Shown here piece by piece: positions 1-60,198 of a stretch of 60,198 nucleotides of DNA. Source of the DNA: a phage. The stretch lies in the NCBI GenBank assembly GCA_018175315.1, contig GCA_018175315.1_4769.1; one strand, written 5' to 3'. The translations under genes were made by a program, and so were the position numbers. The notes under the pieces are model-generated. The model was not told where the DNA came from. It searched no databases and saw nothing but the letters and a program-made list of their open reading frames with translations. Within the stretch, counting starts at the first letter, position 1, and each line of letters begins with the position of its first letter.

Positions 1-890
1 AAAAAACACTTCAAGCAATCAATGACGGTGTGCAAAAAGATCAGGGAGGGACTTACCGTAAATATCTTGGCGTAGTCATTCCCACAATTGAAGATGCATA
101 TCGCCCGGAAAGCGGTAACCGCAGCCACTTAGGCGCGTCCCTTATTGGACAATCCTGTGCGCGTAAACTTTTTTATGGATACCGTTGGGCTACAAGAAAA
201 GAGTTTGACGGACGTCAACTTCGCTTATTTAACCGCGGGCATTTGGAAGAAGCGCGTTTTATCGCTATGCTTCTCGCAGCAGGTATGCAGGTTTATCAGC
301 AGGATGAAAACGGACACCAGTTCCGTATCAGTGAAGCAGGTGGACATTTTGGCGGATCCTGTGATGGTGTGGTTATAGGTTGTCCGGACGTTCAACCTGG
401 AATGCCTGTGCTAACCGAAATGAAGACGCATAACGATAAGTCTTTTAGAAAGTTGAAAGATAAGGGTGTCAAAGAAGCTAAGCCTGAGCACTATGTGCAA
501 ATGAACGTATATATGCGAAAGCTTGGACTGGGAGCAGCTCTTTACCTTGCAGTAAACAAGAACGATGATGAAGTGTACGCAGAAATTATTCCTTTTGATC
601 CAGTTACTGCGGACATGTATATTGATCGTGGCGTTGTTATTGCGCTTGCACAGGATATTCCAGACCGCCCATTTAAAGACTCTACATTCTTTGAATGCAA
701 GTGGTGTGATCATTCCTCGTTATGCTGGCGTAAAACTATGCCGGAAGTAAACTGTCGCACCTGTCAATTCCTTGAGCCTAAAGAAGATGGAACATGGTAT
801 TGCAATTTCCATTCCAGTACAGTAGATACTCAAGGTCAGAAAGTTGGTTGCCAAAACTATCAAGTAGCTAATTATTACGGGAAAGATTAA
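1..890 (+). CDS. Cas4/RecB-like PD-(D/E)XK exonuclease with Fe-S cysteine cluster (5' end lies outside window start; continues in frame from 60180 if ends are joined)
   Basis: Frame is open to position 1; N-terminal Cys (GQSCARK) plus C-terminal C-x2-C-x5-C (CKWCDHSSLC) and CRTC; D/E-x-K-like residues (DGVV, LTEMK). Confidence 0.6.
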   Translation, partial: KTLQAINDGVQKDQGGTYRKYLGVVIPTIEDAYRPESGNRSHLGASLIGQSCARKLFYGYRWATRKEFDGRQLRLFNRGHLEEARFIAMLLAAGMQVYQQDENGHQFRISEAGGHFGGSCDGVVIGCPDVQPGMPVLTEMKTHNDKSFRKLKDKGVKEAKPEHYVQMNVYMRKLGLGAALYLAVNKNDDEVYAEIIPFDPVTADMYIDRGVVIALAQDIPDRPFKDSTFFECKWCDHSSLCWRKTMPEVNCRTCQFLEPKEDGTWYCNFHSSTVDTQGQKVGCQNYQVANYYGKD

Positions 891-892
891 TT

Positions 893-2869
893 ATGAATCT
901 CCGCGATTATCAACAGGAAGCAGTCTATAGCGTTTTTCGCTATTTTGACGCTGAAAAGGGTAACGCGGGGAACCCTTTAATCCTGTTACCGACAGGGACA
1001 GGAAAATCGCTCGTTATCGCGGGGTTCCTCGATCTGCTTTATAAATGGTATCCAAACCAACGCGTAATGATGCTAACTCATGTCAAAGAGCTGATTGCGC
1101 AAAACTACGATAAATTAATGAAAGTCTGGCCCGAAGCGCCAGCAGGTATTTACAGCGCGGGTTTGAAGCGTAAAGAAGTCTATAATCTTATTACCTTTGC
1201 AGGGATTGCGTCCGTTGCTAAGCATCCGAAAAAGTTCGGCAAAGTTGATCTTATTTTTGTGGACGAAGCGCATCTTATTAGTCCGCGTGATGCAACAATG
1301 TATAAGAAGTTCTTTGCAGCGTTGCGTGAAGTTAACCCTTACTTAAAAATCATCGGCCTTACTGCTACACCTTATCGACTGGGGTATGGTTCAATTGTCA
1401 AGGAAAACGAAGACGATGATGCGTTATTTGATAAGGTAACATTCGATGCAACTACTCCGGAAGCCTTCAACTGGTTCCTGGAGCAGGGTTATCTTCTTCC
1501 GGTTGTGCCAAAGCGTACTAAGATGGAACTGGACCTCAACGGGGTAGGTAAACGCGGCGGTGAGTTTATCCAGAGTGAGTTGCAAAGTGCGGTAAATCGC
1601 GATGACGCAACACTCCGCGCACTTGAGGAAGCGATTGAATGTGGTGAAGACCGTCAAAGCTGGCTTATATTTTGTTCTGGCATTGAACACGCTAAAGACG
1701 CGTGCGATATGCTGAACGATATGGGTATTAGCTGTGGATGTATTCACTCTAAGCTTGATGCAAAAGAACGTGACGAGATTATTGAAAAATTCAAGCGCGG
1801 TGAATTTCGAGCATTAACTAACAATAACGTCTTAACCACAGGTTTTGATCACCCAATGCTGGACTTAATTATCATGCTCCGCCCAACTGCGTCGGCGGTG
1901 CTATGGGTCCAGATGCTGGGTCGCGGTACGCGTCCGGTGTACGCGGAGGGCTTTGATCTTTCCACGCAGGAGGGGCGCTTACAAGCTATTGCGGCAAGCC
2001 CTAAGCAGAACTGCCTTGTACTGGATTTCAGCGGTAATACGCGGCGTTTAGGCCCTATTAACGACCCTGTTAAGCCCAAGCGCCCTGGCGAAAAAGGTGC
2101 TGGTACTGCTCCGGTTAAAGAATGCGATGTATGCGGGTCGTATAATCATGCATCCGCTCGTTATTGCGGTGGCTTCGCACCAATCCCAATGGACAGCGTT
2201 ACACAGGAACAAGTTCAACAATTATATCTGAAAGGATTTAGACTACGCGGGACGGATTACGTCAAAGAAGGCTTTTGCGGTCATGAGTTTAAGTTCCAGA
2301 CCAAACTCAAGAAAGCTGCAAGTACGGAAGCCCTGATCAAGCAGGATATTCCAATAGTTGAAGACTTTAAAGTTACGCATGTTACTTATGCGAAGCACAC
2401 TAAACGCAATGACAGCTCTAAACCTCCAACAATGAAGGTGACTTATTATTGCGGTAGTAAAATATTCAGCGAATGGGTAGCTCTACTTCACGGTGACTGG
2501 GCAGGTCGTAAAGCGGTTGCATGGTGGAAGAAAAGGACTCATCTTCCTTTACCACAAACTATTGAAGAAGCTCTTGATGTTGCTGCAATGCTCAAAACAC
2601 CGAAATACATCAAAGTTCATACCAATAAGAAATGGCCTGAGATATTGAACTATGATTATGATGGTACGTGTTTCGGTAAGTTTGAAGCACCACAGGACGA
2701 CGAAGCTATTCAGGTTAAAGTATACGGGCAGGATGGAACAACAGAAGGTCCAAGCTATAACGATGATGTGAGCTGGGATGATATTGTTTCACAGAATACG
2801 CAAGGTATAACAGTGAACAATGTGGTTAATCCTGTGCAAGTAGATGATCCGGATTACGTTCCGTTCTAA
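893..2869 (+). CDS. SF2 DEAH-box helicase
   Basis: Walker A LLPTGTGKS, DEAH box (FVDEAHLIS), helicase C-terminal motifs (MLGRGTRP); Cys cluster CDVCGSYNHASARYCGG; ATG 3 nt after upstream stop. Confidence 0.75.
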   Translation: MNLRDYQQEAVYSVFRYFDAEKGNAGNPLILLPTGTGKSLVIAGFLDLLYKWYPNQRVMMLTHVKELIAQNYDKLMKVWPEAPAGIYSAGLKRKEVYNLITFAGIASVAKHPKKFGKVDLIFVDEAHLISPRDATMYKKFFAALREVNPYLKIIGLTATPYRLGYGSIVKENEDDDALFDKVTFDATTPEAFNWFLEQGYLLPVVPKRTKMELDLNGVGKRGGEFIQSELQSAVNRDDATLRALEEAIECGEDRQSWLIFCSGIEHAKDACDMLNDMGISCGCIHSKLDAKERDEIIEKFKRGEFRALTNNNVLTTGFDHPMLDLIIMLRPTASAVLWVQMLGRGTRPVYAEGFDLSTQEGRLQAIAASPKQNCLVLDFSGNTRRLGPINDPVKPKRPGEKGAGTAPVKECDVCGSYNHASARYCGGFAPIPMDSVTQEQVQQLYLKGFRLRGTDYVKEGFCGHEFKFQTKLKKAASTEALIKQDIPIVEDFKVTHVTYAKHTKRNDSSKPPTMKVTYYCGSKIFSEWVALLHGDWAGRKAVAWWKKRTHLPLPQTIEEALDVAAMLKTPKYIKVHTNKKWPEILNYDYDGTCFGKFEAPQDDEAIQVKVYGQDGTTEGPSYNDDVSWDDIVSQNTQGITVNNVVNPVQVDDPDYVPF

Positions 2870-2898
2870 TTGACTTCAACATCTAATGCCCCTACTAT
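2870..2898 (+). promoter_or_regulatory. sigma70-like promoter candidate TTGACT-N17-TACTAT overlapping a hairpin (AATGCCCC/GGGGCATT)
   Basis: Hexamers read directly at 2870-2875 and 2893-2898; lies between helicase stop and next ORF. Confidence 0.3.
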
Positions 2899-2928
2899 TG
2901 GGGCATTACTTATTTATAGGGGATTGCA

Positions 2929-3423
2929 ATGTACGTCCTAATTGATACAGATAAATTTGAACTCTTGGCAAAGCATCCCAATTGGTTGACATTACACCAA
3001 CTTGGAATTATCTGTTGTCCAGAGTCAACACTGGTAACACCAGTAAACGATTTAAAAGATCTTGAAGATGTTGATCTTCAACTGCTTTATATTAACCTGA
3101 CAGAAAACTTAGGAGCTGCACCATATGAACGGGAAATCGTTGAGCGCATTTTGTCTGATTACTTTACGCAACTTCCAGAAACGATCCTGGATCACGCCCA
3201 AATCAGCGCACAAGCCGAATTCTGTGTGGAATACGATATCCAAGGCTTTTGCTCACCTCAAATTGGGCAATACGTTCCGTCAATGGATGAAGGACTTTGG
3301 AAACCTGCCCGTGTCAAATACGATGCTGAACGGGAGGGTGGTATTATTTCCGGTGCCAGGGTCATTTGTGAGCAACCCGCATTGCAAGAAGCATGGACAC
3401 CGGGCAGAGGTGCGAAGAGCTAA
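2929..3423 (+). CDS. hypothetical protein
   Basis: 164-aa ORF with AGGGGA-type RBS; no recognisable motifs. Confidence 0.5.
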   Translation: MYVLIDTDKFELLAKHPNWLTLHQLGIICCPESTLVTPVNDLKDLEDVDLQLLYINLTENLGAAPYEREIVERILSDYFTQLPETILDHAQISAQAEFCVEYDIQGFCSPQIGQYVPSMDEGLWKPARVKYDAEREGGIISGARVICEQPALQEAWTPGRGAKS

Positions 3424-3550
3424 TAAGTTCTAACCCTGATCAAAAATATTTTTAAAAATGTTTATGTAAGGGGTTGCGTGTCACAAAATCCTTTGGTACA
3501 TTTAACCCCGTTGGTAACAAACGAACCCATAATAATTCGGAGTGAAGAAA

Positions 3551-4354
3551 ATGAGTAATATTGAAGATAAGAAAGCCGCTGCTGCCGCAGCCGCTGCTGC
3601 CGCTGCAAAATCTGCTAAGCCTGCAAAGAAAGAAGCTACTGCTAACGACGCAGAAGCTAAAAAAGCCGCTGCCGCTGAAGCTGCACGCGTAGCGAAAGAG
3701 AAAAAAGAAGCAGAGAAAAAAGCTGCCGCTGAAAAGAAACAAGCTGAAATTCGTACTGAAGCGGAAAATAAATTTACCGCTCTTTCCCAGGCAGTTGAAA
3801 CCGTGAAGTTTGCTTTATCCGGTATTACCGATGAAAGCACTGTTGAACAGATTACGGAAGCAGAATCTAAGGGTTCTGAACAGCTGAAGCATTTAAAGAA
3901 TGCTCTGAAAGATCTGAAAGCAGTTGTTAAAAAATCCAAAGGTGAAGATCTGTCCGGTGCAGTAACTGCTGCTCAGAGCATGGTCGACGAACTGGATTCG
4001 TCTATCAAAGGCTTCAAAGACAAGATCCGCGCTGCTAAACAGGCTGAAAAGGCTGCTGAAAAAGCCCGCGAAAAAGCTGAACGTGAAAAAGCGAAAGAAG
4101 CGAACCGTATGCCTGAACAGAATGGTGTTCGTCGTCCGCAACCGGAAACTTCCTGCGGTCGTGCCTGGGCTCTGATGGACCAGATTAGCGCTACGCTGGG
4201 TCAGCCTGCTCCGATCTCTTATGTTCTGAATCTGGCAGGTCGTCACGGTCTGAACGAAGATACTGTTAAAACTCAGTATGCACGTTGGAAGAAGTTTAAT
4301 GGTGTGACTGGTCGCGTACCTATGCCAGTACCGGAAGCCCTGAACGGCTTGTAA
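3551..4354 (+). CDS. Ala/Lys-rich low-complexity protein (histone H1-like composition) with globular C-terminal domain
   Basis: GGAG RBS 8 nt before ATG 3551 (ORF track begins at GTG 3542); poly-Ala run and KKEAEKKAAAEKK-type repeats. Confidence 0.55.
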   Translation: MSNIEDKKAAAAAAAAAAAKSAKPAKKEATANDAEAKKAAAAEAARVAKEKKEAEKKAAAEKKQAEIRTEAENKFTALSQAVETVKFALSGITDESTVEQITEAESKGSEQLKHLKNALKDLKAVVKKSKGEDLSGAVTAAQSMVDELDSSIKGFKDKIRAAKQAEKAAEKAREKAEREKAKEANRMPEQNGVRRPQPETSCGRAWALMDQISATLGQPAPISYVLNLAGRHGLNEDTVKTQYARWKKFNGVTGRVPMPVPEALNGL

Positions 4355-4378
4355 TATCAAAACATATCACGTTATAAT
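4349..4378 (+). promoter_or_regulatory. promoter candidate TTGTAA-N18-TATAAT immediately upstream of terminator hairpin
   Basis: Perfect -10 TATAAT at 4373-4378; -35-like TTGTAA overlaps the stop codon of the upstream gene. Confidence 0.3.
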
Positions 4379-4379
4379 G

Positions 4380-4408
4380 AAAGCGCCCAATGAGGCGCTT
4401 TCTTTTTC
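4380..4408 (+). terminator. rho-independent terminator
   Basis: Stem AAGCGCC / GGCGCTT with loop CAATGA followed by TCTTTTT. Confidence 0.6.
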
Positions 4409-4423
4409 ACTAGAGGATTTAAG

Positions 4424-5131
4424 ATGAATATTAATCAACAAGCTCCCGAGTCCCGTTCTAAAGAAAACGATATGTATTTAGACGTGCATTCGGTATTCTC
4501 TACCATTCAGGGTGAAGGTCCATTCTGCGGCCAACCTGCTGTATTTGTGCGTCTTGCTGGGTGCAACCTGCAATGTCCTGGCTGTGATACGGATTATACT
4601 GTTGGTCGTAGTCTTTATCATATTGTCGATATTATGCGTTTAATCGAAAGCCGTAAGCTGGAATCGGGCAATAGCACCTCACTTGTGGTTATCACTGGGG
4701 GTGAACCGTTCCGTCAGCAAATTAACCCGTTTATTGAACAACTGTTATCGCGCGGCTATTTGGTGCAAATTGAAACTAATGGGTCTATGCCTTTACCTAA
4801 GAACTTTTCCCAGTTACCTGTAATTGTATGTAGTCCCAAGACCTCAAAGATTCATCCTTCTGTGCTGCGCCGCGCTAATGCATTTAAATATGTACTTAAA
4901 GCGTGCTGTGTAAACGTGGAAGATGGTTTACCTCTTCAAGCATTAGATCATCAAGCTACGCCATTTATCGCTAGACCTCCGAAGGGTTTCAAGGGTAAGA
5001 TATATTTACAGCCAATGGACGAGCAGGATGAAGACCTTAACCACAGTAATATCCAAGCCGTTGTCCAAAGCTGTATGAAACACGGTTACACGTTGCAGCT
5101 TCAGGTTCACAAATATATCGGAGTGGAATAA
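4424..5131 (+). CDS. queE: 7-carboxy-7-deazaguanine synthase QueE (radical SAM)
   Basis: Radical-SAM CxxxCxxC motif (CNLQCPGC) near N-terminus; GAGG RBS; sits in operon with queC/queD/folE. Confidence 0.85.
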   Translation: MNINQQAPESRSKENDMYLDVHSVFSTIQGEGPFCGQPAVFVRLAGCNLQCPGCDTDYTVGRSLYHIVDIMRLIESRKLESGNSTSLVVITGGEPFRQQINPFIEQLLSRGYLVQIETNGSMPLPKNFSQLPVIVCSPKTSKIHPSVLRRANAFKYVLKACCVNVEDGLPLQALDHQATPFIARPPKGFKGKIYLQPMDEQDEDLNHSNIQAVVQSCMKHGYTLQLQVHKYIGVE

Positions 5132-5385
5132 TGCGTGTGTTAAGCCAGGTTGTGCATACTAAAGATGTTAATTTTTGTGGTGTCACTTTAACCGTTCCAA
5201 GTCGAGTGGATTATCTGGCAGCCGACAAGGATGGGAATGTTTGGGGATATGAAGCAATTCCTCCAGAACTTAGCCATCGCTTTGATAGATGGTTGCCAGC
5301 AGATCCGGAAGCTTGCGAGTACGATGAAATAGCTGATGTAGATCTTGAAGGCTTAGACTGGACTCAAACATTAACGGAGGTTTAA
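5131..5385 (+). CDS. hypothetical protein (inside deazaguanine operon)
   Basis: 84-aa ORF, GGAG RBS, ATG overlaps queE stop (translational coupling). Confidence 0.5.
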   Translation: MRVLSQVVHTKDVNFCGVTLTVPSRVDYLAADKDGNVWGYEAIPPELSHRFDRWLPADPEACEYDEIADVDLEGLDWTQTLTEV

Positions 5386-5598
5386 ATGATCACTTTGGAA
5401 GAAGCGAAACAGCATCAGGAAATGATCACTGAACTGGTAGAAAAACTTAATTCTTCAATTGCCCACGCTACTATGCAGGGCGTGCATGTAGAATTAGATA
5501 TTAATTACGTTAGCACAATTGGAGCGCGCAATCACCCAATTGTGATGTCAAACGTAACAATTAACCCTTGTGATATTAAAGGTGAAGTAAATGAATAA
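5386..5598 (+). CDS. hypothetical protein (inside deazaguanine operon)
   Basis: 70-aa ORF with GGAGG RBS immediately after upstream stop. Confidence 0.45.
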   Translation: MITLEEAKQHQEMITELVEKLNSSIAHATMQGVHVELDINYVSTIGARNHPIVMSNVTINPCDIKGEVNE

Positions 5599-6313
5599 AT
5601 TAGATAAAATGGTATTCCCTGTAAAAAATCATAACTCCGCCGTTGTCGTCCTGTCTGGCGGCCAGGACAGTGTGACCTGTTTGGGTCTTGCACTTAATAA
5701 CTATGACAAAGTCTACGCTATTGGTTTTGCATACGGTCAACGTCATAACATTGAGCTGGCTTGTGCTAATCAAATCTGTAAAGAGCACGATGTCCCGTTT
5801 GTTGTCTTTGAATTACCTGCTTTGAAACAGATTGGTAATAGTGCTTTAATCGGGAACGAAGGGGATGTTAACGAACATCACGAACAGCACAACAACCTTC
5901 CGGCAAGCTTTGTACCAAACCGTAATGCTCTTTTCCTGACTACCGCGCACGCCTACGCGCAGAAGGTTGGAGCCCGATATGTGGTTACAGGCGTTTGTGA
6001 AACAGACTATAGCGGTTATCCGGATTGCCGCCGGCAGTTTGTAGACATGCTTGAAGCTACATTAAACGTTGCATATGAAACAGATATTTATTTCGTTACC
6101 CCGCTTATGCGTTTAAATAAAGCAGAAACGTTTGAGCTGGCGGATAAGGTTGGTTTCTTAACCACAGTGATTGAACAGTCCCATACTTGCTATAATGGCG
6201 TCCGTCGCACTCTGCATGACTGGGGATATGGTTGCGGTGAATGTCCTGCGTGCAAACTGCGTGCTAAAGGGTACAGCGAATTTATGGATAACGCTTACAG
6301 CAAACACGTTTGA
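5591..6313 (+). CDS. queC: 7-cyano-7-deazaguanine (preQ0) synthase QueC
   Basis: PP-loop SGGQDS; C-terminal Zn-binding cysteines (CYNG...CGECPAC). Confidence 0.85.
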   Translation: MNKLDKMVFPVKNHNSAVVVLSGGQDSVTCLGLALNNYDKVYAIGFAYGQRHNIELACANQICKEHDVPFVVFELPALKQIGNSALIGNEGDVNEHHEQHNNLPASFVPNRNALFLTTAHAYAQKVGARYVVTGVCETDYSGYPDCRRQFVDMLEATLNVAYETDIYFVTPLMRLNKAETFELADKVGFLTTVIEQSHTCYNGVRRTLHDWGYGCGECPACKLRAKGYSEFMDNAYSKHV

Positions 6314-6433
6314 TCTTACCGCGAAAACCGCACCGCTAGCGCATTGTTTAGGGTGCGGGAACCCAACTATACTACTAAAGCTTTTAAACCCAACAACCAG
6401 CGAATAACGCTGTTAAAACTGGAGAACAAAAGT

Positions 6434-6913
6434 ATGAAATTTATCGTTGCTTATCTGGCTGCAATCACATTCGTAAATCTGGGCTTTTCCTACCTTCCAA
6501 TGCTTAACACGCCTCTTGGCGTAGTCCCCATGATGGCTTTCTTTGTAGGTATTATCTTTGTTCTGCGTGATTACGCACAGCGTAACGCTGGCAAAGGCGT
6601 TATCCCTGCAATGATTGTGGGTTGCATCCTTAGCTGGGTATTTGGGGATCCTGCTGTTGTAGTTGCATCCGTTGCATCCTTTGCTCTTAGCGAGTTTGCG
6701 GACTATGCGGTATACACGATTACTAAGAAGCCTTTCCATCAACGAGTATTTATCAGCTCTTTGGTAGCTGTACCGATTGACTCCATTGTGTTCTTAAGTA
6801 TTATAGGTATTGTTAATCCGGGATCAATGGTAGCAATGAGCTTAAGTAAGTTCACAGCATCCGCTATCCTTTGGGTTGTTTACGAAGTTCATTCACGTAC
6901 AGCAAGAGCGTAA
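6434..6913 (+). CDS. small polytopic membrane protein, possible queuosine-precursor transporter (YhhQ/QueT-like) by context
   Basis: GGAG RBS before ATG 6434; about 5 hydrophobic segments; embedded between queC and queD. Function is inferred from context only. Confidence 0.4.
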   Translation: MKFIVAYLAAITFVNLGFSYLPMLNTPLGVVPMMAFFVGIIFVLRDYAQRNAGKGVIPAMIVGCILSWVFGDPAVVVASVASFALSEFADYAVYTITKKPFHQRVFISSLVAVPIDSIVFLSIIGIVNPGSMVAMSLSKFTASAILWVVYEVHSRTARA

Positions 6914-6915
6914 AA

Positions 6916-7473
6916 ATGAAAGATAATTTGAATAAAATTTGGCACCAACACGACGGTAAAGGAATGCCTATTTTTCTTCGTAATGAGAAGTTTGAAGTTC
7001 TTTTGCGCAACGGCACACACGTTAAGAATCTATTACATGGATGGGATTGGGCTATAGAAGGGCGTTCGGCTATGGATGAGAATAGCCCTTATAAAGTTCA
7101 AGATATTATAGCCTGGAGATATATTGTTGCGGATGATTACGTCAAACAATCTATTGAAGCAAATTTGCCCGACTGGAGAATTGATAAAACCGCAATTTTT
7201 ACGAAATATGAACCATCTAAAATTCCCATGAATAAATATCAGAAAGTTATTTATGGTAAAGATGAAAACGGCAATGTTGTAAAATGCATCGTGGACGTGT
7301 ATGATGTCTTGGAAGCTTGGAAAACAACTAACCCAGCTTTGCAGCATTTGATTAAAAAAGCGTTGCAGCCTGGCGAACGGGGTCATAAACATCTGGTAGA
7401 AGATTTGAAAGACATTATTGCGTCGGCGCAGCGTGCGTTAGAAATTGAACAGTCTAAAGAGGTATTAAAATGA
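6916..7473 (+). CDS. hypothetical protein (inside deazaguanine operon)
   Basis: 185-aa ORF from ATG 6916, tightly packed between the membrane protein and queD (ATGA overlap with queD); no recognisable catalytic motif. Confidence 0.5.
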   Translation: MKDNLNKIWHQHDGKGMPIFLRNEKFEVLLRNGTHVKNLLHGWDWAIEGRSAMDENSPYKVQDIIAWRYIVADDYVKQSIEANLPDWRIDKTAIFTKYEPSKIPMNKYQKVIYGKDENGNVVKCIVDVYDVLEAWKTTNPALQHLIKKALQPGERGHKHLVEDLKDIIASAQRALEIEQSKEVLK

Positions 7474-7991
7474 GTTATACAGTAATTCGTTCACATGAAA
7501 TTTGCGCTGGACATCGTGTTGTAGGGCATGAAAGCAAGTGTCGCCACCTTCATGGTCACAACTATAAGTTTCACTTTAAGGTTGCGCCGAAAGGTTGTAC
7601 GGACGTTAAAGTTATTCGCTGTGGCACACTTCGCGAAAAAGGTGGGCTGGACGACGTGGGACGCGTGATCGATTTTAGTGTGGTTAAAACTACGCTGTGT
7701 CAGTGGCTGGAAGATAACTGGGACCATAAGTTCCTGCACTGGGAGCATGATCCGCTCATTGAGAGCTTAAATAAATTTGTAGATACGACAACTATGGACA
7801 ATATGTCGCATCGGGATCAAATGGATTATTTAGGTTCGCTGGTGTCACTTCCATTCAACCCGACCGCTGAAAACTTAGCTGCGTACATGGTTGAAGTAAT
7901 TGGACCACAGCTGCTTGACGAACATGGTGTTCAACTTGTAGAATGCACCATCGAAGAAACTTCGAAATGTCACGTAAACTATAGCCTGTAA
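7470..7991 (+). CDS. queD: 6-carboxy-5,6,7,8-tetrahydropterin synthase QueD
   Basis: Cys/His Zn-binding signature CAGHRVVGHESKCRHLHGHNYKF typical of the QueD/PTPS family. Confidence 0.8.
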   Translation: MSYTVIRSHEICAGHRVVGHESKCRHLHGHNYKFHFKVAPKGCTDVKVIRCGTLREKGGLDDVGRVIDFSVVKTTLCQWLEDNWDHKFLHWEHDPLIESLNKFVDTTTMDNMSHRDQMDYLGSLVSLPFNPTAENLAAYMVEVIGPQLLDEHGVQLVECTIEETSKCHVNYSL

Positions 7992-7992
7992 T

Positions 7993-8652
7993 ATGACCAC
8001 ATTAACAACAAGGAAACTGCAAACCATGCCAAAATTTACTATTGATAATGAAGGTACTCAATTCCGTATTGCTCGCGCGGTGCGTACTTTACTAACTCAG
8101 ATTGAAGATTGCACTGAATTACGTCCAGGATTAGCAGAGACACCAGACCGTGTCGCTAAAGCTTATGCTACATGGTTTAGCGGTTACGATGTAGATATTG
8201 CTGGTCTGTTTAAAACCTTTGAGGATGGGGCGGAAAACACCAATGAAATGGTCATTGTCCGTGATATTCCTGTTTACAGTCATTGTGAACACCATATGGC
8301 CCCTATTATCGGTCGCGCTGTCGTGGGGTATGTTCCTAACGGTCGCATCGTGGGGCTCAGTAAGCTGTCTCGCGTTGTGGATGCTTTTAGTCGTCGACTG
8401 CAAGTTCAGGAACGTCTTACTAACCAGATTGCAGACGCTATTCAGGAGCATTTAAACCCGAAAGCTGTATGTGTTTATATTGACGCCAAGCATATGTGCA
8501 TGGAGGCAAGAGGAATCAAGCAGGTTTGTGGCTCGAGCACTATTACGAAAGCTTTCCGTGGAGCTACAGAGCTGGAACATGGTAGTGATATTGGTAAACA
8601 ATGGCGCCAAGAATTTTTAGAATCTGCTACTAATTATCAACGGATTCGTTAA
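7993..8652 (+). CDS. folE: GTP cyclohydrolase I FolE (alternative start at ATG 8026)
   Basis: Conserved CEHH and GLSK motifs (YSHCEHHMAPIIG...GRIVGLSKLSRVV...RLQVQERLT). Confidence 0.85.
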   Translation: MTTLTTRKLQTMPKFTIDNEGTQFRIARAVRTLLTQIEDCTELRPGLAETPDRVAKAYATWFSGYDVDIAGLFKTFEDGAENTNEMVIVRDIPVYSHCEHHMAPIIGRAVVGYVPNGRIVGLSKLSRVVDAFSRRLQVQERLTNQIADAIQEHLNPKAVCVYIDAKHMCMEARGIKQVCGSSTITKAFRGATELEHGSDIGKQWRQEFLESATNYQRIR

Positions 8653-8653
8653 T

Positions 8654-9112
8654 ATGCCAAGGGTCTATACTAAAAAGCCGATGTCCGAAAGACTAAGCAA
8701 ATACGTTATAGACCCTTCTACTGGTTGCTGGAACTGGACTGGTAGTAAGGATAAAGACGGTTACGGTAGAATGATTAGTGGTTCCAAAGGTGAACGAATT
8801 TTTAGTTTTGCGCATCGCGAGAGCTATAAACTGTACAAAGGAGAAATTGGTTTACCTGATTCCGCTACAGGGTGCGTTCTGCATACATGTGATAATCCGT
8901 CTTGCATTAACCCAGATCATTTATATTTAGGAGATCAAAAACAAAACGGGTTGGATAAGAAAGTTAGAGGGAGGGCAAGGACACGTCCACGGTTTGGGAA
9001 AGATAACCCAATGTATCAAAAATATGGTGAACTGAATCCAATGTACGGGAAACATCATACAGAGGAAACCAAACGTAAAATTAGCGAAACTAAGAAAGCT
9101 AATTTTAAATAA
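8654..9112 (+). CDS. HNH homing endonuclease
   Basis: HNH_3-type pattern (GCWNWTGSKDKDGYGRM ... HRESYKLYKG ... CDNPSCINPDHLYLGDQKQN); inserted between folE and dpdA. Confidence 0.7.
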   Translation: MPRVYTKKPMSERLSKYVIDPSTGCWNWTGSKDKDGYGRMISGSKGERIFSFAHRESYKLYKGEIGLPDSATGCVLHTCDNPSCINPDHLYLGDQKQNGLDKKVRGRARTRPRFGKDNPMYQKYGELNPMYGKHHTEETKRKISETKKANFK

Positions 9113-9130
9113 TAGATAGCTTTACAGATC

Positions 9131-9166
9131 AAGCCCATATCGGTCATAATACTGGTATGGGCTTTT
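9131..9166 (+). terminator. terminator-like hairpin with T-run (weak)
   Basis: AAGCCCATA ... TATGGGCTT with 16-nt loop followed by TTTTT, between HNH and dpdA. Confidence 0.3.
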
Positions 9167-9191
9167 TAGTCATTGGAGGTTTATTTAAGAT

Positions 9192-10112
9192 ATGAATGTA
9201 TTCATGGCGGCTGTGTATACTAACGGCTATATGCCTGGCCAGCAGCGTTATGAAAAGCTGTCTGAGCATGAGAAAAATATCACGCGCAATCTGCCCCATA
9301 TTTTGGAATCATACCACTACGTTGGGCGTCAGAAGTATGTTGATCAGATGCGTGCGGACGGGGCTAAAGTGTTTCTCGACTCCGGTGCATTCTCCGCGCA
9401 CTCGTTAGGTGCTCACATTGATATTGTTGAATACTGCGAATACATTAAGCGTAACAAAGACATCCTTCGCGTAGAAGATGGTGCGGTGATGGCATCGGTG
9501 CTCGATGGTATCGGTGATCCGCTACAAACCTACCGTAACCAGCTTGAAATGGAAGCACGCGGTGCTAAACCGTTACCTTGCTTTCACTTTGGGGAGGACT
9601 TCCGCTATCTTGAATACTACATGAAGAACTACGAATATATCACCATTGGGGGTATGGTAGGGCGTTCCACGGACACGCTTAAGACTTGGCTTGACCGCAT
9701 GTGGGACAAATATATTTGCGACGGTAGCGGACGTGCTAAGATTAAACTTCATGCGTTTGGTATTACGTCCACAACCATTATGGAGCGTTATCCGTGGTAT
9801 AGCTGCGACTCATCCTCCTGGATACAAGCGGCAGCGTTTGGAAGTGTGGTTACTCCTCCGTGGGGCCCAATGCGCGTATCCGATAAGTCACCGGACCGCC
9901 ATCATTTTGGTAAGCATGTTTCAACGTTAACTGAAATTGAACAAGACGCTGTCCTTAAATACCTTGAGCAAAACGGTTTCACTTACGAACGTTTATCAAC
10001 AATTTATGAATCACGTGCTGCCTTCAATTTATGGGCTTATGGTGTAATTGCTGCAAACATTAACGCTACCCATGACGGCACATTCCGTGATCGTGTAATG
10101 GAGTTGTTCTGA
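9192..10112 (+). CDS. dpdA: DpdA-like 7-deazaguanine DNA transglycosylase (TGT superfamily)
   Basis: TGT-like motifs (FLDSGAFS, LHAFG, YSCDSSSW); adjacent to the preQ0 biosynthesis genes. Confidence 0.8.
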   Translation: MNVFMAAVYTNGYMPGQQRYEKLSEHEKNITRNLPHILESYHYVGRQKYVDQMRADGAKVFLDSGAFSAHSLGAHIDIVEYCEYIKRNKDILRVEDGAVMASVLDGIGDPLQTYRNQLEMEARGAKPLPCFHFGEDFRYLEYYMKNYEYITIGGMVGRSTDTLKTWLDRMWDKYICDGSGRAKIKLHAFGITSTTIMERYPWYSCDSSSWIQAAAFGSVVTPPWGPMRVSDKSPDRHHFGKHVSTLTEIEQDAVLKYLEQNGFTYERLSTIYESRAAFNLWAYGVIAANINATHDGTFRDRVMELF

Positions 10113-10339
10113 TGGCTAACTTAAGAAGACCAAAAGGTAAACGTAAATATACTCACACAGGCGTAAGAATTAATTATTACGGTGAAAACAGAGTAGTATT
10201 TCTCCACAAGACACCTAAGCAGTGGCAGGATCCGTCAGGTACATGGTTTAATGCACAAGGAAAACAAATGGGACTTTATGGATACCCTCCAACCTGTGAA
10301 TTAGATTTAACCACAATTAGAGCAATCGAGGATCGCTAA
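10112..10339 (+). CDS. hypothetical basic protein
   Basis: 75-aa ORF, ATG overlaps dpdA stop. Confidence 0.45.
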   Translation: MANLRRPKGKRKYTHTGVRINYYGENRVVFLHKTPKQWQDPSGTWFNAQGKQMGLYGYPPTCELDLTTIRAIEDR

Positions 10340-11292
10340 TGTTAGACGCTCTTAAATTTGTTCAAGGCTCCGTCGCTAAAAAGGAACTGGTAGAAGGGCT
10401 TACCAGCTTTCTTATCCGTGATGGACAGGTACAGGGCTTTAACGGTGTTATTGCACTGGGTAGTCCTATTGAGCTGGATATTGATTGCAAGCCCGAAGCT
10501 GGGCCTATGATTAAAGCTATTTCAAACTGTGACGAAACCGTACAGTTAACAATGATGGCTAACGGTAAACTTAATATCAAGTCCGGGCCGTTTCGTGTTG
10601 CTATACGCTGCATTGATAAAGAAACGCCGCACGTATTCCCTGAAGGTGATTTATACGAAATAGACGGTGCTCGCTTCGTACACGGTGTGAAGTCCGTTGC
10701 TCCGTTTGTAGGCTCAGATGCATCCCGCCCGTGGGCTTGCGGTATTCTGATTAATAACGGTAGCCTGTTTGCTACAAATAACGTCACCATTGCGGAATAT
10801 TGGTTTGGTAATCAATTCCCTATTGACTGCATAATACCGTCTGTTGCTATTAAAGAAATACTGCGCATTAAAGCTAACCCGACGCATATTCAGGTTAGCA
10901 AGAATAACGTAACGTTTCATTATCCGGAAGGTCGCTGGTTGCGGACACAGCTTATTGATGCGGAATGGCCCGATATACGTCGTATTTTAAATGTTCAATG
11001 CAATGCACATCCTGTTGATCCAGGTCTTTTTGAAGGCTTGCATAAAATTAAACCGTTCGCAGAAGACCGACCGCGTGTATATATTGAAAACGGTCTAGCC
11101 CGTACTCACTATGATGATGCAGAAGGTGCAAGCTTCGTATTACAGGACCGCACAATAACGGGAGTGTACAATATTGACATCCTGCTATTGCTTGAAAATG
11201 TGGTTAAGACGGCGGACTTTAGTTTATATCCGCAACCTTGCGCATTCTTTGGGGAAAATCTTCGCGGTGTATTAATTGGAGAACGTGTCTAA
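10339..11292 (+). CDS. DNA polymerase sliding clamp (DnaN/beta-clamp-like)
   Basis: QLIDAEWPDIRRIL resembles the beta-clamp KLVDGRFPDYRRVLP motif; N-terminus beta-clamp-like; directly upstream of the polymerase. Confidence 0.55.
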   Translation: MLDALKFVQGSVAKKELVEGLTSFLIRDGQVQGFNGVIALGSPIELDIDCKPEAGPMIKAISNCDETVQLTMMANGKLNIKSGPFRVAIRCIDKETPHVFPEGDLYEIDGARFVHGVKSVAPFVGSDASRPWACGILINNGSLFATNNVTIAEYWFGNQFPIDCIIPSVAIKEILRIKANPTHIQVSKNNVTFHYPEGRWLRTQLIDAEWPDIRRILNVQCNAHPVDPGLFEGLHKIKPFAEDRPRVYIENGLARTHYDDAEGASFVLQDRTITGVYNIDILLLLENVVKTADFSLYPQPCAFFGENLRGVLIGERV

Positions 11293-13277
11293 TGCGGACA
11301 GATGCTATTGGTTTCTTTTGGCAGGACTTACCGCCTGAGCCAAAAGCAAAGAAAGAAAAAGTTAAACGTTTACCGCCGGAGCGCACTTGGGAGCGCCCGG
11401 ATTATCTACCTAACCTTGAGGAAGCGCGGAACTTCCAATACAACCTGTATACGCAGGATGAACTTATTCAAGCATGGATTAACCGCGAACCGCTTGTATA
11501 CGATATCGAATGTTATCCAAACTATTTCTTAATTGCATTTCGCGGAGTACGAACTAAGAAAGTTGTCTACTTCGAGATGTATCACGGTTGTAGTTTGAAT
11601 TGCTTGTTACTTAACTGGGTAATGACAAACTTCCTTATCGTAAGCTTTAACGGTAACGGGTACGATATGCCCATTGCTACGCTTGCGCTTAACGGCTGCT
11701 CTAATGCTCAGCTTAAAGATGCAACCGATAAGATAATCGTGGAAGACTGGCGTCCTTCCGATGTGTTAAAGAGTTACCGTCTTAAGCGTATGCAGAACGT
11801 TAACCACATTGATATTATGGAAGTGTTGCCTGGGTCCGGTGGTTTGAAACAATACGGCGGACGTATGCATACTCGCCGTATGCAGGATTTACCGTTCAAG
11901 CCTAATACAATGTTGACGCAAGACCAGATGCTTATTGTGCGATGGTACTGTATTAACGACCTTGTACAGACGGAAGAATGTTTTATTGCATTACAAGAAC
12001 CTTTGCACCTTCGTGAAATTATGTCGCAAGAATACGGTGTGGACCTGCGTTCGCGCTCCGATGCACAAATTGTAGAAGACGTAATTAAGCACGAAATCCA
12101 AGCGTTAACGGGCGTGCGCCCACAGCGTCCGCAAGTTTATCCTGGAACAAAGTATGCATACAACATACCGGACTTTATTCGTTTTCAAACGCCTTTAATG
12201 AATAGTGTTTTGGATATTGTTCGGGACTGTCGCTTTATTGTTAGCGATAACGGTGGTGTTAGCTTACCACCTGCATTAACAGGTCTTGAGATCAAGATTG
12301 CGGACGGTGTCTACCGTATGGGTATTGGTGGTTTGCATAGCTCCGAAGAGTGTGCTGGCCACGGTAAAGAGCCTGGTATCAAAAAGCGGGACATTGACGT
12401 AACGTCTTATTATCCTTCAATCATTCTTAATCAGGGCTTATATCCAGAACAGTTGGGACCAGCGTTCCTTCGTGTTTATAAGAGTATTGTAGATCGTCGT
12501 ATTGCAGCTAAGCACGCAGGGGACAAGAACACAGCCAACACGCTGAAGATCGTCATTAACGGATCGTTCGGTAAGTTGGGGTCCATGTGGTCTGTACTGT
12601 ACGCTCCGCAATTATTGATACAAGTTACATTAACCGGACAGCTTTCACTGTTGATGCTTATTGAAGCATTTGAGTTAAATGGTGTTAAAGTAATTTCGGC
12701 TAACACGGATGGCATTGTGGTTAAGTATCCAGACCACATGCAGGACTTCGTTGATAATATGATCAAGTGGTGGGAGTCTGTGACAGGTTTTGAAATGGAA
12801 TCCACTTATTATGACAAGCTATACAGTGCAAACGTTAACAACTATGTAGCTGTCAAGGAACCTGATGCAGAAGGTAACATTGAAGTCAAGCGTAAAGGTT
12901 GGTTTGCCAAGACAGGTCTTCAAAAGAACTGTACTGGCGAAATCATTATGGAAGCTGTATGTGAATGTTTGGCCCACGGTACGCCTGTTTCTCGTACTAT
13001 ACGCAATTGCAACGATATTAGAAAATTCATTATCCTACGTGCAGTAAAAGGCGGCGCGGTATGGAATGGCGAATTTTTGGGTAAGGTTGTACGCTGGTAT
13101 TTAAGCACCAATGAAGAAACCCCTGAAATAATCTATGCTAACTCAGGCAACCGTGTAGCTGGTAGCTCGGGTGGTGTCCCGATCATGACGCTACCGGATA
13201 AAGTACCGGACGACATAGATTACGACGCTTATATAGCTAAGGCTGAAAAATATCTCGAAGACATGGGATACGCCTAA
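11292..13277 (+). CDS. DNA polymerase with 3'-5' exonuclease domain (family-B-type motifs)
   Basis: Exo motifs YDIECYP and SFNGNGYDMP; polymerase motifs DVTSYYPSII (A), KIVINGSFGKLG (B), ANTDGI (C). ATG 11292 overlaps upstream stop (TAATG); ORF track begins earlier. Confidence 0.75.
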   Translation: MRTDAIGFFWQDLPPEPKAKKEKVKRLPPERTWERPDYLPNLEEARNFQYNLYTQDELIQAWINREPLVYDIECYPNYFLIAFRGVRTKKVVYFEMYHGCSLNCLLLNWVMTNFLIVSFNGNGYDMPIATLALNGCSNAQLKDATDKIIVEDWRPSDVLKSYRLKRMQNVNHIDIMEVLPGSGGLKQYGGRMHTRRMQDLPFKPNTMLTQDQMLIVRWYCINDLVQTEECFIALQEPLHLREIMSQEYGVDLRSRSDAQIVEDVIKHEIQALTGVRPQRPQVYPGTKYAYNIPDFIRFQTPLMNSVLDIVRDCRFIVSDNGGVSLPPALTGLEIKIADGVYRMGIGGLHSSEECAGHGKEPGIKKRDIDVTSYYPSIILNQGLYPEQLGPAFLRVYKSIVDRRIAAKHAGDKNTANTLKIVINGSFGKLGSMWSVLYAPQLLIQVTLTGQLSLLMLIEAFELNGVKVISANTDGIVVKYPDHMQDFVDNMIKWWESVTGFEMESTYYDKLYSANVNNYVAVKEPDAEGNIEVKRKGWFAKTGLQKNCTGEIIMEAVCECLAHGTPVSRTIRNCNDIRKFIILRAVKGGAVWNGEFLGKVVRWYLSTNEETPEIIYANSGNRVAGSSGGVPIMTLPDKVPDDIDYDAYIAKAEKYLEDMGYA

Positions 13278-13287
13278 ATTCTACTTG

Positions 13288-13312
13288 CAGACCCTTCGCG
13301 GGTCTGTTTTAA
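13288..13312 (+). terminator. rho-independent terminator after polymerase gene
   Basis: Stem CAGACCC / GGGTCTG, loop TTCGC, then TTTTAAT. Confidence 0.6.
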
Positions 13313-13341
13313 TATGTACATACAGTAAGAGGAGATACAAA

Positions 13342-13626
13342 ATGAGTTTAGTAGACGATTACAATAAAGGTAAAATCGACGTGGTGGAGCTTAACCGTCA
13401 GCTTAATAAACAAAATGAAGAACGCAAACAAGGTAAATACCTTACAATGATTGTTGCGCTTATCTTCACTGTTATTGGGGGATGTGTTTACGGCTACATT
13501 AACCACACTGTTGAAGTTGGCAACGAATGTCGCGCTAAATATCCAATTCACGTTGGGGTAACTCCACAGGAAGACATTGATGCGCTTCTGGAACTTCAAG
13601 CCTTATGTCGTAAAGGGAAAGCATAA
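13342..13626 (+). CDS. hypothetical membrane protein
   Basis: GAGGAG RBS before ATG 13342; one hydrophobic segment (LTMIVALIFTVIGGCVYGYI). Confidence 0.45.
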   Translation: MSLVDDYNKGKIDVVELNRQLNKQNEERKQGKYLTMIVALIFTVIGGCVYGYINHTVEVGNECRAKYPIHVGVTPQEDIDALLELQALCRKGKA

Positions 13627-13919
13627 TGAAACGTTTATTACTCGTAACGTTGCTGATAGCGCCTGGTGTCCAAGCTGTGGATTTAAAGGATGCAGCAAAG
13701 AAACTATGCCAAGACCATCCTATTAAGTTACAATGTGAAGAGCTTGTATCCAGCATGTTAACCCATTCTTACGTGATGGGACAAACGCAGCTTGGATGTG
13801 AGTTAGGTATTATTGATGCGTGCAAAGCAGCGCGTACCAATAAACATTTTGAAAAGAACGCACGTTGGCTGGAGCAGCGCATTAGAACCCTTGATCATAG
13901 GGGTACTTTTGGGGGCTAG
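13626..13919 (+). CDS. secreted/periplasmic protein with signal peptide
   Basis: N-terminus MKRLLLVTLLIAPGVQA is signal-peptide-like; Cys-containing mature part. Confidence 0.5.
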   Translation: MKRLLLVTLLIAPGVQAVDLKDAAKKLCQDHPIKLQCEELVSSMLTHSYVMGQTQLGCELGIIDACKAARTNKHFEKNARWLEQRIRTLDHRGTFGG

Positions 13920-13951
13920 CCGCGTGTAAAACCTTAAAGGGGTACATTAGC

Positions 13952-14158
13952 ATGGCTGGTAAAGAAAAGAGCGTAGCAAGCGATTTAGCTGCGGATGTAG
14001 TAAGTCGCGAACCGTGGCAACATGGTGACAAACCAGTAGTTTACATTCACGTCTATTACTGGAATAATATGACAGCGGAGCAACAAGAAGCGTTAAAAGT
14101 TTTAGCTGACGTTATTGTTGTTCCTGATGAACCATCACCAGAAACACCGGAAGCGTAA
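13952..14158 (+). CDS. hypothetical protein
   Basis: 68-aa acidic ORF. Confidence 0.4.
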   Translation: MAGKEKSVASDLAADVVSREPWQHGDKPVVYIHVYYWNNMTAEQQEALKVLADVIVVPDEPSPETPEA

Positions 14159-14164
14159 TAAAGA

Positions 14165-14190
14165 AATACCCGCGTTCGCGCGGGTATTTA
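14165..14190 (+). terminator. stable hairpin with UUCG-type loop, weak U-tract
   Basis: AATACCCGCG-TTCG-CGCGGGTATT followed by TAAGG. Confidence 0.35.
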
Positions 14191-14194
14191 AGGA

Positions 14195-14389
14195 GTGAGC
14201 ATGGCTAAAGCTGCAAAAGGTTATCGACGGACTTTTAAATTGATAGGCGGACCGTGGGACGGACAAAAGGTGCAACTATATAGCGCTGGAACGCTGGAGT
14301 TTTCAGTGAAAAGCTTCGATCCACGTCCAGGGCGCTATGTACCAGCGGGAAATAATTATAATCTGATTTGGGAGTTTACCGATGCATGA
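14195..14389 (+). CDS. hypothetical protein
   Basis: 64-aa ORF with AAGGAG RBS. Confidence 0.45.
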   Translation: MSMAKAAKGYRRTFKLIGGPWDGQKVQLYSAGTLEFSVKSFDPRPGRYVPAGNNYNLIWEFTDA

Positions 14390-14588
14390 ATATGTGGTTA
14401 TGTATTTTGTAATTGGCGCAATTATTGCGGCAATGACTTATTTCTTTTGTTGGAATAACTATGATTATGCGCTAGCCCATAAGAAACGTTGGGAGAAGAT
14501 TGTAAGTCTTCTATGTATACTCGCTTGCTGGCCAGTCACTATTATTGCGACCGCATATGATCAATACATGTACAGGAGACGCAAATGA
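14382..14588 (+). CDS. small membrane protein
   Basis: 68 aa, two hydrophobic segments; overlaps neighbours. Confidence 0.4.
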   Translation: MHEYVVMYFVIGAIIAAMTYFFCWNNYDYALAHKKRWEKIVSLLCILACWPVTIIATAYDQYMYRRRK

Positions 14589-14866
14589 TGGAATATCTAT
14601 TAGTTGTCGTTTCGCTATTTCTGATCATTGTTGTTATAATGACCGGAGATAGTAATGAGAAGGGCTTTACAGCAATGAGCAGGGCGTTATTACGCGCCCT
14701 TGCTGTAGCACTGCTTGGGACCAGCTTTGCTATGGCGTTTGGGATTGTAGACATCCCTAGCACCTATTATGGCTTTGTTAAAGTTCAACACCAACTCACT
14801 TATGCTACCGTCGTCGGATTGGGTGCTGTAACACTTGCAATCATGTCAGCTTTTCATAAGCGTTAA
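14585..14866 (+). CDS. small membrane protein
   Basis: 93 aa, hydrophobic segments; ATGA overlap with upstream gene. Confidence 0.45.
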   Translation: MMEYLLVVVSLFLIIVVIMTGDSNEKGFTAMSRALLRALAVALLGTSFAMAFGIVDIPSTYYGFVKVQHQLTYATVVGLGAVTLAIMSAFHKR

Positions 14867-14897
14867 AGAAAGGGGGCGTTTGCCCCCTTTTCTCTTC
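14867..14897. terminator. bidirectional rho-independent terminator between convergent blocks
   Basis: AAAGGGGGC-GTTT-GCCCCCTTT flanked by T-rich sequence on both strands. Confidence 0.6.
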
Positions 14898-15101
14898 TTA
14901 GAATATACGAAAGAAAGCACCGTATGGGTATACGCCAAAAGTATTGAAAACAGGCGGTGCAAAAGCATTCACAAACACAGGAGTTGGCGCTACTGGTTGA
15001 AAAGTTTTGCAATTACACGCTGCTTGAGCCAATTGCCCCTGAAGTATACCTGCTTGTGTTGCAGGACTGCCTAGACAGCAACGGTTAGTATTACCACACA
15101 T
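14898..15101 (-). CDS. small Cys-rich protein of unknown function
   Basis: AGGAGG RBS 6 nt before ATG; 67 aa, MCGNTNRCC N-terminus, aromatic/Pro-rich C-terminus. Confidence 0.5.
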   Translation of the reverse strand: MCGNTNRCCLGSPATQAGILQGQLAQAACNCKTFQPVAPTPVFVNAFAPPVFNTFGVYPYGAFFRIF

Positions 15102-15112
15102 AGTAGACCTCC

Positions 15113-15397
15113 TTAAAGGTCGCTTTCGTTATCCTGCTTGGAACTGGGTTTTTCAGCTTCAATCATCCCAAGTACCGCAATAACTTTAACAGCAATACGC
15201 TGAGCTAGACTGATTTGCTGCTGGGTTAATTTTCCGGTCGAAACCACAGTCATTAACCCGCTTAAGTTTCCAAGAGACTTAAAATCGCTGAATGCAGATT
15301 TCATAATTGTAAGTTGATCATGACCTTCGTCTGCTATAACATGAGCACGAATAGAAAGTCCTTCAACGACTTTATCAATACCTTCATTCTTCGTCAT
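15113..15397 (-). CDS. hypothetical protein
   Basis: 94-aa ORF in the accessory module. Confidence 0.5.
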   Translation of the reverse strand: MTKNEGIDKVVEGLSIRAHVIADEGHDQLTIMKSAFSDFKSLGNLSGLMTVVSTGKLTQQQISLAQRIAVKVIAVLGMIEAEKPSSKQDNESDL

Positions 15398-15914
15398 TTG
15401 GTTTCACCTTCTGCTCCGGTTTCTGAGGGACCGTTTGAGCGGTCTTTGGTTGCAGCACTTCCTGATCAATCATGGGTGGCCACGGGCTAATATGCTCGCG
15501 TGCTTCTACAGGCTGCTCCGGTTGCATACCAAGAAACTTACTAATAAAATCCCCTGCGAAGTCTGTACCATCGCTGACGTAAACATGCATACGATCAAGA
15601 TCTGATTGACTAATGGAGTTTGGAGCAATTGTAATCTTGAACTGGTGGAAGCCGACATACATCACATTCACGGGTCGTTCGATAGTGCCCGGCGTAGGAG
15701 GTATCACTCCCATAATCCAACAGTAATGAACCCTTCCATCACCCATAGGTTCACATCCAGCATTAAGCCAGCTCACCTTCTGGTGTGGGAACATGGTAGT
15801 TGAATCGGTAGCGTCCCGACGTAACGTCCAATCAACACCGCCCATGTTGATGGAGTTTTTCGGTTTCATCCCGTTGAACTGGGTTACGCCCATTCCTGCG
15901 TTTACGTTTTGCAT
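15384..15914 (-). CDS. hypothetical protein
   Basis: 176-aa ORF, no recognisable motif. Confidence 0.5.
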   Translation of the reverse strand: MQNVNAGMGVTQFNGMKPKNSINMGGVDWTLRRDATDSTTMFPHQKVSWLNAGCEPMGDGRVHYCWIMGVIPPTPGTIERPVNVMYVGFHQFKITIAPNSISQSDLDRMHVYVSDGTDFAGDFISKFLGMQPEQPVEAREHISPWPPMIDQEVLQPKTAQTVPQKPEQKVKPNDEE

Positions 15915-15929
15915 GTCGGCTTCCTATTC

Positions 15930-16298
15930 TTACATATCTTTCATTTTTTGAAGAGCGCAAGTACAAGCTGCGGCAAGATCAGTCAACTCTTTCATGATCC
16001 CTGCGCGGTCGCCTTCTTTCTTACACTCCATTAATTCGCGGTATTCCATTTCAACGATGGACATCATACCGCCGGGCTTGTCGTGGTACGCCGCCCACGT
16101 ATGCGGAGGTTCTTCCATCCGGTCAAGAACATTTGACATAGCTGCCATATGTTCATGATCTCGAGCATAAGAGTGAGCATGTTTATATTCCTCTTTCTCA
16201 TGTTCATGGTGGTGCTCACCTACGCTAATGCGAGGTAAAGCAACCTTAGGCAATTTGACCCGTGGCATTCCCATCGTTGCAATTTTAATGTGACTCAT
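15930..16298 (-). CDS. His-rich protein of unknown function
   Basis: AGAGGT RBS; His/Glu cluster VGEHHHEHEKEEYKHAHSYARDHEH. Confidence 0.5.
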   Translation of the reverse strand: MSHIKIATMGMPRVKLPKVALPRISVGEHHHEHEKEEYKHAHSYARDHEHMAAMSNVLDRMEEPPHTWAAYHDKPGGMMSIVEMEYRELMECKKEGDRAGIMKELTDLAAACTCALQKMKDM

Positions 16299-16369
16299 GA
16301 TAGTACCTCTGTTAAAAGCGCCCCAAGCGGAGGAGCGAAAGGCGCTTTAGTTTAACCACACTTCAACGA

Positions 16370-17077
16370 TTAGCAGCAGCCCGTCGGAGGAGTCGGAGGA
16401 GTTGGCAGTTTAAAGTTAACTAACTGCTCAACCTGATTGATCTTACAGGTAAGACCAGCCGTCTGCGCCAACTGAGAGTTTGCAAAGCGAGCTTCCTGCA
16501 ACTGGGACTTCAGGTCACAGATCAGAACTGCTTGCGCCTGTGCGTGCTGGTCACGGATCAGCGCACGGGTAGCTTCAGCTTGACGCTCGATGTTCAGGTT
16601 GGTTTCGCAGCAACACTTCTGAGCTTCTAACTGAGCCTGGAAGGAGCGGGTAATGTTAGCTGCTTCGTTGTTACACAGAGCCGCGAGCACTTGGCTTGTG
16701 CCGCTCTGGATCTGCGTGTTCAGACCAGCAAAACCCTGAACGGAAGCCAGCATGTTTTGAGTGTTCTGCTGAGTAATACCGTTATAAGTAGAAGCAGCGG
16801 AGCGCTCAACAGTCAGGTTAGTACCGTTCTGCCCCTGAATGGTCTGAAGAGTACCGTTGTTGATAGCTTGCAGAATTGCGTTGGTGTCAACAGAAGCCTG
16901 CACTTCCACCGGACCAGCGAAGTTACCGCGACCACCCCAACCACCATTGCCGCCCCAACCATTACCGATCCAGGAACCAATTAAGCCACCGATCGCGCCG
17001 CCGATACCAGCCGCACCAGCTTCACCACCGAAACCGTCGCCACCAAGATTAGTAGGTAAAAGAGTCATGTCAGACAT
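16370..17077 (-). CDS. Gly-rich protein (Gly-rich N-terminus, Q/N/T-rich middle, Cys-rich C-terminus)
   Basis: GGAG RBS before ATG at 17077 (ORF track begins at an upstream alternative start 17206); GGDGFGGEAGAAGIGGAIGG...GNGWGGNGGWGG; ends PTPPTPPTGCC. Confidence 0.55.
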   Translation of the reverse strand: MSDMTLLPTNLGGDGFGGEAGAAGIGGAIGGLIGSWIGNGWGGNGGWGGRGNFAGPVEVQASVDTNAILQAINNGTLQTIQGQNGTNLTVERSAASTYNGITQQNTQNMLASVQGFAGLNTQIQSGTSQVLAALCNNEAANITRSFQAQLEAQKCCCETNLNIERQAEATRALIRDQHAQAQAVLICDLKSQLQEARFANSQLAQTAGLTCKINQVEQLVNFKLPTPPTPPTGCC

Positions 17078-17206
17078 AGGAAAATCTCCATATATGGATT
17101 TGTTAAGCGGATGTAACCAACTGGTTACGAAGTAAAGCATACCCCTTAACATGCTTTTTACAATGATCCAAATGTAAAGATTTTGTAAATTGGGATTGAC
17201 AGTCAA

Positions 17207-17235
17207 TAAAAAGCGCGCCCGAAGACGCGCTTGAA
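17207..17235 (-). terminator. rho-independent terminator downstream of tail-fibre gene
   Basis: Minus strand stem AAGCGCG / CGCGCTT followed by TTTTT; adjacent perfect palindrome ATTGACAGTCAAT at 17195-17207. Confidence 0.5.
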
Positions 17236-17246
17236 GTTAGATGTGG

Positions 17247-19013
17247 TTATGGAAGATCTGCAGTCTGTGAATTGTTTAGATTAGAAATGAGTTCTTTTAG
17301 TTTCTTATTATCTTCTTCCAAAGATTCAATCCGTTTTATAAGTTCTTGCACCACATGCATCGTATCCAAAAGCATAGGTGTTGTGTCAAGTTCCTTTTGT
17401 TCAACAATCTCTCCTGGATTACTGCCAACATATTTACGCGTCTTAACATATAAAGGCTCAACAACCTCTGCTTGCTGTGCAATCACGCCATGCCGAACTC
17501 GATTTTGTTCGTCATTGTCATAAATGAACTCTACAAATTCCAGACCTTGGATATTAGAGTATGACTTTTCAACTCCAACAGGGGCGATGCCGTGTTTTAC
17601 ACGTGAGTCAGAAGTACCATTTTTTGTATAACTAAAGTTCCCGTAATCAGTTGAACAATTTATTTGCCCATCAATGTCAAAAAAGTAACGGCAGAATTTT
17701 CCAGCGTCTCCACCGATAACTACACAGGCTTTGCCAAATGCGTTATTACCTGGAATATACATGTGATATCCAACCTTTGTTGGATATCCATTAGGTCTGA
17801 TGCCGCCGATAGAATAGCCGCGCACCAGCGTATCTGATCCACTCTCGATTGCCACCCTGTCCATTCCGTTAGTGGTCAAGTTAGGCCCGTCGGCATCCGT
17901 TATCCCGTTCCACGTACCAATAGGCGTATACATGCGGAATGGGTTGACCTTCCCTGACTGTCGAAAGTCTACCGTACCATCATCATAAAACTTGTAGGAG
18001 TGTTTAGCGGAGCCTTCAGATTCTATAACAGCCGCAGTATAAGAACCCCAGGTAGTATCAGAGTATAGACGAGCAAACCGCTTACCTGCTGGGTTGGAGT
18101 ATTCCGATACTACTTTACCACCACGAACGGAGGTATTCTGCGGAGGTGTGCTACTATCTGCATTCTTAACACTCCACGAGGTATTCGCAGCTACGAACCC
18201 ACCAGAAGCACGAATTACCCACACACCGACAAAGTTTCGTGTAAGAATCTCATCTGTTGATGCTCCGTAAATTTGACTTGAACGTGAGGCGTCAAAATTT
18301 AGCGTGTTACAACGGCCAGTAAGCGGTGTCTTACCTGCGGGGATGACATCCCCATCCCCGTTAGGAAAAAGCATATTATCAGAAAAGAATGCACCTCTAG
18401 CAGCAGAACCGAATACCTGAGCATACGTACCTCCTGAGTAACTAGGAACAGCACCAGTAATATTAGGTGCAGCAGATTCAAATAGCTGACCATTTGCATT
18501 ACTATTCCCGCCATCACCACGACCATAAAGAGCGCGTATTGATCCCTCCTGCACCCCATTCTTGTCTGGAACACGAAAAGTTGTTGTTCCATTTCCTGAT
18601 GAGTATTTACCACGCTGGAATTTATCAGCTAACCAAACTGAATCATCTATAGCCCCAACCATTTGTGCATACGCCCAGAGTTCAGGCCAATCCGCTCGAT
18701 TCAATAACTGTCCATCAGAAACGACTTCATACGGTTGAATATATGCACGACTGTCGCGTAAGTGGAAGTCACCAACACCATAATTCATGACGCCATTCAT
18801 AGTGGGTCCAACTATACCAGTATTAATCTTATTTTCTACCCAACGTTTGGTTGCAGCATCATAGTCCATAACAGGATCCCCAGCAAGCGGAGTAGATCCA
18901 ATAGGTCGCACGTTTAACCACGCTGCTGCGCGGTCCGCTAAGTCGCTCAGGTTTGCACTCTTTTTAAGAGAGTTCTTGATGTCAGCCGGAATATTTGTTA
19001 CTTGCTTAGTCAT
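17247..19013 (-). CDS. tail fibre protein with C-terminal intramolecular-chaperone-like domain
   Basis: GGGAG RBS before ATG 19013; Gly/Ser/Asn-rich beta-type composition; C-terminal SDSRVKHG resembles the S-D-x-R-x-K self-cleavage site of fibre chaperone domains, followed by coiled-coil tail. Confidence 0.65.
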   Translation of the reverse strand: MTKQVTNIPADIKNSLKKSANLSDLADRAAAWLNVRPIGSTPLAGDPVMDYDAATKRWVENKINTGIVGPTMNGVMNYGVGDFHLRDSRAYIQPYEVVSDGQLLNRADWPELWAYAQMVGAIDDSVWLADKFQRGKYSSGNGTTTFRVPDKNGVQEGSIRALYGRGDGGNSNANGQLFESAAPNITGAVPSYSGGTYAQVFGSAARGAFFSDNMLFPNGDGDVIPAGKTPLTGRCNTLNFDASRSSQIYGASTDEILTRNFVGVWVIRASGGFVAANTSWSVKNADSSTPPQNTSVRGGKVVSEYSNPAGKRFARLYSDTTWGSYTAAVIESEGSAKHSYKFYDDGTVDFRQSGKVNPFRMYTPIGTWNGITDADGPNLTTNGMDRVAIESGSDTLVRGYSIGGIRPNGYPTKVGYHMYIPGNNAFGKACVVIGGDAGKFCRYFFDIDGQINCSTDYGNFSYTKNGTSDSRVKHGIAPVGVEKSYSNIQGLEFVEFIYDNDEQNRVRHGVIAQQAEVVEPLYVKTRKYVGSNPGEIVEQKELDTTPMLLDTMHVVQELIKRIESLEEDNKKLKELISNLNNSQTADLP

Positions 19014-19015
19014 AA

Positions 19016-19291
19016 TTACGCCCACTCCCTTAAAGGTTGCTCAAGAATAACACTGTGGTTACTGTACTGGGTAAAATCAAACGAGTCATCAATAACCCTT
19101 ACGTTCACATAATACCCTTCATTTTGAATATATGTTGGTTCGTCTGATAAACTTTCAACTTCTGTAAAGGTGTATCCTATTACATCAAGCATTATTTGGT
19201 TTTGCAAAGTTTCATTGCCTTCCCAATCAATGACCACAAGAAAATCTTCAAACGCCTTCTTGTCCTTAAATTTCATAGTTAAGTCTTTCAT
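19016..19291 (-). CDS. hypothetical protein between tail-fibre genes (possible fibre assembly factor)
   Basis: 91 aa with GGAG RBS; start overlaps upstream stop. Confidence 0.45.
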   Translation of the reverse strand: MKDLTMKFKDKKAFEDFLVVIDWEGNETLQNQIMLDVIGYTFTEVESLSDEPTYIQNEGYYVNVRVIDDSFDFTQYSNHSVILEQPLREWA

Positions 19292-21417
19292 ACAGACTCC
19301 TTCAATTCACGGTCAGTCAATGCTTTATGCCATACTCGAAGATTTCTGACATGCCCGAATAAATGGCGCTGCCCCGTTGTTGTCTGACCGCCAATACGAA
19401 TGGTTGCAGAGCTTTGAATATAGGACCATGTGGCTTTCTTTTCGCTGGATATACGCCCGTTACTTACTGCACATGTCATCTGATCTTCCTTCACACGCAT
19501 CCCCATAACCATTTTTTCAAGCGATGCGTTTTCGTTTACCCGTCTGTTAGCTCCTCCAATATCGCAATAAGGAAATCCGTCGTAATCTGCTGAAGAACCG
19601 AAGCCAAGAATAATAGCCGCTCCGGTTTGATGACCGCCGGTATCAAAAACACGCGGCGCTGCATTTGGCGTTTTATACCAGTTCTTATGTACCTCACAAA
19701 GAACCGTAAAAGGAAGATTATAAAGATTATTCTTAATTGGAACTGTAACTATATCGCTTGCGCGGGTCGCCGCCGTCGCTCCTGATATAATAAAAGATGA
19801 TACACAAGGCCCATCTTCTACTTGTGGGGTGGCCAGATAAATATAGTCACCAGATACGGTTGCCCCGCTCTGCTTAGGAGAATACTGTATCTGAGAGCCT
19901 ATTTTTAACTCCCCATCAATTGCCTGAATTGTTGCCTCTGCAAAAATCCATCCGGTAGCTTCGTCCTTTCTGACTCTCGCTGTAATCCTTGAGGCAGCAC
20001 CGCCTGTCATATTAATTTCAAGCGTTTGTGTATCAATATACGCATCACCAAGAAAAGTTGTTGCGCTACCGTCATATTTATCAAACCGGATACGCAACCT
20101 TACCTGCAGTTCTGTTTTAAAACGACATGAGGTTGTCACGTATTTATTATAGCCTGAGACATCAACTGACTTTGTTGCAGCAATTGATGCCATATTAATG
20201 GCTGAGGTTTGCCCAATCAGAGAATCGTTACAGACGAACTTTCCATAGGTAAAACCAAAACTATCCTTCCCGGTTTCGGGAACATCCATATTTGACGATC
20301 GCCCCCAACTGGCAGGGTTTTCCGAATTGAGCATGTAGTTTGTTCTTTGCCCCTCAATAAGCAGGCCATCACGTTCAAATCGTGGCTCGTCAACTTCAGC
20401 AACGGTTAATACTCCTGATTTATTAATGTATGTTGCACCTGACGCCCGTTTGAAATCCACAACCTTATCGGACGGCATTTTAATAACATCATCACCTACA
20501 GTTATTTGCTTATAGCCTGGTGCAAACCCCGCTAACATATCCAGTGAGTCGTTGAAAGGAATCCATACATCAGGGAAAGGTTGAATTTCTGGAGCATTGT
20601 TAGCAGCAGATTCCGCACGGTCTGCTTCCGTCTTTGCGCGGTCTGCGTCGTTTTTAGCTGCGGTTGCGCTTGTACCTGCGTTACCTGCTTGTTGTCCCGC
20701 TTCGGTAGCGCTATTACTTGCTTGTGCAGCAGACGCGGCAGCGGCGTCTTTTAGCGCGGTAGTTTCGGACACAGCAGCGTCCTTAATTGCTTGCGTCTCG
20801 CTTATTGCGCTATTCTTAATAGTCTGTGTATCCGACTTTAATTTTTCAACATCCTTTTTGAGATTTGTTATTGTGGTTACAGCTTGGGTTGCAGTGTTAG
20901 CAGAGCCCGCAGCACTGGACTGGGCTTGTTTAGCTGCATCCGCGTTAGTTTTAGAATCATTCTTATATGTAAGCGCTTCACTTGCAGAAGAAGCAGCCGC
21001 CGCTTTACTATTACGTGCGTCGGTAGCATCTGAGTTTGCTGCGGCAGCAGAGCGTCCAGCTTGCAGAGCATATTCTTCAGAGTTAGCCACAAGTTGCTGG
21101 ACTTGTTTGATAACATCTGGAGTTAATTCTTCTGGAGCCCAGTTAATTAAATATCCGTTCAGCGAACCTTCAGGACTGTCACCATAAATAACAATCTCCC
21201 CAGCTTTATAAGGCTCAACACCTTGAGGTCCGATGATTACTTTATAACGACCAGTCTGGACAGTTACATTATACGCACCGGATCCGTCAGTGCGGAATAT
21301 AGCCTCACTACCATTAAGAACGGTAATTGTGTTCCCTTTAGCAATAAGAGCAACTGTAGCGTTGATGATTGGTTTATTTAAACCATCCATCAGAATACCA
21401 TGTAGACGAGTTGCCAT
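19288..21417 (-). CDS. tail fibre / receptor-binding protein with C-terminal lectin (LamG)-like domain
   Basis: AGAGGT RBS before ATG 21417; beta-rich N-terminal domain, Ala/Ser-rich coiled middle, C-terminal region lectin-like by composition. Confidence 0.6.
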   Translation of the reverse strand: MATRLHGILMDGLNKPIINATVALIAKGNTITVLNGSEAIFRTDGSGAYNVTVQTGRYKVIIGPQGVEPYKAGEIVIYGDSPEGSLNGYLINWAPEELTPDVIKQVQQLVANSEEYALQAGRSAAAANSDATDARNSKAAAASSASEALTYKNDSKTNADAAKQAQSSAAGSANTATQAVTTITNLKKDVEKLKSDTQTIKNSAISETQAIKDAAVSETTALKDAAAASAAQASNSATEAGQQAGNAGTSATAAKNDADRAKTEADRAESAANNAPEIQPFPDVWIPFNDSLDMLAGFAPGYKQITVGDDVIKMPSDKVVDFKRASGATYINKSGVLTVAEVDEPRFERDGLLIEGQRTNYMLNSENPASWGRSSNMDVPETGKDSFGFTYGKFVCNDSLIGQTSAINMASIAATKSVDVSGYNKYVTTSCRFKTELQVRLRIRFDKYDGSATTFLGDAYIDTQTLEINMTGGAASRITARVRKDEATGWIFAEATIQAIDGELKIGSQIQYSPKQSGATVSGDYIYLATPQVEDGPCVSSFIISGATAATRASDIVTVPIKNNLYNLPFTVLCEVHKNWYKTPNAAPRVFDTGGHQTGAAIILGFGSSADYDGFPYCDIGGANRRVNENASLEKMVMGMRVKEDQMTCAVSNGRISSEKKATWSYIQSSATIRIGGQTTTGQRHLFGHVRNLRVWHKALTDRELKESV

Positions 21418-21541
21418 TTTTACCTCTTGTTTCGCAGAGTTGATCAATTAATGGATGCACTATGGCATATAAATATGGTAAATTAAATTAGAATATAAAA
21501 CAATATTGTCTATCATCTTTAACCACATTGTTGGAGTAATT

Positions 21542-22507
21542 ATGCCAGAGGGTATTTATATAAACTACAATGACGGTAGACCTGCAATGCAAATAACATC
21601 AGGTTTACGGGCCTTGTCCTTTTGCGCTAAATTTGATCAGCGCTGTCAATCCGATCAAACGTTAGTGATTAATACCCCTCTCACTAACGGGTCTGAGATT
21701 TTTGTAATTCCAACAAGGCCAGTTGAAATTATTGAAGTTTACGATCAAGGTTTAGTTGTCGCATCACCTTTCTATATATCCTCTATTTCCAGGAACGGTA
21801 ATTCTGGAGTTGTCTTAAGGGGTGGTAATCCTTTTGGGTATACCGGAAAACTACCGCAATGGGCGGGTTCAATTATGGAGGTATTACCTGCCGCCAATTA
21901 TAATACAGGTCTATATGTATCTAACTCTACGGATTTTACAGCAATCTCTAATAATGCAAAGCTAATGACTTGTCAATACGCTGGTACGGTTACAGTCAAT
22001 GGCAGTCTGCAACTACCTGTATCCGGTATCCCGTTTGCAAGATGGAGCGATCCAAACGTTTCTGTTGGCTTTGATGGTTCTAACATTATAGTCCGCAACA
22101 TTGCGTATACGGGTCGAGACGACGTTGCTGGTAGCGTTACAATGGAGCTGGTAATCTTTAATAATACTCCACCGTCACCTGGCGACGGTATTACAATGAC
22201 AAACAATATTGGGCAAGTCACATTTTCTACAGTGAGAAAACCATTCTTATTCGACAGGACTTTAATTTTATCGGGAAGTAACCAAGACATAGGTAACAGG
22301 TTAATTCAGCTTGCTTTTTACGGTATGCGCAACGTCTATAATGGCGGGTATGACCATGTTCGTTATAATGGCGTTTATATGTATAATAATCAGGTAAGAG
22401 CTGAAAGAAATAAAGTGATTGGTAACTTCTATTCCCCTTCTTTAAGACCACCAGAAAGAAATATTATCATCCCTACTCCAGCTATCGCTATACCAAATAT
22501 GTATTAA
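21542..22507 (+). CDS. hypothetical protein encoded antisense to the tail module
   Basis: GGAG RBS 5 nt before ATG 21542; 321 aa rich in N/G/S/T/Y; AT-rich upstream region and hairpin terminator downstream; no large competing ORF on the minus strand. Confidence 0.55.
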   Translation: MPEGIYINYNDGRPAMQITSGLRALSFCAKFDQRCQSDQTLVINTPLTNGSEIFVIPTRPVEIIEVYDQGLVVASPFYISSISRNGNSGVVLRGGNPFGYTGKLPQWAGSIMEVLPAANYNTGLYVSNSTDFTAISNNAKLMTCQYAGTVTVNGSLQLPVSGIPFARWSDPNVSVGFDGSNIIVRNIAYTGRDDVAGSVTMELVIFNNTPPSPGDGITMTNNIGQVTFSTVRKPFLFDRTLILSGSNQDIGNRLIQLAFYGMRNVYNGGYDHVRYNGVYMYNNQVRAERNKVIGNFYSPSLRPPERNIIIPTPAIAIPNMY

Positions 22508-22508
22508 T

Positions 22509-22530
22509 AAACGGGGCATGTGCCCCGTTT
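22509..22530. terminator. bidirectional hairpin terminator
   Basis: Palindrome AAACGGGGCA-TG-TGCCCCGTTT between convergent genes. Confidence 0.5.
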
Positions 22531-22540
22531 AAATATTTCA

Positions 22541-25180
22541 TTACCATCGTCCCACTATGACAACACCACCACCTGATAGCGGAACACGAATACCGTTACT
22601 ATCAATTGTAATACCTCCATTTCCATTGAAACCAAATTGACCAGCGTTAGCAACAACGGTCCCTCTGACGGTCACGTTATTAAATACGCAATAACCGTCT
22701 TTTGTGATTGCCCAACCTTGATCGTTACCATTCCAGTTATTGGACTGGATAACATTACCAATCTTAGCGTTAGTAATCGATCCGTTTTCAATAAACGCTT
22801 CTCGCAAGAAACTTTGACCGTTTTTAATAGCGAATGCAAGCTGTGCTGCTCCTGCTACAGGATTATAAATAGCAAAGTTATCCGCGCTCACCATAAAGTA
22901 AGACTGGAATTGTCCTCCGCTACCTTCAATACCTAACTGCATACCTGCAACATATTTGTTACCATTATTGTCTATTTGAACCTTTTGTCCCCATTGAGCA
23001 GAAAGTTTACCATTAAGATCTGCTAGTGCTTGCGATTGCTCTTGCACGGTAACAACAACATCACCCACACTACTCTGAACCGATTCAATTTTTGTAGCTT
23101 GTCCTTCAACTACTTTGGACAATTCCGTTACACCGTCATCAACCTTTTGCACAGTCTCCATGAGGTTTTTGAAAGTTTCAGTTTCTTGAAACTCTTTATC
23201 CATAATTTCTATGATCTGTGCAGTTTCTGCCCATACACGAGCTTCAACTTCCACAAACGCGGACGACCCAAAGGCATTGATAGTTCTTACATACCAGTAA
23301 TAAGTGTGGTCATTGAGTAAGTTATTTTTCTGCCATATAGTTCCCATACCTTCACGGGTCGCATCGCGCTCAACAACATCTGTATTAACAGACGGCAGTT
23401 TTGTTTCACCAGACGTCCAGAAATCAAATTGTGTGCTAACACTAGTGAGCTCTGCAATCTTTGGTATAAGAGTTAAAGAAAAATAACCGTTCTGTATTTC
23501 GACAGATGAAGGCGGCGGTGGGGCTTGAATATTAAACTCCAGATAAGCTTCCGGTGATATTGCGCCACTGTGCGATACAGCTTGAACGTGCGCAGTATAT
23601 GCCCCACGCAGCAACCCAGTAACACGAACGCTTTGGCCAGGGACTTGTGCGGTCCAAATAGTAACGCCTCCCTGTCGCACAGCTACGCGGTTGTATGCAA
23701 CTTGCCCCATGTTGGTCCAGGATAATACCCCCTGTACCACATCGCTAATCTGCAATATCTGGTATTGGAGATTTTGAGGTTGAGCAACACCACCACTTGG
23801 CAAGTCTACAAGATCCGGTCGGTCCATAGGCTTACCGATCGCATCGTCCCACATTTCCAGGAAATCTTGACGTAGTGTAAGGTTAACACCACCTTTAGGG
23901 TTAAAAGACCATTTAGTAACGCGCATTTCAACATTCTTCATGCCAATCTGCGTAATGGTGACTTTTACATACATTCCTGGACGAAATTTATAACCCTTCA
24001 TGTTACAAGGAATTTCAATTGTGCGGCCAACACGTTTACGACGTAGAATAATATTAGACAAACGTTGGGCTTGATATTCGCTTGTTACAAATCGGAAATC
24101 CATGTCTTGCGTTATTTCACCGCCGTCCTTTTCCACCCATTCCTTAACCACAACTGGAGGAAAGTCCGCTTCAACATAGTTTTGCTTTGGATCAATAAAT
24201 GTCCCTGTGATGGTGTTGGTGCGCTCCTTATAAGAAGTTTCTGGAACAATTTTAATATCCCCAGCAATACAACTTTCGTCCAGCGTCATTGTTGCTGGAC
24301 CGTAATATGCGCCAACCAGAAGACCGTGTTTACCCGCTACATACGTTAGCTCGCCGCCACAAGCTTGCAACATAGCATCCAGAATTTTGGATGGGGCTTC
24401 ATCTACTTCAAATTCACCGTTGATTTTATAACGGCGCTCTGTAGAACCATCAGCGTTATTGACGTATTCATCACAGATGTTAGCCGCTTCTTTGAATTGG
24501 TCCCAGTTAATATCTTCATCTTTGCGCTTTAAATACGTGCGGAAGTAATCAAGTATCACCAACGCTGCATTATCGCTGAATATGGTATAACCAGAACGAG
24601 GATCATATACACGGCGACCTCTTTTAAGAAGCTTAATGTTTGGCAAACCAGACGGGAATTTTTCCGCATTAAATTTAAAGCTAATACGAAGCCATGCAAT
24701 CCCTTTCCCGATCATATCCTCTTTCCAGGAAGGGCAATTGCTTAACATGAATGGATCTACAGTCTGACGGTCGTTATGGAATTCCCAAGTGACATACTGT
24801 TCGAAAGTCTGTACAAGGTCATCCCCAAGCCAAATATCACCAATTCCCTCCAATGGATGTGAAGCTACAACAAGAGCCATATGCAGGAGTTCGTCTTCGT
24901 CCTGATCTCCAGGCTGCTCCTCGGCAAACGTCATAACACCGGAAGCAACCGTTGTACCATACACTACTGTTCGAGATGCTGCGGCTGCTCGTAAAACCTG
25001 TTTACGCTCTTGTTGACCTTTATAAGCATTAAAGTTCATATTAGGTGTCTTAGTTAAAAGAGCACCCGCCGCAGTTGCAGCCATACCAATAGCCAAAGCT
25101 ACGCCAGTAGCAATCCACCCCGCCGCAGCGGCAGCGGAAGCACCTAAAGCTATTGCTGCTCCAATTATTGCTGGTGGCAT
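22541..25180 (-). CDS. lambda J-like tail tip / central fibre protein (host specificity)
   Basis: GGAGGG RBS before ATG 25180; FN3-like segment YYWYVRTINAFGSSAFVEV resembles lambda J YYFYIRSVNTVGKSAFVEA; first about 47 aa are an Ala/Gly-rich hydrophobic segment. Confidence 0.7.
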   Translation of the reverse strand: MPPAIIGAAIALGASAAAAAGWIATGVALAIGMAATAAGALLTKTPNMNFNAYKGQQERKQVLRAAAASRTVVYGTTVASGVMTFAEEQPGDQDEDELLHMALVVASHPLEGIGDIWLGDDLVQTFEQYVTWEFHNDRQTVDPFMLSNCPSWKEDMIGKGIAWLRISFKFNAEKFPSGLPNIKLLKRGRRVYDPRSGYTIFSDNAALVILDYFRTYLKRKDEDINWDQFKEAANICDEYVNNADGSTERRYKINGEFEVDEAPSKILDAMLQACGGELTYVAGKHGLLVGAYYGPATMTLDESCIAGDIKIVPETSYKERTNTITGTFIDPKQNYVEADFPPVVVKEWVEKDGGEITQDMDFRFVTSEYQAQRLSNIILRRKRVGRTIEIPCNMKGYKFRPGMYVKVTITQIGMKNVEMRVTKWSFNPKGGVNLTLRQDFLEMWDDAIGKPMDRPDLVDLPSGGVAQPQNLQYQILQISDVVQGVLSWTNMGQVAYNRVAVRQGGVTIWTAQVPGQSVRVTGLLRGAYTAHVQAVSHSGAISPEAYLEFNIQAPPPPSSVEIQNGYFSLTLIPKIAELTSVSTQFDFWTSGETKLPSVNTDVVERDATREGMGTIWQKNNLLNDHTYYWYVRTINAFGSSAFVEVEARVWAETAQIIEIMDKEFQETETFKNLMETVQKVDDGVTELSKVVEGQATKIESVQSSVGDVVVTVQEQSQALADLNGKLSAQWGQKVQIDNNGNKYVAGMQLGIEGSGGQFQSYFMVSADNFAIYNPVAGAAQLAFAIKNGQSFLREAFIENGSITNAKIGNVIQSNNWNGNDQGWAITKDGYCVFNNVTVRGTVVANAGQFGFNGNGGITIDSNGIRVPLSGGGVVIVGRW

Positions 25181-25596
25181 TAGACCCTCCAAATATCCGT
25201 GATTTTGATCTTATTAAGCGGGAATGTTTCCACACCGTTCGGGCCCATAGCCCATACATATCCCGTCCATAATATGCCAGCGGTTAAGCCCAATGCTCCC
25301 TCAAATGTAACCACATCTCCTCTTTGCGCAAAGTTCTTATCAACGCGCTCACTTAGGTAAGCATCCAGCAAGGTTGGAAGGTAAGCTGTTCCAACCTTTT
25401 CAATTGAGAACCGTTTGCTTCCAAGCTCTGTGCTGTATTTACCCGCTATCTGATTATAAATATTTGTGTTGTATTGTGCATCAACACATTTAGCAGCAAA
25501 CGTACAGCAATCGTTTTCACCCCAAGAAAAAGGAGTCGATGACAACTCCTTTACTGTGGTTAATAAACGTGTCTGCCATCCTGGCATTTTACTCAT
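25180..25596 (-). CDS. minor tail / tail assembly protein (lambda K/I position)
   Basis: Start chosen at ATG 25596 overlapping upstream stop (ORF track's longer ORF overlaps previous gene by 176 nt); contains ENDCCTF Cys motif. Confidence 0.4.
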   Translation of the reverse strand: MSKMPGWQTRLLTTVKELSSTPFSWGENDCCTFAAKCVDAQYNTNIYNQIAGKYSTELGSKRFSIEKVGTAYLPTLLDAYLSERVDKNFAQRGDVVTFEGALGLTAGILWTGYVWAMGPNGVETFPLNKIKITDIWRV

Positions 25597-26173
25597 ACGT
25601 GAATCCTGGCGCATCTTTTTTACTCCCCCAAAAGATCGAACGTTCAGCCATTTGTGCGACATATCTAAAGAACCGATCGCCTGGATGTAAACGTTGTTGA
25701 CTTTCATCCGTATAGCGATCCGGTAAACCTTGTGACCAACGCTCAAAGACATTGGCAATGACATAGCTCAAAGCATTTTGTTGTCCTGCTTGTAAAGCTG
25801 TATCTGTAATAAACCCTTCAAATAATACGTTTGCACCAGTGACAACGCCTTGATCGTTCATAACCGCAAGATAGCAAATAACATTGCGGCCAATAACTTC
25901 TTCGTTTAACGTCTCCCCTACAAGACTCATATCCAGACCGCTAAGTGCCATGGACATAGTGCTTGAGCTTGTGCTGTTTTCTTCTGTGACCGATCCAACA
26001 TCCCCTAGAGTACCTACACCAAGAAAAGTCTGACCATTGATAATAACAGTTCCTGTTCCGGTATGCACGCGGGTGATACCGGAAGGGAAGTCTATTTCCG
26101 CTGCCAACACTAGCGCGACGTTTGGTTGCTCCATTGCGCTAAGAAGGCTATCGCTAAACGGACTGAATAACAT
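25589..26173 (-). CDS. minor tail protein (lambda L position)
   Basis: 194-aa ORF, ATGA overlap with upstream gene, between tape measure and J-like gene. Confidence 0.5.
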   Translation of the reverse strand: MLFSPFSDSLLSAMEQPNVALVLAAEIDFPSGITRVHTGTGTVIINGQTFLGVGTLGDVGSVTEENSTSSSTMSMALSGLDMSLVGETLNEEVIGRNVICYLAVMNDQGVVTGANVLFEGFITDTALQAGQQNALSYVIANVFERWSQGLPDRYTDESQQRLHPGDRFFRYVAQMAERSIFWGSKKDAPGFTYE

Positions 26174-26757
26174 TAGAACGCCTCCGAGAATTTTAAAGTA
26201 AAGGAGTTATTAAATGCAGGTTGACGTTTAACTCCATTTGTGTTTTCGGCTAAACGGAAAGATCCTTGGGGTTTCTGAGTTTCAATCTTCGCACCGTTTG
26301 GAGGGATGCTTCTTAACATTGGGGCAATGTTTAAAATCACGTTACCAGAAGAATCACTCCAAGCATCTTCTGTTATCAATTTTAATTCATTGTTTACTGC
26401 GATATAGTCCCCTTCCCATAATACCTTACGGTCAGGAGTCCAACCCTTAGTTGATAAAGTTGTCCCAGTGTTATTTGCGCCATTAACCACAGGTGATCCC
26501 ATTGGAGGTCGACCCCAGCGACCAAAATCCTGAAGCATAATCCGACCAGCTTTACCATCAAGTTTGGCTAACGTTGATTCAAGCTTTCTAGACTGCCAAT
26601 CATTTAAATTGCTGAATGTTAGCGTAGCTTCCCATCGCGATCCAGGATAAGACACAGTTTGGGAAGCCCCATTGAAGGGGCTTGTAAATTCTACAGCGTT
26701 TGAGACTAGATACCATTCCATTTCCGATGGTCTAAGCTCTTCGGGCCAAGTGAGCAT
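26173..26757 (-). CDS. minor tail protein (lambda M / distal tail position)
   Basis: 194-aa ORF immediately downstream of tape measure gene. Confidence 0.5.
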   Translation of the reverse strand: MLTWPEELRPSEMEWYLVSNAVEFTSPFNGASQTVSYPGSRWEATLTFSNLNDWQSRKLESTLAKLDGKAGRIMLQDFGRWGRPPMGSPVVNGANNTGTTLSTKGWTPDRKVLWEGDYIAVNNELKLITEDAWSDSSGNVILNIAPMLRSIPPNGAKIETQKPQGSFRLAENTNGVKRQPAFNNSFTLKFSEAF

Positions 26758-26760
26758 ATA

Positions 26761-29700
26761 TTACCCCATTGCAGTTCTACGAATTGTTCCTCGGGATGCA
26801 AAGTCTGTAAGAACTTTATTATATCCCTGCTCCGCACCATCACGAGCCGCTTGCTGCATGGCTTGCGTGAGTGCAGCATCGCCATTTCCTTGCACCGTGA
26901 TATACTGGACAATGCTAACACCACCGGACATATTCACGCCACCTTGTTGTGAAGCTTGACTATCCAGGAAGCGATTTAACTTGTCATTAGACGGAGCATT
27001 GAGTACACGTTCACCCTTATCCAGCAACCATGTACCTTCACGAGGAACGTTATCGATACCGTCGTGAGCCATACCAGCAATTGCTAAGCCCCCCACAGTA
27101 GCGGCGGACGCATAACCCATAGCTTTCACTATACCAGCCATAGCTGCACCCATTGTAGCACCGCCTTGCTGTGTACCCCATGCAAGCGCTGCGGATGCTG
27201 CCGTTTCCGTGTTGGCAAGGATTGACGGGATTTGCATTGCTTTCTGTGCGGCAAACATTGCCTTATAAATAAAGTTCTGTTTACTAACACCTTCTTCCAG
27301 CCCTGACAAAATAATACCCAATGATTCCTGAGAAAAGGATATCATTCGGTTCATAAGAACTTTATCCAGGTTTTCCCTTTCCATGCTTGCTTTTTTCAGC
27401 ACTTGGGTTTTAGCATCTTCGTAAAGCTGATAGTAAGCTAAATCATCCGCTCGCTGTTTAGCAGTAAGCTCAGCAATCTTCGTATTTTGCTCGTACGCGA
27501 TTTTTTCATAGTCCGTCATACCTTCATCTAACAGACCCTGAGCAAACTTACGATTCTTCTTACGCTCGTCCAGTTTCTTTTGAGCTTCTTCTGCATCGTA
27601 AATTGCAGCGGCAAGACTAACGACTTCTGCTTTTTCCGCAGCCGTTGCGGACGCATTTAACTTATTGAGTGCCACAGCTTGCGCTTTAGCTTTAGCGTTT
27701 TCCTTAACCCCTGTGGTTACTTCGTTAAGCTTGTTGCGTAAATCGTCAATAACTTTGGCGTTCTGTTGTTCTGCTTTAATACCGTCTTTTGTCGCTTTAG
27801 TTCGGTTCCTCTCCGCTTCCTCGAGATCGTAGTTTTTGCCAAGAGCTTGCGCTAAATCTTGAGCATATTTAACAAGCTCTTTAGCGGATTCGCTTGTTGC
27901 CTCTGAGCTAACGTCCTGACCCATAGCTACTTTGCGAATAAGACTTCCGTATGTATCCGCATCCTTGCCCAGCGTCTGATACAGTCCACTAAGGATTGCA
28001 GCTTGGCGAGCATTGCCAGCACCCTTAACCGTGTTAACATCAATCTCACGGTTGACATCACCTAGCTGACCTTTAAAACGGTCAAGGACTTTCTCGTCAA
28101 TAAGTGGACCGGATTTGATGTTAAGAACGGCCTTCATATCAGCAGCAAGCTGACGAGCTAACGGAATTATCTTCTCGATAGCAGGGCTTGTCATTTCTAA
28201 GACATTGTTGTAACGGCGTTGAGCTTCTTCAGCACGTTCAGCAGCTAGCTTGACGTTATCCGTAGCAATCTGTAAGTTCTTTTCCGCACTAGCAGTATCT
28301 CGACCGGATGCAGCTCGACGTTTTAATTGTGCTTCGTAGAACTTTTGCGTTTCTGTTGCAGATTTTAGAGCGGTCTGTTCCCGCTTCATTTGCTCTTCAA
28401 GTTCAGGAAGTATTGCGCGAGCTTTGACAGCGTTAGCTGCCAGCTGAGCTTCCGTCATCTGCATTAGTTTTTCGCGTACACTATCAACACTATCTGCAAA
28501 CTGATTGTTTTCCGCACGACCAGCTTCCAGCGACGCTTTATAGGAGTAAATTGCACCCGCTGCCAGCATTGCTACACCAACAGGACCACCAATTAACCCC
28601 ATAGCACCGCGCAGCACGCTCATTGCTGTAGCGGCTCGGCTTGCGGCTGGTACGGTTGCATTGAGCGCAGCATTGAGCGCTTGCCGCGCTTGTACGTCCG
28701 CCATAATTGCCGCAGAATGCGCACGGGTAGCGTTAATAAGAGCAAGACGTGCGCCTGCTTCCGCTGCCGTACCTTTAGCAACTGCTAATGCACCGCGTGC
28801 CACCTGCAACGATGCAAGCGAAGCAGCACGATCCGCAGCCGCTTTCTGTGCGGTAACGCCAATAGAGCTTTGCATCACCGCCGTAGTTGCCGCCGTTTGT
28901 GCAGCTTCCATCCGTGATGCTTTTGCAGCAGCTATAGACGCTTTAGTCTTAGCAAGCATTGCCGTAATGATACGGGCGGTAATCACTGTGGCTAAAGCTG
29001 AACCAACCGTTACAACCGTTCCTAAGTTTTCGGATAATGCAACAAACGTCTGTCCCAATGCAGCAACCGCACCTTGAGTCTTTTGGGATTCACCCATAAA
29101 CTTAGTCAGGTTGTTTGTTGCAACTGTCCATTGCCGGTTGAACGTTGGCATAGTGCGGCTAAATTCTTTATCAATTGTATCCGCAGCACCAGACAACGAT
29201 TTGATAACCACATCTGATGTTAACTTTCCGCTGTACGCCAGCTCACGCAATTGTCCAATGGTAACGCCTAACGAATCGGACATGATTTGAGTTAAGCGCG
29301 GTGCCTGTTCTGCAACAGATCGGAATTCATCCCCGCGCAAAACACCGGATGCCATCGCTTGCGAAAACTGAATAAGAGCAGCACTTGCTTCATGGGATGT
29401 TGCACCGGAAACAATCATTGCTTTGTTAATTGTTTCCGTGATACGTCCAAGCTCCATACCAGTCATACCAGTATTCTTCATCGCACGCTGGAGACGGGAG
29501 TACAGAGTTGCAGTCGCTTCCAAGCTTGTACGTGACCGCTGGGCAATATCAAACACGCGTTGCTGCGCATCCGCAACGGTTTCATTACCCGTACGAGCCA
29601 GTTCAAGTTTGTTGGTGAGGATAGTCCAGGAGTCCGATAGCGAAATAACACGGCTAATAGTGTCAACGCTAATCATTCCTACAATTGCAGCATCCAAACG

Positions 29701-29877
29701 ACTTGTGACAGTTGCAAGTTCGTTAGATGTGTTAGACAATGTTTTATAGCTGGAGGTAACACGTTGAGCAGACCGCTCCGCTGTGTCACCTGTACGCGCT
29801 AAGTTCCGCAACATGGAGTCCGCGGTACTAATCCCTCTCGCGTCAACTCTGATTACTAGCGAAGCGGTTTCGGCCAT
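26761..29877 (-). CDS. tail tape measure protein
   Basis: 1038 aa, long Ala-rich alpha-helical/coiled-coil protein; AGGAGAAG RBS; ATG overlaps stop of chaperone extension frame (TAATG). Confidence 0.85.
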   Translation of the reverse strand: MAETASLVIRVDARGISTADSMLRNLARTGDTAERSAQRVTSSYKTLSNTSNELATVTSRLDAAIVGMISVDTISRVISLSDSWTILTNKLELARTGNETVADAQQRVFDIAQRSRTSLEATATLYSRLQRAMKNTGMTGMELGRITETINKAMIVSGATSHEASAALIQFSQAMASGVLRGDEFRSVAEQAPRLTQIMSDSLGVTIGQLRELAYSGKLTSDVVIKSLSGAADTIDKEFSRTMPTFNRQWTVATNNLTKFMGESQKTQGAVAALGQTFVALSENLGTVVTVGSALATVITARIITAMLAKTKASIAAAKASRMEAAQTAATTAVMQSSIGVTAQKAAADRAASLASLQVARGALAVAKGTAAEAGARLALINATRAHSAAIMADVQARQALNAALNATVPAASRAATAMSVLRGAMGLIGGPVGVAMLAAGAIYSYKASLEAGRAENNQFADSVDSVREKLMQMTEAQLAANAVKARAILPELEEQMKREQTALKSATETQKFYEAQLKRRAASGRDTASAEKNLQIATDNVKLAAERAEEAQRRYNNVLEMTSPAIEKIIPLARQLAADMKAVLNIKSGPLIDEKVLDRFKGQLGDVNREIDVNTVKGAGNARQAAILSGLYQTLGKDADTYGSLIRKVAMGQDVSSEATSESAKELVKYAQDLAQALGKNYDLEEAERNRTKATKDGIKAEQQNAKVIDDLRNKLNEVTTGVKENAKAKAQAVALNKLNASATAAEKAEVVSLAAAIYDAEEAQKKLDERKKNRKFAQGLLDEGMTDYEKIAYEQNTKIAELTAKQRADDLAYYQLYEDAKTQVLKKASMERENLDKVLMNRMISFSQESLGIILSGLEEGVSKQNFIYKAMFAAQKAMQIPSILANTETAASAALAWGTQQGGATMGAAMAGIVKAMGYASAATVGGLAIAGMAHDGIDNVPREGTWLLDKGERVLNAPSNDKLNRFLDSQASQQGGVNMSGGVSIVQYITVQGNGDAALTQAMQQAARDGAEQGYNKVLTDFASRGTIRRTAMG

Positions 29878-30682
29878 TATCTTCTCCTTTTTCTTCTACC
29901 TTTATTTTGATTTTGCATTTGACTTTCCATGAGTTTAGCATTTTGTTCAGCTTCTGACACGCGCTTTTCAAGCCATAGCTGCCGCAGTATTTCGCATTCG
30001 TACGGTTGAAGACGTAAGCCCATTGTCACTTGATAGCTGTGCAATTCTGTATAACTAAAATCTCCTCCAGTGTAGATATCATCAAATAAAGTAGATAGAT
30101 ATTCGAAGCAAAGCGGTATTTCCTTTTCCCGATATTCTTTAAGCTTAGGTGGCGTCTTACCAGACTGTTCCTCAACCTTTTGCAGTTGCGATAATAAAGA
30201 AGATCCCCCGCCGGGGACTTTGCTATTTAGTTCCCATTGGAGGATCTTCTTATCAATTAACTGTCTGCGCGCTTTTAGAAAAAATTACTATCTTTAGCGG
30301 CAAATACGTTAAGGTCTTCTCGGACAGTTGGGTTCTCCGTTAAGAACTCAAACACGTTATCAACAGTCGGTGGCTCGTCAAAAGTCCAACCTGCTACAAG
30401 GTTACACAGTGAACGGGTAAGGATATCTTCCTTCATAGCATCCGTTACTTCACCGTCTTTACCCTGCATAAGCGCCAACAGTTGACGCTGTGCTTTCAAT
30501 TCTGCGTCACGATACTCTGTGCAGTAGCGGCTACGAATGTAGAGTTTTTCGCCCGTGTCGCCTACACCAGGAATAACCACATTCATTGGCTTAGTGTTTG
30601 CCGGGTCATTTGCCCGGCTCACAGTTTTAAAATCACGGAAGCTTTTAGCTACTGCAACTTTGGCTTTTTTGGTGTCGGTCAT
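29877..30682 (-). CDS. tail assembly chaperone, -1 frameshift-extended form (lambda GT-like)
   Basis: Hand translation of the -1 frame from the slippery site (30278-30284) stays open for about 130 codons and stops at TAA 29877-29879, overlapping the tape measure ATG. Confidence 0.55.
30275..30682 (-). CDS. tail assembly chaperone (lambda G-like, short form)
   Basis: 135-aa ORF between major tail and tape measure genes; ends ...AATTTTTTCTAA, which contains slippery heptamer T_TTT_TTC. Confidence 0.65.
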   Translation of the reverse strand: MTDTKKAKVAVAKSFRDFKTVSRANDPANTKPMNVVIPGVGDTGEKLYIRSRYCTEYRDAELKAQRQLLALMQGKDGEVTDAMKEDILTRSLCNLVAGWTFDEPPTVDNVFEFLTENPTVREDLNVFAAKDSNFF

Positions 30683-30691
30683 TTCTTATCC

Positions 30692-31615
30692 TTATGCTGC
30701 CGCTAAAACGCGGGTAATTTTGATGGAACTTGCGGTTGTTGGGTCCAGCAATCCGCGGTAGCCCATATTAAGCATGATATCGCCTTCACCGTCAATAGGA
30801 CGCGGAGCCTCTGTGAATTTCACGCGAGGGATTTCCACGGTGTATTTTTGTTGCGGATTGCTTGGGTCAATCAGATCAAACTTGATTGAAGTTTCCACTT
30901 CATCCAGATACTTCTTACGCAGCTTGTTATCCAGGAAGTACACGTTAGCTGTACCAGTTACCGCACGGCGACCAGCGGACGGTTCAATGGAGAACTTAGA
31001 ACCAACAACAAAGCGTGGTGCAATATCGTTTTCAACGGTAAGACCGATTTCCGTAATAACGCTGATTTCTTCGTTGTTTTCCAGCAAGCGACCGGAGAAA
31101 CCATCCATCGGTGAAGTAGTTGTACGGTCTTTGATAGTTGCACCAGATGGGAGCGATTCCGCAATTTCCATCGAGCGACCGACAATGCCAAATTCCACTG
31201 TGGTCATGTTTTCCGCAGACAATGAGAAAGTCATGCTATTAACTTCGCAACCGCGATAAATTGTATATTTACCTGACGGCAGATCTGCGTTATAGTCTAC
31301 GAAAGTAAATGACTGGCGAACAATACCACCTTTAAGGACGTTCTCCTGCCATTCACCGCGCAGCGCTGCCGCAATGAGGTCGTCAAACGTACCGAAGGAC
31401 ATTTCGCCCGTTACCGTACCTTCAACGCTTCGAGCGCCAAGACGGAAGTCTGCGGTTTCTGCGTCATCACGCAGTTCTTCAGACTCCAGCGTCGCGATGT
31501 TAATATCCAGACCGGAACTCGTCACACGAAACGGGGTAAACTTTGCGTTCGCTGGAGTTGTGTTGCTCACATCTTCTTTGACGTAATAACACGAATAACG
31601 TGAACCTGTAGCCAT
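30692..31615 (-). CDS. major tail protein
   Basis: 307 aa, GAGG RBS; position directly upstream of chaperone pair. Confidence 0.65.
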   Translation of the reverse strand: MATGSRYSCYYVKEDVSNTTPANAKFTPFRVTSSGLDINIATLESEELRDDAETADFRLGARSVEGTVTGEMSFGTFDDLIAAALRGEWQENVLKGGIVRQSFTFVDYNADLPSGKYTIYRGCEVNSMTFSLSAENMTTVEFGIVGRSMEIAESLPSGATIKDRTTTSPMDGFSGRLLENNEEISVITEIGLTVENDIAPRFVVGSKFSIEPSAGRRAVTGTANVYFLDNKLRKKYLDEVETSIKFDLIDPSNPQQKYTVEIPRVKFTEAPRPIDGEGDIMLNMGYRGLLDPTTASSIKITRVLAAA

Positions 31616-31629
31616 ATTTAGATCCTCAC

Positions 31630-32079
31630 TTACCTCGGCTCACGAGCCGACCAATAGATTGTAATAAAGTTAACGTCCCAGTTGTCTTCAACCCCGCCTT
31701 TGGTAAAATCATTCAGCGAAGTTTGTCCACCCTGCGAAAAGTCTAAGCTGACAATTCGTATCGTGTGGTCATCCGGGCACGGGATACGCAAGCCCAGTTT
31801 AAACTTTTTCCGAATGGAATCCAAGATTTGATTCTGTTTAGACGTTCCAGTGTTTAACGGACTGTACACTGTGACTTGATAGAACCCTGGAATTTCATTC
31901 AGACCGTTGTCACCTAGCGTTGCCGCGTATGTGGATGCAGGTGCATTGATTGCCTTTAACCACATCTGATTTGCTTTGGGTGTAAACTTCTTGTTCTTCC
32001 AAGCTATACCGATATCCGGTCCAACGGCTTCGCGTAGCATCTTATTGAATGCGTCATTGATAAAATCGTATCCCAGCAT
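31630..32079 (-). CDS. tail terminator / tail completion protein (by position)
   Basis: 149 aa between neck genes and major tail gene. Confidence 0.4.
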   Translation of the reverse strand: MLGYDFINDAFNKMLREAVGPDIGIAWKNKKFTPKANQMWLKAINAPASTYAATLGDNGLNEIPGFYQVTVYSPLNTGTSKQNQILDSIRKKFKLGLRIPCPDDHTIRIVSLDFSQGGQTSLNDFTKGGVEDNWDVNFITIYWSAREPR

Positions 32080-32486
32080 TATAGTTTTCCTTCTACAATA
32101 GCTTGGCGTATCAACATTGGAAGCTTCGCTACGTTAATACGCACCATGCCATTTGGCGCTTGCTGCGACCAACCAAGATATTCAAGTTTCGGAGCATACG
32201 GGGTTAAGTTGCTAAAGTAGAAAGTCCAGTCTTTATCATCTGGCAACTGTCTTACGATAACCCTAGCTTCCGCTTTAGCTAACTCCCCAGTAGGATCGAG
32301 GCGGATTGTTTCCGTCGCATATGGTGCACCAATGGATGAACGCCAACCGCCTTTTGTACGTCCGGTCTTAACAGGAGTATCCTGAATCACATTCTCCGTG
32401 AACTTGACAACAACCTTTTTGGCTTGCTCCCCAGTCTGGACAAGCACCTTTTGACTTGCACGTCGTATATCCGCCCCGAATCCCAT
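32079..32486 (-). CDS. neck protein (HK97 gp10-like, by position)
   Basis: 135 aa; ATGA overlaps with neighbours. Confidence 0.4.
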   Translation of the reverse strand: MGFGADIRRASQKVLVQTGEQAKKVVVKFTENVIQDTPVKTGRTKGGWRSSIGAPYATETIRLDPTGELAKAEARVIVRQLPDDKDWTFYFSNLTPYAPKLEYLGWSQQAPNGMVRINVAKLPMLIRQAIVEGKL

Positions 32487-32866
32487 TATCGCGTCACCTT
32501 GAAAGTATAAAGAACAGAAACATTAGCAGGTCTTGTATCAACGAACTCGTTAATTGTCCATACTTCCAACTCACCATCAGGAGACATACGCTCAATGCGT
32601 GCAGTCATTGCTTTATCTCGTGTCAATGGTGGAGTCATTGGATAGGTTAGGACTTTCAATTCGCCAGCAGCAACAAGACTCCCACCGATCATTTTTTCCT
32701 TCGGAGAAAGGAAAGCTCCGATAAATGGGTATCGTTTTTCAACGCTCGGATCGTCCCATTCATCTTGACCTTCCCCTTGTTCCATAACCACAAGGGTACA
32801 GTTAACACCAGCATCGTTGATCATTTGCTTTGCAGCTTCAACTAGCTGCTCGTAAGGAAAGCTCAT
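32486..32866 (-). CDS. head closure / head-tail joining protein (by position)
   Basis: 126 aa, tightly packed in head-tail connector block. Confidence 0.4.
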   Translation of the reverse strand: MSFPYEQLVEAAKQMINDAGVNCTLVVMEQGEGQDEWDDPSVEKRYPFIGAFLSPKEKMIGGSLVAAGELKVLTYPMTPPLTRDKAMTARIERMSPDGELEVWTINEFVDTRPANVSVLYTFKVTR

Positions 32867-32869
32867 AAA

Positions 32870-33376
32870 TCACCGTATTAATCTGTTACCCATTTGATAA
32901 CCCAGCAAAGGTGATAAAAACGTCATAGCTTTATCATATGTTTTTGCTGGACCTGACTGCGCTGTGCTACCAGTTGCATATTCAATCTCAAGACCTTCTA
33001 CTTTAGTTCTTTTGACTGCATATGCAGTAGTTTTCCCATTAAGGGGACCGCCAGTAGCTGAGTCCGCTGTAAGCTGGCAAACCGCGTTTATAAGCGCCTT
33101 TGGTAAAGGGCTTTGGGGTAGCTCGAACCCATCCACAAACACCCCGTAGCGTGGCCAATTTAGCGGTTGCTGTGGGTCCATTTTGTAACCCTTAAACCGT
33201 TGACCGTATCCTTCCACAAAATCCATAGCGTCGAAGATCTTTGTCTTTAGATCTTCATCTTCACTTGGAAGTACAATACCTCGCATTGCGGCATACATGC
33301 GGACTTGTTCAATGGTCACATAACTGTTGGCATCCGGTACACCAGTACCATCTTCAACTATCAGTGGAATCTTCAT
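32870..33376 (-). CDS. head-tail adaptor protein (by position)
   Basis: 168 aa; first gene of neck block. Confidence 0.4.
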   Translation of the reverse strand: MKIPLIVEDGTGVPDANSYVTIEQVRMYAAMRGIVLPSEDEDLKTKIFDAMDFVEGYGQRFKGYKMDPQQPLNWPRYGVFVDGFELPQSPLPKALINAVCQLTADSATGGPLNGKTTAYAVKRTKVEGLEIEYATGSTAQSGPAKTYDKAMTFLSPLLGYQMGNRLIR

Positions 33377-33514
33377 CTTTCTTCCTCATTGCGATGGTTG
33401 TAGGGATAAGTGGCGGGAGCTCTTCTTCAGGAACAGAAACGACGTCTTCTTGACGCCGTTTTCTATTACGTCGGAGGAGCCACAACACATATTGTCTATG
33501 GCTCATTTCCATGG

Positions 33515-34168
33515 TTAACCTCGACGCATCATATTACGTGCAACCATACGGGCAACCGGATCGTCAATAGGGTTCTGGAAGCGATGGTCAGAAAGCATGT
33601 CTTCAGGTTTACGTTTTTTCTGCGCTTCAAGATACATCTGAGTTGCAGTAAGACCGGACTTAGGACGACGACGCTCCTGCTCAACGATAATCTTATCCAG
33701 ATCCGATTGAACGTCTGCAATAGCAAGCTCCAGCGCGTGCTTGGTGTCAGCAATCTCTTTAACCACATTGCTGAGCTTTTCGCTCTTCACTTTTAGCTCT
33801 TCATCGCTTAGGCTGGAAGTGTCACCGATTTTTTCCGGCTCCAGAAGAGCACGCAGTGCTTCGCTAATCTTAACTTCGATTTGCATCGTTGCAACCGCGA
33901 CTTTCTTTTCTTCTTCATGAGCTTTCTCCTGTTTGACAGCTTCATGTAAAACTGGATCAGCGGATTTAACAGGTTCCACTGGCTCTGGCTCTTCCAGCAC
34001 GCGGTTATCGCGGGTGAACAGCGGAGCAGCAGTTGTAATATCGTCGCGGGTTAAAGACGGGTTAGCGGTAGCGAAACGCAGAGCGTCAACTTTAGGTAAG
34101 CCATCGCTGGTCCAATGATTCGGGTTTTCCGGATCAAGTTCTAATAGTGCTTCAATTAATGTCTTCAT
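33515..34168 (-). CDS. hypothetical acidic coiled-coil protein
   Basis: 217 aa, Glu/Lys-rich central helix. Confidence 0.4.
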   Translation of the reverse strand: MKTLIEALLELDPENPNHWTSDGLPKVDALRFATANPSLTRDDITTAAPLFTRDNRVLEEPEPVEPVKSADPVLHEAVKQEKAHEEEKKVAVATMQIEVKISEALRALLEPEKIGDTSSLSDEELKVKSEKLSNVVKEIADTKHALELAIADVQSDLDKIIVEQERRRPKSGLTATQMYLEAQKKRKPEDMLSDHRFQNPIDDPVARMVARNMMRRG

Positions 34169-34185
34169 TGTTTAATCCTTATTTT

Positions 34186-34509
34186 TTAGGTCACATTAAT
34201 AACGCATGTACCAGTAACACTATCCTTTGCCTTGGACTTCACTGTCAAGTTTGAAGTACCACTGCTTGCAGTTGTGGTCACGGTAATTGTACCGTCCCCG
34301 TTGTCTTTAATTGTAGCAGAGGAACCGTCAACTGACGCGCTATACGCTTTGTTTGTAGTTCCGCCTGGGACAAAGTTTATTTTAACAGTAACCGTTTTTA
34401 CTTCTGAAGTTGTGGTGTCAATCGTAGCAGGATCGAGAGTAATCGAAATTGGCTCCACCTGCAACGATTTTTCCATCAAGTCATGTCGTTCATAACGTTG
34501 ATAACGCAT
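34186..34509 (-). CDS. Ig-like domain protein (probable head decoration)
   Basis: AGGAGAA RBS; Thr/Ser/Val-rich beta pattern (TVTVKINFVPGG...TITVTTTASSGTSNLTVKSKA); directly downstream of major capsid gene. Confidence 0.5.
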   Translation of the reverse strand: MRYQRYERHDLMEKSLQVEPISITLDPATIDTTTSEVKTVTVKINFVPGGTTNKAYSASVDGSSATIKDNGDGTITVTTTASSGTSNLTVKSKAKDSVTGTCVINVT

Positions 34510-34520
34510 GGTTGTTCTCC

Positions 34521-34555
34521 TAAAAAAGAGGGGACATAAATGTCCCCAAAATACT
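34521..34555 (-). terminator. rho-independent terminator after major capsid gene
   Basis: Perfect palindrome GGGGACAT-AA-ATGTCCCC; minus strand reads hairpin then CTCTTTTTT. Confidence 0.6.
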
Positions 34556-34578
34556 ACAGCGCGGCGTTGAGTGAAGCC

Positions 34579-35640
34579 TTAGGAACCCTGATACTCACGA
34601 GTAATCAGGCGAGCAACTTTAAGCTGCTTGCGCTCAGGGAACGCACGACGCCAGGAATCTGCATGGGCCAGGTTGTTAGTAGTTGCAGCGTTAGACGGAC
34701 CACCTTTAGCAGTTTGAGCAGCAGCCCAAGCATGACCGACTGGATGCAGAATCCATTCAACACGGTTGTGAAGAACTTCTTCACCAGCGCCATTGTTAGC
34801 AGCTTCGTCACGAACAACCGCAGTCGGTACTTTCGGTGAACCAGCACCCATTGCAGTTGCGCCCGGACCGAACAGCCAGCTTTCAAACACACCAGTAGTC
34901 GGATCGTGCGGCATGGAGTCGTCTTCAATAATACGCAGACCCTGATAATACTCAAACTGAGTTTCACCGCGAGCATCTGGAATGAAGTCGATCAGGTTCA
35001 ACTGACGCATACGGTTACGAACGGTAGAGTGTACCATAATCATAGTCAGATTGCGGGCAGCATCACCCATCGTTGCAGTTGCGTTGATGAAGTTAGACGC
35101 GGTAAAGTTGGTCTGGTTATTTACAAAAGAAGAACCAGAGATGTCGAAAGTTAAATCGTCGTTATGAGATTTCTTCGCATTAGCAAATACACCTTTCCAG
35201 GTTGCGATGTATGCAGCTTGCAGACGGCGAACCCACCACGCAGACACGCGGTTGCCGATAGCGGTCATTGGGTCGTTACCGATCAAAGCTGATACCAGAT
35301 CCGCAGAACCCCAGGATTTCGAACGGCTCATACGAACCTGAACTTCAGATCCGGTAGTGATGTTTGACGGTTTGGACGGATTACCTTTATCGACCGCGAT
35401 ATCTTCGTCTTCATCTTTCAGGTCGTTATAGAACGGCTCGTTAAAAGTCAGACCTGCACCAGCAAGGTTAGCAGATAAACGCTCGTCCATTACAACCGCA
35501 CCGGATTGGATCAGAGCAGAAAGTTCAGCGGTCTGCGTCTGCACATAACCAGTGAAGATCTCAGGGACAATGACATCCTTCAAACGAGTCAGGTCAGTTT
35601 CACCACGACCAAATGGTAGAATAATTTTAGATTTAGACAT
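34579..35640 (-). CDS. major capsid protein
   Basis: 353 aa, strong RBS, followed by strong terminator; position after scaffold gene. Confidence 0.75.
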   Translation of the reverse strand: MSKSKIILPFGRGETDLTRLKDVIVPEIFTGYVQTQTAELSALIQSGAVVMDERLSANLAGAGLTFNEPFYNDLKDEDEDIAVDKGNPSKPSNITTGSEVQVRMSRSKSWGSADLVSALIGNDPMTAIGNRVSAWWVRRLQAAYIATWKGVFANAKKSHNDDLTFDISGSSFVNNQTNFTASNFINATATMGDAARNLTMIMVHSTVRNRMRQLNLIDFIPDARGETQFEYYQGLRIIEDDSMPHDPTTGVFESWLFGPGATAMGAGSPKVPTAVVRDEAANNGAGEEVLHNRVEWILHPVGHAWAAAQTAKGGPSNAATTNNLAHADSWRRAFPERKQLKVARLITREYQGS

Positions 35641-35762
35641 ACTTGTCTCCAGGAAAAGGATTGATTTGTTTACTGTTGGTAGCCTTTCCCCGTGGAAGGC
35701 TGTTTAGGAACCCGTGTCCCTGATGTGTTGAAACTTAACATCAGGGACGTCGGGATGTCAAC

Positions 35763-36635
35763 TTATTTCTTAGCAGGACGTACAGGCTTCAGCGGATCTA
35801 CGCCATTCTTTTCAGCTAAGCGTTTAGCTAAAGATTGATTAGTTTTCCAGAGATTCATTTGCTTAGAAATGTTCCAGCCGTCGTGACTGTATGGGTCTTC
35901 ACCGTGATGGCCACCAGCGCCCGGACCAGATGCACCGCCACCAGCAGATCCTTCAACCCAGTGCGGACGCTTCGGAAGGATTTCGTTCAGCCAGTCCGCC
36001 GGAGTCAGGTAAGGAGTTACACCAGCCCCATCTTTCGTAACCACATTACCGTTCTCATCGACGGTCATTTGCAACTGTGCATAAGTTACAGCGTCTTCAA
36101 TAGCAGACGGACGCAATTTAGCACCAGAAGCAGCGGCAATAACTGCATCTTTAATCTTCGCTTTAGTTTCGCGAGCGCGGTAGCCTTCAATTTCCTGCTT
36201 AACCGTGTCACGCTCGGTGATAACAGTTTGCAATTGGCGCTCAAGCGGAGCAAGACGGGCTTTGACCATCTTCTCAATGTCTTCCGGATTGCCTTTACCG
36301 CTAGCAGCAGCTTCCAGCTCAGGAATACGATCCAAATCCGCCAGGACTTCTTCAACCGGACGCCCCAGTGCGCTAATTTGTTGTTTCACCTGACGATGAT
36401 CGTTACGCTCTTTTGCTAACGCACTTTCCAGACGACGAACGCTATCAGCAGGTGCTACACCTTTGACTTTTGCAAGAACGTATTTACCACCCTGCTCTGC
36501 GTAAAGAGTTGCAAATTCCGCCGGGATTTCTTCCGCAGATGCATACTCGTATTGCAATTCCACATCACCTTCACCGCGAGCGCGTGGATTAATTAGAGCA
36601 AGACCAACACTAATAGCTACAGAACTCTTTTGCAT
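35763..36635 (-). CDS. scaffolding protein
   Basis: 290 aa, long charged coiled-coil region; located between portal and major capsid genes. Confidence 0.5.
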   Translation of the reverse strand: MQKSSVAISVGLALINPRARGEGDVELQYEYASAEEIPAEFATLYAEQGGKYVLAKVKGVAPADSVRRLESALAKERNDHRQVKQQISALGRPVEEVLADLDRIPELEAAASGKGNPEDIEKMVKARLAPLERQLQTVITERDTVKQEIEGYRARETKAKIKDAVIAAASGAKLRPSAIEDAVTYAQLQMTVDENGNVVTKDGAGVTPYLTPADWLNEILPKRPHWVEGSAGGGASGPGAGGHHGEDPYSHDGWNISKQMNLWKTNQSLAKRLAEKNGVDPLKPVRPAKK

Positions 36636-36730
36636 TTCTTATCTCCGTTGTCACCCGTGTGACGTTTTTGGGGCTGAGCCGTCCCAGCCCCGTGTTCGTT
36701 AATATAAACCAATCAATTTGGAAGTTGCAA

Positions 36731-38227
36731 CTATTCTTTATCGGAAGCGTCGTCTTCCTTAGGATCTTTGTTTACTTGCTGCTCTGCGTTTAAATCAGCC
36801 TTAGCATCATCGGGCAGAGGCCACTTCTTAAGCTCTTCCTCAAGAATTGCCATTTCTTCTTCAAAGCTCAATGTGGTTAAACCCTGATCCACAAGCCAGC
36901 CATGAATAGACTGCAAGCTGATCGGAGCCTTAAGGTTGCGTGCAGTAATAATTTGAACAAAGTCCTGACCGTTAAACATGCTCTTGGTAAATTCAAGATT
37001 AGGCTTAACCACAACTTTCTCTGGATCAGCACCCATCCATTTAGCGCAAACCTTCAGCAAGTTTTCCAAACCTGCCGCACCAGTATACGCAATTCGAATC
37101 AGGCTAGCTGTACGCGCAGCAATACGCGTTTTCATAGCTTCGCCTGATTCCTGCGTGCTCTTGGTGTTGTTTACCATTTGCCCGGCTTTAATCTGGGCTT
37201 CTTGCTTATCCGCTGCTAGTGCAAGACGTTGCTCGGACAAACCGTCACCGCTAACGCCTACATATTTAGCGTCACCCCCAATAGCAACGTTAATGACCGC
37301 TCCAGGACCGATGCGCTGAGGGGCTTTATCTCCATTCTCCCCCGTGCCACCAACAACAACTAATGTGTCCTGACCCTGCATATGCAGGCTCTGACGGTAA
37401 TCAGCGTCACTTCGGTACATGCTTAGGCAGATGTTAGCTAGCCCCAACAATGGAGGCGCTTCCGGTGCTGGGGTGATATCTGTTGTATTAACAAACTGGA
37501 AAGGTATTTCGTCCAGTTTGTTACCTTTATAATAAGGAGCAATCATTTGCCCTTCATCATAATTGGTATTGTTGATAAATAAATGCTGGGAGTAGACCGC
37601 CCCACCTGCAACTTCATCTGTGTCCATCGGACCTAATTGCAAGACACGATAACGCTTCTCTTCTTTCCAGTCAAACTGATTGACACGTACAGGCCCGCTT
37701 TCATCCAGAACAACCATGTTCAAGTTGATATTGCCTAATTCATCTTTACCATCATCCCAGTTGATAATGGATAAAGCATCATAAACGCTAATATACGGTC
37801 TGTTATTTACATCCTCACCTTTTGGCAAGTCCAGCAGCAGACCCAAACGTCCATTTTTTAACTGCATTTCGTTGATGCGACGTAGCAGAGCAATAATGTC
37901 TTCACCATCCGCAGTACACAGCTCCCGCATGTACTCCATTTCAGGAGGAAGCTGGATTGTAGGCGGCTTCTGGTGCAACAGACCTAAATTATTTGTGACA
38001 GCACTTGAATAATCGTCAGGGAAGTTAGCACGCAGACGATAAGCGAGCCAACGTTGAAAGCCTAAATCATTAGGATTATTCATCCCATCAATAATCATGG
38101 AAGCTAAAGGTGGTAGATATTTAACACCTTCTTCCTTAATTTTATCTTCACCCTCATAGCAGTCGTTGCACTTAACCCATGCATCCTTCCACTTGTCATA
38201 TAGCGGGTGAGTTGCATCAATACCCAT
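36731..38227 (-). CDS. portal protein
   Basis: 498 aa immediately downstream of terminase large subunit. Confidence 0.7.
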   Translation of the reverse strand: MGIDATHPLYDKWKDAWVKCNDCYEGEDKIKEEGVKYLPPLASMIIDGMNNPNDLGFQRWLAYRLRANFPDDYSSAVTNNLGLLHQKPPTIQLPPEMEYMRELCTADGEDIIALLRRINEMQLKNGRLGLLLDLPKGEDVNNRPYISVYDALSIINWDDGKDELGNINLNMVVLDESGPVRVNQFDWKEEKRYRVLQLGPMDTDEVAGGAVYSQHLFINNTNYDEGQMIAPYYKGNKLDEIPFQFVNTTDITPAPEAPPLLGLANICLSMYRSDADYRQSLHMQGQDTLVVVGGTGENGDKAPQRIGPGAVINVAIGGDAKYVGVSGDGLSEQRLALAADKQEAQIKAGQMVNNTKSTQESGEAMKTRIAARTASLIRIAYTGAAGLENLLKVCAKWMGADPEKVVVKPNLEFTKSMFNGQDFVQIITARNLKAPISLQSIHGWLVDQGLTTLSFEEEMAILEEELKKWPLPDDAKADLNAEQQVNKDPKEDDASDKE

Positions 38228-38238
38228 ATACCCTCCAG

Positions 38239-39798
38239 TTAAATACCGATAGTTTTACCGACACCTGTATAAACAGCTTGATCCAGAACCATATAACGTA
38301 CTTCATCGCCCATATGGTCTTCACATTCCGTATCAACGTCGTCCTGATCTACTTCATCGCGCGGAAGACTTGGAACAAGTTCAAAGAAATAATTGCAGTT
38401 ATCAAAAACATACATTGCTGGATTTTCACGTGGTCCCGGCAAAGGTTTACCGTTTGCATCTTCCCGCAATGCAGCTTTAAGAAACTCACGCATTTTCTGC
38501 CATCCGCGTTTACGCGACCCAGCAGATTTATCACTTCTCTTCCAATGGATACCGTTATACAGCTTGCCGTTAAGACGAATTTTCTTCGCCATTGTTGCAG
38601 CGGTGGAGTTATTGTTCTCCAGATCCCAAATGGAGTTATCCGCAGGACCAGGAACTACACGATCGTGTATACCCCAGGCTAATTCCCGCTCCAGTATACC
38701 GCTTGCAATTTCTGAGTCCAGCAAATGTAGACCTTCGTTTGTTTTACCGTTGGTCCCATACCATTCGTTAATCCTAAACAGGTCACCTCGGACCGTGGAG
38801 AATGTAGTGCCATCTTCACGCACAACATCCGAACCATCACTAATAGCCCACCAACCGACAGAGAACGGTTTTGAAGAACCCCAGTCGAAAGAACGTGTAA
38901 TCTTCCAACTCGCTGGAATCGGGAATGGTCGTACTTTGTGAACAGTGCTACGCCACAGGTCATCGAACATACCACCGGATGTAATATCCCAGCTCCCGCC
39001 CAACCATGCAGCACGCTTGTTCGGGTCTGTGATAGACATAAGTTCTGCAATATATTTTGGACTTAGGTTTTTGTTTTCACGGTACGAACCAAAGATATGG
39101 CATTGCGTCGTAACCACATCTTCGTCTTTCTGCGTCCTCGGGTTAAACACTCGCGTAGTCTTCCTGAGTATTTTACCCATCGGTGCAGCGTCAATGAAGC
39201 GTTTCTTAACCCAGTTATGCCCCGCACCAAACGGGTTACTGGTAGCAAACACTTCAAGAGGGATATCCGGTAAATATGTGACCGTACCATCTGGATTAAT
39301 AATTGGGTTATCTTCTGGTAAGAAAGATGAACGGTTACAGGACATCATAGCTTCAAACAAACGCCCGTCCGGATATTTTGTTAATTCGTTCCATCCGATA
39401 AATGGGTATTCGTGACCGTGATAAGACCAGTAATCCTTTTCTTTACAAGCAACGCGGAACAGTAGCTCTTCACCAGTAGGCCAAACCCATTTATAATCAG
39501 ACTTAGAGCTAAGGAATTTAGCCCCGTCTTTAAATTCAGGAAACCAACGCTGGGATTTAGTTACAAGGTCATCAAGGTTTTTATATTCACGGTCGAATAT
39601 AATACCCTTCCAAAATTTACCGTACCCTACACCAACATTCTTACGGAAACGCATAAGCTGGCAGTCCGTTTTTCCAGGACCGCGAGTTCCATGGTATAAG
39701 ATAATATCAGCGGGGCAGGATAGAGCGAGTGTCTGTGAACCTGGATGTGGTTTCCAGACGACTCGCGGCATGTTATCAGGTTGTCGGTTTAGCTCCAT
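38239..39798 (-). CDS. terL: terminase large subunit
   Basis: Walker A HGTRGPGKT near N-terminus; 519 aa; C-terminal nuclease-type acidic residues. Confidence 0.85.
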   Translation of the reverse strand: MELNRQPDNMPRVVWKPHPGSQTLALSCPADIILYHGTRGPGKTDCQLMRFRKNVGVGYGKFWKGIIFDREYKNLDDLVTKSQRWFPEFKDGAKFLSSKSDYKWVWPTGEELLFRVACKEKDYWSYHGHEYPFIGWNELTKYPDGRLFEAMMSCNRSSFLPEDNPIINPDGTVTYLPDIPLEVFATSNPFGAGHNWVKKRFIDAAPMGKILRKTTRVFNPRTQKDEDVVTTQCHIFGSYRENKNLSPKYIAELMSITDPNKRAAWLGGSWDITSGGMFDDLWRSTVHKVRPFPIPASWKITRSFDWGSSKPFSVGWWAISDGSDVVREDGTTFSTVRGDLFRINEWYGTNGKTNEGLHLLDSEIASGILERELAWGIHDRVVPGPADNSIWDLENNNSTAATMAKKIRLNGKLYNGIHWKRSDKSAGSRKRGWQKMREFLKAALREDANGKPLPGPRENPAMYVFDNCNYFFELVPSLPRDEVDQDDVDTECEDHMGDEVRYMVLDQAVYTGVGKTIGI

Positions 39799-40333
39799 CT
39801 TCAGTCTCTTTAACTAGTCGTTGTTGAGACTCGGATGCAGTTTTTTCCCATTCGTCAATATTTGCTACAGCAGGGACTATCATTACGCCGCCTCTGTTAG
39901 TAACATCAATCTTAGCCTTCTTGGGAGCATCCAAATCATAAATTTGTGCAAGCTTGCCCAATGCGGCGACTCTAGCAGCTTGAGAAGATCCCGGTCCTGT
40001 ATAATGAGCTTCACGTTTTAATGCTTCAATGATATGCTGACGCTCAAGGTCTGCTTCAATGTTAGCTTGCTCAGAAGTACGTTGAACACGGGATCTTTCA
40101 ATCTCCTTGAGCTTCCATCGAACATAACAGTCCGTGGCAAAGCGTTGGCCCAGCTCCTGTGCAAACATAGCATTGAACCCGCATCTCATGCAAGCGTTAG
40201 TCCAATTGTAGTCGAACATGTACTCAGCAACAACTTTGTCACGTATTGCCATCTCTTCAGCGGACAAGCTATTTGCATACTGGATGTAATTCGTCCAGTC
40301 ACGATCATATTGCTCTTGACTTGCCCCGTTCAT
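39776..40333 (-). CDS. terS: terminase small subunit (putative)
   Basis: 185 aa directly upstream of and overlapping terL. Confidence 0.5.
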   Translation of the reverse strand: MNGASQEQYDRDWTNYIQYANSLSAEEMAIRDKVVAEYMFDYNWTNACMRCGFNAMFAQELGQRFATDCYVRWKLKEIERSRVQRTSEQANIEADLERQHIIEALKREAHYTGPGSSQAARVAALGKLAQIYDLDAPKKAKIDVTNRGGVMIVPAVANIDEWEKTASESQQRLVKETEDGAKPTT

Positions 40334-40353
40334 GGAAGCCCCCTTTCTTATTG

Positions 40354-40659
40354 CTATTTAGGCTGAATATAATTGCTTGATCCTACAAAATCAAGCGAAA
40401 CATTTTCAGCTTCATAGCGTATGATTTCCTTAACCCTCAGTTTACATTCAGTCAGAGCTGTTTCTGTATCCTGCAAACGTTGGATAATGTCCCTTGTATA
40501 AACCAAAGGATATTTATCAACTTCCCGACATTCTACCAACAGATGGGCCGGAAGTTTTATCTTCACTATCTGCGGCGGTGGTGGAGGTTGTATCTCCGTC
40601 GAGCAGCCTGCGCAAATCATCAGGAACACGCTCATTAAGATAAGCTTTGACGTCGGCAT
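40354..40659 (-). CDS. o-spanin (Rz1-like outer-membrane lipoprotein)
   Basis: GGAG RBS; signal/lipobox-like LMICAGCS followed by Pro-rich PPPPPQ; gene starts inside the i-spanin gene in another frame. Confidence 0.7.
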   Translation of the reverse strand: MPTSKLILMSVFLMICAGCSTEIQPPPPPQIVKIKLPAHLLVECREVDKYPLVYTRDIIQRLQDTETALTECKLRVKEIIRYEAENVSLDFVGSSNYIQPK

Positions 40660-40993
40660 TGCTTTTCTCCAGTGCTTTTAATTTGTCCTGAAGCAACCTG
40701 TGGTTATGTTGCTCACTTTCAATCGCTGAAGCCAATTTTCGATAGGATTCAGTATCCTTCTCCCGTTGGGATGCAAGAAATACAACAGCTTCGCCCAGCT
40801 TTGCATTGTCCCGTTCTACAACGGTTAGCCTTTGCTCAGCATGATTTAAATTAGTTTTGCTGAGCTCGTTCTGTGACCACAAGTATGCAGACACCCCACA
40901 TAAAAACACAACCGCGCCGATCATCAAATACTCGATAAACAGACGCGGTTTAGTTTTTATAAAACCGAAGAAGTTATTTAGAATCGTTTTCAT
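40517..40993 (-). CDS. i-spanin (Rz-like inner-membrane protein)
   Basis: N-terminal transmembrane segment then coiled coil; overlapped by the o-spanin gene. Confidence 0.7.
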   Translation of the reverse strand: MKTILNNFFGFIKTKPRLFIEYLMIGAVVFLCGVSAYLWSQNELSKTNLNHAEQRLTVVERDNAKLGEAVVFLASQREKDTESYRKLASAIESEQHNHRLLQDKLKALEKSNADVKAYLNERVPDDLRRLLDGDTTSTTAADSEDKTSGPSVGRMSGS

Positions 40994-41318
40994 GTTTGCA
41001 GTCCCCTGAATCGAGTTTGATCCCTGTCCGTGAAGCTATAAGCGACGTTAGGGCTTTTAGCGTAGCACGTGAACCTGCCCAAGCAAATAGGCCAGCAAGG
41101 CCAAAAGCGAACCAAAGGCTGATGTTAAACTCCCTGTAGATCGCATACATTATAACGCCAAAGAAAGCGGCAGATAAGCCTTCAAGAAATGCAATGCTTG
41201 CCCGTACTTTCTTACCAGCGTCTATTGTACGCATGACATAACCGAGAGCTCCCCCAATGAGAGAGATAAACGCAAACCCCGCTAGAACTGCCCAATGTTC
41301 GTTGGGTGAATTGAACAT
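40974..41318 (-). CDS. holin (putative)
   Basis: 114 aa with 3 hydrophobic segments and charged C-terminus; adjacent to spanins. Confidence 0.55.
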   Translation of the reverse strand: MFNSPNEHWAVLAGFAFISLIGGALGYVMRTIDAGKKVRASIAFLEGLSAAFFGVIMYAIYREFNISLWFAFGLAGLFAWAGSRATLKALTSLIASRTGIKLDSGDCKHENDSK

Positions 41319-41354
41319 GTTCCCTCCAAATAAAAGGGGCTAACGCCCCGTCAG

Positions 41355-41792
41355 TTAAAGTACCATTGCAATAGCGCGGTTAATTACGTCGTCGGTATAG
41401 GGCATCATGCCATTTTCATGACGAATGATTGCTTTCACCAATCCTGACATAATTGCCTTGTCGAAGACATTAATTGGATCGTTAGGTTGAACACCAATTG
41501 CTTTGGCAACAGAGCGAATATACGCTTCCGTATCGTTTTCGTTAGGCGGAGCCCAGCGAGCGATAATTTCACGTACAGTGTCGATGTTTTTCTTACCCAC
41601 ATTGGGCAAGCCTTCACGTTTGGTGTAGTTTGTCAGGATTTTCGCTAGTGCACGAATGCCGTAAATCGGTTGCGTAAATTGAGCAAAAGATTTATCGGTT
41701 CTCTTATCAGCAGGAACTAAGCCCTGCCAATTATCACCCCAGCGAATATTGCCTGGATTGTTATTACGAATACCACGAGGTTGAAGTGCCAT
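41355..41792 (-). CDS. putative endolysin (by lysis-cassette position)
   Basis: GGAGGAGG RBS before ATG 41792 (ORF track's longer ORF lacks an RBS); motif RGIRNNNPGNIRWG; immediately upstream of holin. Confidence 0.4.
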   Translation of the reverse strand: MALQPRGIRNNNPGNIRWGDNWQGLVPADKRTDKSFAQFTQPIYGIRALAKILTNYTKREGLPNVGKKNIDTVREIIARWAPPNENDTEAYIRSVAKAIGVQPNDPINVFDKAIMSGLVKAIIRHENGMMPYTDDVINRAIAMVL

Positions 41793-41877
41793 GCTTAAAG
41801 CCTCCTCCGCTTGACATGAACATATGAAGGGTAGCAGAGAAGGCTGATACGGCGCAAGGAGAATTGATCTAAGGAGA

Positions 41878-42138
41878 TTACCCGTCAAACCAGTCGTTAA
41901 TGTAGAAAGCAACAAGACTTTTTCCACCTTTATCGACCCCGTAGCTGGAGTAAAAAGTGAAGTTATCTGGTTCGTGTTGCAGGATAACCATAAAGTCATG
42001 CTGAGCGCTGTCAATAATTGCAATGGCGATTTCCTCGTTATCTGTGATAAAGATTTCGCCACCAATTACAACATGCGTCCCGTGGTCAACTACCTTACTA
42101 TGATAAGCAGGTGGGATCAGGTGACTGAATGTAGTCAT
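41878..42138 (-). CDS. hypothetical protein
   Basis: 86 aa, GAGGG RBS. Confidence 0.45.
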   Translation of the reverse strand: MTTFSHLIPPAYHSKVVDHGTHVVIGGEIFITDNEEIAIAIIDSAQHDFMVILQHEPDNFTFYSSYGVDKGGKSLVAFYINDWFDG

Positions 42139-42603
42139 TTAAAAACCCTCAAATGATATTGTATCAACTCCCAGGAATGCACATGTGGTGTGTTTAATTG
42201 CTAACTCAATAGCTTCGCTCGCACTTGCACCAGCAGCTAACGCGCCAGCAGCAAACACACAACCGCTACCCTCAGATCCCCATCCATCCAGCATGGGTTC
42301 ACTCAAAGTACCATCATTATAAATAAAATGGCAAGTACCTTCCGGAGTGACAGCAAGACCGCAAGTTTGCCCGTAATCATCATCTTTACTGTAAAGTTTA
42401 ATATCAGGGAACTTAACAGGTTCCGCGCTATTAAAATAACGCAACACCTGATCGGTAAATGCTGTAAGGCCGCACAAGCCCAGTAAAAACCGTCCACGAT
42501 GTCCATTTACGCTATGAACTTTCTTATAAGCAGTCACAGCTTCCCCGCGCATAACTCCACGGTCCGCAGCTAATACTTTTCCATCGAACGCAATTGTGGT
42601 CAT
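42139..42603 (-). CDS. HslV-like / proteasome beta-type Ntn-hydrolase peptidase
   Basis: N-terminus MTTIAFDGKVLAADRG (Thr directly after Met) and GSEGSGCVFAAGALAAGASASEAIELAI parallel E. coli HslV; AAGGAAAG RBS. Confidence 0.55.
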   Translation of the reverse strand: MTTIAFDGKVLAADRGVMRGEAVTAYKKVHSVNGHRGRFLLGLCGLTAFTDQVLRYFNSAEPVKFPDIKLYSKDDDYGQTCGLAVTPEGTCHFIYNDGTLSEPMLDGWGSEGSGCVFAAGALAAGASASEAIELAIKHTTCAFLGVDTISFEGF

Positions 42604-42785
42604 TTAACTTTCCTTTGGTCTTGGATAATAACAATACATAAAACAAATAGAATAAGACAGATGCAAAGCCCTGTACTTGCAAAGATTCGGATAACCGTGG
42701 AAGGTTGTTCGACTACTGTATAGGTATAAAGCCCAGCGAACATTAACGTCGCAAATAAAAACAATCCGGCGTATAGTTTGGTCAT
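42600..42785 (-). CDS. small membrane protein
   Basis: 61 aa, two hydrophobic segments, AGAGGGG RBS. Confidence 0.4.
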   Translation of the reverse strand: MTKLYAGLFLFATLMFAGLYTYTVVEQPSTVIRIFASTGLCICLILFVLCIVIIQDQRKVK

Positions 42786-42847
42786 TGTGTACCCCTCTTA
42801 TTCGATGGGTACACAATACAATGAAGGGTTATGTGATAGCAAGAAAA

Positions 42848-43270
42848 TTAATAAGGCAGGATTTCAACGTCTTTGACCCAAGTGTGAATGATAAAAGCTC
42901 CAGGCTCTTCAGGATCTTGATCCGGACCAACATAGAACTTTTTACCTTCCCATCCTTTAATTGGATCATGCACAATAAACTTGTGATCTGTCATATCAAT
43001 CACAATCTGGTGCAATGCGCCAGGAATATTAAGACTTGGCACCGTGCACAGGAACAGACCTCCCATATGCAAAGTTTCACGCCCACCACCTTCTGAACAA
43101 TGATGCTGGACGCCGTTTTTAGTCAAATATTCGCTGATAGTAATTTCCCAGTTGTTATAATAACGACTATGAAATTCCTCAATCACCTTTTCAACAGGTT
43201 TATTAAGGATCATTGCTAGACACGCAGAAACGCATGTATTCAATGTTGGTTGCTTGACGTGTTTAATCAT
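42848..43270 (-). CDS. papain-like cysteine peptidase (C39-like domain)
   Basis: Q-x5-C-x2-A-x-LAMIL pattern (QPTLNTCVSACLAMIL) with downstream His (IVHDP); GAGG RBS. Confidence 0.5.
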   Translation of the reverse strand: MIKHVKQPTLNTCVSACLAMILNKPVEKVIEEFHSRYYNNWEITISEYLTKNGVQHHCSEGGGRETLHMGGLFLCTVPSLNIPGALHQIVIDMTDHKFIVHDPIKGWEGKKFYVGPDQDPEEPGAFIIHTWVKDVEILPY

Positions 43271-43271
43271 C

Positions 43272-43742
43272 TTATGCCTCGTATATGATTTCCGGCTCGT
43301 TATTATAAGGACGCAGCAGCAAACGCGCTACCAGCGCCGTACGCTCGCTTAACCCTTGCGGATGTACAAACCCAACGAACTGGTAATGACAACCGCGCAG
43401 GTGGTGTAGGCTCTTAGCACAATGGCACGCTTCCAAACGCAGTGTCTCGCCCGACTGCCATTTAACCACAATGGTAGAGCTCGCAGTCATGTTAATTTCT
43501 ACATCACCGATTTCAACCTGAAGACGCAGAACATCTTCTACAACATTACGGACATAGACAAGGATCTGCGATGTAGGCATAACAATGAGCCCATTCCAAT
43601 CCTTCCCGCGACCCAATCCGCAATAACGCGCAAAGTTGGCTATCAACTGCGTCTCTGTAACCTGTTTTACTTCAAACGACTTCTTCAGTTGGCAGTCTTT
43701 GGATTCGTCCATTACATCAACAATAGTTTTAACGTCAACCAT
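43272..43742 (-). CDS. hypothetical protein
   Basis: 156 aa from ATG 43742 with GGTGGAG RBS. Confidence 0.45.
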   Translation of the reverse strand: MVDVKTIVDVMDESKDCQLKKSFEVKQVTETQLIANFARYCGLGRGKDWNGLIVMPTSQILVYVRNVVEDVLRLQVEIGDVEINMTASSTIVVKWQSGETLRLEACHCAKSLHHLRGCHYQFVGFVHPQGLSERTALVARLLLRPYNNEPEIIYEA

Positions 43743-43744
43743 TA

Positions 43745-43966
43745 TTATCTCCACCTGTTACGGTCATCGCATTTATATTCATACTCAGTAATAACCTGAG
43801 GATACATTGACATAAAATTACCTTTCGCATCGTAGACATTGTTCCAAACAATATATTCCCGGCTGTTACCAGTACGTTGACAGTTTTGCCGCTCCATTTC
43901 TTTGGAGTCTACGATTGCAAATACAACAAAGGCAAGTATAACGCCTAGTATGATGACTATTTTCAT
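43745..43966 (-). CDS. small membrane/secreted protein
   Basis: 73 aa, hydrophobic N-terminus MKIVIILGVILAFVVFAIV. Confidence 0.45.
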   Translation of the reverse strand: MKIVIILGVILAFVVFAIVDSKEMERQNCQRTGNSREYIVWNNVYDAKGNFMSMYPQVITEYEYKCDDRNRWR

Positions 43967-44265
43967 GGGTTAATCCGATATTCTTTAATGTCCCTTAGCG
44001 TATCGCGCCAATCACTACCTTCAAGGTCAACTTCACCGCAATAGCGAACATGCAAACCGTATACTCCAAGCATCCATTGCTTACCAGATTCATAGCAAGA
44101 AGGTTTGGCGTCATAACAATGTACTTTACCGTCTGCGTCTACAGCGATAAAGTTAGCCCAGGGCTCAACAGGGACAGCAGACCCGTAATAGTCGGTAAAT
44201 ACTTGCGTCTCCTTGTTAACGGAACGAATCGCGTGTCCAGTTTCGTCCATTCCTAAATACAGCAT
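43963..44265 (-). CDS. hypothetical protein
   Basis: 100-aa ORF in tight array. Confidence 0.45.
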   Translation of the reverse strand: MLYLGMDETGHAIRSVNKETQVFTDYYGSAVPVEPWANFIAVDADGKVHCYDAKPSCYESGKQWMLGVYGLHVRYCGEVDLEGSDWRDTLRDIKEYRINP

Positions 44266-44316
44266 AACAGCCTCCAGATAATTAAGGGCTCCGTAGAGCC
44301 CATTATAGATTGATAA

Positions 44317-44682
44317 TTATACTTGTCCTATATTTTTCTGCCATTCACGAACAGTTTCTAGCATAGATTTATAATCGTCATCCCAATCATAATTCTCAAC
44401 ATCCTTTTGAAGTTTGGCAATCATTTCTTCAAAGCTGTTAGCTGGTAAGTAACTTTCACCAAATTCAGCAAGACGTTTCTGATAATCGGGACTTTCCTCA
44501 TCATCCCAGCCAAATTCAGCTTGAAATGAATCGCAACCAGAGCATGATCCATAAGACCCTTCGCAAACTCCCAATACACCATCTTTTCTTATCAGGGCAA
44601 GCCATTCACCCTGATAACAACCAAACTCAACAAAATCTAATACTTCGCATCCAGCAGCTTCTAATGCTAATTGGTAAGACAT
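44317..44682 (-). CDS. hypothetical Cys-containing acidic protein
   Basis: 121 aa with GSYGSCSGCDSF. Confidence 0.45.
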   Translation of the reverse strand: MSYQLALEAAGCEVLDFVEFGCYQGEWLALIRKDGVLGVCEGSYGSCSGCDSFQAEFGWDDEESPDYQKRLAEFGESYLPANSFEEMIAKLQKDVENYDWDDDYKSMLETVREWQKNIGQV

Positions 44683-44924
44683 TCTTCCTGCTCCTCTACA
44701 TATTTAGTGACACATTTTTGAAAATTAAGAACGATATTTTTCTCTTTTACGGAGTGAAATTTAACACGTTCCGGACAAATAATCCAGCCTTCAAAACGTT
44801 GAGTAGCGTCATTCCATGCTGCCCGACCATAATACCCGCGATAGGGGCCTAATCGCATTGCATTTACCTCTGTAACCACATTGTTGGAGGTGCTGGGTGT
44901 AGCGCTTACACTGGAGTCGCACAT
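44667..44924 (-). CDS. hypothetical protein (first gene of minus-strand block)
   Basis: AGGAGG RBS before ATG 44924. Confidence 0.5.
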   Translation of the reverse strand: MCDSSVSATPSTSNNVVTEVNAMRLGPYRGYYGRAAWNDATQRFEGWIICPERVKFHSVKEKNIVLNFQKCVTKYVEEQEECLTN

Positions 44925-45096
44925 AAATACCTCCTTGATGCTCTAAAAACAGGTGTGAATTGATAGAAATTGGTTGCATCCGCTTAAAGATGATAGCTAT
45001 GGAGCAGCTACAAGACGAATTATACGTTGACGACTCAGAATTTACTACCAAAATCCATATATTCAGAAAGGATGAGCGCAATATATTCAAAAAGAA

Positions 45097-45230
45097 GGTA
45101 GGTGGGGTCATGGATGTAGGTGGATAGGCTATGTGACAGGTGAGATTTAGGCGTGGACTTACTATCAGGATGGATAAGGCGCCCTCGGGTGATTATTAGT
45201 ACCCTGATGATCCTAGGTGGGGTCTATGAG
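45097..45230. repeat. direct repeats TAGGTGGGGTC(A/T)ATG (2 copies) plus variant GTAGGTGGATAGG in non-coding leader
   Basis: Copies read at 45099-45109 and 45214-45224; variant at 45116-45128. Confidence 0.45.
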
Positions 45231-45632
45231 TCGGCTCATTGGACCGGTCTGTGACTGTAAGATCTGTTATTCTTCCAAACGAATCTATTTCATTCGTCAT
45301 TATACTGATGTATATCGTGAGCTGCCTATATACATGGCGTGCATATAGCAGAGCAGGCCGTACGCGTTAACGTACAGCCTGTGAGCATTGAAATTAGCGC
45401 CGCTTTGTGGGGTACAGCGTGCTCGTTGTGTGTTGGTAATGCATTACCATTACCTTTGTGCATTAGCTCGCTGTGGTGCTGCTGTGTGCGTTATCCTTGC
45501 GAGCGCATGTCCGCATATATGCTTTTACCGCGCATCATGGCACTATGCCAGCCATGAACTGCATATTCTGCGCGCATTGCTGCAATTAATAACGCGTGCT
45601 GTGCGCGTGTAAGCGTGTATTTGCGTGACATA

Positions 45633-45818
45633 TTAGTACACCTCTACCAGTTTAACGATGGCGCTAAAATCGGCGATTCCAAGTTGCATCTCTGTACGGA
45701 CGAAATCTTCTGCCACGATACGACTGGGAGCTGTAACGTCTCCGATATATTCGCCATAGTACATAACTTTAAATGTTCTGTTGCTATTATTTACAGACTT
45801 CACAATGTTCGTAGACAT
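45633..45818 (-). CDS. hypothetical protein
   Basis: 61 aa with GAGGTG RBS. Confidence 0.5.
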   Translation of the reverse strand: MSTNIVKSVNNSNRTFKVMYYGEYIGDVTAPSRIVAEDFVRTEMQLGIADFSAIVKLVEVY

Positions 45819-45886
45819 AATACACCTCGTTATAATTAGTTAGCTTATTAATGAGCACTGTATTAATGCTCATTGTATAAGTTAGC

Positions 45887-46090
45887 TTAGTTAAATTCGA
45901 AGACAGCAATAGTTTTCATTGTATCAGAACTATAGATGTAGATATCTCCGCGGTCTTCTACTACTGCACGCCATTCCTCTTCACCTTTAATAATGCAACG
46001 AGTTTTAAGATCCATTTTATACTCTGCGCCTTCTACGAAACCGAAATTATTGTTTGCAACCATTACGCAGATAACGTTACGAATAGACAT
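45887..46090 (-). CDS. hypothetical protein
   Basis: 67 aa with AAAGGGG RBS. Confidence 0.5.
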   Translation of the reverse strand: MSIRNVICVMVANNNFGFVEGAEYKMDLKTRCIIKGEEEWRAVVEDRGDIYIYSSDTMKTIAVFEFN

Positions 46091-46296
46091 GATGTAAACC
46101 CCTTTAAGTTAATTTGTAGTACCCTTGCGGTATGTGTATATAGTAGTGCTAGACTGATCATATGTCTACACCTTTTTGCATCTTTTTATAAAAATATTTT
46201 GGCAGCTTTATATGTATGTGCACGCCCGCGCGAATACTCCAGATAATGTGATGTTAGTTAGGCCATTAGTGCTAAACATGCAGGGCAAGCGTATTT

Positions 46297-46324
46297 TTCA
46301 CTAGATGCAAAACAATTCTAAAAT
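46297..46324 (+). promoter_or_regulatory. promoter candidate TTCACT-N16-TAAAAT in divergent intergenic region
   Basis: Hexamers read by eye; upstream of plus-strand gene block. Confidence 0.25.
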
Positions 46325-46416
46325 AGCACTTTTGGCCTATTCAATATCACGATGCATCGCTATTATGTACCCATAGCAACACGATACTACTTCTTAACCA
46401 CACTTGGAGGCGCGTT

Positions 46417-46584
46417 ATGTCCAGCTCATACTTCACTATCATGTACTTCGGTCGCAGTTATTGCATCGACAACAAATACCGCCACCTTACCCGCGCTCAG
46501 CTGGAGTGGGCAATCAGCTTATATAAGCAGGAAGAATTTTATTTCCTTGAAGTCGCACTGGATTATGTAAGCGAAAATAGTTGA
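46417..46584 (+). CDS. small hypothetical protein (55 aa)
   Basis: GGAGG RBS 6 nt before ATG; below the 60-aa cutoff of the ORF track. Confidence 0.4.
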   Translation: MSSSYFTIMYFGRSYCIDNKYRHLTRAQLEWAISLYKQEEFYFLEVALDYVSENS

Positions 46585-46652
46585 TTTATATCTTGCCTAG
46601 TTGATCTGGCTGGGCAATAATAAGTCAACTTAAACAAAAAGAGGATTACATT

Positions 46653-46901
46653 ATGGCTACTTCTATCATCACCAAATTTTTGGCACCAACTAACACCAAA
46701 GGCGCACGCATTGTAGTTAAAGGTTTTGGCAAGCGCAAAGTCTATAGCTGGGTCTATGCTATCGACGTAACGCTTAACCATAAAGCGGCAGTACAGCAGT
46801 TCCTCAAAGCGTTTAACGCCGAAAACGACACCGACTATAGCATCGTTGCTTTCGCAAGCATGGATATCGCAACCGTCGATTACGTAGCAATCGTCGCATA
46901 A
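46653..46901 (+). CDS. hypothetical protein
   Basis: 82 aa with AAGAGGA RBS. Confidence 0.55.
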   Translation: MATSIITKFLAPTNTKGARIVVKGFGKRKVYSWVYAIDVTLNHKAAVQQFLKAFNAENDTDYSIVAFASMDIATVDYVAIVA

Positions 46902-46974
46902 GTTTTCTTATACACTGCTCATCATTACGGTGGGCAGTAATAAGCAAACTAACATTAACGAAAGGAGCTATACC

Positions 46975-47586
46975 ATGTCTAAAGTAACTCACCGCGAACA
47001 GGACAAAATGCGTTACACCATGAAAACGAATGCACGCCGCGCCCTTAAGACCCGTTGGGGCCAGGTTGCACGCGATGCACACGAGCAGTTAATCCATCAG
47101 GACGAGATCGGTTTTTACATCGTCGAGAAGGAAGTCCTTCAGGTACTGCGCGACCATAAAAAAGCGCAACAACCGGAGCAGAAAGTCCCGGCACCAACCG
47201 CCGCGCCAGCTGCCAGCGTCTCGGTACTGCGCCCGATGGTAAATCCGGAAATCGTCAAAAGCTGCCTCGAAGCTTTGGAGCAGGAGGAAGAGAAAGATAT
47301 GAAACACGCAAAAGCTGCCACGCAGGTTTCTGAAATCAAAATTGAAGAGCCAAAAGCTGCCGCGCCAAAACAGGATGCAAAAGCTGCTCGCTGTGATTTC
47401 AAAAATGGCGCTCGCAAGCCTCTGAAAGGAAAAACTGCCGAAGTGTGGGCAATGGGCGACAAACTTTTAGCCGAACTGGGCCGCACGCCGGAGCTGAAAG
47501 AGATGAAAGCTGCAATGCCTTCTTACAACGGGACAACGGTTGCCATTCAGTTCTACGCTTGGAGAACTTATCATGGACTTAAATAA
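46975..47586 (+). CDS. hypothetical protein
   Basis: AAAGGAG RBS before ATG 46975; 203 aa, charged and Ala/Pro-rich. Confidence 0.55.
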   Translation: MSKVTHREQDKMRYTMKTNARRALKTRWGQVARDAHEQLIHQDEIGFYIVEKEVLQVLRDHKKAQQPEQKVPAPTAAPAASVSVLRPMVNPEIVKSCLEALEQEEEKDMKHAKAATQVSEIKIEEPKAAAPKQDAKAARCDFKNGARKPLKGKTAEVWAMGDKLLAELGRTPELKEMKAAMPSYNGTTVAIQFYAWRTYHGLK

Positions 47587-48055
47587 TATCTTCAGCTATC
47601 AAAACGGAGAATTATTTTGGAAAATAAGACCAGCTAAACAGATTTCTATCGGTAGTAAAGCTGGTGCACCAAATAAGCGCGGATACATCCTGATAGGATA
47701 CAAGGGAAAACTATATCGTCGTTCAAGGTTAGTATGGGAGTTGCATAAAGGCCCGATACCGGAAGGACATCAAATAGACCATATTAACCATTGTACATGG
47801 GACGACCGCATAGAGAATTTGCGCTTAGTGTTGCCAAGCGATAATAGTAAAAATCTTAGCAGGGCAATAAATAACTCTACCGGAGTAACAGGAGTTTACT
47901 TTAATAAAAAGGCATGTAAATTTCAGGCTTACATTCAAATAAACGGATTGAAAAAGTATCTAGGTTTATATGATACTATAGAGGACGCAAAACAGGCCCG
48001 TAAACAAGCGGAAGAGCATTACAAATTTCACGCCAACCACGGACTGGACGCATGA
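47573..48055 (+). CDS. HNH homing endonuclease with AP2-type DNA-binding domain
   Basis: HNH core (GYKGKLYRRSRLVWELHKG ... IDHINHCTWDDRIENLRLV) and AP2-like segment (VTGVYFNKKACKFQAYIQINGLKKYLGLYDTIEDAKQA); GGAG RBS. Confidence 0.7.
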   Translation: MDLNNIFSYQNGELFWKIRPAKQISIGSKAGAPNKRGYILIGYKGKLYRRSRLVWELHKGPIPEGHQIDHINHCTWDDRIENLRLVLPSDNSKNLSRAINNSTGVTGVYFNKKACKFQAYIQINGLKKYLGLYDTIEDAKQARKQAEEHYKFHANHGLDA

Positions 48056-48092
48056 TCTATAACCACATCAACCAACGGGCTTCTGCGGGAGC

Positions 48093-48422
48093 CTATTTCA
48101 AATAAAGATTTTCAATCATGTCGTTCTTCGGGTCGTTGATATACTTCCCGAAGACCGCACCTTTACCCTGTGGGCCGTGGAACATTTCATAAACGACTCG
48201 AGCTCTTAAGACTTTACGGTTTTCACCTTGGCAAATAGGTGCTAAGCAAATTTTACAATGAAGATGCGGAGCACAAACATCTTTAACTTCGTCACCTTTG
48301 GATATGCCGTATTTCTTAAAGTCCTTCTTCCAGAATAAATCTCCATCCTTATACTCAAAATATTTATTCCATTTTGGCTCTTTCTTCCACCAGTGTTTTT
48401 TATAATCCCATTCAAGACTCAT
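48093..48422 (-). CDS. HNH endonuclease (putative)
   Basis: GGAGTG RBS before ATG 48422; INDPKNDMIENLYL resembles the HNH_3 H-x-D...N...NL core. Confidence 0.55.
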   Translation of the reverse strand: MSLEWDYKKHWWKKEPKWNKYFEYKDGDLFWKKDFKKYGISKGDEVKDVCAPHLHCKICLAPICQGENRKVLRARVVYEMFHGPQGKGAVFGKYINDPKNDMIENLYLK

Positions 48423-48582
48423 ATTCACTCCAAACAATAGTTTAATTTTGCGCGCTACGTAAGACAGCCTCCTATAGACTTGCTATTGCTGTGGAGGCTG
48501 CCCGTGTTACCGGACCTCTGCAATAACTCCTCTCTGCCTTAATGCAGATTATAGCTTGATATACCTTCCGATCACAATAGTT

Positions 48583-49250
48583 CAATAATTTATTCCATTA
48601 TTCCAATTATTCCGGAATCTGGAATAATACTGTATATCCATACACCATATTCCATTAACAATCCTGTCACGAATTGTATTCTTTCACTTTTTGTGAGTTT
48701 TGTGATTTTTTGTAGCAGACCTTGCGAACGTCAACTAATACCAATAGGTACTATATACATTACTAATAAAACCTTATTTTATATATATTTATGGTATTAA
48801 TTATTAACTTTTAGTTTCTATCCATTTTTAGTCTGTTGACTGAAAGTTTTAGGTTTTTGCGCTCCAGAGTACCGATTCCATTATTCCATCAAGTAGGAAT
48901 AATTTATTCCACTTCCATCATTTGGATTTTTACCCATTCCATTCACTATTCATTTAGTATCTATCCTATTGATTTATATACGTTTTTTACTAACAGTCGG
49001 GATTTGGGTGTTAGGGTAAAAAATGCGTTTTACCCCAAAACGCAAAAACTTACTGCACCAACTTATTGTTTTTATTAAAGTTTTTAGCAACAGTGGCACC
49101 ACAAAACTTCGCAAAACTTCGCAAAACTCACAAAACTTTCCGTCACATTGTGCAAACTGCGGAGCACCAACTATTCCTACCCAAAACTTTCCATCACATG
49201 TGGTTATATATTAACAATCCGCTCACATCATAACTTCAGGTGGAATAATT
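48583..49250. repeat. iteron-like repeat region (GGAATAAT / ATTATTCC family; CAAAACTT tandem repeats; AT-rich core)
   Basis: TTATTCC at 48590, 48598, 48607, 48881, 48904; GGAATAAT at 48621, 48896, 49242; CAAAACT at 49102, 49112, 49122, 49131, 49182; AT-rich 48741-48830; no ORF with RBS. Confidence 0.5.
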
Positions 49251-49297
49251 GTGGCTGGCTTACTATGGATTGTGTATAGTGCTGTTAGGAGGTAGGT

Positions 49298-49513
49298 ATG
49301 GACTGTCAAAAAGAATTTGATCTTAAATACATAACCACATCAGAAATTGAAAACCGCTTCGGTCTTAGCCGTCGCAAATTATGTTCGCTTCGCGGTAAGC
49401 TGCCGGGCGAAGTTAAGATTGCTAACGTGTATGTCTATGTTCGTGCAGTTGCAGAGCCTGTCTTAATGTTGCACGCTGGCCGGGTTGTGCCGGAGGTTGG
49501 TCGTGGGTCGTAA
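49298..49513 (+). CDS. small HTH-type DNA-binding protein (putative)
   Basis: AGGAGG RBS; ITTSEIENRFGLSRRKLCSLR resembles a helix-turn-helix. Confidence 0.45.
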   Translation: MDCQKEFDLKYITTSEIENRFGLSRRKLCSLRGKLPGEVKIANVYVYVRAVAEPVLMLHAGRVVPEVGRGS

Positions 49514-49790
49514 GTGCAGAACTGTCCCGGGCAGCAATTTCAAAGGCCGTGGGCTCGCACGCCGAAAGCCCCGAGTGCCGCGGGAAAATGTGAGCGGGCG
49601 TGAGGGCGTTACTTTCGATTACAAAACTGGTAAATGGCTCGCCCGATTAACATGGGTAGATGCGAGCGGGGAAACAAGGCGAACTTTCCTTGGACTGTAC
49701 GACAGCATGAAAGACGCTTGCGAAGTATATGATGCAAATAATTCAGCATATGAAGAATGGCGGAGGAAACAGATCTATGGCTACAATTGA
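49503..49790 (+). CDS. AP2-type DNA-binding domain protein (start uncertain; GTG 49503 proposed)
   Basis: GVTFDYKTGKWLARLTWVDASGETRRTFLGLYDSMKDACEVY parallels the AP2-like segment of the HNH at 47573; GGAGG precedes GTG 49503. Confidence 0.4.
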   Translation: MGRKCRTVPGSNFKGRGLARRKPRVPRENVSGREGVTFDYKTGKWLARLTWVDASGETRRTFLGLYDSMKDACEVYDANNSAYEEWRRKQIYGYN

Positions 49791-50022
49791 TCCTTTCATG
49801 AAACAGGTTAATTCAAAATCTTCATGTTGCTATTTTGGCAAGTCTTTAGACATCAACGGTTATGTTGTTGAACATGTGGAAGGTGAAGGCTATCGCTTAT
49901 ACGTTAAAGTTTTGGATAGCGTGGAATATGTTAACACATTTGCGTCCAAGCGAGAAGCTCGGGACACAGTTGATAATATTAAGGCGGCAATTATATCCAT
50001 GTTAAAACTAGCTTCTAATTAA
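49777..50022 (+). CDS. hypothetical protein
   Basis: GGAGGAAA RBS before ATG 49777; 81 aa. Confidence 0.5.
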   Translation: MATIDPFMKQVNSKSSCCYFGKSLDINGYVVEHVEGEGYRLYVKVLDSVEYVNTFASKREARDTVDNIKAAIISMLKLASN

Positions 50023-50031
50023 GGACAAGCA

Positions 50032-52368
50032 ATGGAACTGTTTCCCGCTGAAATTAAAGCTTTCCCACAATGGGCGGTCGCCGATGCGGATAAAAAGCCG
50101 CTCGTATGGGATAACGATATTGGACGTTTGATGGCGGCGGACGTTACCGATCCGGATATGCTTATGACGTTTGAAGCTGCCAAAGGTTGCGCTGCTCATT
50201 TCAATAAACCTTATATTGGATTTGTGCTTACTGCCCAAGACCCGTTCACCTGCATCGATCTGGATGTGAAGAATGCAACCAATGAACCAGACCCCAAGAA
50301 GCACACGACGCCGGAACAGTTGCGCCGCTTCGAACAGATCATGACTGCGTTCGATACTTACACCGAAGTGAGTCGCTCAGGCTTGGGTGTTCACCTGTGG
50401 TTAAGAGGTAACATCGGTAAAGGTCGTCGACGTGATGGTGTCGAGGTTTATAGTCAGGAGCGTTTTATTATCTGCACGGGCAATCCCGTCTACAACAAAC
50501 CAGTTGCAGAACGTGATCATTACCTTACTATGCTTGTGAATGAAATTGATCTTCAGCGCAAGACATATGAAATTGAACTGGTAGAAAAAGATCCGGTAGA
50601 AGATGATGCAACTATTCATCAGCGTGCGCTTGAAGCAGATAACGGCGATAAGTATGCACGGTTATTTAACGGTGAATGGGTTGAAATGGGATTCCCCTCC
50701 CAGTCTGAAGCAGACCTTGCCCTTATTTCCATGTATGCATTCTACACGGAAAGTAATGAGCAATGTCGTCGTCTGTTTCGTTATAGTGCACTGGGAAAAC
50801 GTGAGAAGGCTAATAAGAACAATGTTCATATTGACCGTTGCTTGCGTATGTGTCGAGGTCGCATGGAGCGTGAGCGCATTGCCCAGGAAAACGTAGCGGC
50901 GCTGGCGCGGGATTACGCTGCCCGTATGCAAGCTGCACACAGCACAATGCAGCAGGTAGCGGAAATGCCTGTAACCACAGTCAGCCCGTCTGGTGAAATA
51001 GTAGTTGCAGAAAGTACGTCCATTGATGCAACCGCTATTGAGTGGCCTCCGGGGCTTGCTGGGGAGCTTGCGAAGTACATCTACAAAGCATCGCAACGTC
51101 CCGTGAAAGAAATTGCAATCACCGCATCGTTAGCATTTCTGTCTGGTGTGTGCGGTAAAGTATGGAATACTATCACCAACACAGGGCTGAACGGTTATTT
51201 TGTGCTTATTGCTCGATCTGGTGTGGGTAAAGAGATGCTTCACGCCGGACCCAGCTATATTTGCAAGCAAGTAGGGGAGCAATTACCGCAAGTTCATGAA
51301 TTTGTAGACATGACTAACTATGCGTCCGGTCCTGCATTGCGTAAAAGTTTTGCGGATCATAGTTCGTTTGTGAACATTAACGGAGAGTTTGGCAAAACCA
51401 TCAAAGGTATGGCAACAGCTCAGCCCGGTACTGCAAACTATACTCTGAAGCAAACTATCACAGATGTATATCAAAAATCTGGCGCAATGGATGTTGTTGG
51501 CGGTATTGGATATTCTGATAAGGCTAATAATACCAAAACAATGGAAGGGGTGGCGTTCAGCGTGCTGGGAGAAACAACACCGGACACGTTCTTTGAAGCA
51601 TTAACCCGTGAAATGATGGAAGACGGTTTCTTGTCCCGTTTCCACATTGTGCAATATGAAGGAGATCGAGTTCCTGCAAACGAAAACCCTGAGATTATAA
51701 TGCCCCAGCAGTTGAAGGACATGGTGTGCCATCTTGTTAACCACACCTTAGTAACAATGGCGAAGTTTCAAACGGTCACAGTTCAGTTAAGTCCTGAAGC
51801 TGAAAGGATTGAACGGGAGTTTAACCTGTTATGTGACGAACACATTAACGCAACCAAAGACGAAGCTATCCGTCAGCCGTGGAACCGTGCGCACCTTAAA
51901 GCTCTGCGCCTTGCGTCCCTGCTAGCGGTAGGGGAAAACTGGATCAACCCTGTCGTTCAGCCAAATCACATGCAATGGGCGGTAGATTTTGTTACGCATG
52001 GACAGGACATCATGATCAACGCATGGGAAAAAGGTACTATTGGCGGTGATGATGAAACGCGCGTGAAGGCTATTTGCCAGGTCTGCAAAGACTATCTTGG
52101 CGGTAAGATTGCATGTGATCGTAAGGAGCTGCGCGTTGACGGTATCATCCCGAAGGCAACTATCACACGCAGGACATACGGTCTGGCAGCATTCAAGAAC
52201 CACCGGATGGGGGCAGGTACTGCGACAGACCTGACTATCAAACAACTTGTAGACATGGGCGCGCTCGTTCCAGTCACGCGTGAAGATGCGTTGAAGCGTA
52301 ATTTCAGGGGATTGGGTTGGTATATAGACGAGTCCATTGAGAGTGTTTTCAAGGACTTAAGCAAATAA
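50032..52368 (+). CDS. DNA primase (prim-pol/AEP-type N-terminus with C-terminal ATPase/helicase-like region)
   Basis: AEP motifs FTCIDLDVKN (DxD) and SRSGLGVHLWL (SxH); Walker A-like ARSGVGKE; 778 aa. Confidence 0.65.
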   Translation: MELFPAEIKAFPQWAVADADKKPLVWDNDIGRLMAADVTDPDMLMTFEAAKGCAAHFNKPYIGFVLTAQDPFTCIDLDVKNATNEPDPKKHTTPEQLRRFEQIMTAFDTYTEVSRSGLGVHLWLRGNIGKGRRRDGVEVYSQERFIICTGNPVYNKPVAERDHYLTMLVNEIDLQRKTYEIELVEKDPVEDDATIHQRALEADNGDKYARLFNGEWVEMGFPSQSEADLALISMYAFYTESNEQCRRLFRYSALGKREKANKNNVHIDRCLRMCRGRMERERIAQENVAALARDYAARMQAAHSTMQQVAEMPVTTVSPSGEIVVAESTSIDATAIEWPPGLAGELAKYIYKASQRPVKEIAITASLAFLSGVCGKVWNTITNTGLNGYFVLIARSGVGKEMLHAGPSYICKQVGEQLPQVHEFVDMTNYASGPALRKSFADHSSFVNINGEFGKTIKGMATAQPGTANYTLKQTITDVYQKSGAMDVVGGIGYSDKANNTKTMEGVAFSVLGETTPDTFFEALTREMMEDGFLSRFHIVQYEGDRVPANENPEIIMPQQLKDMVCHLVNHTLVTMAKFQTVTVQLSPEAERIEREFNLLCDEHINATKDEAIRQPWNRAHLKALRLASLLAVGENWINPVVQPNHMQWAVDFVTHGQDIMINAWEKGTIGGDDETRVKAICQVCKDYLGGKIACDRKELRVDGIIPKATITRRTYGLAAFKNHRMGAGTATDLTIKQLVDMGALVPVTREDALKRNFRGLGWYIDESIESVFKDLSK

Positions 52369-52370
52369 AT

Positions 52371-52390
52371 AAAGGGCCGAAAGGCCCTTT
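52371..52390. terminator. bidirectional terminator between primase and a convergent minus-strand gene
   Basis: AAAGGGCC-GAAA-GGCCCTTT. Confidence 0.55.
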
Positions 52391-52394
52391 ATTG

Positions 52395-52619
52395 TTAGTT
52401 GAAATAGTAATCATCGACGTCGTACCTTGCCATAATTTCGGATGCTTCTGCCGCACTTTCCGCTTCTTCATAAGCTTGCTCAGCGTCATCATAAGTACCG
52501 TAATACATCCAACCTTCACCCATTGGACGGAGATATGCTTCAAATTTACCAGTACGCGGGTGACGTACAACTTTATAATCTGCGCCCATTGTGCTATATA
52601 CTTTATTCAGCATGACCAT
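52395..52619 (-). CDS. hypothetical acidic protein
   Basis: GGAGGATT RBS before ATG 52619; 74 aa; convergent with primase. Confidence 0.55.
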   Translation of the reverse strand: MVMLNKVYSTMGADYKVVRHPRTGKFEAYLRPMGEGWMYYGTYDDAEQAYEEAESAAEASEIMARYDVDDYYFN

Positions 52620-52777
52620 TTTGTAATCCTCCGTTCTGTTTATGAGTTAATAGTACAGCTAGACGGATCAAAGGTAAAGGCAAATCGTGCTATTTTATAG
52701 ATGCATTTCAAGTCTAAAGTTGTTGCATACATCGCAAGTCCTGCTATACTTACAGCATAAAGTTAACGGAGGGAACA

Positions 52778-52852
52778 ATGTTCGAGCTTTTAAAATTATT
52801 TGCGGGTGCTATTTTCGTAGCTGGTTATTTTTGGTTTATGTACATTCTGTGA
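52778..52852 (+). CDS. candidate 24-aa hydrophobic peptide (MFELLKLFAGAIFVAGYFWFMYIL)
   Basis: GGAGGGAA RBS 3 nt before ATG; single predicted transmembrane helix; stop overlaps RBS of next gene. Confidence 0.35.
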   Translation: MFELLKLFAGAIFVAGYFWFMYIL

Positions 52853-52860
52853 GGTATAAA

Positions 52861-53118
52861 ATGAACATTGAAGATTTTCCTGTGTGGCCTGCCTTCATAC
52901 CGCCTCAGTCTACTACTGGGTCTTATTTTAGAATTGGGTTTGTCATAGAGTATCAATTAAATCTTTTGTCATATTTAAGAAAAGAATTAGACAAACTGAA
53001 TATTAATAATATTGGTCAATTGCGAAAAAGGCTCAAAATTAAACGGCGTATCACGGAATTAGATAAGGTTGTTACACAACTTCTTAGATACCAGAGAGTA
53101 GTTAATTTTAAGTTGTAA
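52861..53118 (+). CDS. hypothetical protein
   Basis: GAGG RBS before ATG 52861 (ORF track's longer ORF begins upstream). Confidence 0.45.
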   Translation: MNIEDFPVWPAFIPPQSTTGSYFRIGFVIEYQLNLLSYLRKELDKLNINNIGQLRKRLKIKRRITELDKVVTQLLRYQRVVNFKL

Positions 53119-53137
53119 CTTTTGTGAGGGTGATAAG

Positions 53138-53464
53138 ATGACCAATAACGTTCTAAGATTATTTGCTTACGGTCTGGCAAGTAAATTTGGCTTTGGTGAT
53201 GGTGATATTCTCGAATATTTTTGTGAAGACAATGATATTGATTTACAAGGACGAGATGAACATGACGTTTTAATTAAGCTGGTAAGAACTTATCTTTTAC
53301 CTCTTATTCCTCATGTTCAAGTGTATGAAATTGGATCGCTTCATAATCCAATCCGCTGTGAGGATGAGTTTATAAAAGAGCTTGAGCAGAGCGAGATTTA
53401 CGTTGATGTAAGTATTGATCAACTTGTACAATGTATTAACGAAACAGAAAAGGCGGACTGGTGA
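53138..53464 (+). CDS. hypothetical protein
   Basis: 108-aa acidic ORF with GAGGG RBS. Confidence 0.5.
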   Translation: MTNNVLRLFAYGLASKFGFGDGDILEYFCEDNDIDLQGRDEHDVLIKLVRTYLLPLIPHVQVYEIGSLHNPIRCEDEFIKELEQSEIYVDVSIDQLVQCINETEKADW

Positions 53465-53778
53465 TGGGAATTGTAAATACTATCTGTGAAGCAATTTATG
53501 CGGAGCTTATCCGTATTGAAACTAATCTGCATAAAGAAGGACGAAAAGAAATCAAAAGAATTCTTGTAGACTTCCCGACAGCAATGGATATTCGAAGAGA
53601 TGGGCATTTATACTATTGGGGTAATGAATACATCGATGAATGTGACGGAGGGCATTGTATCCACATGGCTATTATGAATTACCCTATTGTTCCAACAGAT
53701 CAAGTAACGGGTTTTGAGTTGATGTTAAATGATGGTACTTTAGCACCAAAAGCGGCAAAGGGAACCGCGCAAAATTGA
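53461..53778 (+). CDS. hypothetical protein
   Basis: 105 aa, ATGA overlap with upstream gene. Confidence 0.5.
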   Translation: MMGIVNTICEAIYAELIRIETNLHKEGRKEIKRILVDFPTAMDIRRDGHLYYWGNEYIDECDGGHCIHMAIMNYPIVPTDQVTGFELMLNDGTLAPKAAKGTAQN

Positions 53779-54090
53779 AGCTTGCCATTCAAGACTGCAT
53801 CCTTTAAGATAACCACAGTTAACGAGGTTTAACAATTTAACAACATTAACTTAGTGAACGATGCTTAACTCAAGCCCTTGAAAGCGGTAGCTGTACCTCC
53901 TTACAGCAACTACTTTCGCTGGGCTTCCTGGAGCGGACAGGGTAAACCCGCAACTTACTGAACGATGTGAACGATGTTTAACGCGACGGCGCCAGATGTA
54001 CCAAACCGTCACCAGCCTTTGGCGAGGCTGTACAAGTAGGCCAGGATAGACGAAGACGGCAGTCAAAGTAAGCTATCCGACAATCAAGAG

Positions 54091-54122
54091 AGCCCAGGAA
54101 TCCTTATGCCTGGGCTTTTTTG
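54091..54122 (+). terminator. rho-independent terminator
   Basis: AGCCCAGG ... CCTGGGCT followed by TTTTTT. Confidence 0.65.
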
Positions 54123-54195
54123 TTCCTTGCGATCAACATAACTTCAATATAAAATTCTTTATGAAGTGTTTTACATTAAAGTTATGGAGACAAAC

Positions 54196-54663
54196 ATGGC
54201 AGTAAATATTCGCGCTAAAGGTCAACGCGGTGAGCGGGAAGTATGTGATTTCTTTAATGCAATTTATGCCGAAATTTACGCAGAGCTGGGGATGCAGTTA
54301 CCGGAAAAACCTATTGCTCAGCGTAACCAGAATCAAAGTGCGGTCGGTGGTTGCGACATTAGCAATACATGCCACCATGCGGTTGAAGTAAAAAACCACG
54401 CTACGCCACAAGTAAACACATGGTGGAAGCAGACTGTCCAATCTGCTAAAGAGCTTGGCAGATATCCAGTTCTGATGTATAAAATAGAACGTAAAGGATG
54501 GAAGGTCGTTCTACCGCTTAATCCGGTTGTCTTCAGTAATGGGGAATGGCAGTGGTATGAAGTTAAAGATTCCATCCGCGCGGAAATTAGTCTTAATGAC
54601 TACCGCATTATTTTTAAAGCGCACGCGAAACAATGGTTAATTGATCGCGGCTCAATCCAATAA
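54196..54663 (+). CDS. PD-(D/E)XK-type nuclease (possible Holliday-junction resolvase)
   Basis: GGAG RBS before ATG 54196; GQRGEREV then GGCDIS...HAVEVKN gives a D...E-x-K arrangement. Confidence 0.45.
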   Translation: MAVNIRAKGQRGEREVCDFFNAIYAEIYAELGMQLPEKPIAQRNQNQSAVGGCDISNTCHHAVEVKNHATPQVNTWWKQTVQSAKELGRYPVLMYKIERKGWKVVLPLNPVVFSNGEWQWYEVKDSIRAEISLNDYRIIFKAHAKQWLIDRGSIQ

Positions 54664-54672
54664 GGTGAAATT

Positions 54673-55329
54673 ATGACTGACGTATTAAATAACATGCACA
54701 CTATTTCTATAACTAATTCTAGCGTAACTGCTGCATCCTTTGCACCAACTCTTCTCGGGGTGAAACGCTTAACGGACACCGCAATCCTGCCATCGTTTGC
54801 CAGTGCGGGGGCAGCTTGCTTTGACCTGCACGCGGACCTTAAAAGTGAAGAAGGTTGCGAACAAATCATTTTCTCTTACGAGCACATATTCCGCACAGGG
54901 TTAGCGTTTGATATTCCTGAAGGTTACGCGCTTATGGTGTATTCCCGTAGCGGACACGGATTCAAAAACGACGTGCGTCTGGCAAACTGCGTGGGCGTCA
55001 TTGATAGCGACTACACTGGGGAACTTAAGGTTAAGATTACTATTGATAACGATGGTAGTTTTACTGTCAATCATGGTGATCGCATTGCGCAAGCTATGCT
55101 TATTAAGCTGCCCAGCGTGCAACTGGTAGAAGTGGACGAGCTTAAGAGCACTGAGCGCGGTGCCAATGGCTTTGGGTCCACTGGCACGGGCGAACTTAAA
55201 AAGGGTAACGGCAAAGGGTGGAAACTTGGAGACGAGCAGTCCAACAACTTTGTACCTGCCACCAATGTGGTTACATCTGAGGAAGAAGTGTCTTTGCATC
55301 CAATTATGACTTCCCGCTATTTGAAATAG
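54673..55329 (+). CDS. dut: dUTP diphosphatase (dUTPase)
   Basis: Canonical dUTPase motifs: AGAACFDL, RSGHGFKNDVRLANCVGVIDSDYTGEL, GDRIAQ, RGANGFGSTG. Confidence 0.85.
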   Translation: MTDVLNNMHTISITNSSVTAASFAPTLLGVKRLTDTAILPSFASAGAACFDLHADLKSEEGCEQIIFSYEHIFRTGLAFDIPEGYALMVYSRSGHGFKNDVRLANCVGVIDSDYTGELKVKITIDNDGSFTVNHGDRIAQAMLIKLPSVQLVEVDELKSTERGANGFGSTGTGELKKGNGKGWKLGDEQSNNFVPATNVVTSEEEVSLHPIMTSRYLK

Positions 55330-55336
55330 GCTATTT

Positions 55337-55507
55337 ATGGGTAAACGGAAGAAAAAGTTATCAAAGCAAGTAATATCTGACATGGAACCCTATATACCTT
55401 GTCCGATACCTGAAGCGTATAAGCCTTCACCATTAATGGAGGATGCTGAATGGAGGAAGGTTGCTAGATTACTAATCCGTTTAAAAAGATTAATTGATAC
55501 AAATTGA
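55337..55507 (+). CDS. candidate small basic protein (56 aa)
   Basis: ORF read by hand (MGKRKKKLSKQ...); weak RBS; below ORF-track cutoff. Confidence 0.25.
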   Translation: MGKRKKKLSKQVISDMEPYIPCPIPEAYKPSPLMEDAEWRKVARLLIRLKRLIDTN

Positions 55508-55510
55508 GTC

Positions 55511-55538
55511 TTGCCTAAGCACATGGATGTGCTACTAT
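55511..55538 (+). promoter_or_regulatory. promoter candidate TTGCCT-N16-TACTAT with embedded palindrome GCACATGGATGTGC
   Basis: Hexamers at 55511-55516 and 55533-55538; perfect 6-2-6 inverted repeat 55519-55532 in the spacer. Confidence 0.3.
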
Positions 55539-55570
55539 ACATACATCGAAACACAACAGAGGACAGAAAA

Positions 55571-55981
55571 ATGTTCGACGCAGATAAAGCAGTACAAGCA
55601 ACAGAAGCAGATGTAATCGAGTGGTATAAAACTAAAGCGGAATTGCAGAAACTGCAAGATCGTGAGCGAGCACTCCGTGATAAGATTATTAAGTCCTATT
55701 TCCCTGCTCCATCGGAAGGGACTAATAAAGTTGAAATTACTGGCGGGGTTATGAAAATGACTCACAAGATTGATCGCAAGATTGATCTTCCAAGCCTTAA
55801 CGGAATCCTGGGCGATCTGATTAAAGTTGGTGTTAACGTTGATCAGCTTGTGGAAAATAAACCTGTGTTGAAAGTTGCGGCTTGGCGTAAACTTACAGCG
55901 GAGCAAGCCGCAGTCTTTAACCAGTGCGTTGAATCGAAAGTTGGTTCCGCGTCTCTGGAAATTGTGCCGAATAAAGCCTAA
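55571..55981 (+). CDS. hypothetical protein
   Basis: AGAGGA RBS before ATG 55571; 136 aa. Confidence 0.5.
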   Translation: MFDADKAVQATEADVIEWYKTKAELQKLQDRERALRDKIIKSYFPAPSEGTNKVEITGGVMKMTHKIDRKIDLPSLNGILGDLIKVGVNVDQLVENKPVLKVAAWRKLTAEQAAVFNQCVESKVGSASLEIVPNKA

Positions 55982-56022
55982 CCACATTAACGGGCGGTCG
56001 ATCCGCCCAAGAGGAAACTAAA

Positions 56023-56814
56023 ATGCGTAAAGAATTTCAGAAAGCTTATCATGCTCTGTTAAAAGGCGTTGTAACTGTCAAAGTTAAGTTTGAAGCAGGT
56101 GGTCGCCTTTATACCTACCGTGCTCTGGAAAGTGACGAATTGCAGCCGGGCGATACAGTTGTTATTCAATATAACGGCAAGTTCTTTACTACGGAAGTAG
56201 TAGAAGTAGATCAGTATCCGGACTTCAGCAAGGATGTTGAATATAAATGGATTGTGTGCAAAGTAGACGAAGAGCGCTATGCTCACTTCCTGGAACAGGA
56301 ACACATGTTCGAACAACAGATGTTGGCTTTGTCCGCAAACAAAGAAGCAGAAGCAACCAAGAAAGAACTGATCGAGTTGTACGGTGAAGAAAACGTCGGT
56401 TATTTGGCAGGCATTGCCCAGGGCAAAGTGACGGTTCCAACATTGAATGATGTTATTGAAACTATGCTACACAACTTTGCGGATGGTGCAGATCTTAACG
56501 GTAGTGTTGTTGAGTTTAAAACCGGACCTTATAATGGTGAATCTGTACAACGTCAGAAAGATCTGTATGTACAGGTGCTTGGTCGCGGTTTGCGCAAGAT
56601 GGAAGGTCCGCGTGTGGACTGGGAAAGTCGTTACAATAAACACATTGCAAACATGCATACTTTGAACGGTTTCACGTGGCGTGATTTTATGGCTCCTGGC
56701 GCAAATAAGGAGAATAAAGAAGACGTAACCGCAGCTAAAATCTTGTTTGATCGTTTCAAGCGTAAGCAGTATCCGATTGAGCAATATATCGAAGAGTTCA
56801 AAAACAAACTGTAA
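56023..56814 (+). CDS. hypothetical protein
   Basis: 263-aa ORF between dUTPase and RNase H. Confidence 0.5.
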   Translation: MRKEFQKAYHALLKGVVTVKVKFEAGGRLYTYRALESDELQPGDTVVIQYNGKFFTTEVVEVDQYPDFSKDVEYKWIVCKVDEERYAHFLEQEHMFEQQMLALSANKEAEATKKELIELYGEENVGYLAGIAQGKVTVPTLNDVIETMLHNFADGADLNGSVVEFKTGPYNGESVQRQKDLYVQVLGRGLRKMEGPRVDWESRYNKHIANMHTLNGFTWRDFMAPGANKENKEDVTAAKILFDRFKRKQYPIEQYIEEFKNKL

Positions 56815-56857
56815 TAAACTAAAGGGGTCAGTAGACACCTTTTTAACAGGAGTCATT

Positions 56858-57511
56858 ATGCGAGTAACAATTATATCCGATGCAAGTTTTTGTCCAAATA
56901 CAAAAGCCGCGGGATACGGTGGCTGGGTAGTGTGTAACCGTGGAAATAATGCTAACGGTGGACCGTTACGTGGAGCTCCTGATAATAATGCAGCTGAAAC
57001 AATGGCAATCTGTAATGTTATTTGGGAGGGAATGAAGGCTAAATTAATCCATCCAGGCGATCATTTAATTGTGCAAACAGATTGTTCAACAGCTATTAAA
57101 GTGTATAAAGAAGCAAGCTGGAAAAGTGAACAGGAAGGTGTAGCTTTCAAATGGTTGAACGATCAATTGCGTAAATATAATCTAACTATTGAGTTCCGCC
57201 ACGTTAAAGGTCATACAAGTACGCAAGACCAACGTAGTAAAGCACAAAGATTCTGCGATGAACGTGCGCGTTCTGCTATGCGATTGGAAAGAAGCAAAAT
57301 CCGTTTGAAGGAATGCAAAGAGCTTATTTCCGAAGCAAAGAAAAAGGAAAATAGACCTAAAAAGGGTAGCGGGCATTTACGTCGCAATACTCGTATGAAA
57401 GAGAAAGCTCAAAAAGCTGCAACCGTTTGGCGGCGTTCTATGGGTAAAGGTATGGGCGTAAATTCAATTACAACTCGCTCAGACTGGTCAGACTTTGACT
57501 ATGAAATGTAA
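56858..57511 (+). CDS. ribonuclease H (RNase H1-like)
   Basis: AGGAG RBS before ATG 56858; RNase H-like Asp/Glu/His pattern (ISDASF...AETMAI...VQTDCSTAI...KGHTSTQDQ); basic C-terminal tail. Confidence 0.7.
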   Translation: MRVTIISDASFCPNTKAAGYGGWVVCNRGNNANGGPLRGAPDNNAAETMAICNVIWEGMKAKLIHPGDHLIVQTDCSTAIKVYKEASWKSEQEGVAFKWLNDQLRKYNLTIEFRHVKGHTSTQDQRSKAQRFCDERARSAMRLERSKIRLKECKELISEAKKKENRPKKGSGHLRRNTRMKEKAQKAATVWRRSMGKGMGVNSITTRSDWSDFDYEM

Positions 57512-57520
57512 GGAGGGTAT

Positions 57521-58435
57521 ATGGCATTCAAGCCACATTTAGCGACTGACGCGGTTGAAGAAAAGATTAAGTTTCCGTGCTGTATACTGCCTAAAATCGA
57601 CGGTGTACGCGGTTTAAATCCAGACGGGCAGATAGTAGGGCGAAGCTTAAAGCTGTTTAAAAACCGCCATACAAGCGCAATTTTCAGCGGTCCCCAGTAC
57701 ATGGGCTATGACGGTGAACTTGCAGCAGGGTTGGAAACAGATCCAGACCTGTGTCGTAAAACAACCAGTGCGGTAAATACAATTGAAGGTAAACCGTTCC
57801 TGAAATGGCACATCTTTGATCTGTGCGCTGAGAGTGTTGCAGAGCTGGGCTATGAAGCCCGCTACAACATGATGAAAGATTTTATAACCACACAGCACGC
57901 GAAAGGTGAATTGCTCGACTTGCAAGTTGTGCCAATGTATGTGGTTAAGTCTTTAGAAGAGTTGCTCTACTGGGAAAACATCTGGCTTGATATGGGTTAT
58001 GAAGGTATTATTATCCGTGATCCTGACAAGCCTTATAAACATGGGCGCGGCACAGTTCGTGAAGGTGGATATCTTCGTATTAAACGCTTTATTCAGGAAG
58101 ACGCTATTGTCCTTGATATTATTGAGGGCGAAACTAACCTTAATGAAGCTACTGTTAACGAGCTGGGCAGGACTACACGATCTTCGCATCAGGAAAATAA
58201 AGTTCCTAACGGTATGATCGGGACGTTGGTTTGTAAAGACATTAAGACGGGCAATACAATCAACGTTAGTCCTGGTAAACTAACGCAAGAGGATAAGATT
58301 TATTATTGGAATAACCCTGACAAAATTAAAGGTCGGACTATTTCATATAAACACTTCCCTCATGGCGTGAAAGATAAACCGCGTTTTGCAAACTTTATGC
58401 ATTTCCGCGATGAAAGTGATCAGGCTTTAGATTAA
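57521..58435 (+). CDS. ATP-dependent DNA ligase
   Basis: Adenylation motif I KIDGVRG (KxDG); 304 aa like small phage ligases; AAGGAGGG RBS. Confidence 0.8.
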   Translation: MAFKPHLATDAVEEKIKFPCCILPKIDGVRGLNPDGQIVGRSLKLFKNRHTSAIFSGPQYMGYDGELAAGLETDPDLCRKTTSAVNTIEGKPFLKWHIFDLCAESVAELGYEARYNMMKDFITTQHAKGELLDLQVVPMYVVKSLEELLYWENIWLDMGYEGIIIRDPDKPYKHGRGTVREGGYLRIKRFIQEDAIVLDIIEGETNLNEATVNELGRTTRSSHQENKVPNGMIGTLVCKDIKTGNTINVSPGKLTQEDKIYYWNNPDKIKGRTISYKHFPHGVKDKPRFANFMHFRDESDQALD

Positions 58436-58500
58436 AAAGTAATTGAGGGTTCAAAGTATATTACGTTACAATGAGCGCGAACTTAAAAGAGAGGCGTTAA

Positions 58501-59229
58501 ATGGCCATTGAAATTAAAATGTCTTCGCAAGTTGTGCAGGACACAGGTGTTAAAATTCTGGTTTACGGTGAAGCGGGTATGGGTAAAACCAGCCTTGTAG
58601 CCACATTGCCTAAACCAATTTTAATCAGCGCAGAATCCGGTCTGTTGTCTATTGCAGCGGAAAACCTTAACCGTGTTTATGGTAACATGGGTTTGCCCAT
58701 CGTTTACGATATTCCGGTAATTGAAGTGAAATGTCTGGAAGACGTTGAAGCGGCTTATCAGTGGTGCGTAACTCCAGCTAACCAGCAGTATTTCGATTCT
58801 ATTGCGCTTGACAGCTTGAGCGAAATTGCTGAACAATGTTTAAACAACGCGAAAAAGGGAACGAAAGATCCTCGTCAAGCTTATGGTACTTTGCTTGAAA
58901 AGATGCAAGATCTGATCCGTAAATTTCGCGATATTCCTGGCAAACATGTTTATATGTCTGCTAAAATGGGTAAAGACAAAGATGAAGTCTCCGGTGTTAC
59001 CGCGTATGCTCCATCTATGCCTGGATCCAAATTGGGGCAAATGCTCCCTTACTTCTTCGACGAAGTATTTCGTCTGAATGTAAATAAGGATCAGCAAGGT
59101 AACTCGTATCGTTACTTGCAAACTCAACCGGACTTTAATACAATCGCTAAGGATCGTTCGGGACGTTTAGATGCGGTTGAAGTCCCACACTTAGGTTCTG
59201 TTATCAACAAAATGAAAGGTATCAACTAA
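58501..59229 (+). CDS. Sak4-like RecA-fold ATPase (recombination/annealing)
   Basis: Walker A YGEAGMGKTS about 20 aa from N-terminus; 242 aa; followed by SSB-like gene. Confidence 0.55.
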   Translation: MAIEIKMSSQVVQDTGVKILVYGEAGMGKTSLVATLPKPILISAESGLLSIAAENLNRVYGNMGLPIVYDIPVIEVKCLEDVEAAYQWCVTPANQQYFDSIALDSLSEIAEQCLNNAKKGTKDPRQAYGTLLEKMQDLIRKFRDIPGKHVYMSAKMGKDKDEVSGVTAYAPSMPGSKLGQMLPYFFDEVFRLNVNKDQQGNSYRYLQTQPDFNTIAKDRSGRLDAVEVPHLGSVINKMKGIN

Positions 59230-60116
59230 TGACTATGCCAACTAATTTCCACTTTGACGCGAGCAGCTATCAAGCACCTTCTTACGGCGCATTGCCGAAA
59301 GGTTGGTATAAAGCAGTAATTGAAGCATCTGAATTTAAACCGACCAAAAATGGCGGTATGGCGATCCAGGTAACGTTTAGCATCATTGACGGTTTTGCTA
59401 AAGGTCGTAAAATCTTCGCTCGTTACAACGTTATCAACGACAACGAAGACACTGTGCGTATCGCATACGAGCAACTGGGCGCGCTTTCCCATGCGGTTGG
59501 CGTAATTCGCTGGGATACTCCTGCTCAACTGCATAACATTCCGCTGAACCTGCGTCTGAAAGTTCGTTCTCAGGAAGGTTATGAAGACAGCAACGAGCCT
59601 AACGGTTATGCTAACATCAACGATCCGGTTAAGTATGCAGAAAAAGAAGCAGGTACTCCAGCAATGGGTGCTCAAGCGGCAGTAGCTAACCCGTTCGGTG
59701 CAGGTGCGCCAGCACAGCAGCCAGCTTTCCCGGGCGCAGCACCTCAGCAACCAGCAGCTAACCCGTTTGCACAGCAACAGCAAGCGCCTGTACAGCAGCA
59801 AGCTCCGGCGCAGCAGCCGCAAGTTCAGCAGCCTGTGCAGCAGCAACCAGCACCGCAGCAGGGCGCCGCAGCACAACCGTGGCAGAATGCAGCACCGCAA
59901 CCGTGGGATAACCCTGCTCAAAATGCAGCACCGCAGCAGCCAGTTCAACAGGCTCCGGTAGAGCAACCAGCAGCACCGCAACAAGCTGTTCAGCAGCCGT
60001 GGGCGCAGCAGGTAGCACAGCCTGGTCAGGCAGCAGCGCCAGCGCAGCAAGCGCAACCACAGCAGCAAGCTGAACCGCATCCAGCACAATCCGCAGTTCC
60101 GCCGTGGCAGCAGTAA
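59229..60116 (+). CDS. putative ssDNA-binding protein with Q/P/A-rich low-complexity C-terminal half
   Basis: Globular N-terminal approx 150 aa then approx 140 aa of PQQ/AQQ repeats; TAATG coupling with upstream ATPase; function inferred from context. Confidence 0.4.
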   Translation: MTMPTNFHFDASSYQAPSYGALPKGWYKAVIEASEFKPTKNGGMAIQVTFSIIDGFAKGRKIFARYNVINDNEDTVRIAYEQLGALSHAVGVIRWDTPAQLHNIPLNLRLKVRSQEGYEDSNEPNGYANINDPVKYAEKEAGTPAMGAQAAVANPFGAGAPAQQPAFPGAAPQQPAANPFAQQQQAPVQQQAPAQQPQVQQPVQQQPAPQQGAAAQPWQNAAPQPWDNPAQNAAPQQPVQQAPVEQPAAPQQAVQQPWAQQVAQPGQAAAPAQQAQPQQQAEPHPAQSAVPPWQQ

Positions 60117-60141
60117 GATAACCCTCCTTTGTAGCATTCAT

Positions 60142-60168
60142 AAGCCGTCGAAAGACGGCTTATTTTCT
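60142..60168 (+). terminator. rho-independent terminator
   Basis: AAGCCGTC-GAAA-GACGGCTT followed by ATTTTCT. Confidence 0.6.
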
Positions 60169-60198
60169 AAGGTACTCCAATGGCTATTTACATTGCAG

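Follow-up and report, generated by a model that had tools for sequence, protein, structure and literature searches.

The window analysed here, 60,198 nucleotides of DNA, is the genome of a Seuratvirus (Queuovirinae) coliphage. Its leftward early transcription unit contains a 566-bp minus-strand spacer (44925–45490) free of open reading frames, which, as judged by sequence comparison, is a non-coding module conserved throughout the genus. We favor, with a probability of roughly 0.4, the reading that this spacer is a Rho-dependent terminator or attenuator combined with a restart promoter and placed at a recombination-prone boundary. An untranslated, G-depleted and poorly folding tract of ~130–160 nt would act as a rut site. 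Host Rho would end or attenuate transcripts from the variable small genes upstream, either inside the tract or shortly past it, and would do likewise to those from an additional promoter (45328–45299) in phages that, like this one, have a long spacer form. The conserved genes that follow would then be transcribed anew from a σ70-type promoter directly downstream of the tract, with a TATAAT −10 element at 45024–45019. Such a spacer, possibly with a temporal role, would insulate the recombination-prone accessory-gene region from conserved early genes.

Position, coding content and variants of the spacer

The spacer separates a 46-aa gene (45631–45491, minus strand), which matches phrog_37795 (E=3.4e-32) and is annotated in relatives, from an 85-aa gene (44924–44667, minus strand), which matches phrog_24875 and shows a weak HicB-like similarity. 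The start of the latter is as an earlier note, made from the letters alone, had described it: the Shine-Dalgarno sequence AAGGAGGT is followed by an ATG at 44924 (both within 44922–44938, minus strand). The same note reported about 600 bp without convincing ORFs. This is correct for 44925–45490 and wrong for 45491–45631, where the interval it had marked takes in the 46-aa gene, a real one. Neither does the region lie at the head of the minus-strand block, as had been proposed. There are three more minus-strand genes upstream of the spacer (45631–45491, 45818–45633 and 46090–45887), so the spacer is internal to the block; the head is the strand switch at ~46091–46650, and the gene map was corrected to place it at ~46.1–46.6 kb.

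No conserved ORF was found in the spacer on either strand, and no ORF in it belongs to a PHROG family. Annotators have called various ORFs across it; those in GenBank (Seurat gp70, CAjan AJT60560, OddieOddie gp76, CSP1_047 and bas21_0079/0080) are probably spurious. A 42-aa plus-strand ORF (44999–45127) was rejected: its changes are mostly non-synonymous, the frame is shifted in CAjan and KS_A8, and the ORF is missing from STP-SP5 and yong3. The minus-strand ORF of the Seurat gp70 type was rejected as well, since its frame is not kept, with a truncation in CAjan and the most conserved block read in a different frame in yong3. The ATG at 45111 is not preceded by a Shine-Dalgarno sequence. A search of the whole window against Rfam 15 at gathering score gave no match; at E≤10 the segment 44700–45900 gave only a chance mir-27 match at E=6, and tRNA and tmRNA scans found nothing.

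Thirty-five phage records contain the spacer, whose length of 400–570 bp is kept in these compact genomes. The module of ~330 nt, from TAACGCACACAGCG to CCCCACCTACC, has been kept by every Seuratvirus examined, and in each lineage a stop codon directly precedes it; the upstream edge, TAACGCACACAGCG, forms the junction to at least six unrelated gene ends. The window has the long form of the spacer, in which a replacement segment of ~250 bp (45181–45436, minus strand) with two strong hairpins and a predicted promoter takes the place of ~150 bp of the short form. This segment was found in 8 of the 35 records, full-length in six and partial in Dru_SM1 and Skure; the rest have the short form. In Dru_SM1, Skure, WildeMaa, phiG7 and SA80RD a conserved block, B6, is replaced by an HNH endonuclease cassette and the C-rich tract described below is kept. 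Scans of IMG/VR, metagenomes and genomes for distant relatives of the module returned only near-identical Seuratvirus contigs and chance matches. The E. coli chromosome contains no match to it, and self-BLAST of the gap revealed no second copy in the window. In Craquatrovirus phages the downstream gene is present and the module is missing.

A C-rich, G-poor tract and its G-rich complement

The tract regarded as a candidate rut site spans 45045–45202 on the minus strand, with a core at 45091–45182. It is C-rich, G-poor and weakly structured. The maximal C/G ratio over 78 nt was 5.36, the highest in the 30-kb minus-strand block (median 0.84, 99th percentile 1.88), with 26–29 C versus 6 G per 78 nt. 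As a positive control, phage lambda gave a peak of 3.27 by the same metric, and this peak coincides exactly with the annotated rutA-nutR-rutB of tR1. In all seven relatives examined, the C/G ratio of the locus is highest over the homologous tract (Seurat 6.6, CAjan 5.7, STP-SP5 5.4, yong3 13, phiG7 3.5, WildeMaa 4.3 and SD04 3.1). G is low even in alignment columns that vary between lineages (10% G and 34% C, compared with 25% and 17% on the sense strand of flanking genes), which suggests that the composition itself is under selection.

The criteria of RhoTermPredict, a 78-nt window with C/G>1 and a C every 11–13 nt (PMC6407284), were re-implemented in a script of our own in place of the published program. 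All 15 best windows of the block fell at 45091–45182, by criteria of a type that is rich in false positives, E. coli alone yielding 23,930 predictions (PMC6407284). YC dinucleotides number 30 in 141 nt against a background of 11.9±4.0, a density in the top 0.3%. Shuffled sequence folds at least as well as the tract in three lineages out of four; in Seurat the tract folds slightly better (z-scores of +1.6, −0.9, +1.05 and +1.8, the second being that of Seurat); for the 371-nt leader z was +1.1. The tract has, over at least 70–80 nt, the C-rich and G-poor composition, the C spacing and YC density and the scarcity of structure expected of a rut site. Having no conserved ORF or frame and no PHROG match, its RNA would also be free of ribosomes, and Rho might bind it. 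Downstream of the tract there are only a small hairpin (44993–45011) and a single GG-N8-YG match at 44931.

The G-rich direct repeats to which the earlier note drew attention are in and near this tract. The element TAGGTGGGGTC does occur exactly twice on the plus strand: copy 1 (45099–45109) is part of conserved block B4 and reads GACCCCACCTA on the transcribed strand, and copy 2 (45214–45224) is present only in the long form. The related sequence is also there, as GTAGGTGGATAGG at 45116–45128 on the plus strand; it is kept in close relatives and degenerate in STP-SP5 and yong3. A fourth relative, CAGGATGGATAAGG, lies at 45166–45179; the candidate rut tract includes copy 1 and the two related copies. 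Both exact copies run on into an ATG, though not by the A/T substitution that had been noted: they continue as ...GTC-ATG and ...GTCTATG and differ by an indel. As for conservation, proposed earlier as a check, copy 1 passes it and copy 2 does not. The former is CCCCACC(T/C)ACC in all relatives examined, including STP-SP5, yong3, phiG7, WildeMaa and SD04, CAjan alone having CCACACCTACC; the counterpart of the latter in the short form is GGATGGGTCGGGT (block B1).

The exact 11-mer repeat goes beyond chance only marginally: when the 566-bp gap was shuffled 2000 times with dinucleotides preserved, 81 shuffles (~4%) contained one at least as long, and 11-mers with up to two mismatches were not enriched in the window (11 found, 7.9 expected). 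Its core, AGGTGG, is found three times in the gap, a number reached in 1 of 2000 shuffles in a post-hoc test. On the transcribed strand the repeats read as the C-rich elements GACCCCACCUA, UAUCCACCUAC and UAUCCAUCCUG. G is depleted in the variable positions separating these elements too, and for that reason we prefer to see the repeats as the complement of a C-rich, G-poor RNA tract over taking them for individual sites of protein binding.

We nevertheless weighed a DNA-level binding array, in which a DNA-binding protein of the phage or the host would use the AGG(T/A)TGG-type motifs, together with the invariant blocks, as operators or activator sites. Such a protein would control the overlapping back-to-back promoters at 45019–45054 and, in the long form, the one at 45299–45328. 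Besides the threefold AGGTGG, the array would account for four related motifs within 125 bp, for blocks that are invariant across phages ~70% identical, and for a palindrome, CTGAC-NN-GTCAG, between the promoter hexamers (perfect in STP-SP5, 4+4 in yong3, imperfect here). It would also accommodate a second direct-repeat pair, ATATATTCAGAAAG/ATATATTCAAAAAG, and the GCTGTG motif, which occurs two to three times per spacer in four lineages against a background of ~0.3 per kb. The motifs are, however, spaced at 17, 50 and 48 bp without helical phasing and lie 75–205 bp upstream of the nearer promoter, copy 2 is swapped for a different sequence in most relatives, and no cognate protein was found. 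Such an array does not predict that G is depleted in variable positions between motifs, or that in every lineage no other part of the block is as extreme in composition as the tract, and we consider it unlikely, if worth keeping in mind. Two further ideas were rejected. A CsrA sponge formed by plus-strand GGA motifs is not indicated, GGA being present 8 times in 566 nt, which is the background level. Sequestration of the ribosome-binding site was suggested by the MFE fold, where the anti-SD UACCUUCUU beside copy 1 pairs with the SD AAGGAGGUA; the pairing is not kept in STP-SP5 and yong3, and with the 45024 promoter in use no single transcript would contain both elements.

The invariant blocks count against the Rho reading, since they are not explained by composition alone and imply an additional sequence-specific reader. 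Block B2, TACTATCAGGATGGA(C/T)A (45160–45176, plus strand), is nearly invariant across the genus and includes the related motif CAGGATGG. For this block the sequence (C/T)(C/T)AT(C/T)CTGATAGTA (CCATCCTGATAGTA in most) is nearly identical in 15 of 15 sequences, STP-SP5 and yong3 among them, and GACCCGACCCA and CATCTTTAAGCGGATG are further blocks invariant across ~70%-identical phages. Block B7, CATCCGCTTAAAGATG (44970–44992, plus strand), is invariant even in STP-SP5. It overlaps an 18-mer, TTGGTTGCATCCGCTTAA, that recurs at 17103–17120 on the minus strand; in T5-like phages the 18-mer is not deeply conserved (12/18 in rutana), so it may be due to chance or be an old recombination scar. The module might conceivably be more than a rut site, namely a genus-specific cis-acting control element that sets the early-to-middle switch, for example a leader of a new kind that antagonises Rho or brings about processive antitermination, or else an R-loop origin served by the conserved opposite-strand promoter, but we consider this a long shot. 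Its blocks are invariant in ~70%-identical phages, yet the module has no RNA-family, protein or host match.

Promoter-like sites on both strands

The candidate restart promoter, TAGTAA-17-TATAAT (45019–45047, minus strand), lies just downstream of the tract and is invariant in close relatives. It matches the consensus at 9 of 12 positions, with a perfect TATAAT; its −35 element matches at only 3 of 6, which put it below the threshold of the promoter scan, and the site was read directly from the sequence. STP-SP5 has TAGAAA-17-TATACT at the same place; phiG7 has, right after its tract, TTGAAA-16-TAAAAT with a TG. Same-direction promoter-like sites thus follow the tract in three lineages; yong3 has none. 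The second minus-strand site, TAGGCA-18-TATAAT (45299–45328, 10/12), is confined to the long form and is annotated as a promoter in SA126VB. The third, TTGACG-16-CAAAAT (45027–45054, 9/12), is on the plus strand, overlaps the candidate restart promoter and spans the TGAC..GTCA palindrome of block B6; it has a counterpart in yong3 (GTGACG-16-TAAAAT) and is missing from HNH-carrying variants. The predicted sites have −35 and −10 hexamers of the σ70 type separated by 16–18 bp. Since a scan of 3.5 kb returned 13 sites where 7.2±2.7 were expected, single promoter matches are weak evidence. A literature search found no transcriptome data for the genus.

Two features of these sites count against the Rho reading. 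A good promoter upstream of the tract in the long form is odd for a simple terminator, and would fit only if the tract is an attenuator or gives rise to a short RNA. The −35 element of the window's restart promoter is poor, and yong3 has no such promoter. On the whole, the earlier proposal of a promoter or regulator region gains from the comparison: the region is conserved and non-coding, σ70-like promoters are predicted on the transcribed and the opposite strand, and the SA126VB annotation places both a promoter and a terminator here.

A tract that is C-rich on one strand is by the same token G-rich on the other, so composition alone is compatible with a function of the plus strand. TTGACG-16-CAAAAT could drive a G-rich antisense RNA across the repeats. 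Like lambda OOP or P22 sar, this RNA might regulate the early leader in cis; alternatively, it might form an R-loop that primes replication, as in ColE1 or a T4-type origin. The window, Seurat and yong3 each gave the promoter-like site independently (the STP-SP5 match is only 8–9/12), and the RNA would become G-rich from ~35 nt after the predicted start. The plus-strand GC skew of +0.2, against −0.15 to −0.35 in flanking genes, resembles that of a plus-sense unit, and several direct-repeat families are present. We still find a plus-strand function improbable. In the five variants with the HNH cassette the promoter and all of B6 are deleted and the tract is kept; the short form lacks a plus-strand intrinsic terminator, and the plus strand shows no excess of structure (z=+1.1). 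Neither an AT-rich unwinding element (the GC content is 41–49%) nor an initiator gene nearby was found.

Sequence constraint, structure and likeness to known systems

That the spacer is neutral, or the remnant of a decayed gene with a repeat arisen by chance, appears very unlikely. The frequency of the exact 11-mer in shuffles, the lineage-specific copy 2 and the assorted ORFs called by annotators would agree with neutrality. Against it, blocks are identical in phages ~70% identical overall, whose flanking proteins are only ~66–68% identical, the compositional extreme is conserved, and a spacer of this length is retained in all 35 compact genomes.

The segment 45296–45495 folds at −62.7 kcal/mol (z=−3.4). 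It contains a 12-bp terminator-like hairpin, AGGCUGUACG-UUAA-CGCGUACGGCCU (45355–45380, minus strand), with a weak U tail; this is a rho-independent terminator in the SA126VB annotation and fails the T-run criterion of our terminator scan. It also contains a perfect 16-nt palindrome, TGGTAATGCATTACCA (45434–45449), a remnant of hairpin H1. The position of H1 is conserved and its sequence differs between lineages, with z-scores of −2.6 to −4.4 in three lineages and energies of −15 to −19 kcal/mol in the Seurat type, −22.2 kcal/mol in STP-SP5 (with different arms) and −7.1 kcal/mol in yong3. The small hairpin downstream of the tract, H2 (GUAGCU...AGCUAU, 44993–45011, minus strand; −5.7 kcal/mol, z −2.15), recurs at the same place in STP-SP5 with different stem bases (−6.8 kcal/mol, z −2.66).

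These two hairpins, conserved in position with differing sequence, and the start of the module immediately behind a stop codon in each lineage are what a structured non-coding RNA or a nut-/put-like element for processive antitermination would offer, together with CGCTCATCC, which weakly resembles the boxA CGCTCTTA. Nevertheless, there is no Rfam match, in three of the four lineages the repeat-bearing part is no more stable than its shuffles, and the RNAalifold consensus of seven lineages, −22 kcal/mol for 297 columns, is unsupported, its covariation term being unfavourable. STP-SP5 and yong3 have not kept the boxA-like string, and no conserved hairpin adjoins it as in a lambda-type nut site; we see slim prospects for a reading of this kind.

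The earlier suggestion of a packaging recognition site (cos or pac) can be set aside as hardly credible: conserved non-coding DNA with repeats is all that speaks for it, while the region is single-copy, lies among early small genes, can lose its left third to an HNH cassette and, by position only, is not where such sites usually are, next to or within the putative small terminase gene, but ~4.6 kb, or roughly a dozen genes, upstream of the putative terminase ORFs (39776–40333, small, and 38239–39798, both labelled so by the earlier note), and the papers on the genus that were searched gave no terminus data, PhageTerm having failed on Seuratvirus isolates in one study.

If the Rho-dependent reading is true, this would be another lytic phage that uses host Rho to partition its early transcription, a useful but unsurprising addition. 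A conserved non-coding element at a recombination-prone boundary is a natural place to seek early transcription control in the 7-deazaguanine-modified Seuratvirus phages, which are of interest for therapy and for their dPreQ0 DNA modification. For engineering, the spacer offers a candidate site of safe insertion.

Among known systems, iteron and R-loop origins share with the spacer short direct-repeat families, strand-asymmetric G and C, and a promoter directed into a G-rich transcript. Such origins have an AT-rich unwinding element with an initiator gene beside it, neither of which was found here; the repeats here are irregularly spaced, and the promoter concerned is dispensable in HNH-carrying variants. 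The PeSL cassettes of T4-type phages, in which early promoters and stem-loop motifs mediate modular shuffling, are short units that recur many times in a genome (PMC2839356, PMC4122927). The module described here is, in contrast, 330–570 bp long and single-copy and was not found outside Seuratvirus. It resembles PeSLs in combining a stem-loop or terminator-like element with a σ70-type promoter at a point of accessory-gene exchange: at least six unrelated gene ends adjoin the upstream edge, the downstream part alternates with the HNH cassette, and the long-form segment is itself a hairpin and promoter unit.

The nutR-tR1 region between cro and cII of lambda has no sequence homology to the spacer, which has no convincing boxA or boxB and for which no N-like antiterminator was found. 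The tR1 spacer, 118 nt, is without embedded promoters; the one described here is four to five times longer and has predicted promoters embedded in it. The end of lambda rutB, ...CCACACCTAT, resembles GACCCCACCTA(C/G) here, a likeness that is likely due to composition, not homology. In both phages an untranslated spacer between early genes contains a hairpin and a C-rich, G-poor local C/G maximum, which is 3.27 in lambda and 5.36 here.

Position of the spacer and its coding potential

The interval 44925-45490 with its flanks matched 35 phage records at 86-97% identity (SLUR25, SA126VB, GottfriedDienst, Seurat and CAjan among others). Almost all belong to Escherichia phages in the genus Seuratvirus (Queuovirinae), and the window is therefore a Seuratvirus genome. 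Minus-strand genes beyond 44924 were assigned from annotation in relatives and from ORF and RBS inspection in the window. The region had been taken for the head of the minus-strand block, a placement refuted by minus-strand genes of 46 aa (45631-45491; phrog_37795, E=3e-32), 61 aa (45818-45633) and 67 aa (46090-45887); the strand switch lies at about 46.1-46.6 kb. Thus, the feature is an internal 566-bp gap of the leftward early block. The minus and plus blocks actually diverge in 46091-46650, where the head-of-block argument would fit and where minus-strand promoter-like sites lie at 46344-46315 and 46168-46140.

The earlier description of the stretch as devoid of convincing ORFs holds for 44925-45490 and fails for 45491-45631, the 46-aa gene. 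ORFs annotated across the gap differ between annotators and lie on both strands; none had a PHROG family. A plus-strand 42-aa ORF was rejected: its changes are mostly non-synonymous, CAjan and KS_A8 carry frameshifts in it, and STP-SP5 and yong3 lack it. The minus-strand gp70 ORF of Seurat was likewise rejected, being truncated in CAjan, and in yong3 the nucleotides of highest conservation fall in another frame. The mutually incompatible calls over 44925-45557 in relatives (Seurat gp70, CAjan AJT60560, OddieOddie gp76, CSP1_047, ECP2304 WVH02280, GottfriedDienst bas21_0079/0080, KS_A8 CDS0087/0088) are probably spurious.

A conserved module in two forms

The region is a conserved regulatory spacer that exists in two forms. 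The window carries the long form, which has full-length matches in 6 records and partial ones in Dru_SM1 and Skure. Most relatives carry a short form, about 140 bp shorter, with 45181-45436 swapped for different, only loosely related sequence. In the distant members STP-SP5 and yong3 (about 70% nucleotide identity; downstream protein 66-68% identical) a gap of 400-425 bp in the same place contains short, near-perfectly identical blocks. Searches outside Seuratvirus and in E. coli genomes gave no further instance of the module.

Numbered in the direction of transcription, the module begins with TAACGCACACAGCG (element 1), whose TAA serves at least six unrelated upstream genes as stop codon. It is followed by hairpin H1 (2), stable in three lineages with different arm sequences, GCACAGC repeats (3), conserved blocks B1 (GACCCGACCCATCC...GGTACTT; 4) and B2 (TGTCCATCCTGATAGTA; 5), and AAATCTCAC (6). 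Next come block B4 (CCCCACCTACC; 7), the complement of repeat copy 1, block B6 (AAATTCTGA.T.GTCA; 8), a small hairpin H2 with a different sequence in STP-SP5 (9), block B7 (CATCTTTAAGCGGATG; 10), and the SD and ATG of the downstream gene (11).

The upstream edge at 45485-45493 (TAACGCACACAGC, minus strand) abuts at least six unrelated gene 3′ ends in different phages, the TAA being common to all, and marks a recombination junction for exchange of early accessory genes. A perfect 16-nt palindrome at 45434-45449, TGGTAATGCATTACCA, is what truncation left of H1, a hairpin with 11-bp arms in short-form relatives; at this position STP-SP5 forms a hairpin of equal strength from other arms. In Dru_SM1, Skure, WildeMaa, phiG7 and SA80RD an HNH homing-endonuclease cassette replaces everything downstream of B4 (44925-45115, the left third), which looks like homing-associated polymorphism. 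In these HNH-cassette phages the 85-aa gene downstream shows only about 68% identity.

The repeats

Exact copies of TAGGTGGGGTC occur twice in the 60-kb window, at 45099-45109 (copy 1) and 45214-45224 (copy 2), with related motifs GTAGGTGGATAGG at 45116-45128 and CAGGATGGATAAGG at 45166-45179. The two exact copies and the related one reported earlier were thus confirmed; the A/T substitution said to follow them is an indel (GTC-ATG vs GTCTATG). An exact 11-mer repeat also arose when the gap was shuffled by dinucleotides (4% of shuffles), and a relaxed motif was not enriched genome-wide. The AGGTGG core (n=3) was equalled in 1/2000 shuffles in a post hoc test. The repeat is marginal by statistics alone, and its significance comes from conservation. 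Copy 1, as the complement of B4, is conserved genus-wide; copy 2 is restricted to the long form, its short-form counterpart being B1. The repeats are genuine, but were misplaced within the logic of the genome.

A second direct repeat, ATATATTCAGAAAG / ATATATTCAAAAAG, at 45057-45070 and 45081-45094 (24 bp apart), adjoins copy 1, and yong3 carries an analogous pair, TATATACAGGT / GATATTCAGGT. At the WildeMaa equivalent of ~45110-45130 a run of 13 C (CACCCCCCCCCCCCCACCTACC) replaces the middle copy and reflects either expansion of a homopolymer within the C-rich tract or a sequencing error. An 18-mer, TTGGTT(G/A)CATCCGCTTAA, lies in the spacer (44970-44987, plus) and at 17103-17120 (minus), within the 5′ leader of the Gly-rich gene (ATG 17076) that directly follows the tail-fibre gene. 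With 2 observed vs 0.15 expected in the window (BLAST E about 0.1), it could have arisen by chance, as a scar of recombination, or as a regulatory word common to both sites. T5-like phages (Gostya9, rutana, many Epseptimavirus) share this leader and the beginning of the gene (17040-17190, minus) at 71-86% identity, which suggests horizontal exchange of an accessory cassette of the tail fibre.

A candidate Rho-dependent stop and restart point

Plus-strand GC skew is +0.2 locally vs −0.15 to −0.35 in flanking genes, a change of sign. As minus-strand RNA, the tract 45045-45202 contains 78-nt stretches with up to 29 C vs 6 G. No other part of the 30-kb minus block reaches its C/G ratio of 5.36 (median 0.84; 99th percentile 1.88), and for YC dinucleotide density it ranks in the top 0.3%. 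When RhoTermPredict criteria (C/G>1, C every 11-13 nt; PMC6407284) were applied through our own script, every one of the 15 top-scoring windows in the block fell at 45091-45182. Applied to lambda as a control, the same C/G metric had its peak (3.27) precisely at rutA-nutR-rutB of tR1 as annotated. The homologous tract was the C/G maximum in 7/7 relatives' loci, reaching 13 in yong3. Alignment columns varying between lineages contain only 10% G and 34% C, compared with 25% G and 17% C on the sense strand of neighbouring genes. Thus, composition itself, beyond motifs, is under selection. The tract folds no better than shuffles in 3/4 lineages (z +1.6, +1.05, +1.8; Seurat −0.9), and the 371-nt leader has z=+1.1 on either strand. 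RNAalifold gave no supported consensus fold, and Rfam no match. The second-highest C/G window of the block (3.55; 17207-17317, minus) lies at the end of the tail-fibre gene and is closely followed by a hairpin that resembles an intrinsic terminator and has a T run.

Directly downstream of the tract is a promoter-like TAGTAA-17-TATAAT (−10 at 45024-45019), invariant in close relatives. STP-SP5 has TAGAAA-17-TATACT at this position, and in phiG7, an HNH variant, the tract is directly followed by TTGAAA-16-TAAAAT and its upstream TG. The long-form segment is highly structured over 200 nt (z=−3.4); it contains TAGGCA-18-TATAAT at 45328-45299 (10/12 consensus matches) and a 12-bp hairpin at 45355-45380, called a terminator in the SA126VB annotation.

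The tract combines the traits that define a Rho utilisation site, being untranslated, C-rich, G-poor, unstructured and at least 80 nt long, with its composition conserved on the transcribed strand and a same-direction promoter after it. This combination suggests, with a probability of roughly 40%, that the G-rich repeats are complementary to C-rich rut elements belonging to a Rho-dependent terminator or attenuator. The layout resembles a terminator-then-promoter boundary, and judged from sequence the spacer is most likely a Rho-type stop and restart point, which would separate variable upstream small genes from conserved downstream early genes.

The invariant blocks B1, B2 and B7 imply an additional sequence-specific reader and keep alive an array of DNA-binding sites, an unlikely alternative. 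The promoter or regulator-binding region proposed earlier survives as a conserved spacer with promoter-like sites, its repeats being probably better read as C-rich RNA elements. Plus-strand antisense transcription or an R-loop would use TTGACG-16-CAAAAT (45027-45054), which overlaps TAGTAA-17-TATAAT on the opposite strand and was also detected in Seurat and yong3; this promoter is missing from, and so dispensable in, HNH variants, which weakens this rather improbable model. The packaging site suggested by the earlier note is without support and very improbable: some 4.6 kb and roughly a dozen genes separate the spacer from ORFs called terminase by that note alone, and genome-terminus data were absent from the literature searched. 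With low probability, the invariant module could also contain a cis-acting element of a new kind.

A Rho-type stop-and-restart spacer would be ordinary phage biology, modest in interest. Like the PeSL cassettes of T4-type phages, it is a hairpin-plus-promoter unit at a gene-shuffling junction (PMC2839356, PMC4122927), but those cassettes are multi-copy and the spacer is not. Although it has neither homology to lambda nutR-tR1 nor a boxA or boxB, that system is its closest functional analogue.

Follow-up and report, generated by a model that had tools for sequence, protein, structure and literature searches.

Five early RNase III processing signals, R0.3, R0.5, R1, R1.1 and R1.3, are known from bacteriophage T7 (Dunn and Studier 1983; Nicholson review, PMC3867540). 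Substrates of the E. coli enzyme contain a helix of about two turns (~20-22 bp), in which the cut site and the loop are at least ~10-11 bp apart (PMC1540722, PMC6212723). Two sets of base pairs matter within that helix. In the proximal box, position 1 is G-C, positions 2 and 4 are A-U or U-A but not G-C or C-G, and position 3 is A-U. The distal box lies 5-6 bp loopward of proximal-box position 1 and consists of U-A followed by U.G (PMC1540722, Pertzev and Nicholson 2006). T4-type phages carry a different repeated element, the promoter/stem-loop cassette (PeSL), which combines a consensus sigma70 promoter with an efficiently terminating G/C-tract stem (Arbiol et al. 2010, PMC2839356).

Here, we describe three hairpins, H1, H2 and H3, in the early region of a Seuratvirus genome. 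Comparative sequence analysis leads us to propose, with moderate confidence, that they are host RNase III processing signals in early mRNA, cut near UAA^UAAG. RNase III-type intercistronic signals are a familiar kind of element, but this kind is not yet described for this phage group. Our survey of the literature found no RNase III work on these phages and no transcript-end data for any Queuovirinae phage.

Three hairpins in divergent early operons

The window, meaning the whole stretch of DNA that we analysed, is 60,198 nt long and represents a complete genome of a CAjan/Seurat-like E. coli siphophage of the genus Seuratvirus. Small genes without known function make up its variable early region, where they form two divergent operons (Table 1). 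The intergenic region between the operons presumably carries early promoters for both.

A first-pass annotation had noted two near-identical elements upstream of consecutive genes and placed them at 46609-46628 and 46932-46951. Both 20-mers exist, but those positions are off by 1-2 nt; the copies actually lie at 46611-46630 and 46931-46950. TGGGCAATAATAAGTCAACT and TGGGCAGTAATAAGCAAACT are identical at 17 of 20 bases, lie 320 nt apart and end 22 and 24 nt 5' of the starts at 46653 and 46975. The genome-wide search that the annotation had suggested found exact GGGCANTAATAAG at these two places only in the 60,198-nt window, and allowing up to two mismatches gave 7 matches against 5.45 expected, which is no enrichment. 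In an exact-motif database scan, we recovered three Seuratvirus contigs together with six chance matches, none of which is a hairpin and three of which lie within sequence that looks coding by eye. Some pair of 20-mers agreeing at 17 positions is unremarkable on its own within 60 kb. The motif is non-random because of its context, namely its spacing to two start codons, its position in the 3' arms of strong hairpins and the recovery of H1 by a model built from H2 and H3.

In each copy, the consensus TGGGCA-N-TAATAAG-NN-AACT forms the 3' arm of an intercistronic hairpin of 50-52 nt. The complementary 5' arms had been overlooked in the first-pass annotation, as had a third copy on the minus strand (45887-45838). 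H1-H3 all lie in the sense of their own operon; each starts at the stop codon of the preceding gene, and 19-24 nt separate its end from the next ATG. In each, an A/U-rich lower stem leads through a small asymmetric internal loop to a 10-bp upper stem capped by a 5-nt loop. The paired parts comprise 10+11 (H1), 10+5+5 (H2) and 10+5+2+2 (H3) base pairs. The stop codon of gene A (TGA, 46582-46584) lies inside the 5' arm of H1. H2 starts with the last base of the gene B stop (TAA, 46899-46901), and H3 likewise starts with the last base of a TAA (45889-45887); 19 nt lie between its end and the ATG at 45818.

Table 1. Features of the early region, in coordinates of the 60,198-nt window
Feature	Position	Strand	Description
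Leftward operon gene 2	45633..45818	-	61 aa, no family match; 3' of H3
H3	45838..45887	-	diverged copy in leftward early operon; upper stem 45874-45865 with 45859-45850
H3 loops and lower stem		-	loop 45864-45860; internal loop AC opposite A (45849); CUUAU with AUAAG
Predicted RNase III cut, H3	45847..45848	-	CUCAUUAA^UAAG, +/- ~2 nt; 29-nt leader before ATG at 45818
Leftward operon gene 1	45887..46090	-	67 aa, no family match; 5' of H3
Divergent intergenic region	46091..46416	.	gene orientation, sigma70-like matches on both strands, nested inverted repeats
Gene A	46417..46584	+	55 aa, PHROG 18706, no known function; opens rightward early operon
H1	46579..46630	+	lower stem 46579-46589 with 46620-46630; upper stem 46593-46602 with 46608-46617
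H1 loops		+	loop 46603-46607; internal loop AUC (46590-46592) opposite UA (46618-46619)
Sigma70-like match (predicted)	46593..46621	+	TTGCCT-17 nt-AATAAT; overlaps H1 upper stem; 9/12 consensus positions
Motif copy 1, TGGGCAATAATAAGTCAACT	46611..46630	+	3' half of H1 upper stem, internal loop, 3' lower arm
Predicted RNase III cut, H1	46620..46621	+	3' arm, UAA^UAAG, +/- ~2 nt; 32-nt leader before gene B ATG
Gene B	46653..46901	+	82 aa, PHROG 3199, no known function; H1 and H2 on either side
H2	46901..46950	+	upper stem 46919-46928 with 46929-46938; loop AUUAC
H2 lower part		+	lower stem of two 5-bp pieces; internal loop AC opposite A (46939)
Motif copy 2, TGGGCAGTAATAAGCAAACT	46931..46950	+	3' half of H2 upper stem, internal loop, 3' lower arm
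Predicted RNase III cut, H2	46940..46941	+	GGGCAGUAA^UAAG, +/- ~2 nt; 34-nt leader before gene C ATG
Gene C	46975..47586	+	203 aa, PHROG 22313, no known function; conserved

The predicted folds of H1 (-23.5 kcal/mol, z -4.5) and H2 (-21.3 kcal/mol, z -4.1) are far more stable than those of shuffled sequences, and more stable in the sense than in the antisense orientation (-14.3 and -17.0, respectively). The sense fold of H3 is weak in this genome (-13.9 kcal/mol, z -1.4) and its antisense fold is stronger (-23.3); this copy was detected by pattern plus fold and by covariance models. When a covariance model was built from H2 and H3 alone, H1 was the sole further sense-strand match in the window (E = 0.0015). 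Rfam covariance models gave no match at gathering thresholds across the whole window, and at E values up to 10 they gave only chance snoRNA and miRNA-precursor matches around the three hairpins.

Conservation and covariation in related phages

The fold is kept through compensatory changes in Seuratvirus, Nonagvirus, Craquatrovirus and Vidquintavirus. We aligned 13 sequences of the family (alignment A6) and found that 93.8% of cells were paired, compared with 76.9% after shuffling and 35-49% when the partners were slid. Changes on both sides occurred in 9 of 15 pairs (26 cells), although the family sequences share descent and such counts from the alignment are not independent. H3 itself has changed from A-U to G-C in Dru_SM1 and CAjan. 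The hairpins are 92-100% identical in relatives whose flanking gene B is at 70% (H2 is 100% identical), which suggests that they are under selection. The upper stem is 9-11 bp in every member of the family. One fixed stem position holds a U.G wobble in 8 of the 13 sequences. Because this wobble recurs and because copies on the opposite strand track their own operon, the element appears to act at the RNA level and in the sense orientation.

The same type of hairpin precedes the gene C homologues of Nonagvirus, Craquatrovirus and Vidquintavirus, so that a family hairpin stands 5' of gene C in all four genera examined. Stop codons are also followed by similar hairpins in contigs of unrelated metagenomic phages, for which no shared DNA similarity could be detected and INPHARED gave no BLAST match. 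An early pattern scan of IMG/VR used a gap range suited to H1 only, and nearly all of the matches listed were due to chance.

The sequence around the internal loop is conserved across genera, and the distal stem covaries. An RNA-binding protein, either an early phage product or a host protein, could therefore use the hairpin as an operator by reading the UUAUAC...CA-N-UAAUAAG internal loop and its flanking pairs, and its binding would control the translation or stability of the downstream gene, such as gene C. In favour of such an operator, sequence is conserved beyond pairing, the family hairpin always lies just 5' of a ribosome-binding site and always precedes the gene C homologue, and the adjacent early proteins have no known function. 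Yet a search of six early proteins encoded beside the hairpins and of four further leftward ones detected no RNA-binding domain. With the Shine-Dalgarno sequence outside the hairpin, occlusion is not an obvious mechanism. Moreover, a spread over several genera and unrelated metagenomic phages is better explained by a host factor than by a protein confined to one lineage, which also counts in favour of RNase III processing. We therefore consider an operator distinctly improbable. "Ser/Thr kinase" and "Hfq" labels in the GenBank record of phage CSP1C were checked as possible partners and had no Pfam support.

Each genome carries one to three hairpin copies, all close to early promoters. Lambda nut is a 15-nt boxB hairpin with boxA, and HK022 put is a two-hairpin element of ~65 nt. 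Like these sites, H1-H3 are candidate cis-acting RNA hairpins found in each of two divergent early operons, close to the first gene or behind it. Unlike lambda nut, however, the flanks of H1-H3 lack boxA (GCUCUUUA); they resemble UUUAACAA loosely, without GCUC. In addition, the leftward copy is wholly missing in many relatives, a loss that would not be tolerated if antitermination fed both operons. Antitermination of the nut/boxA type was rejected on these grounds.

RNase III determinants and predicted processing

H1-H3 have the two-turn helix and, like the rest of the family, the upper-stem length that E. coli RNase III requires, and alignment A6 contains the proximal box in the correct register. 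Position 1 is G-C in 12 of 13 sequences and position 2 is U-A in all 13. Position 3 is U-A in eight, A-U in four and C-G in one (H2). Position 4 is A-U in seven, G-U in two and a C.U mismatch in four, as in T7 R1.1; the catalytic antideterminant, G-C or C-G at this position, is found in none of the 13. The recurrent U.G wobble coincides with distal-box position 2, where it is present in six of eight paralogue classes. Distal-box position 1 is U-A in 8 of 13 sequences, and the pair adjoining position 2 (A14:U25 in R1.1) is A-U in 10 of 13. There are exceptions: H1 of the window has G-C rather than U.G at the distal box, H2 has C-G at distal-box position 1, like T7 R1, and the distal box is out of register in PSTCR4_b and Vid5.

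For comparison, we collected 9-12-bp hairpins from 0.95 Mb of unrelated viral DNA. In this background set, 13.6% of hairpins carry U.G at the corresponding position, 1.5% have a strict proximal box and 0.22% have both. The box pattern is not very specific, and is also present in 4 of 141 generic hairpins in the window, some of which are terminator-like AAAG...CUUU stems.

The resemblance to T7 extends to the layout of the early message. T7 early sites and H1-H3 are intercistronic and lie in polycistronic early mRNA from the host RNA polymerase. In both cases the hairpin starts at the upstream stop, the next AUG follows ~19-31 nt past its 3' end, and a lower stem and an internal loop support an upper stem of 9-10 bp with a loop of 4-5 nt. 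Paralogous copies are similar in sequence around the internal loop in T7 as well as here, and proximal-box pairs and, with the exceptions given above, distal-box pairs occupy the same register (T7 R1, ACAGGUCAUC/GGUGGCCUGA; H2, ACUGCUCAUC/GGUGGGCAGU). The differences are equally clear. The internal loop is far smaller here (2-3 nt opposite 1-2 nt, compared with ~4 opposite 5 in T7), and the lower stem, unlike that of T7, is A/U-rich with conserved letters UUAU/AUAA. There are one to three copies per genome rather than ten, the hairpins stand in both arms of a divergent promoter region, and cleavage is predicted. Searched with a covariance model made from the five T7 early sites (R2, ACUCAAGGUC...UGGCCUUUAUGAUU), the window gave no sense match to H1-H3 at E values up to 10, and H3 matched in antisense only (E = 3.4). 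Reciprocally, the family model (R3) had no match in T7 positions 700-6800. These negative results in both directions speak against homology to the T7 sites, and the likeness is one of architecture and determinants.

Of the explanations offered in the first-pass annotation, an RNA processing site is the one we favour, on the inference that a covarying, transcript-oriented hairpin fits E. coli RNase III substrates in its size, placement and conserved pairs. To place the predicted cuts in Table 1, we took T7 R1.1 as the model (Pertzev and Nicholson 2006, PMC1540722) and counted 2 nt in the 3' direction from the base that pairs with proximal-box position 4, as mapped onto alignment A6; they fall within the motif that had originally been noticed. 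According to this model, the host RNA polymerase would transcribe the divergent early operons, and each hairpin would fold once the ribosome terminates at the stop codon at its base. Host RNase III could then bind the ~20-bp, two-turn helix and cut near UAA^UAAG on the 3' arm, where the upper and lower stems meet at the internal loop. The upstream message would keep a protective 3' hairpin, and the downstream message would begin with a 5'-monophosphate leader of 29-34 nt that contains the Shine-Dalgarno sequence. The stability and translation of adjacent early genes would thereby be uncoupled, much as with RNase III at the five T7 early sites. An RNase E site in the 3' flank was rejected, as RN^WUU is not consistent across the three copies.

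A stable hairpin immediately 3' of a stop codon might also act without a specific endonuclease, as a plain intercistronic stabiliser that blocks 3'-to-5' exonucleases or as a weak terminator that pauses and attenuates the polymerase. WebGeSTer and TransTermHP do label three orthologous hairpins as rho-independent terminators (SA126VB, OL960573). However, the 3' flanks of the three hairpins (UAAACAAAAAG, AACAUUAACG and AAUUAUAACG) contain no U-tract, and the hairpins are absent from a consensus terminator scan of positions 43000-52000. The genuine terminators of the same genome differ in being G+C-rich with U-tracts. Intrinsic termination, which calls for a G+C-rich stem followed by a U-tract, was thus rejected. 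A generic barrier, moreover, needs no conserved internal loop, fixed 10-bp upper stem or wobble pair, and we regard a plain stabiliser or weak terminator as quite unlikely.

If the RNase III reading is confirmed, H1-H3 would provide Queuovirinae and related siphophages with their first described post-transcriptional signal. The prediction of exact processed mRNA ends would aid the mapping of early transcription units, and automatic "terminator" annotations in deposited genomes would need correcting. Given that the hairpin is conserved in four genera and in unrelated metagenomic phages, RNase III-type intercistronic signals, best known in T7, would then be a wider device of coliphage early operons, one that coincides with the boundaries at which early-gene cassettes are exchanged. 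Several phages of the BASEL collection belong to Queuovirinae and related siphophages, a group in which hardly any early gene has a known function.

Promoter-like sequences and cassette boundaries

The hairpins mark places where gene content changes. An unrelated gene takes the place of gene A in CAjan-type phages, and the breakpoint coincides with the 5' base of H1. For H3, the upstream gene is likewise replaced, and here too the breakpoints lie at hairpin bases. Gene B together with one hairpin is a presence/absence indel among Seuratviruses and is missing in Seurat, SHIN8 and SA80RD. H1-H3 thus share with PeSLs the flanking of variable orphan genes and the marking of indel and replacement boundaries. 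Both are repeated intergenic cassettes of ~50-100 bp in which stop codon, stem-loop, Shine-Dalgarno sequence and ATG follow one another, both lie in variable regions of small orphan early genes, and in both, one phage may have two copies around a gene where a relative has a single copy.

These parallels raise the possibility that H1-H3 are a PeSL-like mobile regulatory cassette, a promoter/stem-loop unit for which RNase III is unneeded. Such a unit would attenuate read-through from upstream, start transcription anew ahead of the next small gene and provide homology for the recombination that shuffles early gene cassettes. In H1 the stem-loop stands between -35-like and -10-like hexamers (TTGCCT and AATAAT), as in one PeSL subclass (Arbiol et al. 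2010, PMC2839356). The 17-nt geometry recurs in H1 orthologues, Vid5 and PSTCR4_a, and the gene B indel parallels an ORFan flanked by PeSLs that is replaced by a single PeSL. The coincidence of mosaic breakpoints with hairpin bases, and the location among variable small genes without known function, point the same way. In contrast, H2 and H3 have poor promoter hexamers at 15-nt spacing, and neither they nor JenP1_d, PSTCR4_b and PSTCR4_c show a -35 or a spacing (14-15 nt) that would be acceptable; a promoter is thus not what unites the family. The stem bases are A/U-rich and without a U-tract, unlike effective terminators, and there are three copies rather than dozens. Sigma70-like matches are also not enriched in the region (26 against 20.1 expected). 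A PeSL-like function leaves the conserved U.G wobble and the proximal-box pattern unexplained; we consider it rather unlikely as the explanation, and it may be a secondary role and not an alternative to RNase III processing.

A broader proposal is that the hairpins form a horizontally mobile, multifunctional boundary of early-gene cassettes across otherwise unrelated phage lineages, which we think unlikely. If true, an element of ~50 nt would unite an RNase III or host-factor signal, sometimes a promoter, and a homology patch for gene swaps, and a PeSL-like system with a defined RNA-level function would exist beyond the T4 group.

The first-pass annotation had also considered a phage-specific promoter and had judged that the motif does not fit sigma70 spacing. 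Only three copies exist, clustered within 1.1 kb, and base pairing accounts for the conserved letters; a phage-specific promoter was rejected for these reasons. The judgement about sigma70 is right for the second site but not for the first, where TTGCCT and AATAAT are separated by 17 nt (46593-46621). If the first site is a promoter at all, it fits the ordinary sigma70 type.

Hairpins at early gene junctions

Megablast of 45500-48500 matched 35 phage records, all Seuratvirus-like (including CAjan, Seurat, Dru_SM1 and several BASEL phages), and no plasmids; therefore, the window is approximately the complete genome of a Queuovirinae siphophage of E. coli. Annotated relatives identify the locus as a variable early region, in which small genes of unknown function diverge from the intergenic segment 46091-46416. 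Pfam searches found no domains in the proteins adjoining the hairpins described here, and none of their PHROG families has a known function. The divergent early promoter region also contains nested inverted repeats, which overlap sigma70-like matches on both strands and may constitute an operator or regulatory architecture.

The first-pass annotation listed two near-identical elements before the genes at 46653 (gene B) and 46975 (gene C). Both 20-mers are present, at 46611-46630 and 46931-46950 (1-2 nt from the positions originally assigned), with 17 of 20 bases in common. A genome-wide search recovered exact GGGCANTAATAAG only at these two sites, and up to two mismatches gave 7 matches versus 5.45 in shuffles, so the 20-mer match by itself is weak evidence. 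What makes the pair real is its context. A complementary 5' arm, overlooked in the first pass, lies 25-30 nt upstream of each motif, and the motif itself is the 3' arm of a hairpin.

RNA from 46570-46655, which contains the first hairpin (H1), folds at -23.5 kcal/mol (z -4.5; opposite strand -14.3), and 46895-46977, which contains the second (H2), folds at -21.3 kcal/mol (z -4.1; opposite strand -17.0). The opposite strands fold less well because several sense pairs are G.U. In both H1 and H2, a 5-nt loop caps an upper stem of 10 bp, which a small asymmetric internal loop (AUC/UA or AC/A) separates from the lower stem. Searching by pattern and fold together revealed a third copy (H3) between the first and second genes of the leftward operon. 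When a covariance model was built from H2 and H3 only, H1 was the sole other sense match anywhere in the window (E = 0.0015 with filters off), and a later family model again returned H1, H2, H3 and no others. Each hairpin lies in the sense of its own operon, starts at or over the upstream stop codon and ends just ahead of the Shine-Dalgarno sequence.

Coordinates of the hairpins and of other features in the window and in related phages
Feature	Coordinates (strand)	Remarks
H1	46579-46630 (+)	upstream stop TGA 46582-46584; ends 22 nt before ATG 46653; predicted cut 46620^46621
H2	46901-46950 (+)	upstream stop TAA 46899-46901; ends 24 nt before ATG 46975; predicted cut 46940^46941
H3	45887-45838 (-)	upstream stop TAA 45889-45887; ends 19 nt before ATG 45818; predicted cut 45848^45847
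Direct repeat TAAGCTAACT	45889-45880, 45847-45838 (-)	10 nt; flanks H3 upper hairpin
Nested inverted repeats	46174-46350	46248-46274 with 46324-46350; 46174-46192 with 46294-46312
Canonical intrinsic terminators	4355-4423, 9113-9191, 14159-14194 (+)	between genes
Canonical intrinsic terminators	16299-16369, 17207-17246, 34510-34578, 41319-41354 (-)	between genes
Repeat-rich region	48100-49300	
Direct repeat AAACTTCGCAAAACTT	49104-49138	three copies
Repeat ATTCCATTATTCCA	48592, 48875	
Repeat AATAATTTATTCCA	48584, 48898	
Inverted arms	48689-48712, 49112-49135	24 nt
Gene C repeats	47247-47518	~24-nt unit with CAAAAGCTGC
Long intergenic hairpins	30176-30274 (-), 35641-35762 (-)	whole gaps -34 and -41 kcal/mol, respectively
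IMG/VR contigs L149/L154	5250-5311 / 5853-5914	same-design hairpins
IMG/VR contig L152	3133-3190	same-design hairpin
IMG/VR contig L162	2844-2903	same-design hairpin
JenP1 (L139)	3657-3734	second intercistronic hairpin, 21 bp; -28.7 kcal/mol, z -4.5
Vid5 (L137, MG948468)	3600-4600	GenBank genes on minus strand; plus-strand family hairpin 3876-3937, ORF 3971-4513
CSP1C (L147, PQ202980)	88-339, 2452-2601	labelled "RNA-binding protein Hfq", "serine/threonine protein kinase"

Conservation and exchange at the hairpins

Orthologous hairpins were found in all Seuratvirus loci examined. Identity to one IMG/VR relative is 70% for gene B, 92% for H1 and 100% for H2; judged by sequence identity, the hairpins are better conserved than the surrounding genes. 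H3 of Dru_SM1 and CAjan carries a compensatory swap of A-U to G-C, and the H1 orthologues of Seurat, yong3 and STP-SP5 retain pairing through swaps of G-C to C-G and U.G to G-C. Using conserved gene C to reach distant relatives, we found family-type hairpins between the gene A and gene B homologues of Nonagvirus JenP1, at three consecutive junctions in Providencia phage PSTCR4 (Craquatrovirus) and directly before the gene C homologue of Pantoea phage Vid5. We aligned 13 family members by sequence, and the alignment proved consistent with the structure: 93.8% of cells pair, whereas shuffling the columns gives 76.9% and sliding the partners 35-49%, and both sides change in 9 of 15 pairs (26 cells), though shared ancestry means that these counts overstate independence. 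Across the family, UUAUA..UG is invariant on the 5' side, as is CA-N-UAAUAA on the 3' side, so the core motif noted initially represents the internal-loop region's conserved 3' face. The original observation is thus confirmed, and the two 20-mers turn out to belong to a family of three hairpins that has relatives in four genera.

An exact-motif scan found the motif in hairpin context in three Seuratvirus contigs only. A specific IMG/VR scan returned more sense hairpins directly after stop codons, of the design UUAUAC-AUUGCC...GGCAAU-A-AUAAG, in unrelated A+T-rich phage contigs that have no BLAST matches in INPHARED. The next ORF lies 86-175 nt downstream of these hairpins. The element type may therefore reach far beyond the Queuovirinae.

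The hairpins also mark sites of gene exchange. Among relatives, unrelated genes take the place of gene A and of the gene upstream of H3, with breakpoints exactly at the hairpin bases, and gene B is missing together with one hairpin from Seurat, SHIN8 and SA80RD. Both patterns fit the shuffling part of the main rival explanation, a cassette resembling the PeSLs of T4-type phages. PeSLs unite a stem-loop and a Shine-Dalgarno sequence with an early promoter, and they mediate orphan-gene shuffling (PMC2839356). H1 even has the geometry of one PeSL subclass, with the stem-loop between the hexamers of TTGCCT-17 nt-AATAAT, and H1 orthologues, Vid5 and one PSTCR4 hairpin (PSTCR4_a) share this arrangement. 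The first-pass statement that no sigma70 promoter fits is therefore incorrect for H1, but it holds for H2, which, like H3 and several distant members, lacks a usable promoter. Moreover, the stems are not terminator-like. Given the missing promoters and the form of the stems, recombination-linker behaviour is likely a by-product or second role of the hairpins rather than the primary one.

The sense fold of H3 in the window is poor (-13.9 kcal/mol, z -1.4) and the antisense fold better (-23.3); the cause is the 5' lower arm, which arrived together with another upstream gene. In CAjan the relation is the opposite. The H3 5' arm and upstream gene of CAjan-type phages both differ from those of the window. 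With its flanking direct repeat, the arrangement at 45838-45889 (-) resembles a scar left where a cassette was exchanged within the hairpin.

Candidate functions of the hairpins

The hairpins had no match in Rfam. In the SA126VB record, WebGeSTer and TransTermHP label three orthologous hairpins as terminators. However, a U-tract is absent after every copy and our consensus terminator scan omits H1-H3; in the genuine terminators of this genome, by contrast, a short G+C-rich stem is accompanied by a U-tract. A repeated phage-specific promoter, one of the first-pass proposals, is rejected because there are only three copies, all within 1.1 kb. Of the options raised there, RNA processing is the one supported, by the hairpin family and by its RNase III-like layout and base pairs.

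We folded five T7 early intergenic regions from NC_001604 for comparison. We take these to be the RNase III sites R0.3, R0.5, R1, R1.1 and R1.3 (after Dunn and Studier 1983). The assignment is consistent with published details of R1.1 (PMC1540722). Like H1-H3, the T7 hairpins start at the upstream stop codon (UGAUAG... in T7) and have an internal loop between the lower stem and an upper stem of 9-10 bp, which is capped by a loop of 4-5 nt; the next AUG is ~20-30 nt downstream in T7 and 19-24 nt downstream of H1-H3. Covariance models run in both directions detected no homology between H1-H3 and the T7 sites.

E. coli RNase III reads an 11-bp helix between cut and loop (Pertzev and Nicholson, PMC1540722). 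The distal box is U-A then U.G; after four intervening pairs comes the proximal box of G-C, A-U/U-A, A-U and A-U/U-A, the last adjoining the scissile bond, with G-C or C-G at proximal positions 2 and 4 acting as antideterminants (PMC1540722). As read on the family alignment, these determinants are correctly spaced. Proximal position 1 is G-C in 12 of 13 sequences, position 2 is U-A in all 13, position 3 is U-A or A-U in 12, and position 4 is A-U, G.U or C.U and never G-C or C-G. In the distal box, U-A and U.G each occur in 8 of 13, and the pair adjoining the second position (A14:U25 in R1.1) is A-U in 10. The distal U.G is absent from H1 of the window, and H2, like T7 R1, has C-G as its third proximal pair. 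In unrelated viral contigs (0.95 Mb), 13.6% of 9-12-bp hairpins have U.G at the second distal position and 0.22% combine it with the strict proximal box. The pattern is loose: it fits 4 of 141 generic hairpins in the window, among them AAAG...CUUU stems that resemble terminators.

If the R1.1 pattern applies here, the cut in the 3' arm would come at UAA^UAAG, 2 nt past the nucleotide paired with proximal position 4; the conserved motif encloses all three predicted positions. With so small an internal loop, cleavage of a single strand would be favoured and would leave a 3' hairpin on the upstream message, which is a known stabilising outcome (PMC3867540). Our analysis thus favours processing of early polycistronic transcripts by host RNase III at these hairpins as the most likely mechanism, with about an even chance of being correct. 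A protein operator on the hairpins and a plain exonuclease barrier are possible with lower probability. A literature search found no transcript mapping for these phages. The predicted processing can be checked at single-nucleotide resolution, at hairpins that coincide with early-gene exchange boundaries.

Further features of the window and its relatives

Upstream of the primase module, direct and inverted repeats crowd a segment of ~1 kb that lacks a convincing gene; the segment may serve as a replication origin with iterons or have a regulatory role. Within gene C, four to five repeat copies at irregular spacing (53, 42, 27 and 153 nt) imply a repeated lysine/alanine-rich peptide motif in this conserved 203-aa early protein of unknown function. 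Two unusually long intergenic hairpins in the structural/late region, which fold at ~-28 kcal/mol in scan windows of 60 nt, show no sequence relationship to the H1-H3 family. The same is true of the second JenP1 hairpin, which has CAUUG...CAGUG next to its loop, lies just before a gene with a gene C-like C-terminus and may be another RNase III-type site.

The Hfq and kinase names of the small early CSP1C ORFs have no Pfam support and look spurious. In Vid5, the plus strand carries the gene C homologue (tblastn), an ATG-started 180-aa ORF and the family hairpin, and the deposited annotation of this segment may be on the wrong strand.

Follow-up and report, generated by a model that had tools for sequence, protein, structure and literature searches.

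The window, the whole stretch of 60,198 bp analysed here, is the complete or nearly complete genome of a Seuratvirus, a virulent E. coli siphovirus of the Queuovirinae, with ~96% identity to phage Skure. Its rightward genes start at ~46.6 kb and run over the record end up to ~14 kb, and we take the leftward block between 15 and 46 kb, judged on ORF sizes alone, to hold the structural and packaging genes. Within the rightward block, a gap of 858 bp lies directly upstream of an operon that begins with the gene of a small protein and ends with that of a 778-aa primase-helicase (Table 1). From the gene directions, the gap therefore stands near the start of the early/replication gene block. Most depositors of matching phages left it unannotated. 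We compared it across 18 related genomes taken from GenBank phage records, because a scan of IMG/VR for the primase-helicase yielded just 4 loci.

A preliminary description had treated positions 48440-49297 as one region, which holds from position 48548 on. The first 108 bp (48440-48547) are the leader of an inserted HNH gene and are common only to Dru_SM1 and SLUR76/26, phages that also have the minus-strand HNH-like gene; in Skure-like phages the match starts at query position 109. Ten phages, including Skure, SLUR25/63, GottfriedDienst, VogelGryff and KS_W4, match the region at 95-97% identity over positions 109-858. The part from 48548 to ~48860 is common to all Seuratviruses (85-97% identity). 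The part from ~48860 to 49297 is common only to the Skure-like group and Salmonella phage STP-SP5, and other groups have this right-hand part swapped for unrelated DNA rich in a different repeat. Searching E. coli genomes and plasmids with the region gave no match, so that it does not appear to be borrowed from a host or plasmid replicon.

The same description had found no supported ORF in the gap, and this was borne out. ORFs of 35-80 aa are present in 48440-49297, none of which is conserved across relatives. The alignment with STP-SP5 (77% identity) contains indels of 1, 2, 9, 10, 11 and 21 nt that break every reading frame and spare the repeats described below; the small ORFs annotated in KS_W4 were rejected as genes on the same ground, their frames not being kept in STP-SP5. 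We also considered that the gap might be coding sequence decayed through homing-endonuclease traffic, a non-coding RNA locus or a packaging (pac/cos) site, and regard these explanations, taken together, as very improbable. Decay would not keep 20 or more motif copies while frames are destroyed around them. A non-coding RNA is opposed by an Rfam scan of 47500-50000, which returned no family at an E-value of 1 or below, and by the lack of conservation of the one hairpin. A packaging site would be expected elsewhere, given that the likely portal and terminase ORFs, judged on ORF size and genome position, lie at ~36.7-40.3 kb on the other strand.

Table 1. Features in and beside the gap, with positions in the window.
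Feature	Position	Strand	Remarks
Leader of the minus-strand HNH-like gene (48093-48437)	48440-48547	-	Flanking DNA, outside the conserved candidate origin region
Predicted leftward sigma-70-type promoter, TTGTGA-18-TATAAT	48548-48577	-	Consensus scan; points away from the AT core
Class II left cluster: three direct TTATTCC units, one inverted, one degenerate	48589-48656		Repeat listing
Class I repeats (putative iterons), left array TTTTTG-TGA-GTTTTG-TGA-TTTTTTG	48688-48712	+	Spacing 9-10 nt
AT-rich core, candidate DNA-unwinding element	48737-48830		GC minimum and conservation
Invariant box GTTGACTGAAAG	48835-48846	+	Right edge of the AT core
Class I repeats (putative iterons), right-proximal pair AGTTTTAG GTTTTTG	48845-48859	+	AGTTTATA AGTTTATAG in C-allele genomes
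Class II right cluster: GATTCCATTATTCCA, palindrome GGAATAATTTATTCC, one degenerate copy	48872-48943		Conserved in STP-SP5
Hairpin GGGTAAAA-AATGCG-TTTTACCC	49014-49035		Present; not conserved in STP-SP5
Class I repeats (putative iterons), distal inverted pair CAAAAC-G-CAAAAAC	49036-49050	-	Homologous pair in both alleles
Class I repeats (putative iterons), four tandem CAAAACT(T/C) units, with a fifth at 49182-49189	49102-49139	-	~10 nt apart
Candidate replication-operon promoter, CTCACA-16-(TG)AATAAT	49222-49249	+	Consensus scan; predicted
Gene of the 71-aa protein, MerR/excisionase-type winged helix by predicted fold (phrog_11967)	49298-49513	+	Candidate class II reader
AP2-only ORF	49485-49790	+	AP2 match below the Pfam cut-off; matches phrog_99 and phrog_4578
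Primase-helicase gene	50032-52368	+	Candidate initiator and class I reader; domain matches, predicted folds

Two repeat families around an AT-rich core

The AT-rich stretch at 48741-48830, noted before, has a GC content of 17.8%, the minimum among all 90-bp windows of the 60,198 bp, and carries repeats on both sides. The left 60 bp of the AT core are conserved in 17/17 Seuratvirus loci where the anchor was found. The box GTTGACTGAAAG at its right edge is identical in 17/17 aligned genomes, which include both primase-helicase alleles described below, and by inspection it is followed on its 3' side by no usable -10 element.

The repeats fall into two families. Class I, with the core TTTTG and known from the preliminary description as CAAAACTT, comprises ~12 copies flanking the AT core. 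Five copies in one orientation bracket the 94-bp core, and seven in the opposite orientation, starting at 49036, lie 180-340 bp rightward. The four tandem units at ~10-bp spacing reported before are indeed present at 49102-49139, three of them exact copies of CAAAACTT (49102, 49112 and 49131) and one the variant CAAAACTC (49122), with spacings of 10, 10 and 9 nt, and this array is conserved in STP-SP5. As an exact 8-mer, CAAAACTT is not enriched genome-wide (7 copies against 4.4 expected); locally, AGTTTTG is 35-fold denser in the gap.

Class II, with the sequence TTATTCC, has 8-10 copies in the gap. Six exact copies of the 8-mer GGAATAAT were counted there, where at least eight had been claimed, and nine in the whole window against 2.34 expected, a number reached by 0/100 shuffles. 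The 7-mer TTATTCC occurs 8 times in the 858 bp and 8 times in the other 59 kb, a density excess of 65-69-fold, and TATTCC occurs 10 times in the gap. Three direct TTATTCC copies stand 8-9 nt apart at 48589-48613 (48589-48628 with the inverted copy). The right group, including the palindrome GGAATAATTTATTCC but without its degenerate copy, spans 48872-48912, and single sites lie at 49170 and 49241. STP-SP5 conserves the whole of the left cluster, which Greed, CAjan and others lack. Taken together, the ~12 TTTTG-core and 10 TATTCC units in 750 bp exceed the density seen in the remaining genome 13- to 69-fold, and no second cluster of either family was found elsewhere in the 60-kb window.

In STP-SP5 the pattern of conservation resembles a footprint: the TTATTCC and CAAAAC units, the AT core and the hexamers of both promoter-like elements are kept, while spacers, hairpin and palindrome drift. 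Two elements proposed earlier thus lose their standing. The hairpin exists, one base off the position given before (49013-49034), and is probably incidental. The 21-bp element is present in two copies (49131-49152 and 49182-49202; 18 nt shared, 94% identity), of which the CACA(T)TGTG half is not conserved in STP-SP5. On this ground we assign no function to either the hairpin or the CACA(T)TGTG palindrome. DnaA boxes were likewise set aside, as on inspection TTATTCCA(C) has to be allowed three mismatches or a 1-nt shift to resemble TTATNCACA, and we know of no other host-factor consensus sequence that convincingly matches the TTATTCCA motif.

Scanning the region for promoters and terminators gave counts no higher than in shuffled sequence: 4.2 promoter-like and 1.5 terminator-like sites were expected, and 4 and 1 were found. 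We retained those sites alone that are conserved in diverged genomes. The leftward element lies within a 44-bp block with 97.7% identity across all Seuratviruses, and in STP-SP5 both of its hexamers are kept and the spacer is changed. For the rightward element, the CTCACA-16 geometry recurs with divergent spacers in three diverged genomes, with AATAGT in STP-SP5 and AATATT in Hafnia phage yong3, and the class II site TGGAATAAT (49241-49249) extends across its candidate -10 element (49244-49249). Both predicted elements are thus conserved in the manner of real promoters, with hexamers kept and spacers free.

Repeats and alleles of the neighbouring genes

If the class I repeats are iterons, one would predict that they change together with the protein domain that reads them. 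The primase-helicase combines an AEP prim-pol domain, an NrS-1-type helix bundle domain, an MCM-like AAA+ helicase and a predicted C-terminal winged helix (aa 661-778, nt 52012-52365). The helix bundle family PF22763 was matched over residues 224-259 at 28.4 bits against a cut-off of 27.9, and phrog_3022, 'DNA primase', at an E-value of 7e-247. The best structural matches of the predicted model were MCM-family proteins, which points to an MCM-clade AAA+ ATPase fold, and the part behind the helicase models as a winged helix.

Two alleles of this gene occur, W (window-type, 11 genomes) and C (CAjan-type, 6 genomes). Between the window and CAjan, residues 1-300 are ~100% identical, whereas over the stretch that begins at codon ~356 and runs to the end of the gene identity is down to 61%. 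At the stop codon itself the DNA is back at 95.8% identity, which confines the divergent block to the C-terminal half of the primase-helicase gene. Comparing W with C alleles gives 53-90% identity for the helicase part and 29-60%, the lowest along the protein, for the C-terminal domain (last 118 residues).

The class I repeats change with the allele. In all W-allele genomes (11/11) TTTTTGTGAGTTTTGNGA stands before the AT core and GAAAGTTTTAGGTTTTTG behind it, with an inverted pair CAAAAC..CAAAAC ~180 bp further right; the three homologous places in all C-allele genomes (6/6) carry AGGTTTATnAAAATTTATAGAGTTTAT, GAAAGTTTATAAGTTTATAG and ATAAAC..ATAAAC, and the left-array position reads GGTTTAT..AATTTAT..AGTTTAT. 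The switch from TTTTG to TTTAT is therefore made copy for copy at three separate sites. GTTTTG occurs 4-7 times per gap in the 11 W genomes and 0-1 times in the 6 C genomes and yong3, while GTTTAT occurs 6-9 times in the C genomes and yong3 and 0-1 times in the W genomes. The choice between GTTTTG and GTTTAT thus tracks the W versus C/yong3 C-terminal allele in 18/18 genomes, although the independent events behind this figure are few. They come down to the two main alleles, some five module combinations and yong3, so that linkage that involves no functional coupling is possible.

Phage yong3 has the gene order of the window and a third lineage of the C-terminal domain, 44% identical to W, and it uses GTTTAT, including four tandem ATAAAC units at the position and spacing of the window's four CAAAACTT units. 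Its C-terminal domain shares GIIT[RK][GS]DI[TQ]TR, in one helix, and the wing motif F-T-G-x-A-W with allele C, where allele W instead has GIIPKA[TS]ITRR and F-[RK]-G-L-G-W. The N-terminal primase domain was rejected as repeat reader, since it is ~100% identical between genomes with either type of iteron. No clear iteron array adjoins the gene in the distant relatives Vid5 and PSTCR4, and we traced the architecture no further than Seuratvirus and yong3. The iteron reading of the preliminary description can therefore be retained in a modified form: the probable iterons are the CAAAAC/GTTTTG units, which switch with the C-terminal allele of the primase-helicase, and not GGAATAAT.

The class II repeats vary separately. 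In CAjan, Seurat and slur01 the right-hand part of the gap is replaced by DNA with 12 copies of ATAGGGT, and in Greed, WildeMaa, CSP1, SA80RD, SA126VB, Dru_SM1, KS_A8 and phiG7 by DNA with 6-10 copies of ATAGTG(G); both groups have an additional gene for a 250-260-aa protein (phrog_27223, gp65-like). The class I switch is independent of this module: allele W is found with TTATTCC or ATAGTG and allele C with ATAGGGT or ATAGTG, KS_A8 and phiG7 combining allele C with ATAGTG and Greed and others allele W with ATAGTG.

The 71-aa protein encoded beside the array is the candidate class II reader. Searches of Pfam, NCBIfam and PDB sequences with it gave nothing significant, and only its predicted fold, a MerR/Xis/Cox-like winged helix, was informative; in yong3 the depositors annotated the homologue as 'regulatory protein cox'. 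A homologue is present in every relative, in sharply different alleles: S1 (window, Skure, KS_W4, L008; STP-SP5) accompanies TTATTCC, S2 and S4 (Greed group; KS_A8 and phiG7) accompany ATAGTG, and S3 (CAjan, Seurat, slur01) accompanies ATAGGGT. The STP-SP5 protein is 78% identical to S1 overall, with identical helix-turn-helix and wing. Among the three genes private to the TTATTCC group, only that of the 71-aa protein is present in STP-SP5, which is without the AP2 ORF and the 97-aa ORF that follows it. An earlier proposal that the 'HTH' protein (49298-49513) binds the repeats is therefore supported, in that TTATTCC/GGAATAAT tracks its allele. The gp65-like protein co-varies with the class II repeats as well wherever its gene exists, which makes the class II reader ambiguous in gp65-carrying phages. 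In Dru_SM1 a left TTATTCC cluster occurs together with an S2 small protein; either this cluster is a recombination orphan or the small protein is not its reader.

The AP2 protein had been proposed as a second binder of the repeats. We rejected it because STP-SP5 retains the TTATTCC repeats without the AP2 ORF. SA80RD, Dru_SM1 and yong3 have full-length HNH-AP2 homing endonucleases at the same site, and the ORF of the window aligns only with the C-terminal AP2 part of such enzymes, in SA80RD with residues 110-150. It is best read as a remnant of such an endonuclease that is not required for the repeats.

A candidate origin and its control region

Based on the anatomy of the gap, its pattern of conservation, the allele co-variation and the predicted folds, we propose that 48548-49297 unites the replication origin of the Seuratviruses with the control region of their replication operon, a reading to which we assign a probability of roughly 0.6. 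As in an iteron origin, repeats cluster at a single locus, an AT-rich element lies among them and the repeats co-vary with a domain of the putative initiator. The region had been described as either an origin or a multi-site operator; the comparative evidence favours both, as two superimposed systems with the roles of their parts reassigned. A cumulative GC-skew analysis, suggested earlier as a check, places the minimum at ~49.2 kb in agreement with an origin, but both gene orientation and the C-rich repeats confound this position.

In our working model, the primase-helicase would act as the self-loading initiator of its own origin. Its C-terminal winged helix would read the ~12 helically phased TTTTG-core hexamers, the ring would assemble on either side of the AT core and melt it, and the N-terminal prim-pol would prime synthesis there. 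The 71-aa protein would bind the TTATTCC clusters, four to five copies on each side of the core, and the single sites. Because one of these sites overlaps the -10 element of the predicted operon promoter, the protein would auto-repress the replication genes, and it would probably also shape or gate the origin. The two conserved predicted promoters, both pointing outward, would favour opening of the AT core.

The same arrangement could be read as an origin in which the small winged-helix protein, or the gp65-like protein in other groups, is the initiator. It would bind TTATTCC and recruit the primase-helicase by protein contact, as lambda O does with P-DnaB, and the TTTTG units would be bending T-tracts or secondary contacts. 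The TTATTCC arrays are the densest and lie on both sides of the AT core, the repeat type and the adjacent small-protein/gp65 allele are exchanged together as a module, and the ~10-bp phasing of the TTTTG units is that of bending tracts. We nevertheless consider this reading unlikely. Bending leaves unexplained the concerted change from TG to AT at three sites in step with the helicase C-terminal domain, the primase-helicase has a predicted winged helix of its own, and Greed-type genomes are without class II repeats left of the core.

Another explanation is that the region serves transcription control only, with divergent early/middle promoters and their operators, and that replication starts elsewhere or proceeds by recombination or transcription priming without a fixed iteron origin. 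This would fit the two conserved promoter-like elements that bound the region, one of them overlapped by a repeat, the predicted fold of the small protein, which is used by repressors and Cox-type regulators, and the position near the start of the rightward gene block. It would not account for why the most AT-rich 90 bp of the genome are bracketed by repeats that track a helicase domain and not a regulator, since an operator role gives no reason for such a link, and promoter-like sites are not enriched. We therefore judge it quite unlikely that transcription control is the sole function.

For the preferred reading, an origin combined with a control region, the closest worked-out analogue is the SaPI Rep/PriRep5 system, to which the SCCmec Cch helicase is related. 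In the SaPI system an MCM-like helicase, in some cases joined to a primase, loads itself as the initiator; through its C-terminal winged helix it binds 6-12 short iterons that lie to either side of an AT-rich centre (PMC9371898). The likeness seen here is one of predicted fold and layout, and several features differ. The SaPI origin lies immediately downstream of the gene, whereas the candidate origin lies ~0.7-1.4 kb upstream. The inward/outward orientation of the SaPI iterons is not followed, since the arrays on the two sides of the AT core (48688-48712 and 48845-48859) point the same way. For its primase the protein here has an AEP prim-pol joined to an NrS-1-type helix bundle, a second family of repeats, with a candidate small binding protein of its own, is interspersed with the iterons, and the carrier is a virulent 60-kb siphovirus in place of a satellite.

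As in NrS-1 and pRN1 ORF904, the single chain of the primase-helicase carries an N-terminal prim-pol and helix bundle (PF22763) and, behind them, a ring helicase. The replicase gene of pRN1 shares its operon with orf56, which stands before it and encodes a small DNA-binding repressor (PMC4234260), an order matched here by the small winged-helix gene and the primase-helicase. The NrS-1 helicase belongs to superfamily 3 and has novel head and tail domains (PMC7102993). Here, by contrast, MCM-family proteins give the best structural matches and a winged helix is predicted for the tail; we found no NrS-1-type superfamily 3 helicase with head and tail domains, and none of the 60 structural matches listed for the primase-helicase was the NrS-1 C-terminal region. 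NrS-1 has been proposed to start at an 8-nt template site that is read by its N-terminal part (PMC7102993), while in the Seuratviruses the N-terminal part is invariant and the repeats change with the C-terminal domain.

Two further systems bear a partial resemblance. The domain combination predicted here is also that of the alpha protein of satellite phage P4, with different primase and helicase classes. Alpha unites primase, helicase and a C-terminal winged-helix origin-binding domain in one polypeptide and recognises short repeats in direct and inverted orientation (ori/crr type I iterons). P4 needs a distant crr cluster, and this window has no such second cluster. The 71-aa protein shares its predicted fold with Cox/Xis/RdfS proteins, which bind direct-repeat arrays such as the P2 Cox boxes; the TTATTCC units are direct, 8-9 nt apart, with one site over the -10 element of a predicted promoter.

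More speculatively, the locus might work as a two-key origin, in which the primase-helicase reads TTTTG or TTTAT and the Xis/Cox-like protein coats the exchangeable class II repeats, gating both firing and expression. We put this forward as a tentative possibility at well below even odds. With equal reserve we suggest that the two specificity modules may recombine independently between co-circulating phages and so give rise to replication 'compatibility types'.

Iterons with an AT-rich element and an adjacent initiator are a well-known principle. We found no description of a Seuratvirus or Queuovirinae origin in the searchable literature, and while the kind is known, this instance, its two exchangeable specificity layers and an MCM-like prim-pol initiator in an enterobacterial virulent phage appear to be undescribed. 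Queuovirinae phages see wide use, in the BASEL collection as well as in work on 7-deazaguanine DNA modification, and for phage engineering the region would be one to leave undisturbed or to exploit. If the proposed origin is correct, the swap between TTTTG and TTTAT, paired with two winged-helix alleles, would be a natural change of specificity and thereby a system for studying how an MCM-like primase-helicase finds and opens an origin in a virulent phage. It would also carry over to enterobacterial phages the self-loading initiator-helicase scheme known from staphylococcal islands. Compatibility types, if they exist, would decide which co-infecting relatives, satellites and defence decoys can use the replication machinery.

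The AT core and its neighbouring sequences

Across the 17 Seuratvirus genomes aligned, with both iteron types among them, the box GTTGACTGAAAG, on the right-hand border of the AT core, was unchanged in all 17. Within the box, TTGACT resembles a -35 hexamer but has no -10 counterpart. By analogy with the template site of NrS-1, the box could be where the invariant prim-pol domain starts or what it recognises. Only one stretch of the genome is lower in GC than 52921-53010 (about 21-23% GC), which lies downstream of the primase-helicase gene, inside a segment (52864-53461) that varies among otherwise close relatives.

An ORF of 63 codons can be read through the iteron array, and the depositors of the related phage KS_W4 placed ORFs in the matching stretch of that genome. 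The predicted product is of low complexity, and the diverged Salmonella phage STP-SP5 has neither the start codon nor the frame.

Features within and around the proposed origin region and in comparison loci of related phages (L004, CAjan; L007; L016); positions refer to the window unless a locus is named
Feature	Position	Remarks
HNH-like gene with 108-nt leader	48093-48547	minus strand; insertion; phrog_99 and phrog_959
Invariant box GTTGACTGAAAG	48835-48846	right edge of AT core
63-aa ORF	49023-49214	ATG start; crosses iteron array; AGGG motif 6 nt upstream
"AP2 protein" ORF	49485-49790	match to HNH-AP2 homing endonucleases confined to their AP2 tail
Primase-helicase gene	50032-52368	mosaic, boundary near 51097, from comparison with CAjan
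gp65-like gene	L004 4553-5335 (CAjan gp65); L007 4127-4873; L016 2215-2943	250-260-aa product; phrog_27223

Class II repeats, gp65-like proteins and DNA modification

Elsewhere, ATAGGGT or ATAGTG repeat arrays precede every allele of the gp65-like protein, of which there are at least four, mutually 39-66% identical. The protein found no match in Pfam or NCBIfam, and its gene is wholly absent from the window.

In CAjan, dPreQ0 modification targets GA and GGC contexts. The class II sites of the window (48589-49249) contain a GA step, in GGAATAA, and neither iteron core, TTTTG or TTTAT, has one. GA is a reported dPreQ0 context in Queuovirinae, with a strict GA motif given for phage iggy (PMC10484667).

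Mosaicism of the flanking genes

The primase-helicase is about 100% identical to that of CAjan over residues 1-300 but only about 61% over residues 356-778, and the stop codon marks the exact point at which DNA identity climbs back to 95.8%. Among Seuratviruses, two alleles of the gene are in circulation. On the left side, the HNH-like gene, which had no Pfam match, and its leader are common only to the window, Dru_SM1 and SLUR76/26. Other Seuratviruses carry a plus-strand 108-aa gene at this site instead, and there the predicted conserved leftward promoter would run antisense into the terminator hairpin of that gene. Full-length HNH-AP2 homing endonucleases occupy the position of the AP2 ORF in SA80RD, Dru_SM1 and the Hafnia phage yong3; the ORF appears to be a remnant that lacks the nuclease part and is still retained in Skure-like phages.

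Dru_SM1 (L003 3150-3215) combines a left TTATTCC cluster of the window type with an ATAGTG right-hand module and S2, one allele of the small winged-helix protein. The phage looks like the product of recent recombination, with an orphan TTATTCC repeat cluster.

Follow-up and report, generated by a model that had tools for sequence, protein, structure and literature searches.

Short open reading frames below the display cut-off

The question raised by this locus is whether short open reading frames (ORFs) lying below a 60-aa display cut-off are genuine genes and, above all, what a frame of only 24 codons may be doing for the phage. The window analysed here, a stretch of 60,198 nt, is a complete Seuratvirus genome (a CAjan/Seurat-like siphophage of E. 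coli), for which the initial annotation had pointed out three ORFs, described as supported by a ribosome-binding site and missed by a 60-aa threshold:

52778-52852, plus strand: ORF24, ATG at 52778, TGA at 52850-52852, 24 codons, product MFELLKLFAGAIFVAGYFWFMYIL, a predicted single-pass membrane microprotein
52768-52773, plus strand: ORF24 Shine-Dalgarno GGAGGG, read from the sequence; all relatives retain GGAG/GAGG at an unchanged distance
46417-46584, plus strand: ORF55, 55 aa, ATG at 46417, stop ending at 46584, phrog_18706, first gene of the rightward block after the divergent region at 45.1-46.4 kb
46406-46410, plus strand: ORF55 Shine-Dalgarno GGAGG, 6 nt ahead of the ATG
55337-55507, plus strand: ORF56, 56 aa, basic, ATG at 55337, TGA at 55505-55507, phrog_17117

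On re-reading the DNA, the positions, lengths and sequences given for the three ORFs all matched, and the cut-off does hide every one of them; ORF55 and ORF56 had nevertheless not been missed, being already annotated in many GenBank relatives and placed in PHROG families, and they bring nothing new beyond showing that a 60-aa display cut-off conceals true genes. The ribosome-binding site stood up for ORF24 and ORF55, which have a full GGAGG, and not for ORF56, which is preceded only by a weak AGG at 55328-55330. Upstream of ORF24 the sequence reads GGAGGGAA at 52768-52775, leaving 5 nt between GGAGG and ATG. A motif scan for GGAGG followed after 4-8 nt by ATG, run on both strands of the 60-kb genome, gave 16 occurrences, 12 of them starting ORFs of at least 60 aa and three starting ORFs of 20-59 aa, ORF24 and ORF55 being among these three. 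Few sites in this genome have a full GGAGG at the right spacing, and most of those that do are true starts.

Frames of 20-60 codons are common by chance, with 192 listed in 11.5 kb, and one or more of the three could for that reason be a chance open frame or an annotation artefact. However, each of them keeps its frame in relatives, with dN/dS below 1, two fall into PHROG families, ORF24 and ORF55 carry the full GGAGG at ideal spacing, a motif with only 16 occurrences in the genome, and a 30-aa minus-strand ORF at 52640-52732 fails the conservation test that these three pass, which makes a chance origin extremely improbable. Conservation of the frames in relatives, the check suggested in the initial annotation, thus marks all three as small genes, and on comparative grounds they are genuine conserved phage genes. 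Taken as a whole, the best explanation, which we consider likely, is that all three are genuine, translated accessory genes of Seuratvirus with the roles proposed below for each.

Conservation of ORF24 and selection on its peptide

An intact ORF24 frame was present in all 32 loci scanned (13 peptide variants, 21 distinct DNA sequences), and its Shine-Dalgarno, start and stop occupy unchanged positions in all the Seuratvirus-type loci read, as well as in 11 metagenome contigs; the metagenome scan yielded 11 true homologues among 116 matches, all Seuratvirus-like. In alignments with divergent relatives the Shine-Dalgarno, the ATG, the 24 codons and the stop are kept, and the upstream DNA has about 68-73% identity with indels. 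Nine residues are invariant (M1, F8, I12, F13, A15, Y17, F18, W19 and Y22), and the N-terminal head tolerates change, as the L4P variant of DruSM1 indicates. Variable sites fall on the three codon positions as 3:4:13 among close relatives (binomial P = 0.004) and 11:8:21 overall, and the comparison of this genome with L004 gives 7 synonymous changes and 1 non-synonymous change (pS 0.51, pN 0.02), counts that are small because ORF24 has only 24 codons and the family has a narrow phylogenetic range (Seuratvirus plus Vid5). Against STP-SP5 and yong3, pN is 0.23-0.25 and pS 0.44-0.84. Across relatives, the sole frame that stays open over this stretch is that of ORF24, and since the RNA structure of the region does not stand out (z = 0.41), it does not account for the conservation. 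This pattern of substitution points clearly to purifying selection on the peptide sequence, and ORF24 is very probably a protein-coding gene.

We define here a CSP1_063-like microprotein family, in which a 24-codon ORF with a Shine-Dalgarno and the motif IF[VI]A.YFW.xY heads an operon divergent from an ORF65-like gene; ORF24 belongs to it. The orthologue in Cronobacter phage CSP1, CSP1_063 (24 aa, UniRef100_A0AB33CJ70), is identical at 21 of 24 residues, and a syntenic distant homologue corresponds to the last 24 codons of Vid5_ORF59 in Pantoea phage vB_PagS_Vid5. Vid5_ORF59 is annotated as 44 aa from an upstream TTG, whereas a GGGGGG Shine-Dalgarno precedes an internal ATG giving a hydrophobic ORF of 24 aa, which overlaps the next gene at TAATG; the 44-aa call is probably an artefact of a minimum-length rule. 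Both proteins are recorded as bare "hypothetical protein" and are the sole entries found for this gene in GenBank records and in a collection of 15 billion proteins, and ORF24 was left out of the annotation in 36 of 38 related GenBank genomes. Homology searches against PHROGs, Pfam, NCBIfam and PDB sequences gave no match to ORF24, degenerate ORF24 DNA patterns recovered from IMG/VR only the same three Seuratvirus contigs plus chance matches with internal stops, and the syntenic sites of JenP1 (Nonagvirus), PSTCR4, PaMx25 and R7M hold no comparable ORF.

Predicted promoter, operon and neighbouring genes of ORF24

The surroundings of ORF24 comprise the following features:

52723-52750, plus strand: putative sigma-70 promoter of the rightward operon, TTGCAT at 52723-52728, 16-nt spacer, extended -10 TGcTATACT at 52742-52750
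52851-52863, plus strand: junction of ORF24 with the next cistron, GAGG at 52851-52854 overlapping the stop TGA, then 6 nt, then ATG at 52861
52861-53118, plus strand: second cistron, 85 aa, phrog_16944, homologue of DruSM1 ORF64
52395-52619, minus strand: divergently transcribed 74-aa gene, phrog_22269, homologue of DruSM1 ORF65
52640-52732, minus strand: 30-aa ORF ("PH_ORF69" in DruSM1), annotated in place of ORF24 by several GenBank records

ORF24 heads a plus-strand operon adjoining primase and DNA-metabolism genes and is the first cistron after the predicted extended -10 promoter, with a predicted transcript start near 52757. Both STP-SP5 (TGCTATAAT) and yong3 (TGTATAAT) retain the extended -10, TGnTATA(A/C)T, despite diverged, indel-bearing intergenic DNA. 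A simple consensus promoter scan made no call at 52723-52750, passing over this site because its -35 is weak.

Two other frames at this locus were considered as genes and rejected. A mechanical ORF of 143 aa (52687-53118) overlaps ORF24 in another frame; it is only an upstream extension of the next gene, whose true start is at 52861, and it meets stops in divergent relatives. The frame of the 30-aa minus-strand ORF is lost in STP-SP5, yong3 and Vid5, and its changes among close relatives are mostly non-synonymous; as judged from these alignments it is probably not a gene, the stretch being one of divergent promoters.

Work on DruSM1 bears on these neighbours. Deletion of its ORF64 gave no phenotype and left the 3' end of ORF24 intact. 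Its ORF65 was reported as SplA-like, and loss of ORF65 renders the phage sensitive to hhe and Druantia I defence. The knockout library had no ORF24 target; deletion of PH_ORF69, which removes the predicted -35 of the ORF24 operon, was viable, and this promoter-region deletion resulted in Druantia I / hhe sensitivity.

The junction between ORF24 and its neighbour raises the possibility that ORF24 is a leader ORF (uORF), of which only the act of translation matters: termination and reinitiation would open or load the next, variable gene, and the peptide itself would have no function. Its TGA overlaps the next Shine-Dalgarno, with 8 nt between this stop and the following ATG; TGAGGTrTrArATG is conserved at the junction although the gene that comes after it varies between phages, at least six different ones being seen; and ORF24 stands at the extreme 5' end of the predicted transcript. 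A coupling device, however, needs no given peptide, yet non-synonymous change is strongly suppressed (1 against 7 synonymous; pN 0.02, pS 0.51), nine positions never vary among the loci scanned, and even the Vid5 peptide is hydrophobic and of exactly the same length. Moreover, the short gap leaves no room for an attenuator or terminator and the RNA structure is not unusual; the 8-nt gap, the z of 0.41 and the lack of any terminator found beside ORF24 set it apart from attenuator leaders of the pheL or trpL type. That ORF24 serves as a leader only is therefore unlikely, and coupling and a functional peptide are mutually compatible.

The same setting, with divergent promoters beside a predicted DNA-binding protein, would also suit a non-coding stretch conserved as a 5' leader or as a DNA control region, such as an operator of the divergent ORF65-like regulator, in which the frame would be incidental. 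Besides, a second copy of the leader motif AGTTAACG(G)AGG lies at 53817, at the start of a candidate RNA. Third-position bias and synonymous excess are nonetheless marks of a coding sequence rather than of an RNA element or a binding site; the start, the stop and the length survive where DNA identity has fallen to about 70%, whereas the true intergenic DNA upstream gains indels, and the RNA fold is not significant. GTTAAC showed no genome-wide enrichment, and the shared leader motif was found at two sites only. We regard a purely non-coding origin of the conservation as very improbable indeed, and retain the reading of ORF24 as a gene for a selected peptide.

The candidate RNA mentioned above is a separate observation:

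53782-54121: candidate non-coding RNA, highly conserved, covarying and terminator-ended

It has no Rfam match, and a search with its covariance model was negative in the loci examined from Vid5, PSTCR4, PaMx25, JenP1, R7M and SWJM-02.

Probable membrane character of the ORF24 peptide

The description of ORF24 as hydrophobic was borne out, since 18 of its 24 residues form a single unbroken hydrophobic/aromatic stretch. The predicted layout is a polar head, M-F-E-x-x-K, followed by a hydrophobic helix of 18 residues, rich in aromatics, in which the residues at 9-11 and 15 are small; the end, ...FMYIL, is hydrophobic and has no charged tail. The 18 contiguous apolar/aromatic residues might suffice for a membrane span, and the summed Hessa-scale energy of residues 7-24 is about -0.5 kcal/mol (-1.8 to +0.5 across variants). 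The peptide is probably membrane-inserted. ORF24 is most likely an early single-pass membrane microprotein, as far as its sequence and context indicate.

The initial annotation had suggested that small transmembrane peptides of phages can modulate host membrane proteins or lysis timing. This idea is applicable to ORF24 and not to ORF55, a compact soluble mini-domain, or ORF56, which is basic and mostly disordered. Its lysis part found no support even for ORF24. The peptide is small and hydrophobic, and such peptides can depolarise membranes, as is generally known of holins and type I toxins, so that a holin, an antiholin or a membrane-depolarising peptide could be envisaged. Holins have at least one transmembrane domain and a charged, usually basic, C-terminal cytoplasmic tail. 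ORF24, however, lacks this tail and lies in the replication/accessory region, and a complete lysis cassette, made up of endolysin, spanins and a holin (phrog_785), is already encoded over 10 kb from it, within the late block on the minus strand (40354-42065), opposite to the strand of ORF24. With neither the location nor the tail of a holin or antiholin, ORF24 is very unlikely to be a lysis-timing factor.

ORF55 and ORF56

ORF55 matches PHROG 18706 with E = 3.5e-14 (residues 1-52 on profile positions 1-52 of 54), a family that includes DruSM1 ORF74 and phage 9g p35, and is present in 8 Seuratvirus and 17 Nonagvirus records. It shares 98% identity with DruSM1 NGRRMQZB_81 and about 50% with Nonagvirus proteins, with dN/dS of about 0.4 in relatives. 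AlphaFold predicts, with a pLDDT of 93, a compact soluble mini-domain of a beta-hairpin and two helices; fold searches returned no solved structure and a single match, the JenK1 (Nonagvirus) homologue, at a TM of 0.89. A broad protein search gave only 2 clusters, all from the same phage group. Deletion of DruSM1 ORF74, the homologue of ORF55, was reported to have no phenotype. ORF55 would be a small soluble accessory protein heading an operon and dispensable in laboratory conditions.

The basic character attributed to ORF56 is confirmed by its composition (K/R 13 vs D/E 7). It matches PHROG 17117 with E = 9.8e-29 (residues 1-56 on profile positions 1-52 of 58), which places it in that family, and was found in 24 GenBank records; its sequence is the same as that of CAjan gp57 (100% identity) and matches the STP-SP5 protein at 79% of residues, at a dN/dS of about 0.3. 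Only 4 clusters, all from the same phage group, came from a broad protein search. Its start lies 7 nt past the dUTPase stop, and its weak AGG overlaps the dUTPase stop codon. The structural model is mostly disordered with one C-terminal helix and was not used in fold searches because of this disorder. ORF56 is probably a soluble protein whose N-terminal half is disordered and whose C-terminal helix is amphipathic, its translation being coupled to that of the dUTPase gene. Both ORF56 and ORF55 most likely bind a host or phage macromolecule.

Proposed role of ORF24

We propose that host RNA polymerase would transcribe ORF24 from the extended -10 promoter earlier than the late genes, and that the peptide would enter the inner membrane as a single-pass or tail-anchored helix. 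There it may act through helix-helix contact with a host membrane protein or with itself, and its purpose would be host takeover, exclusion or counter-defence, rather than lysis; ribosomes ending at its stop may in addition help to load the variable downstream gene. Any one specific role is held tentatively at best.

A more far-reaching version of this proposal seems improbable. It takes ORF24 as a conserved membrane microprotein with a specific host-directed early role, such as the blocking of a membrane-acting abortive-infection effector, the exclusion of a superinfecting phage or the modulation of a host transporter or respiratory complex, attributes part of the Druantia I/hhe sensitivity of the PH_ORF69 deletion to altered expression of the ORF24 operon, not to ORF65 alone, and sees in the promoter-ORF24 unit a portable head that drives expression of a hyperplastic accessory-gene slot and has been copied into Felix O1-like Salmonella phages.

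Gene callers systematically lose small hydrophobic proteins, and ORF24 is a clean, testable example. It adjoins a locus experimentally tied to counter-defence in DruSM1, a phage with a working genome-rebooting knockout system. The practical gain is a corrected annotation of the genus and a defined candidate for functional work on small proteins.

Comparison with known small proteins

Type I toxins of enterobacteria are of similar length (IbsC 19 aa, ShoB 26 aa, DinQ 27 aa, TisB 29 aa), and they resemble ORF24 in size, in the lone hydrophobic helix and in the likely inner-membrane site. ORF24 differs from them in being the first cistron of a phage operon, not a tightly repressed stand-alone toxin. 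It had no NCBIfam, Pfam or PHROG match to the type I toxin families Ibs, ShoB, Ldr, TisB and Hok, and the promoter scan found no minus-strand promoter-like site inside or just downstream of it (the nearest being at 53185-53158); no overlapping antisense RNA gene is evident. Among phage peptides, Stp of T4 (26 aa) is a precedent for products of about 25 residues with specific host targets, including defence systems, although Stp is soluble and polar whereas ORF24 is hydrophobic.

Small inner-membrane regulators such as MgtS (31 aa), KdpF (29 aa), PmrR (29 aa), AcrZ (49 aa) and MgrB (47 aa) are single-pass proteins that work by binding a larger membrane protein, and they have a small-residue patch typical of helix packing. 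Although ORF24 is phage-encoded and without homology to these proteins, it shares with them such a patch (positions 9-11 and 15). It may reasonably be viewed as a possible modulator of host membrane proteins.

Short ORFs in the Seuratvirus genome

The window spans the complete ~60-kb genome of a CAjan/Seurat-like E. coli siphophage, a Seuratvirus (Queuovirinae), and 37 GenBank phage records match the 3-kb stretch around the finding described here, all but one at 90-99% identity. Annotated nearby are a primase gene, one small gene on the minus strand, a series of small ones on the plus strand, and genes for a RusA/PDDEXK-like nuclease, a dUTPase and a Gam-like protein. The initial annotation had proposed three short ORFs, each with a ribosome-binding site and hidden by a 60-aa cut-off, and their coordinates, starts and stops were confirmed.

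Short ORFs and associated features
46417-46584, plus strand: ORF55, 55 aa, ATG at 46417; GGAGG at 46406-46410, spacer 6 nt
52723-52750, plus strand: predicted promoter, TTGCAT-16 nt-TGcTATACT; ORF24 is the first cistron after it
52778-52852, plus strand: ORF24, 24 codons, ATG at 52778 to TGA at 52850-52852; GGAGGGAA at 52768-52775, 5-nt spacer after GGAGG
55337-55507, plus strand: ORF56, 56 aa, ATG at 55337 to TGA at 55505-55507; net charge about +6

Genome-wide, GGAGG followed by 4-8 nt and ATG occurs at 16 sites, 12 of which open ORFs of at least 60 aa; it precedes ORFs of 20-59 aa at three sites, two of them being ORF24 and ORF55. Because the motif is so rare, the Shine-Dalgarno (SD) support for these two ORFs is well above chance, but the claim does not extend to ORF56, whose sole SD-like element is an AGG that overlaps the stop codon of the dUTPase gene, 7 nt upstream. 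The third site belongs to a 41-aa ORF at 18424 (minus strand) with a perfect GGAGG + 5 nt + ATG, nested out of frame within a 592-aa minus-strand ORF (17247-19025), which could reflect chance or an overlapping gene.

All three frames are conserved in relatives (ORF24 in 32/32 loci, ORF56 in 24 records, ORF55 in 8 Seuratvirus and 17 Nonagvirus records), in agreement with the idea that the cut-off hides genes, but ORF55 and ORF56 were already annotated as hypothetical genes. The suggested small transmembrane peptide is predicted for ORF24, with its 18 apolar/aromatic residues, but not for ORF55 or ORF56, neither of which is hydrophobic. The observation was thus confirmed and its interpretation partly supported, and the net result, of modest interest, is two ordinary hypothetical genes and one well-supported, nearly unannotated gene for a predicted 24-aa membrane microprotein.

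Conservation and annotation of ORF24

Comparative sequence analysis identifies ORF24 as a real, well-supported and nearly unannotated gene. The intact loci come from GenBank, IMG/VR and 11 metagenome contigs, some of the contigs being counted twice, and amount to 21 different DNA sequences encoding 13 peptide variants. Salmonella phage STP-SP5, 68% identical in DNA, and Hafnia phage yong3, 73% identical over the part of the region that aligns, both preserve the SD, the start codon, a length of exactly 24 codons and the stop, as well as the extended -10 motif of the predicted upstream promoter, with indels upstream of the ORF; the peptides are MFELLKLFAGAIFVAGYFWFMYIL in the window, MFEFVKIFASVIFIALYFWLMYWV in STP-SP5 and MSAFVNIFGGSIFVAVYFWVMYFL in yong3. 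Variable sites fall at the three codon positions in a ratio of 3:4:13 among close relatives (binomial P = 0.004) and of 11:8:21 over all Seuratvirus-type sequences. Comparison of the window with contig L004 of a relative revealed 7 synonymous changes and 1 non-synonymous change (pS 0.51, pN 0.02), and simple arithmetic, assuming ~20% synonymous sites, gives a chance of ~1e-4 for at least 7/8 synonymous changes under neutrality. No alternative frame is open throughout all sequences of the region, and the mostly open ones hit stops in divergent relatives.

Pantoea phage Vid5, whose primase is 53% identical to that of the window, carries at the same position a 24-codon hydrophobic ORF (MGYILSLISSGLFAFAYFYIVWWL), preceded by GGGGGG and overlapping the next gene through TAATG, which we interpret as a distant homologue of ORF24. 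The syntenic sites of JenP1, PSTCR4, PaMx25 and R7M yielded no counterpart.

ORF24 is unannotated in Seurat, CAjan, SLUR76, WildeMaa, DruSM1, STP-SP5 and yong3. Cronobacter phage CSP1 is the only record that lists the 24-aa ORF (CSP1_063), and the Vid5 counterpart is annotated as 44 aa from an upstream TTG; these are also the only two entries in a collection of 15 billion proteins, and ORF24 belongs to no curated family.

The divergent promoter region

In place of ORF24, the annotations of WildeMaa, DruSM1, VogelGryff and KS_A3 show a 30-aa antisense ORF (52640-52732, minus strand; 'PH_ORF69' in DruSM1). It was rejected as a gene, being lost in divergent genomes and carrying non-synonymous changes among close ones, and probably marks divergent promoters instead. 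In DruSM1, a related Seuratvirus with a published knockout library, deletion of ORF65, the divergent neighbour of ORF24 (window 52395-52619, minus strand), sensitises the phage to hhe and to Druantia I, and deletion of 'PH_ORF69' has the same phenotype (bioRxiv 10.1101/2024.04.14.589459). The latter deletion takes out approximately window 52667-52729, including the predicted -35; its phenotype is most simply a promoter effect, through loss of the ORF65 promoter, although it could possibly act through the ORF24 operon. ORF24 is not among the targets of the library, and the ORF64 deletion deliberately spares its 3' end (bioRxiv 10.1101/2024.04.14.589459).

A variable slot and apparently exchanged segments

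The gene directly after ORF24 (window 52853-53120; relatives' loci L001-L011 and L019-L024) varies among otherwise ~95% identical genomes: its first codons take at least six forms, and its length ranges from 195 to 555 nt. The recombination boundary lies at the conserved stop/SD/ATG junction or in the last four ORF24 codons; the swap extends into the last codons in SA126VB and in one metagenome contig, yet the 24-codon length is retained. With the junction conserved while the downstream gene varies, we interpret the promoter-ORF24 unit as bordering a hyperplastic accessory-gene slot.

Two Felix O1-like myoviruses (Felixounavirus), Salmonella phage SWJM-02 (OQ594353.1) and SPJ41 (ON868915.1), contain 194 nt that duplicate the Seuratvirus promoter and ORF24, 94% identical and with an identical peptide, together with 57 nt from the 5' end of the ORF65-like gene (581-637 and 1085-1278 in the SWJM-02 locus, L020). 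The whole segment adjoins a homing endonuclease related to the window gene at 47540-48055, and the promoter-ORF24 module looks to have moved horizontally between unrelated phage families. The primase C-terminus (window 51469-52365, 299 aa) exists in two types in Seuratvirus: DruSM1, Greed and WildeMaa are 99-100% identical to the window, whereas CAjan, KurtStettler, phiG7 and SLUR26 are only ~61% identical with flanking DNA at ~95%, which points to a mosaic swap within the primase gene.

ORF55 and ORF56

ORF55 is a known hypothetical-protein family (phrog_18706; NGRRMQZB_81 in DruSM1), the Nonagvirus members being ~50% identical. Its predicted fold, a beta-hairpin and two helices (pLDDT 93), has the JenK1 homologue as single structural neighbour and no match in the PDB. 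The 'ORF74' deletion primer of the DruSM1 library (Ojima et al., bioRxiv 10.1101/2024.04.14.589459) contains ACACTTGGAGGCGCGTTATG, which is the SD-to-ATG stretch of ORF55 (window 46400-46419), and this mutant is viable and unchanged against the defence library (bioRxiv 10.1101/2024.04.14.589459). Between the window (46417-46584) and yong3 (L011, 1004-1165), the ORF55 protein is 89-90% identical and dS is only 0.18, whereas divergence elsewhere is far greater, the ORF24 intergenic region being alignable only in part (~73%); this contrast suggests a recent exchange of ORF55.

ORF56 is likewise a known hypothetical-protein family (phrog_17117, E = 1e-28), already annotated in CAjan, the SLUR phages, WildeMaa and others, and identical at every residue to CAjan gp57. 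The 24 records are those found by tblastn, and the STP-SP5 copy is 79% identical (dN 0.12, dS 0.41). AlphaFold gave low confidence to the N-terminal half and one confident helix (residues 36-55). Since DruSM1 and about one-third of relatives lack ORF56, it is an accessory gene. The upstream dUTPase ORF (54673-55329) encodes 218 aa, with an N-terminus 24 residues longer than the STP-SP5 protein; annotated lengths in relatives are 195-218 aa, and the actual start may lie inside the ORF.

A candidate non-coding RNA

Within the span of the finding, a 417-nt gap (53779-54195) shows 98-100% identity across 29 Seuratvirus records, more than its flanking genes, and 79% identity in STP-SP5.

Features of the gap
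53782-54121, plus strand: candidate non-coding RNA, ~300 nt, between a 105-aa gene and the PDDEXK/RusA-like gene
53782-53810: promoter-like site
53779-54195: also TTAAC x5 and GAACGATG x3 repeats and a GC-rich core
53985-53989/54006-54010, 54013-54019/54024-54030, 54044-54049/54073-54078 and 54055-54057/54062-54064: core helices
54092-54098/54109-54115: stem of the intrinsic terminator at the RNA end, followed by a T-run

A five-helix model drawn by hand is 96.6% paired across 8 distinct sequences, and 8 of its pairs change on both sides, including a GC/GU/AU series; slid controls reach at most 2 such pairs. DruSM1-type genomes, in which an HNH gene follows, have a variant 3' domain whose helices are kept with different sequence. 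An Rfam search gave no match. The DruSM1 'PH_ORF65' deletion mutant is viable (bioRxiv 10.1101/2024.04.14.589459), and this deletion takes out the invariant core; the survival of the mutant speaks against an essential replication origin and in favour of an accessory non-coding RNA. A comparable gap, also unannotated, occurs in PSTCR4 and has the 12-mer AACTTAGTGAAC in common with this one.

Possible role of ORF24

The predicted 5' UTR of ORF24 is ~20 nt, and its TGA stop overlaps the GAGG that serves as SD for the following gene (ATG 52861). The peptide has a short polar head followed by 18 consecutive apolar/aromatic residues, with an aromatic cluster (Y17 F18 W19 x x Y22) and small residues at 9-11 and 15; the Hessa scale gives a summed insertion energy of about -0.5 kcal/mol (variants -1.8 to +0.5). 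RNA folding of the region revealed nothing unusual (z = 0.41).

A role in lysis timing, raised in the initial annotation, is unsupported because the lysis cassette (holin phrog_785, endolysin and spanins) lies at 40354-42065 on the opposite strand. ORF24 also fails as a holin, on location and on the charged tail, and as an attenuator leader peptide, for which the alternative hairpins have no room. We propose that ORF24 would be expressed early as a single-pass inner-membrane microprotein that may act via helix-helix contacts, translational coupling to the next cistron being a likely secondary role. As a small hydrophobic membrane peptide, it may be likened to type I toxins such as Ibs and ShoB, and to the regulatory microproteins MgtS, KdpF and AcrZ.
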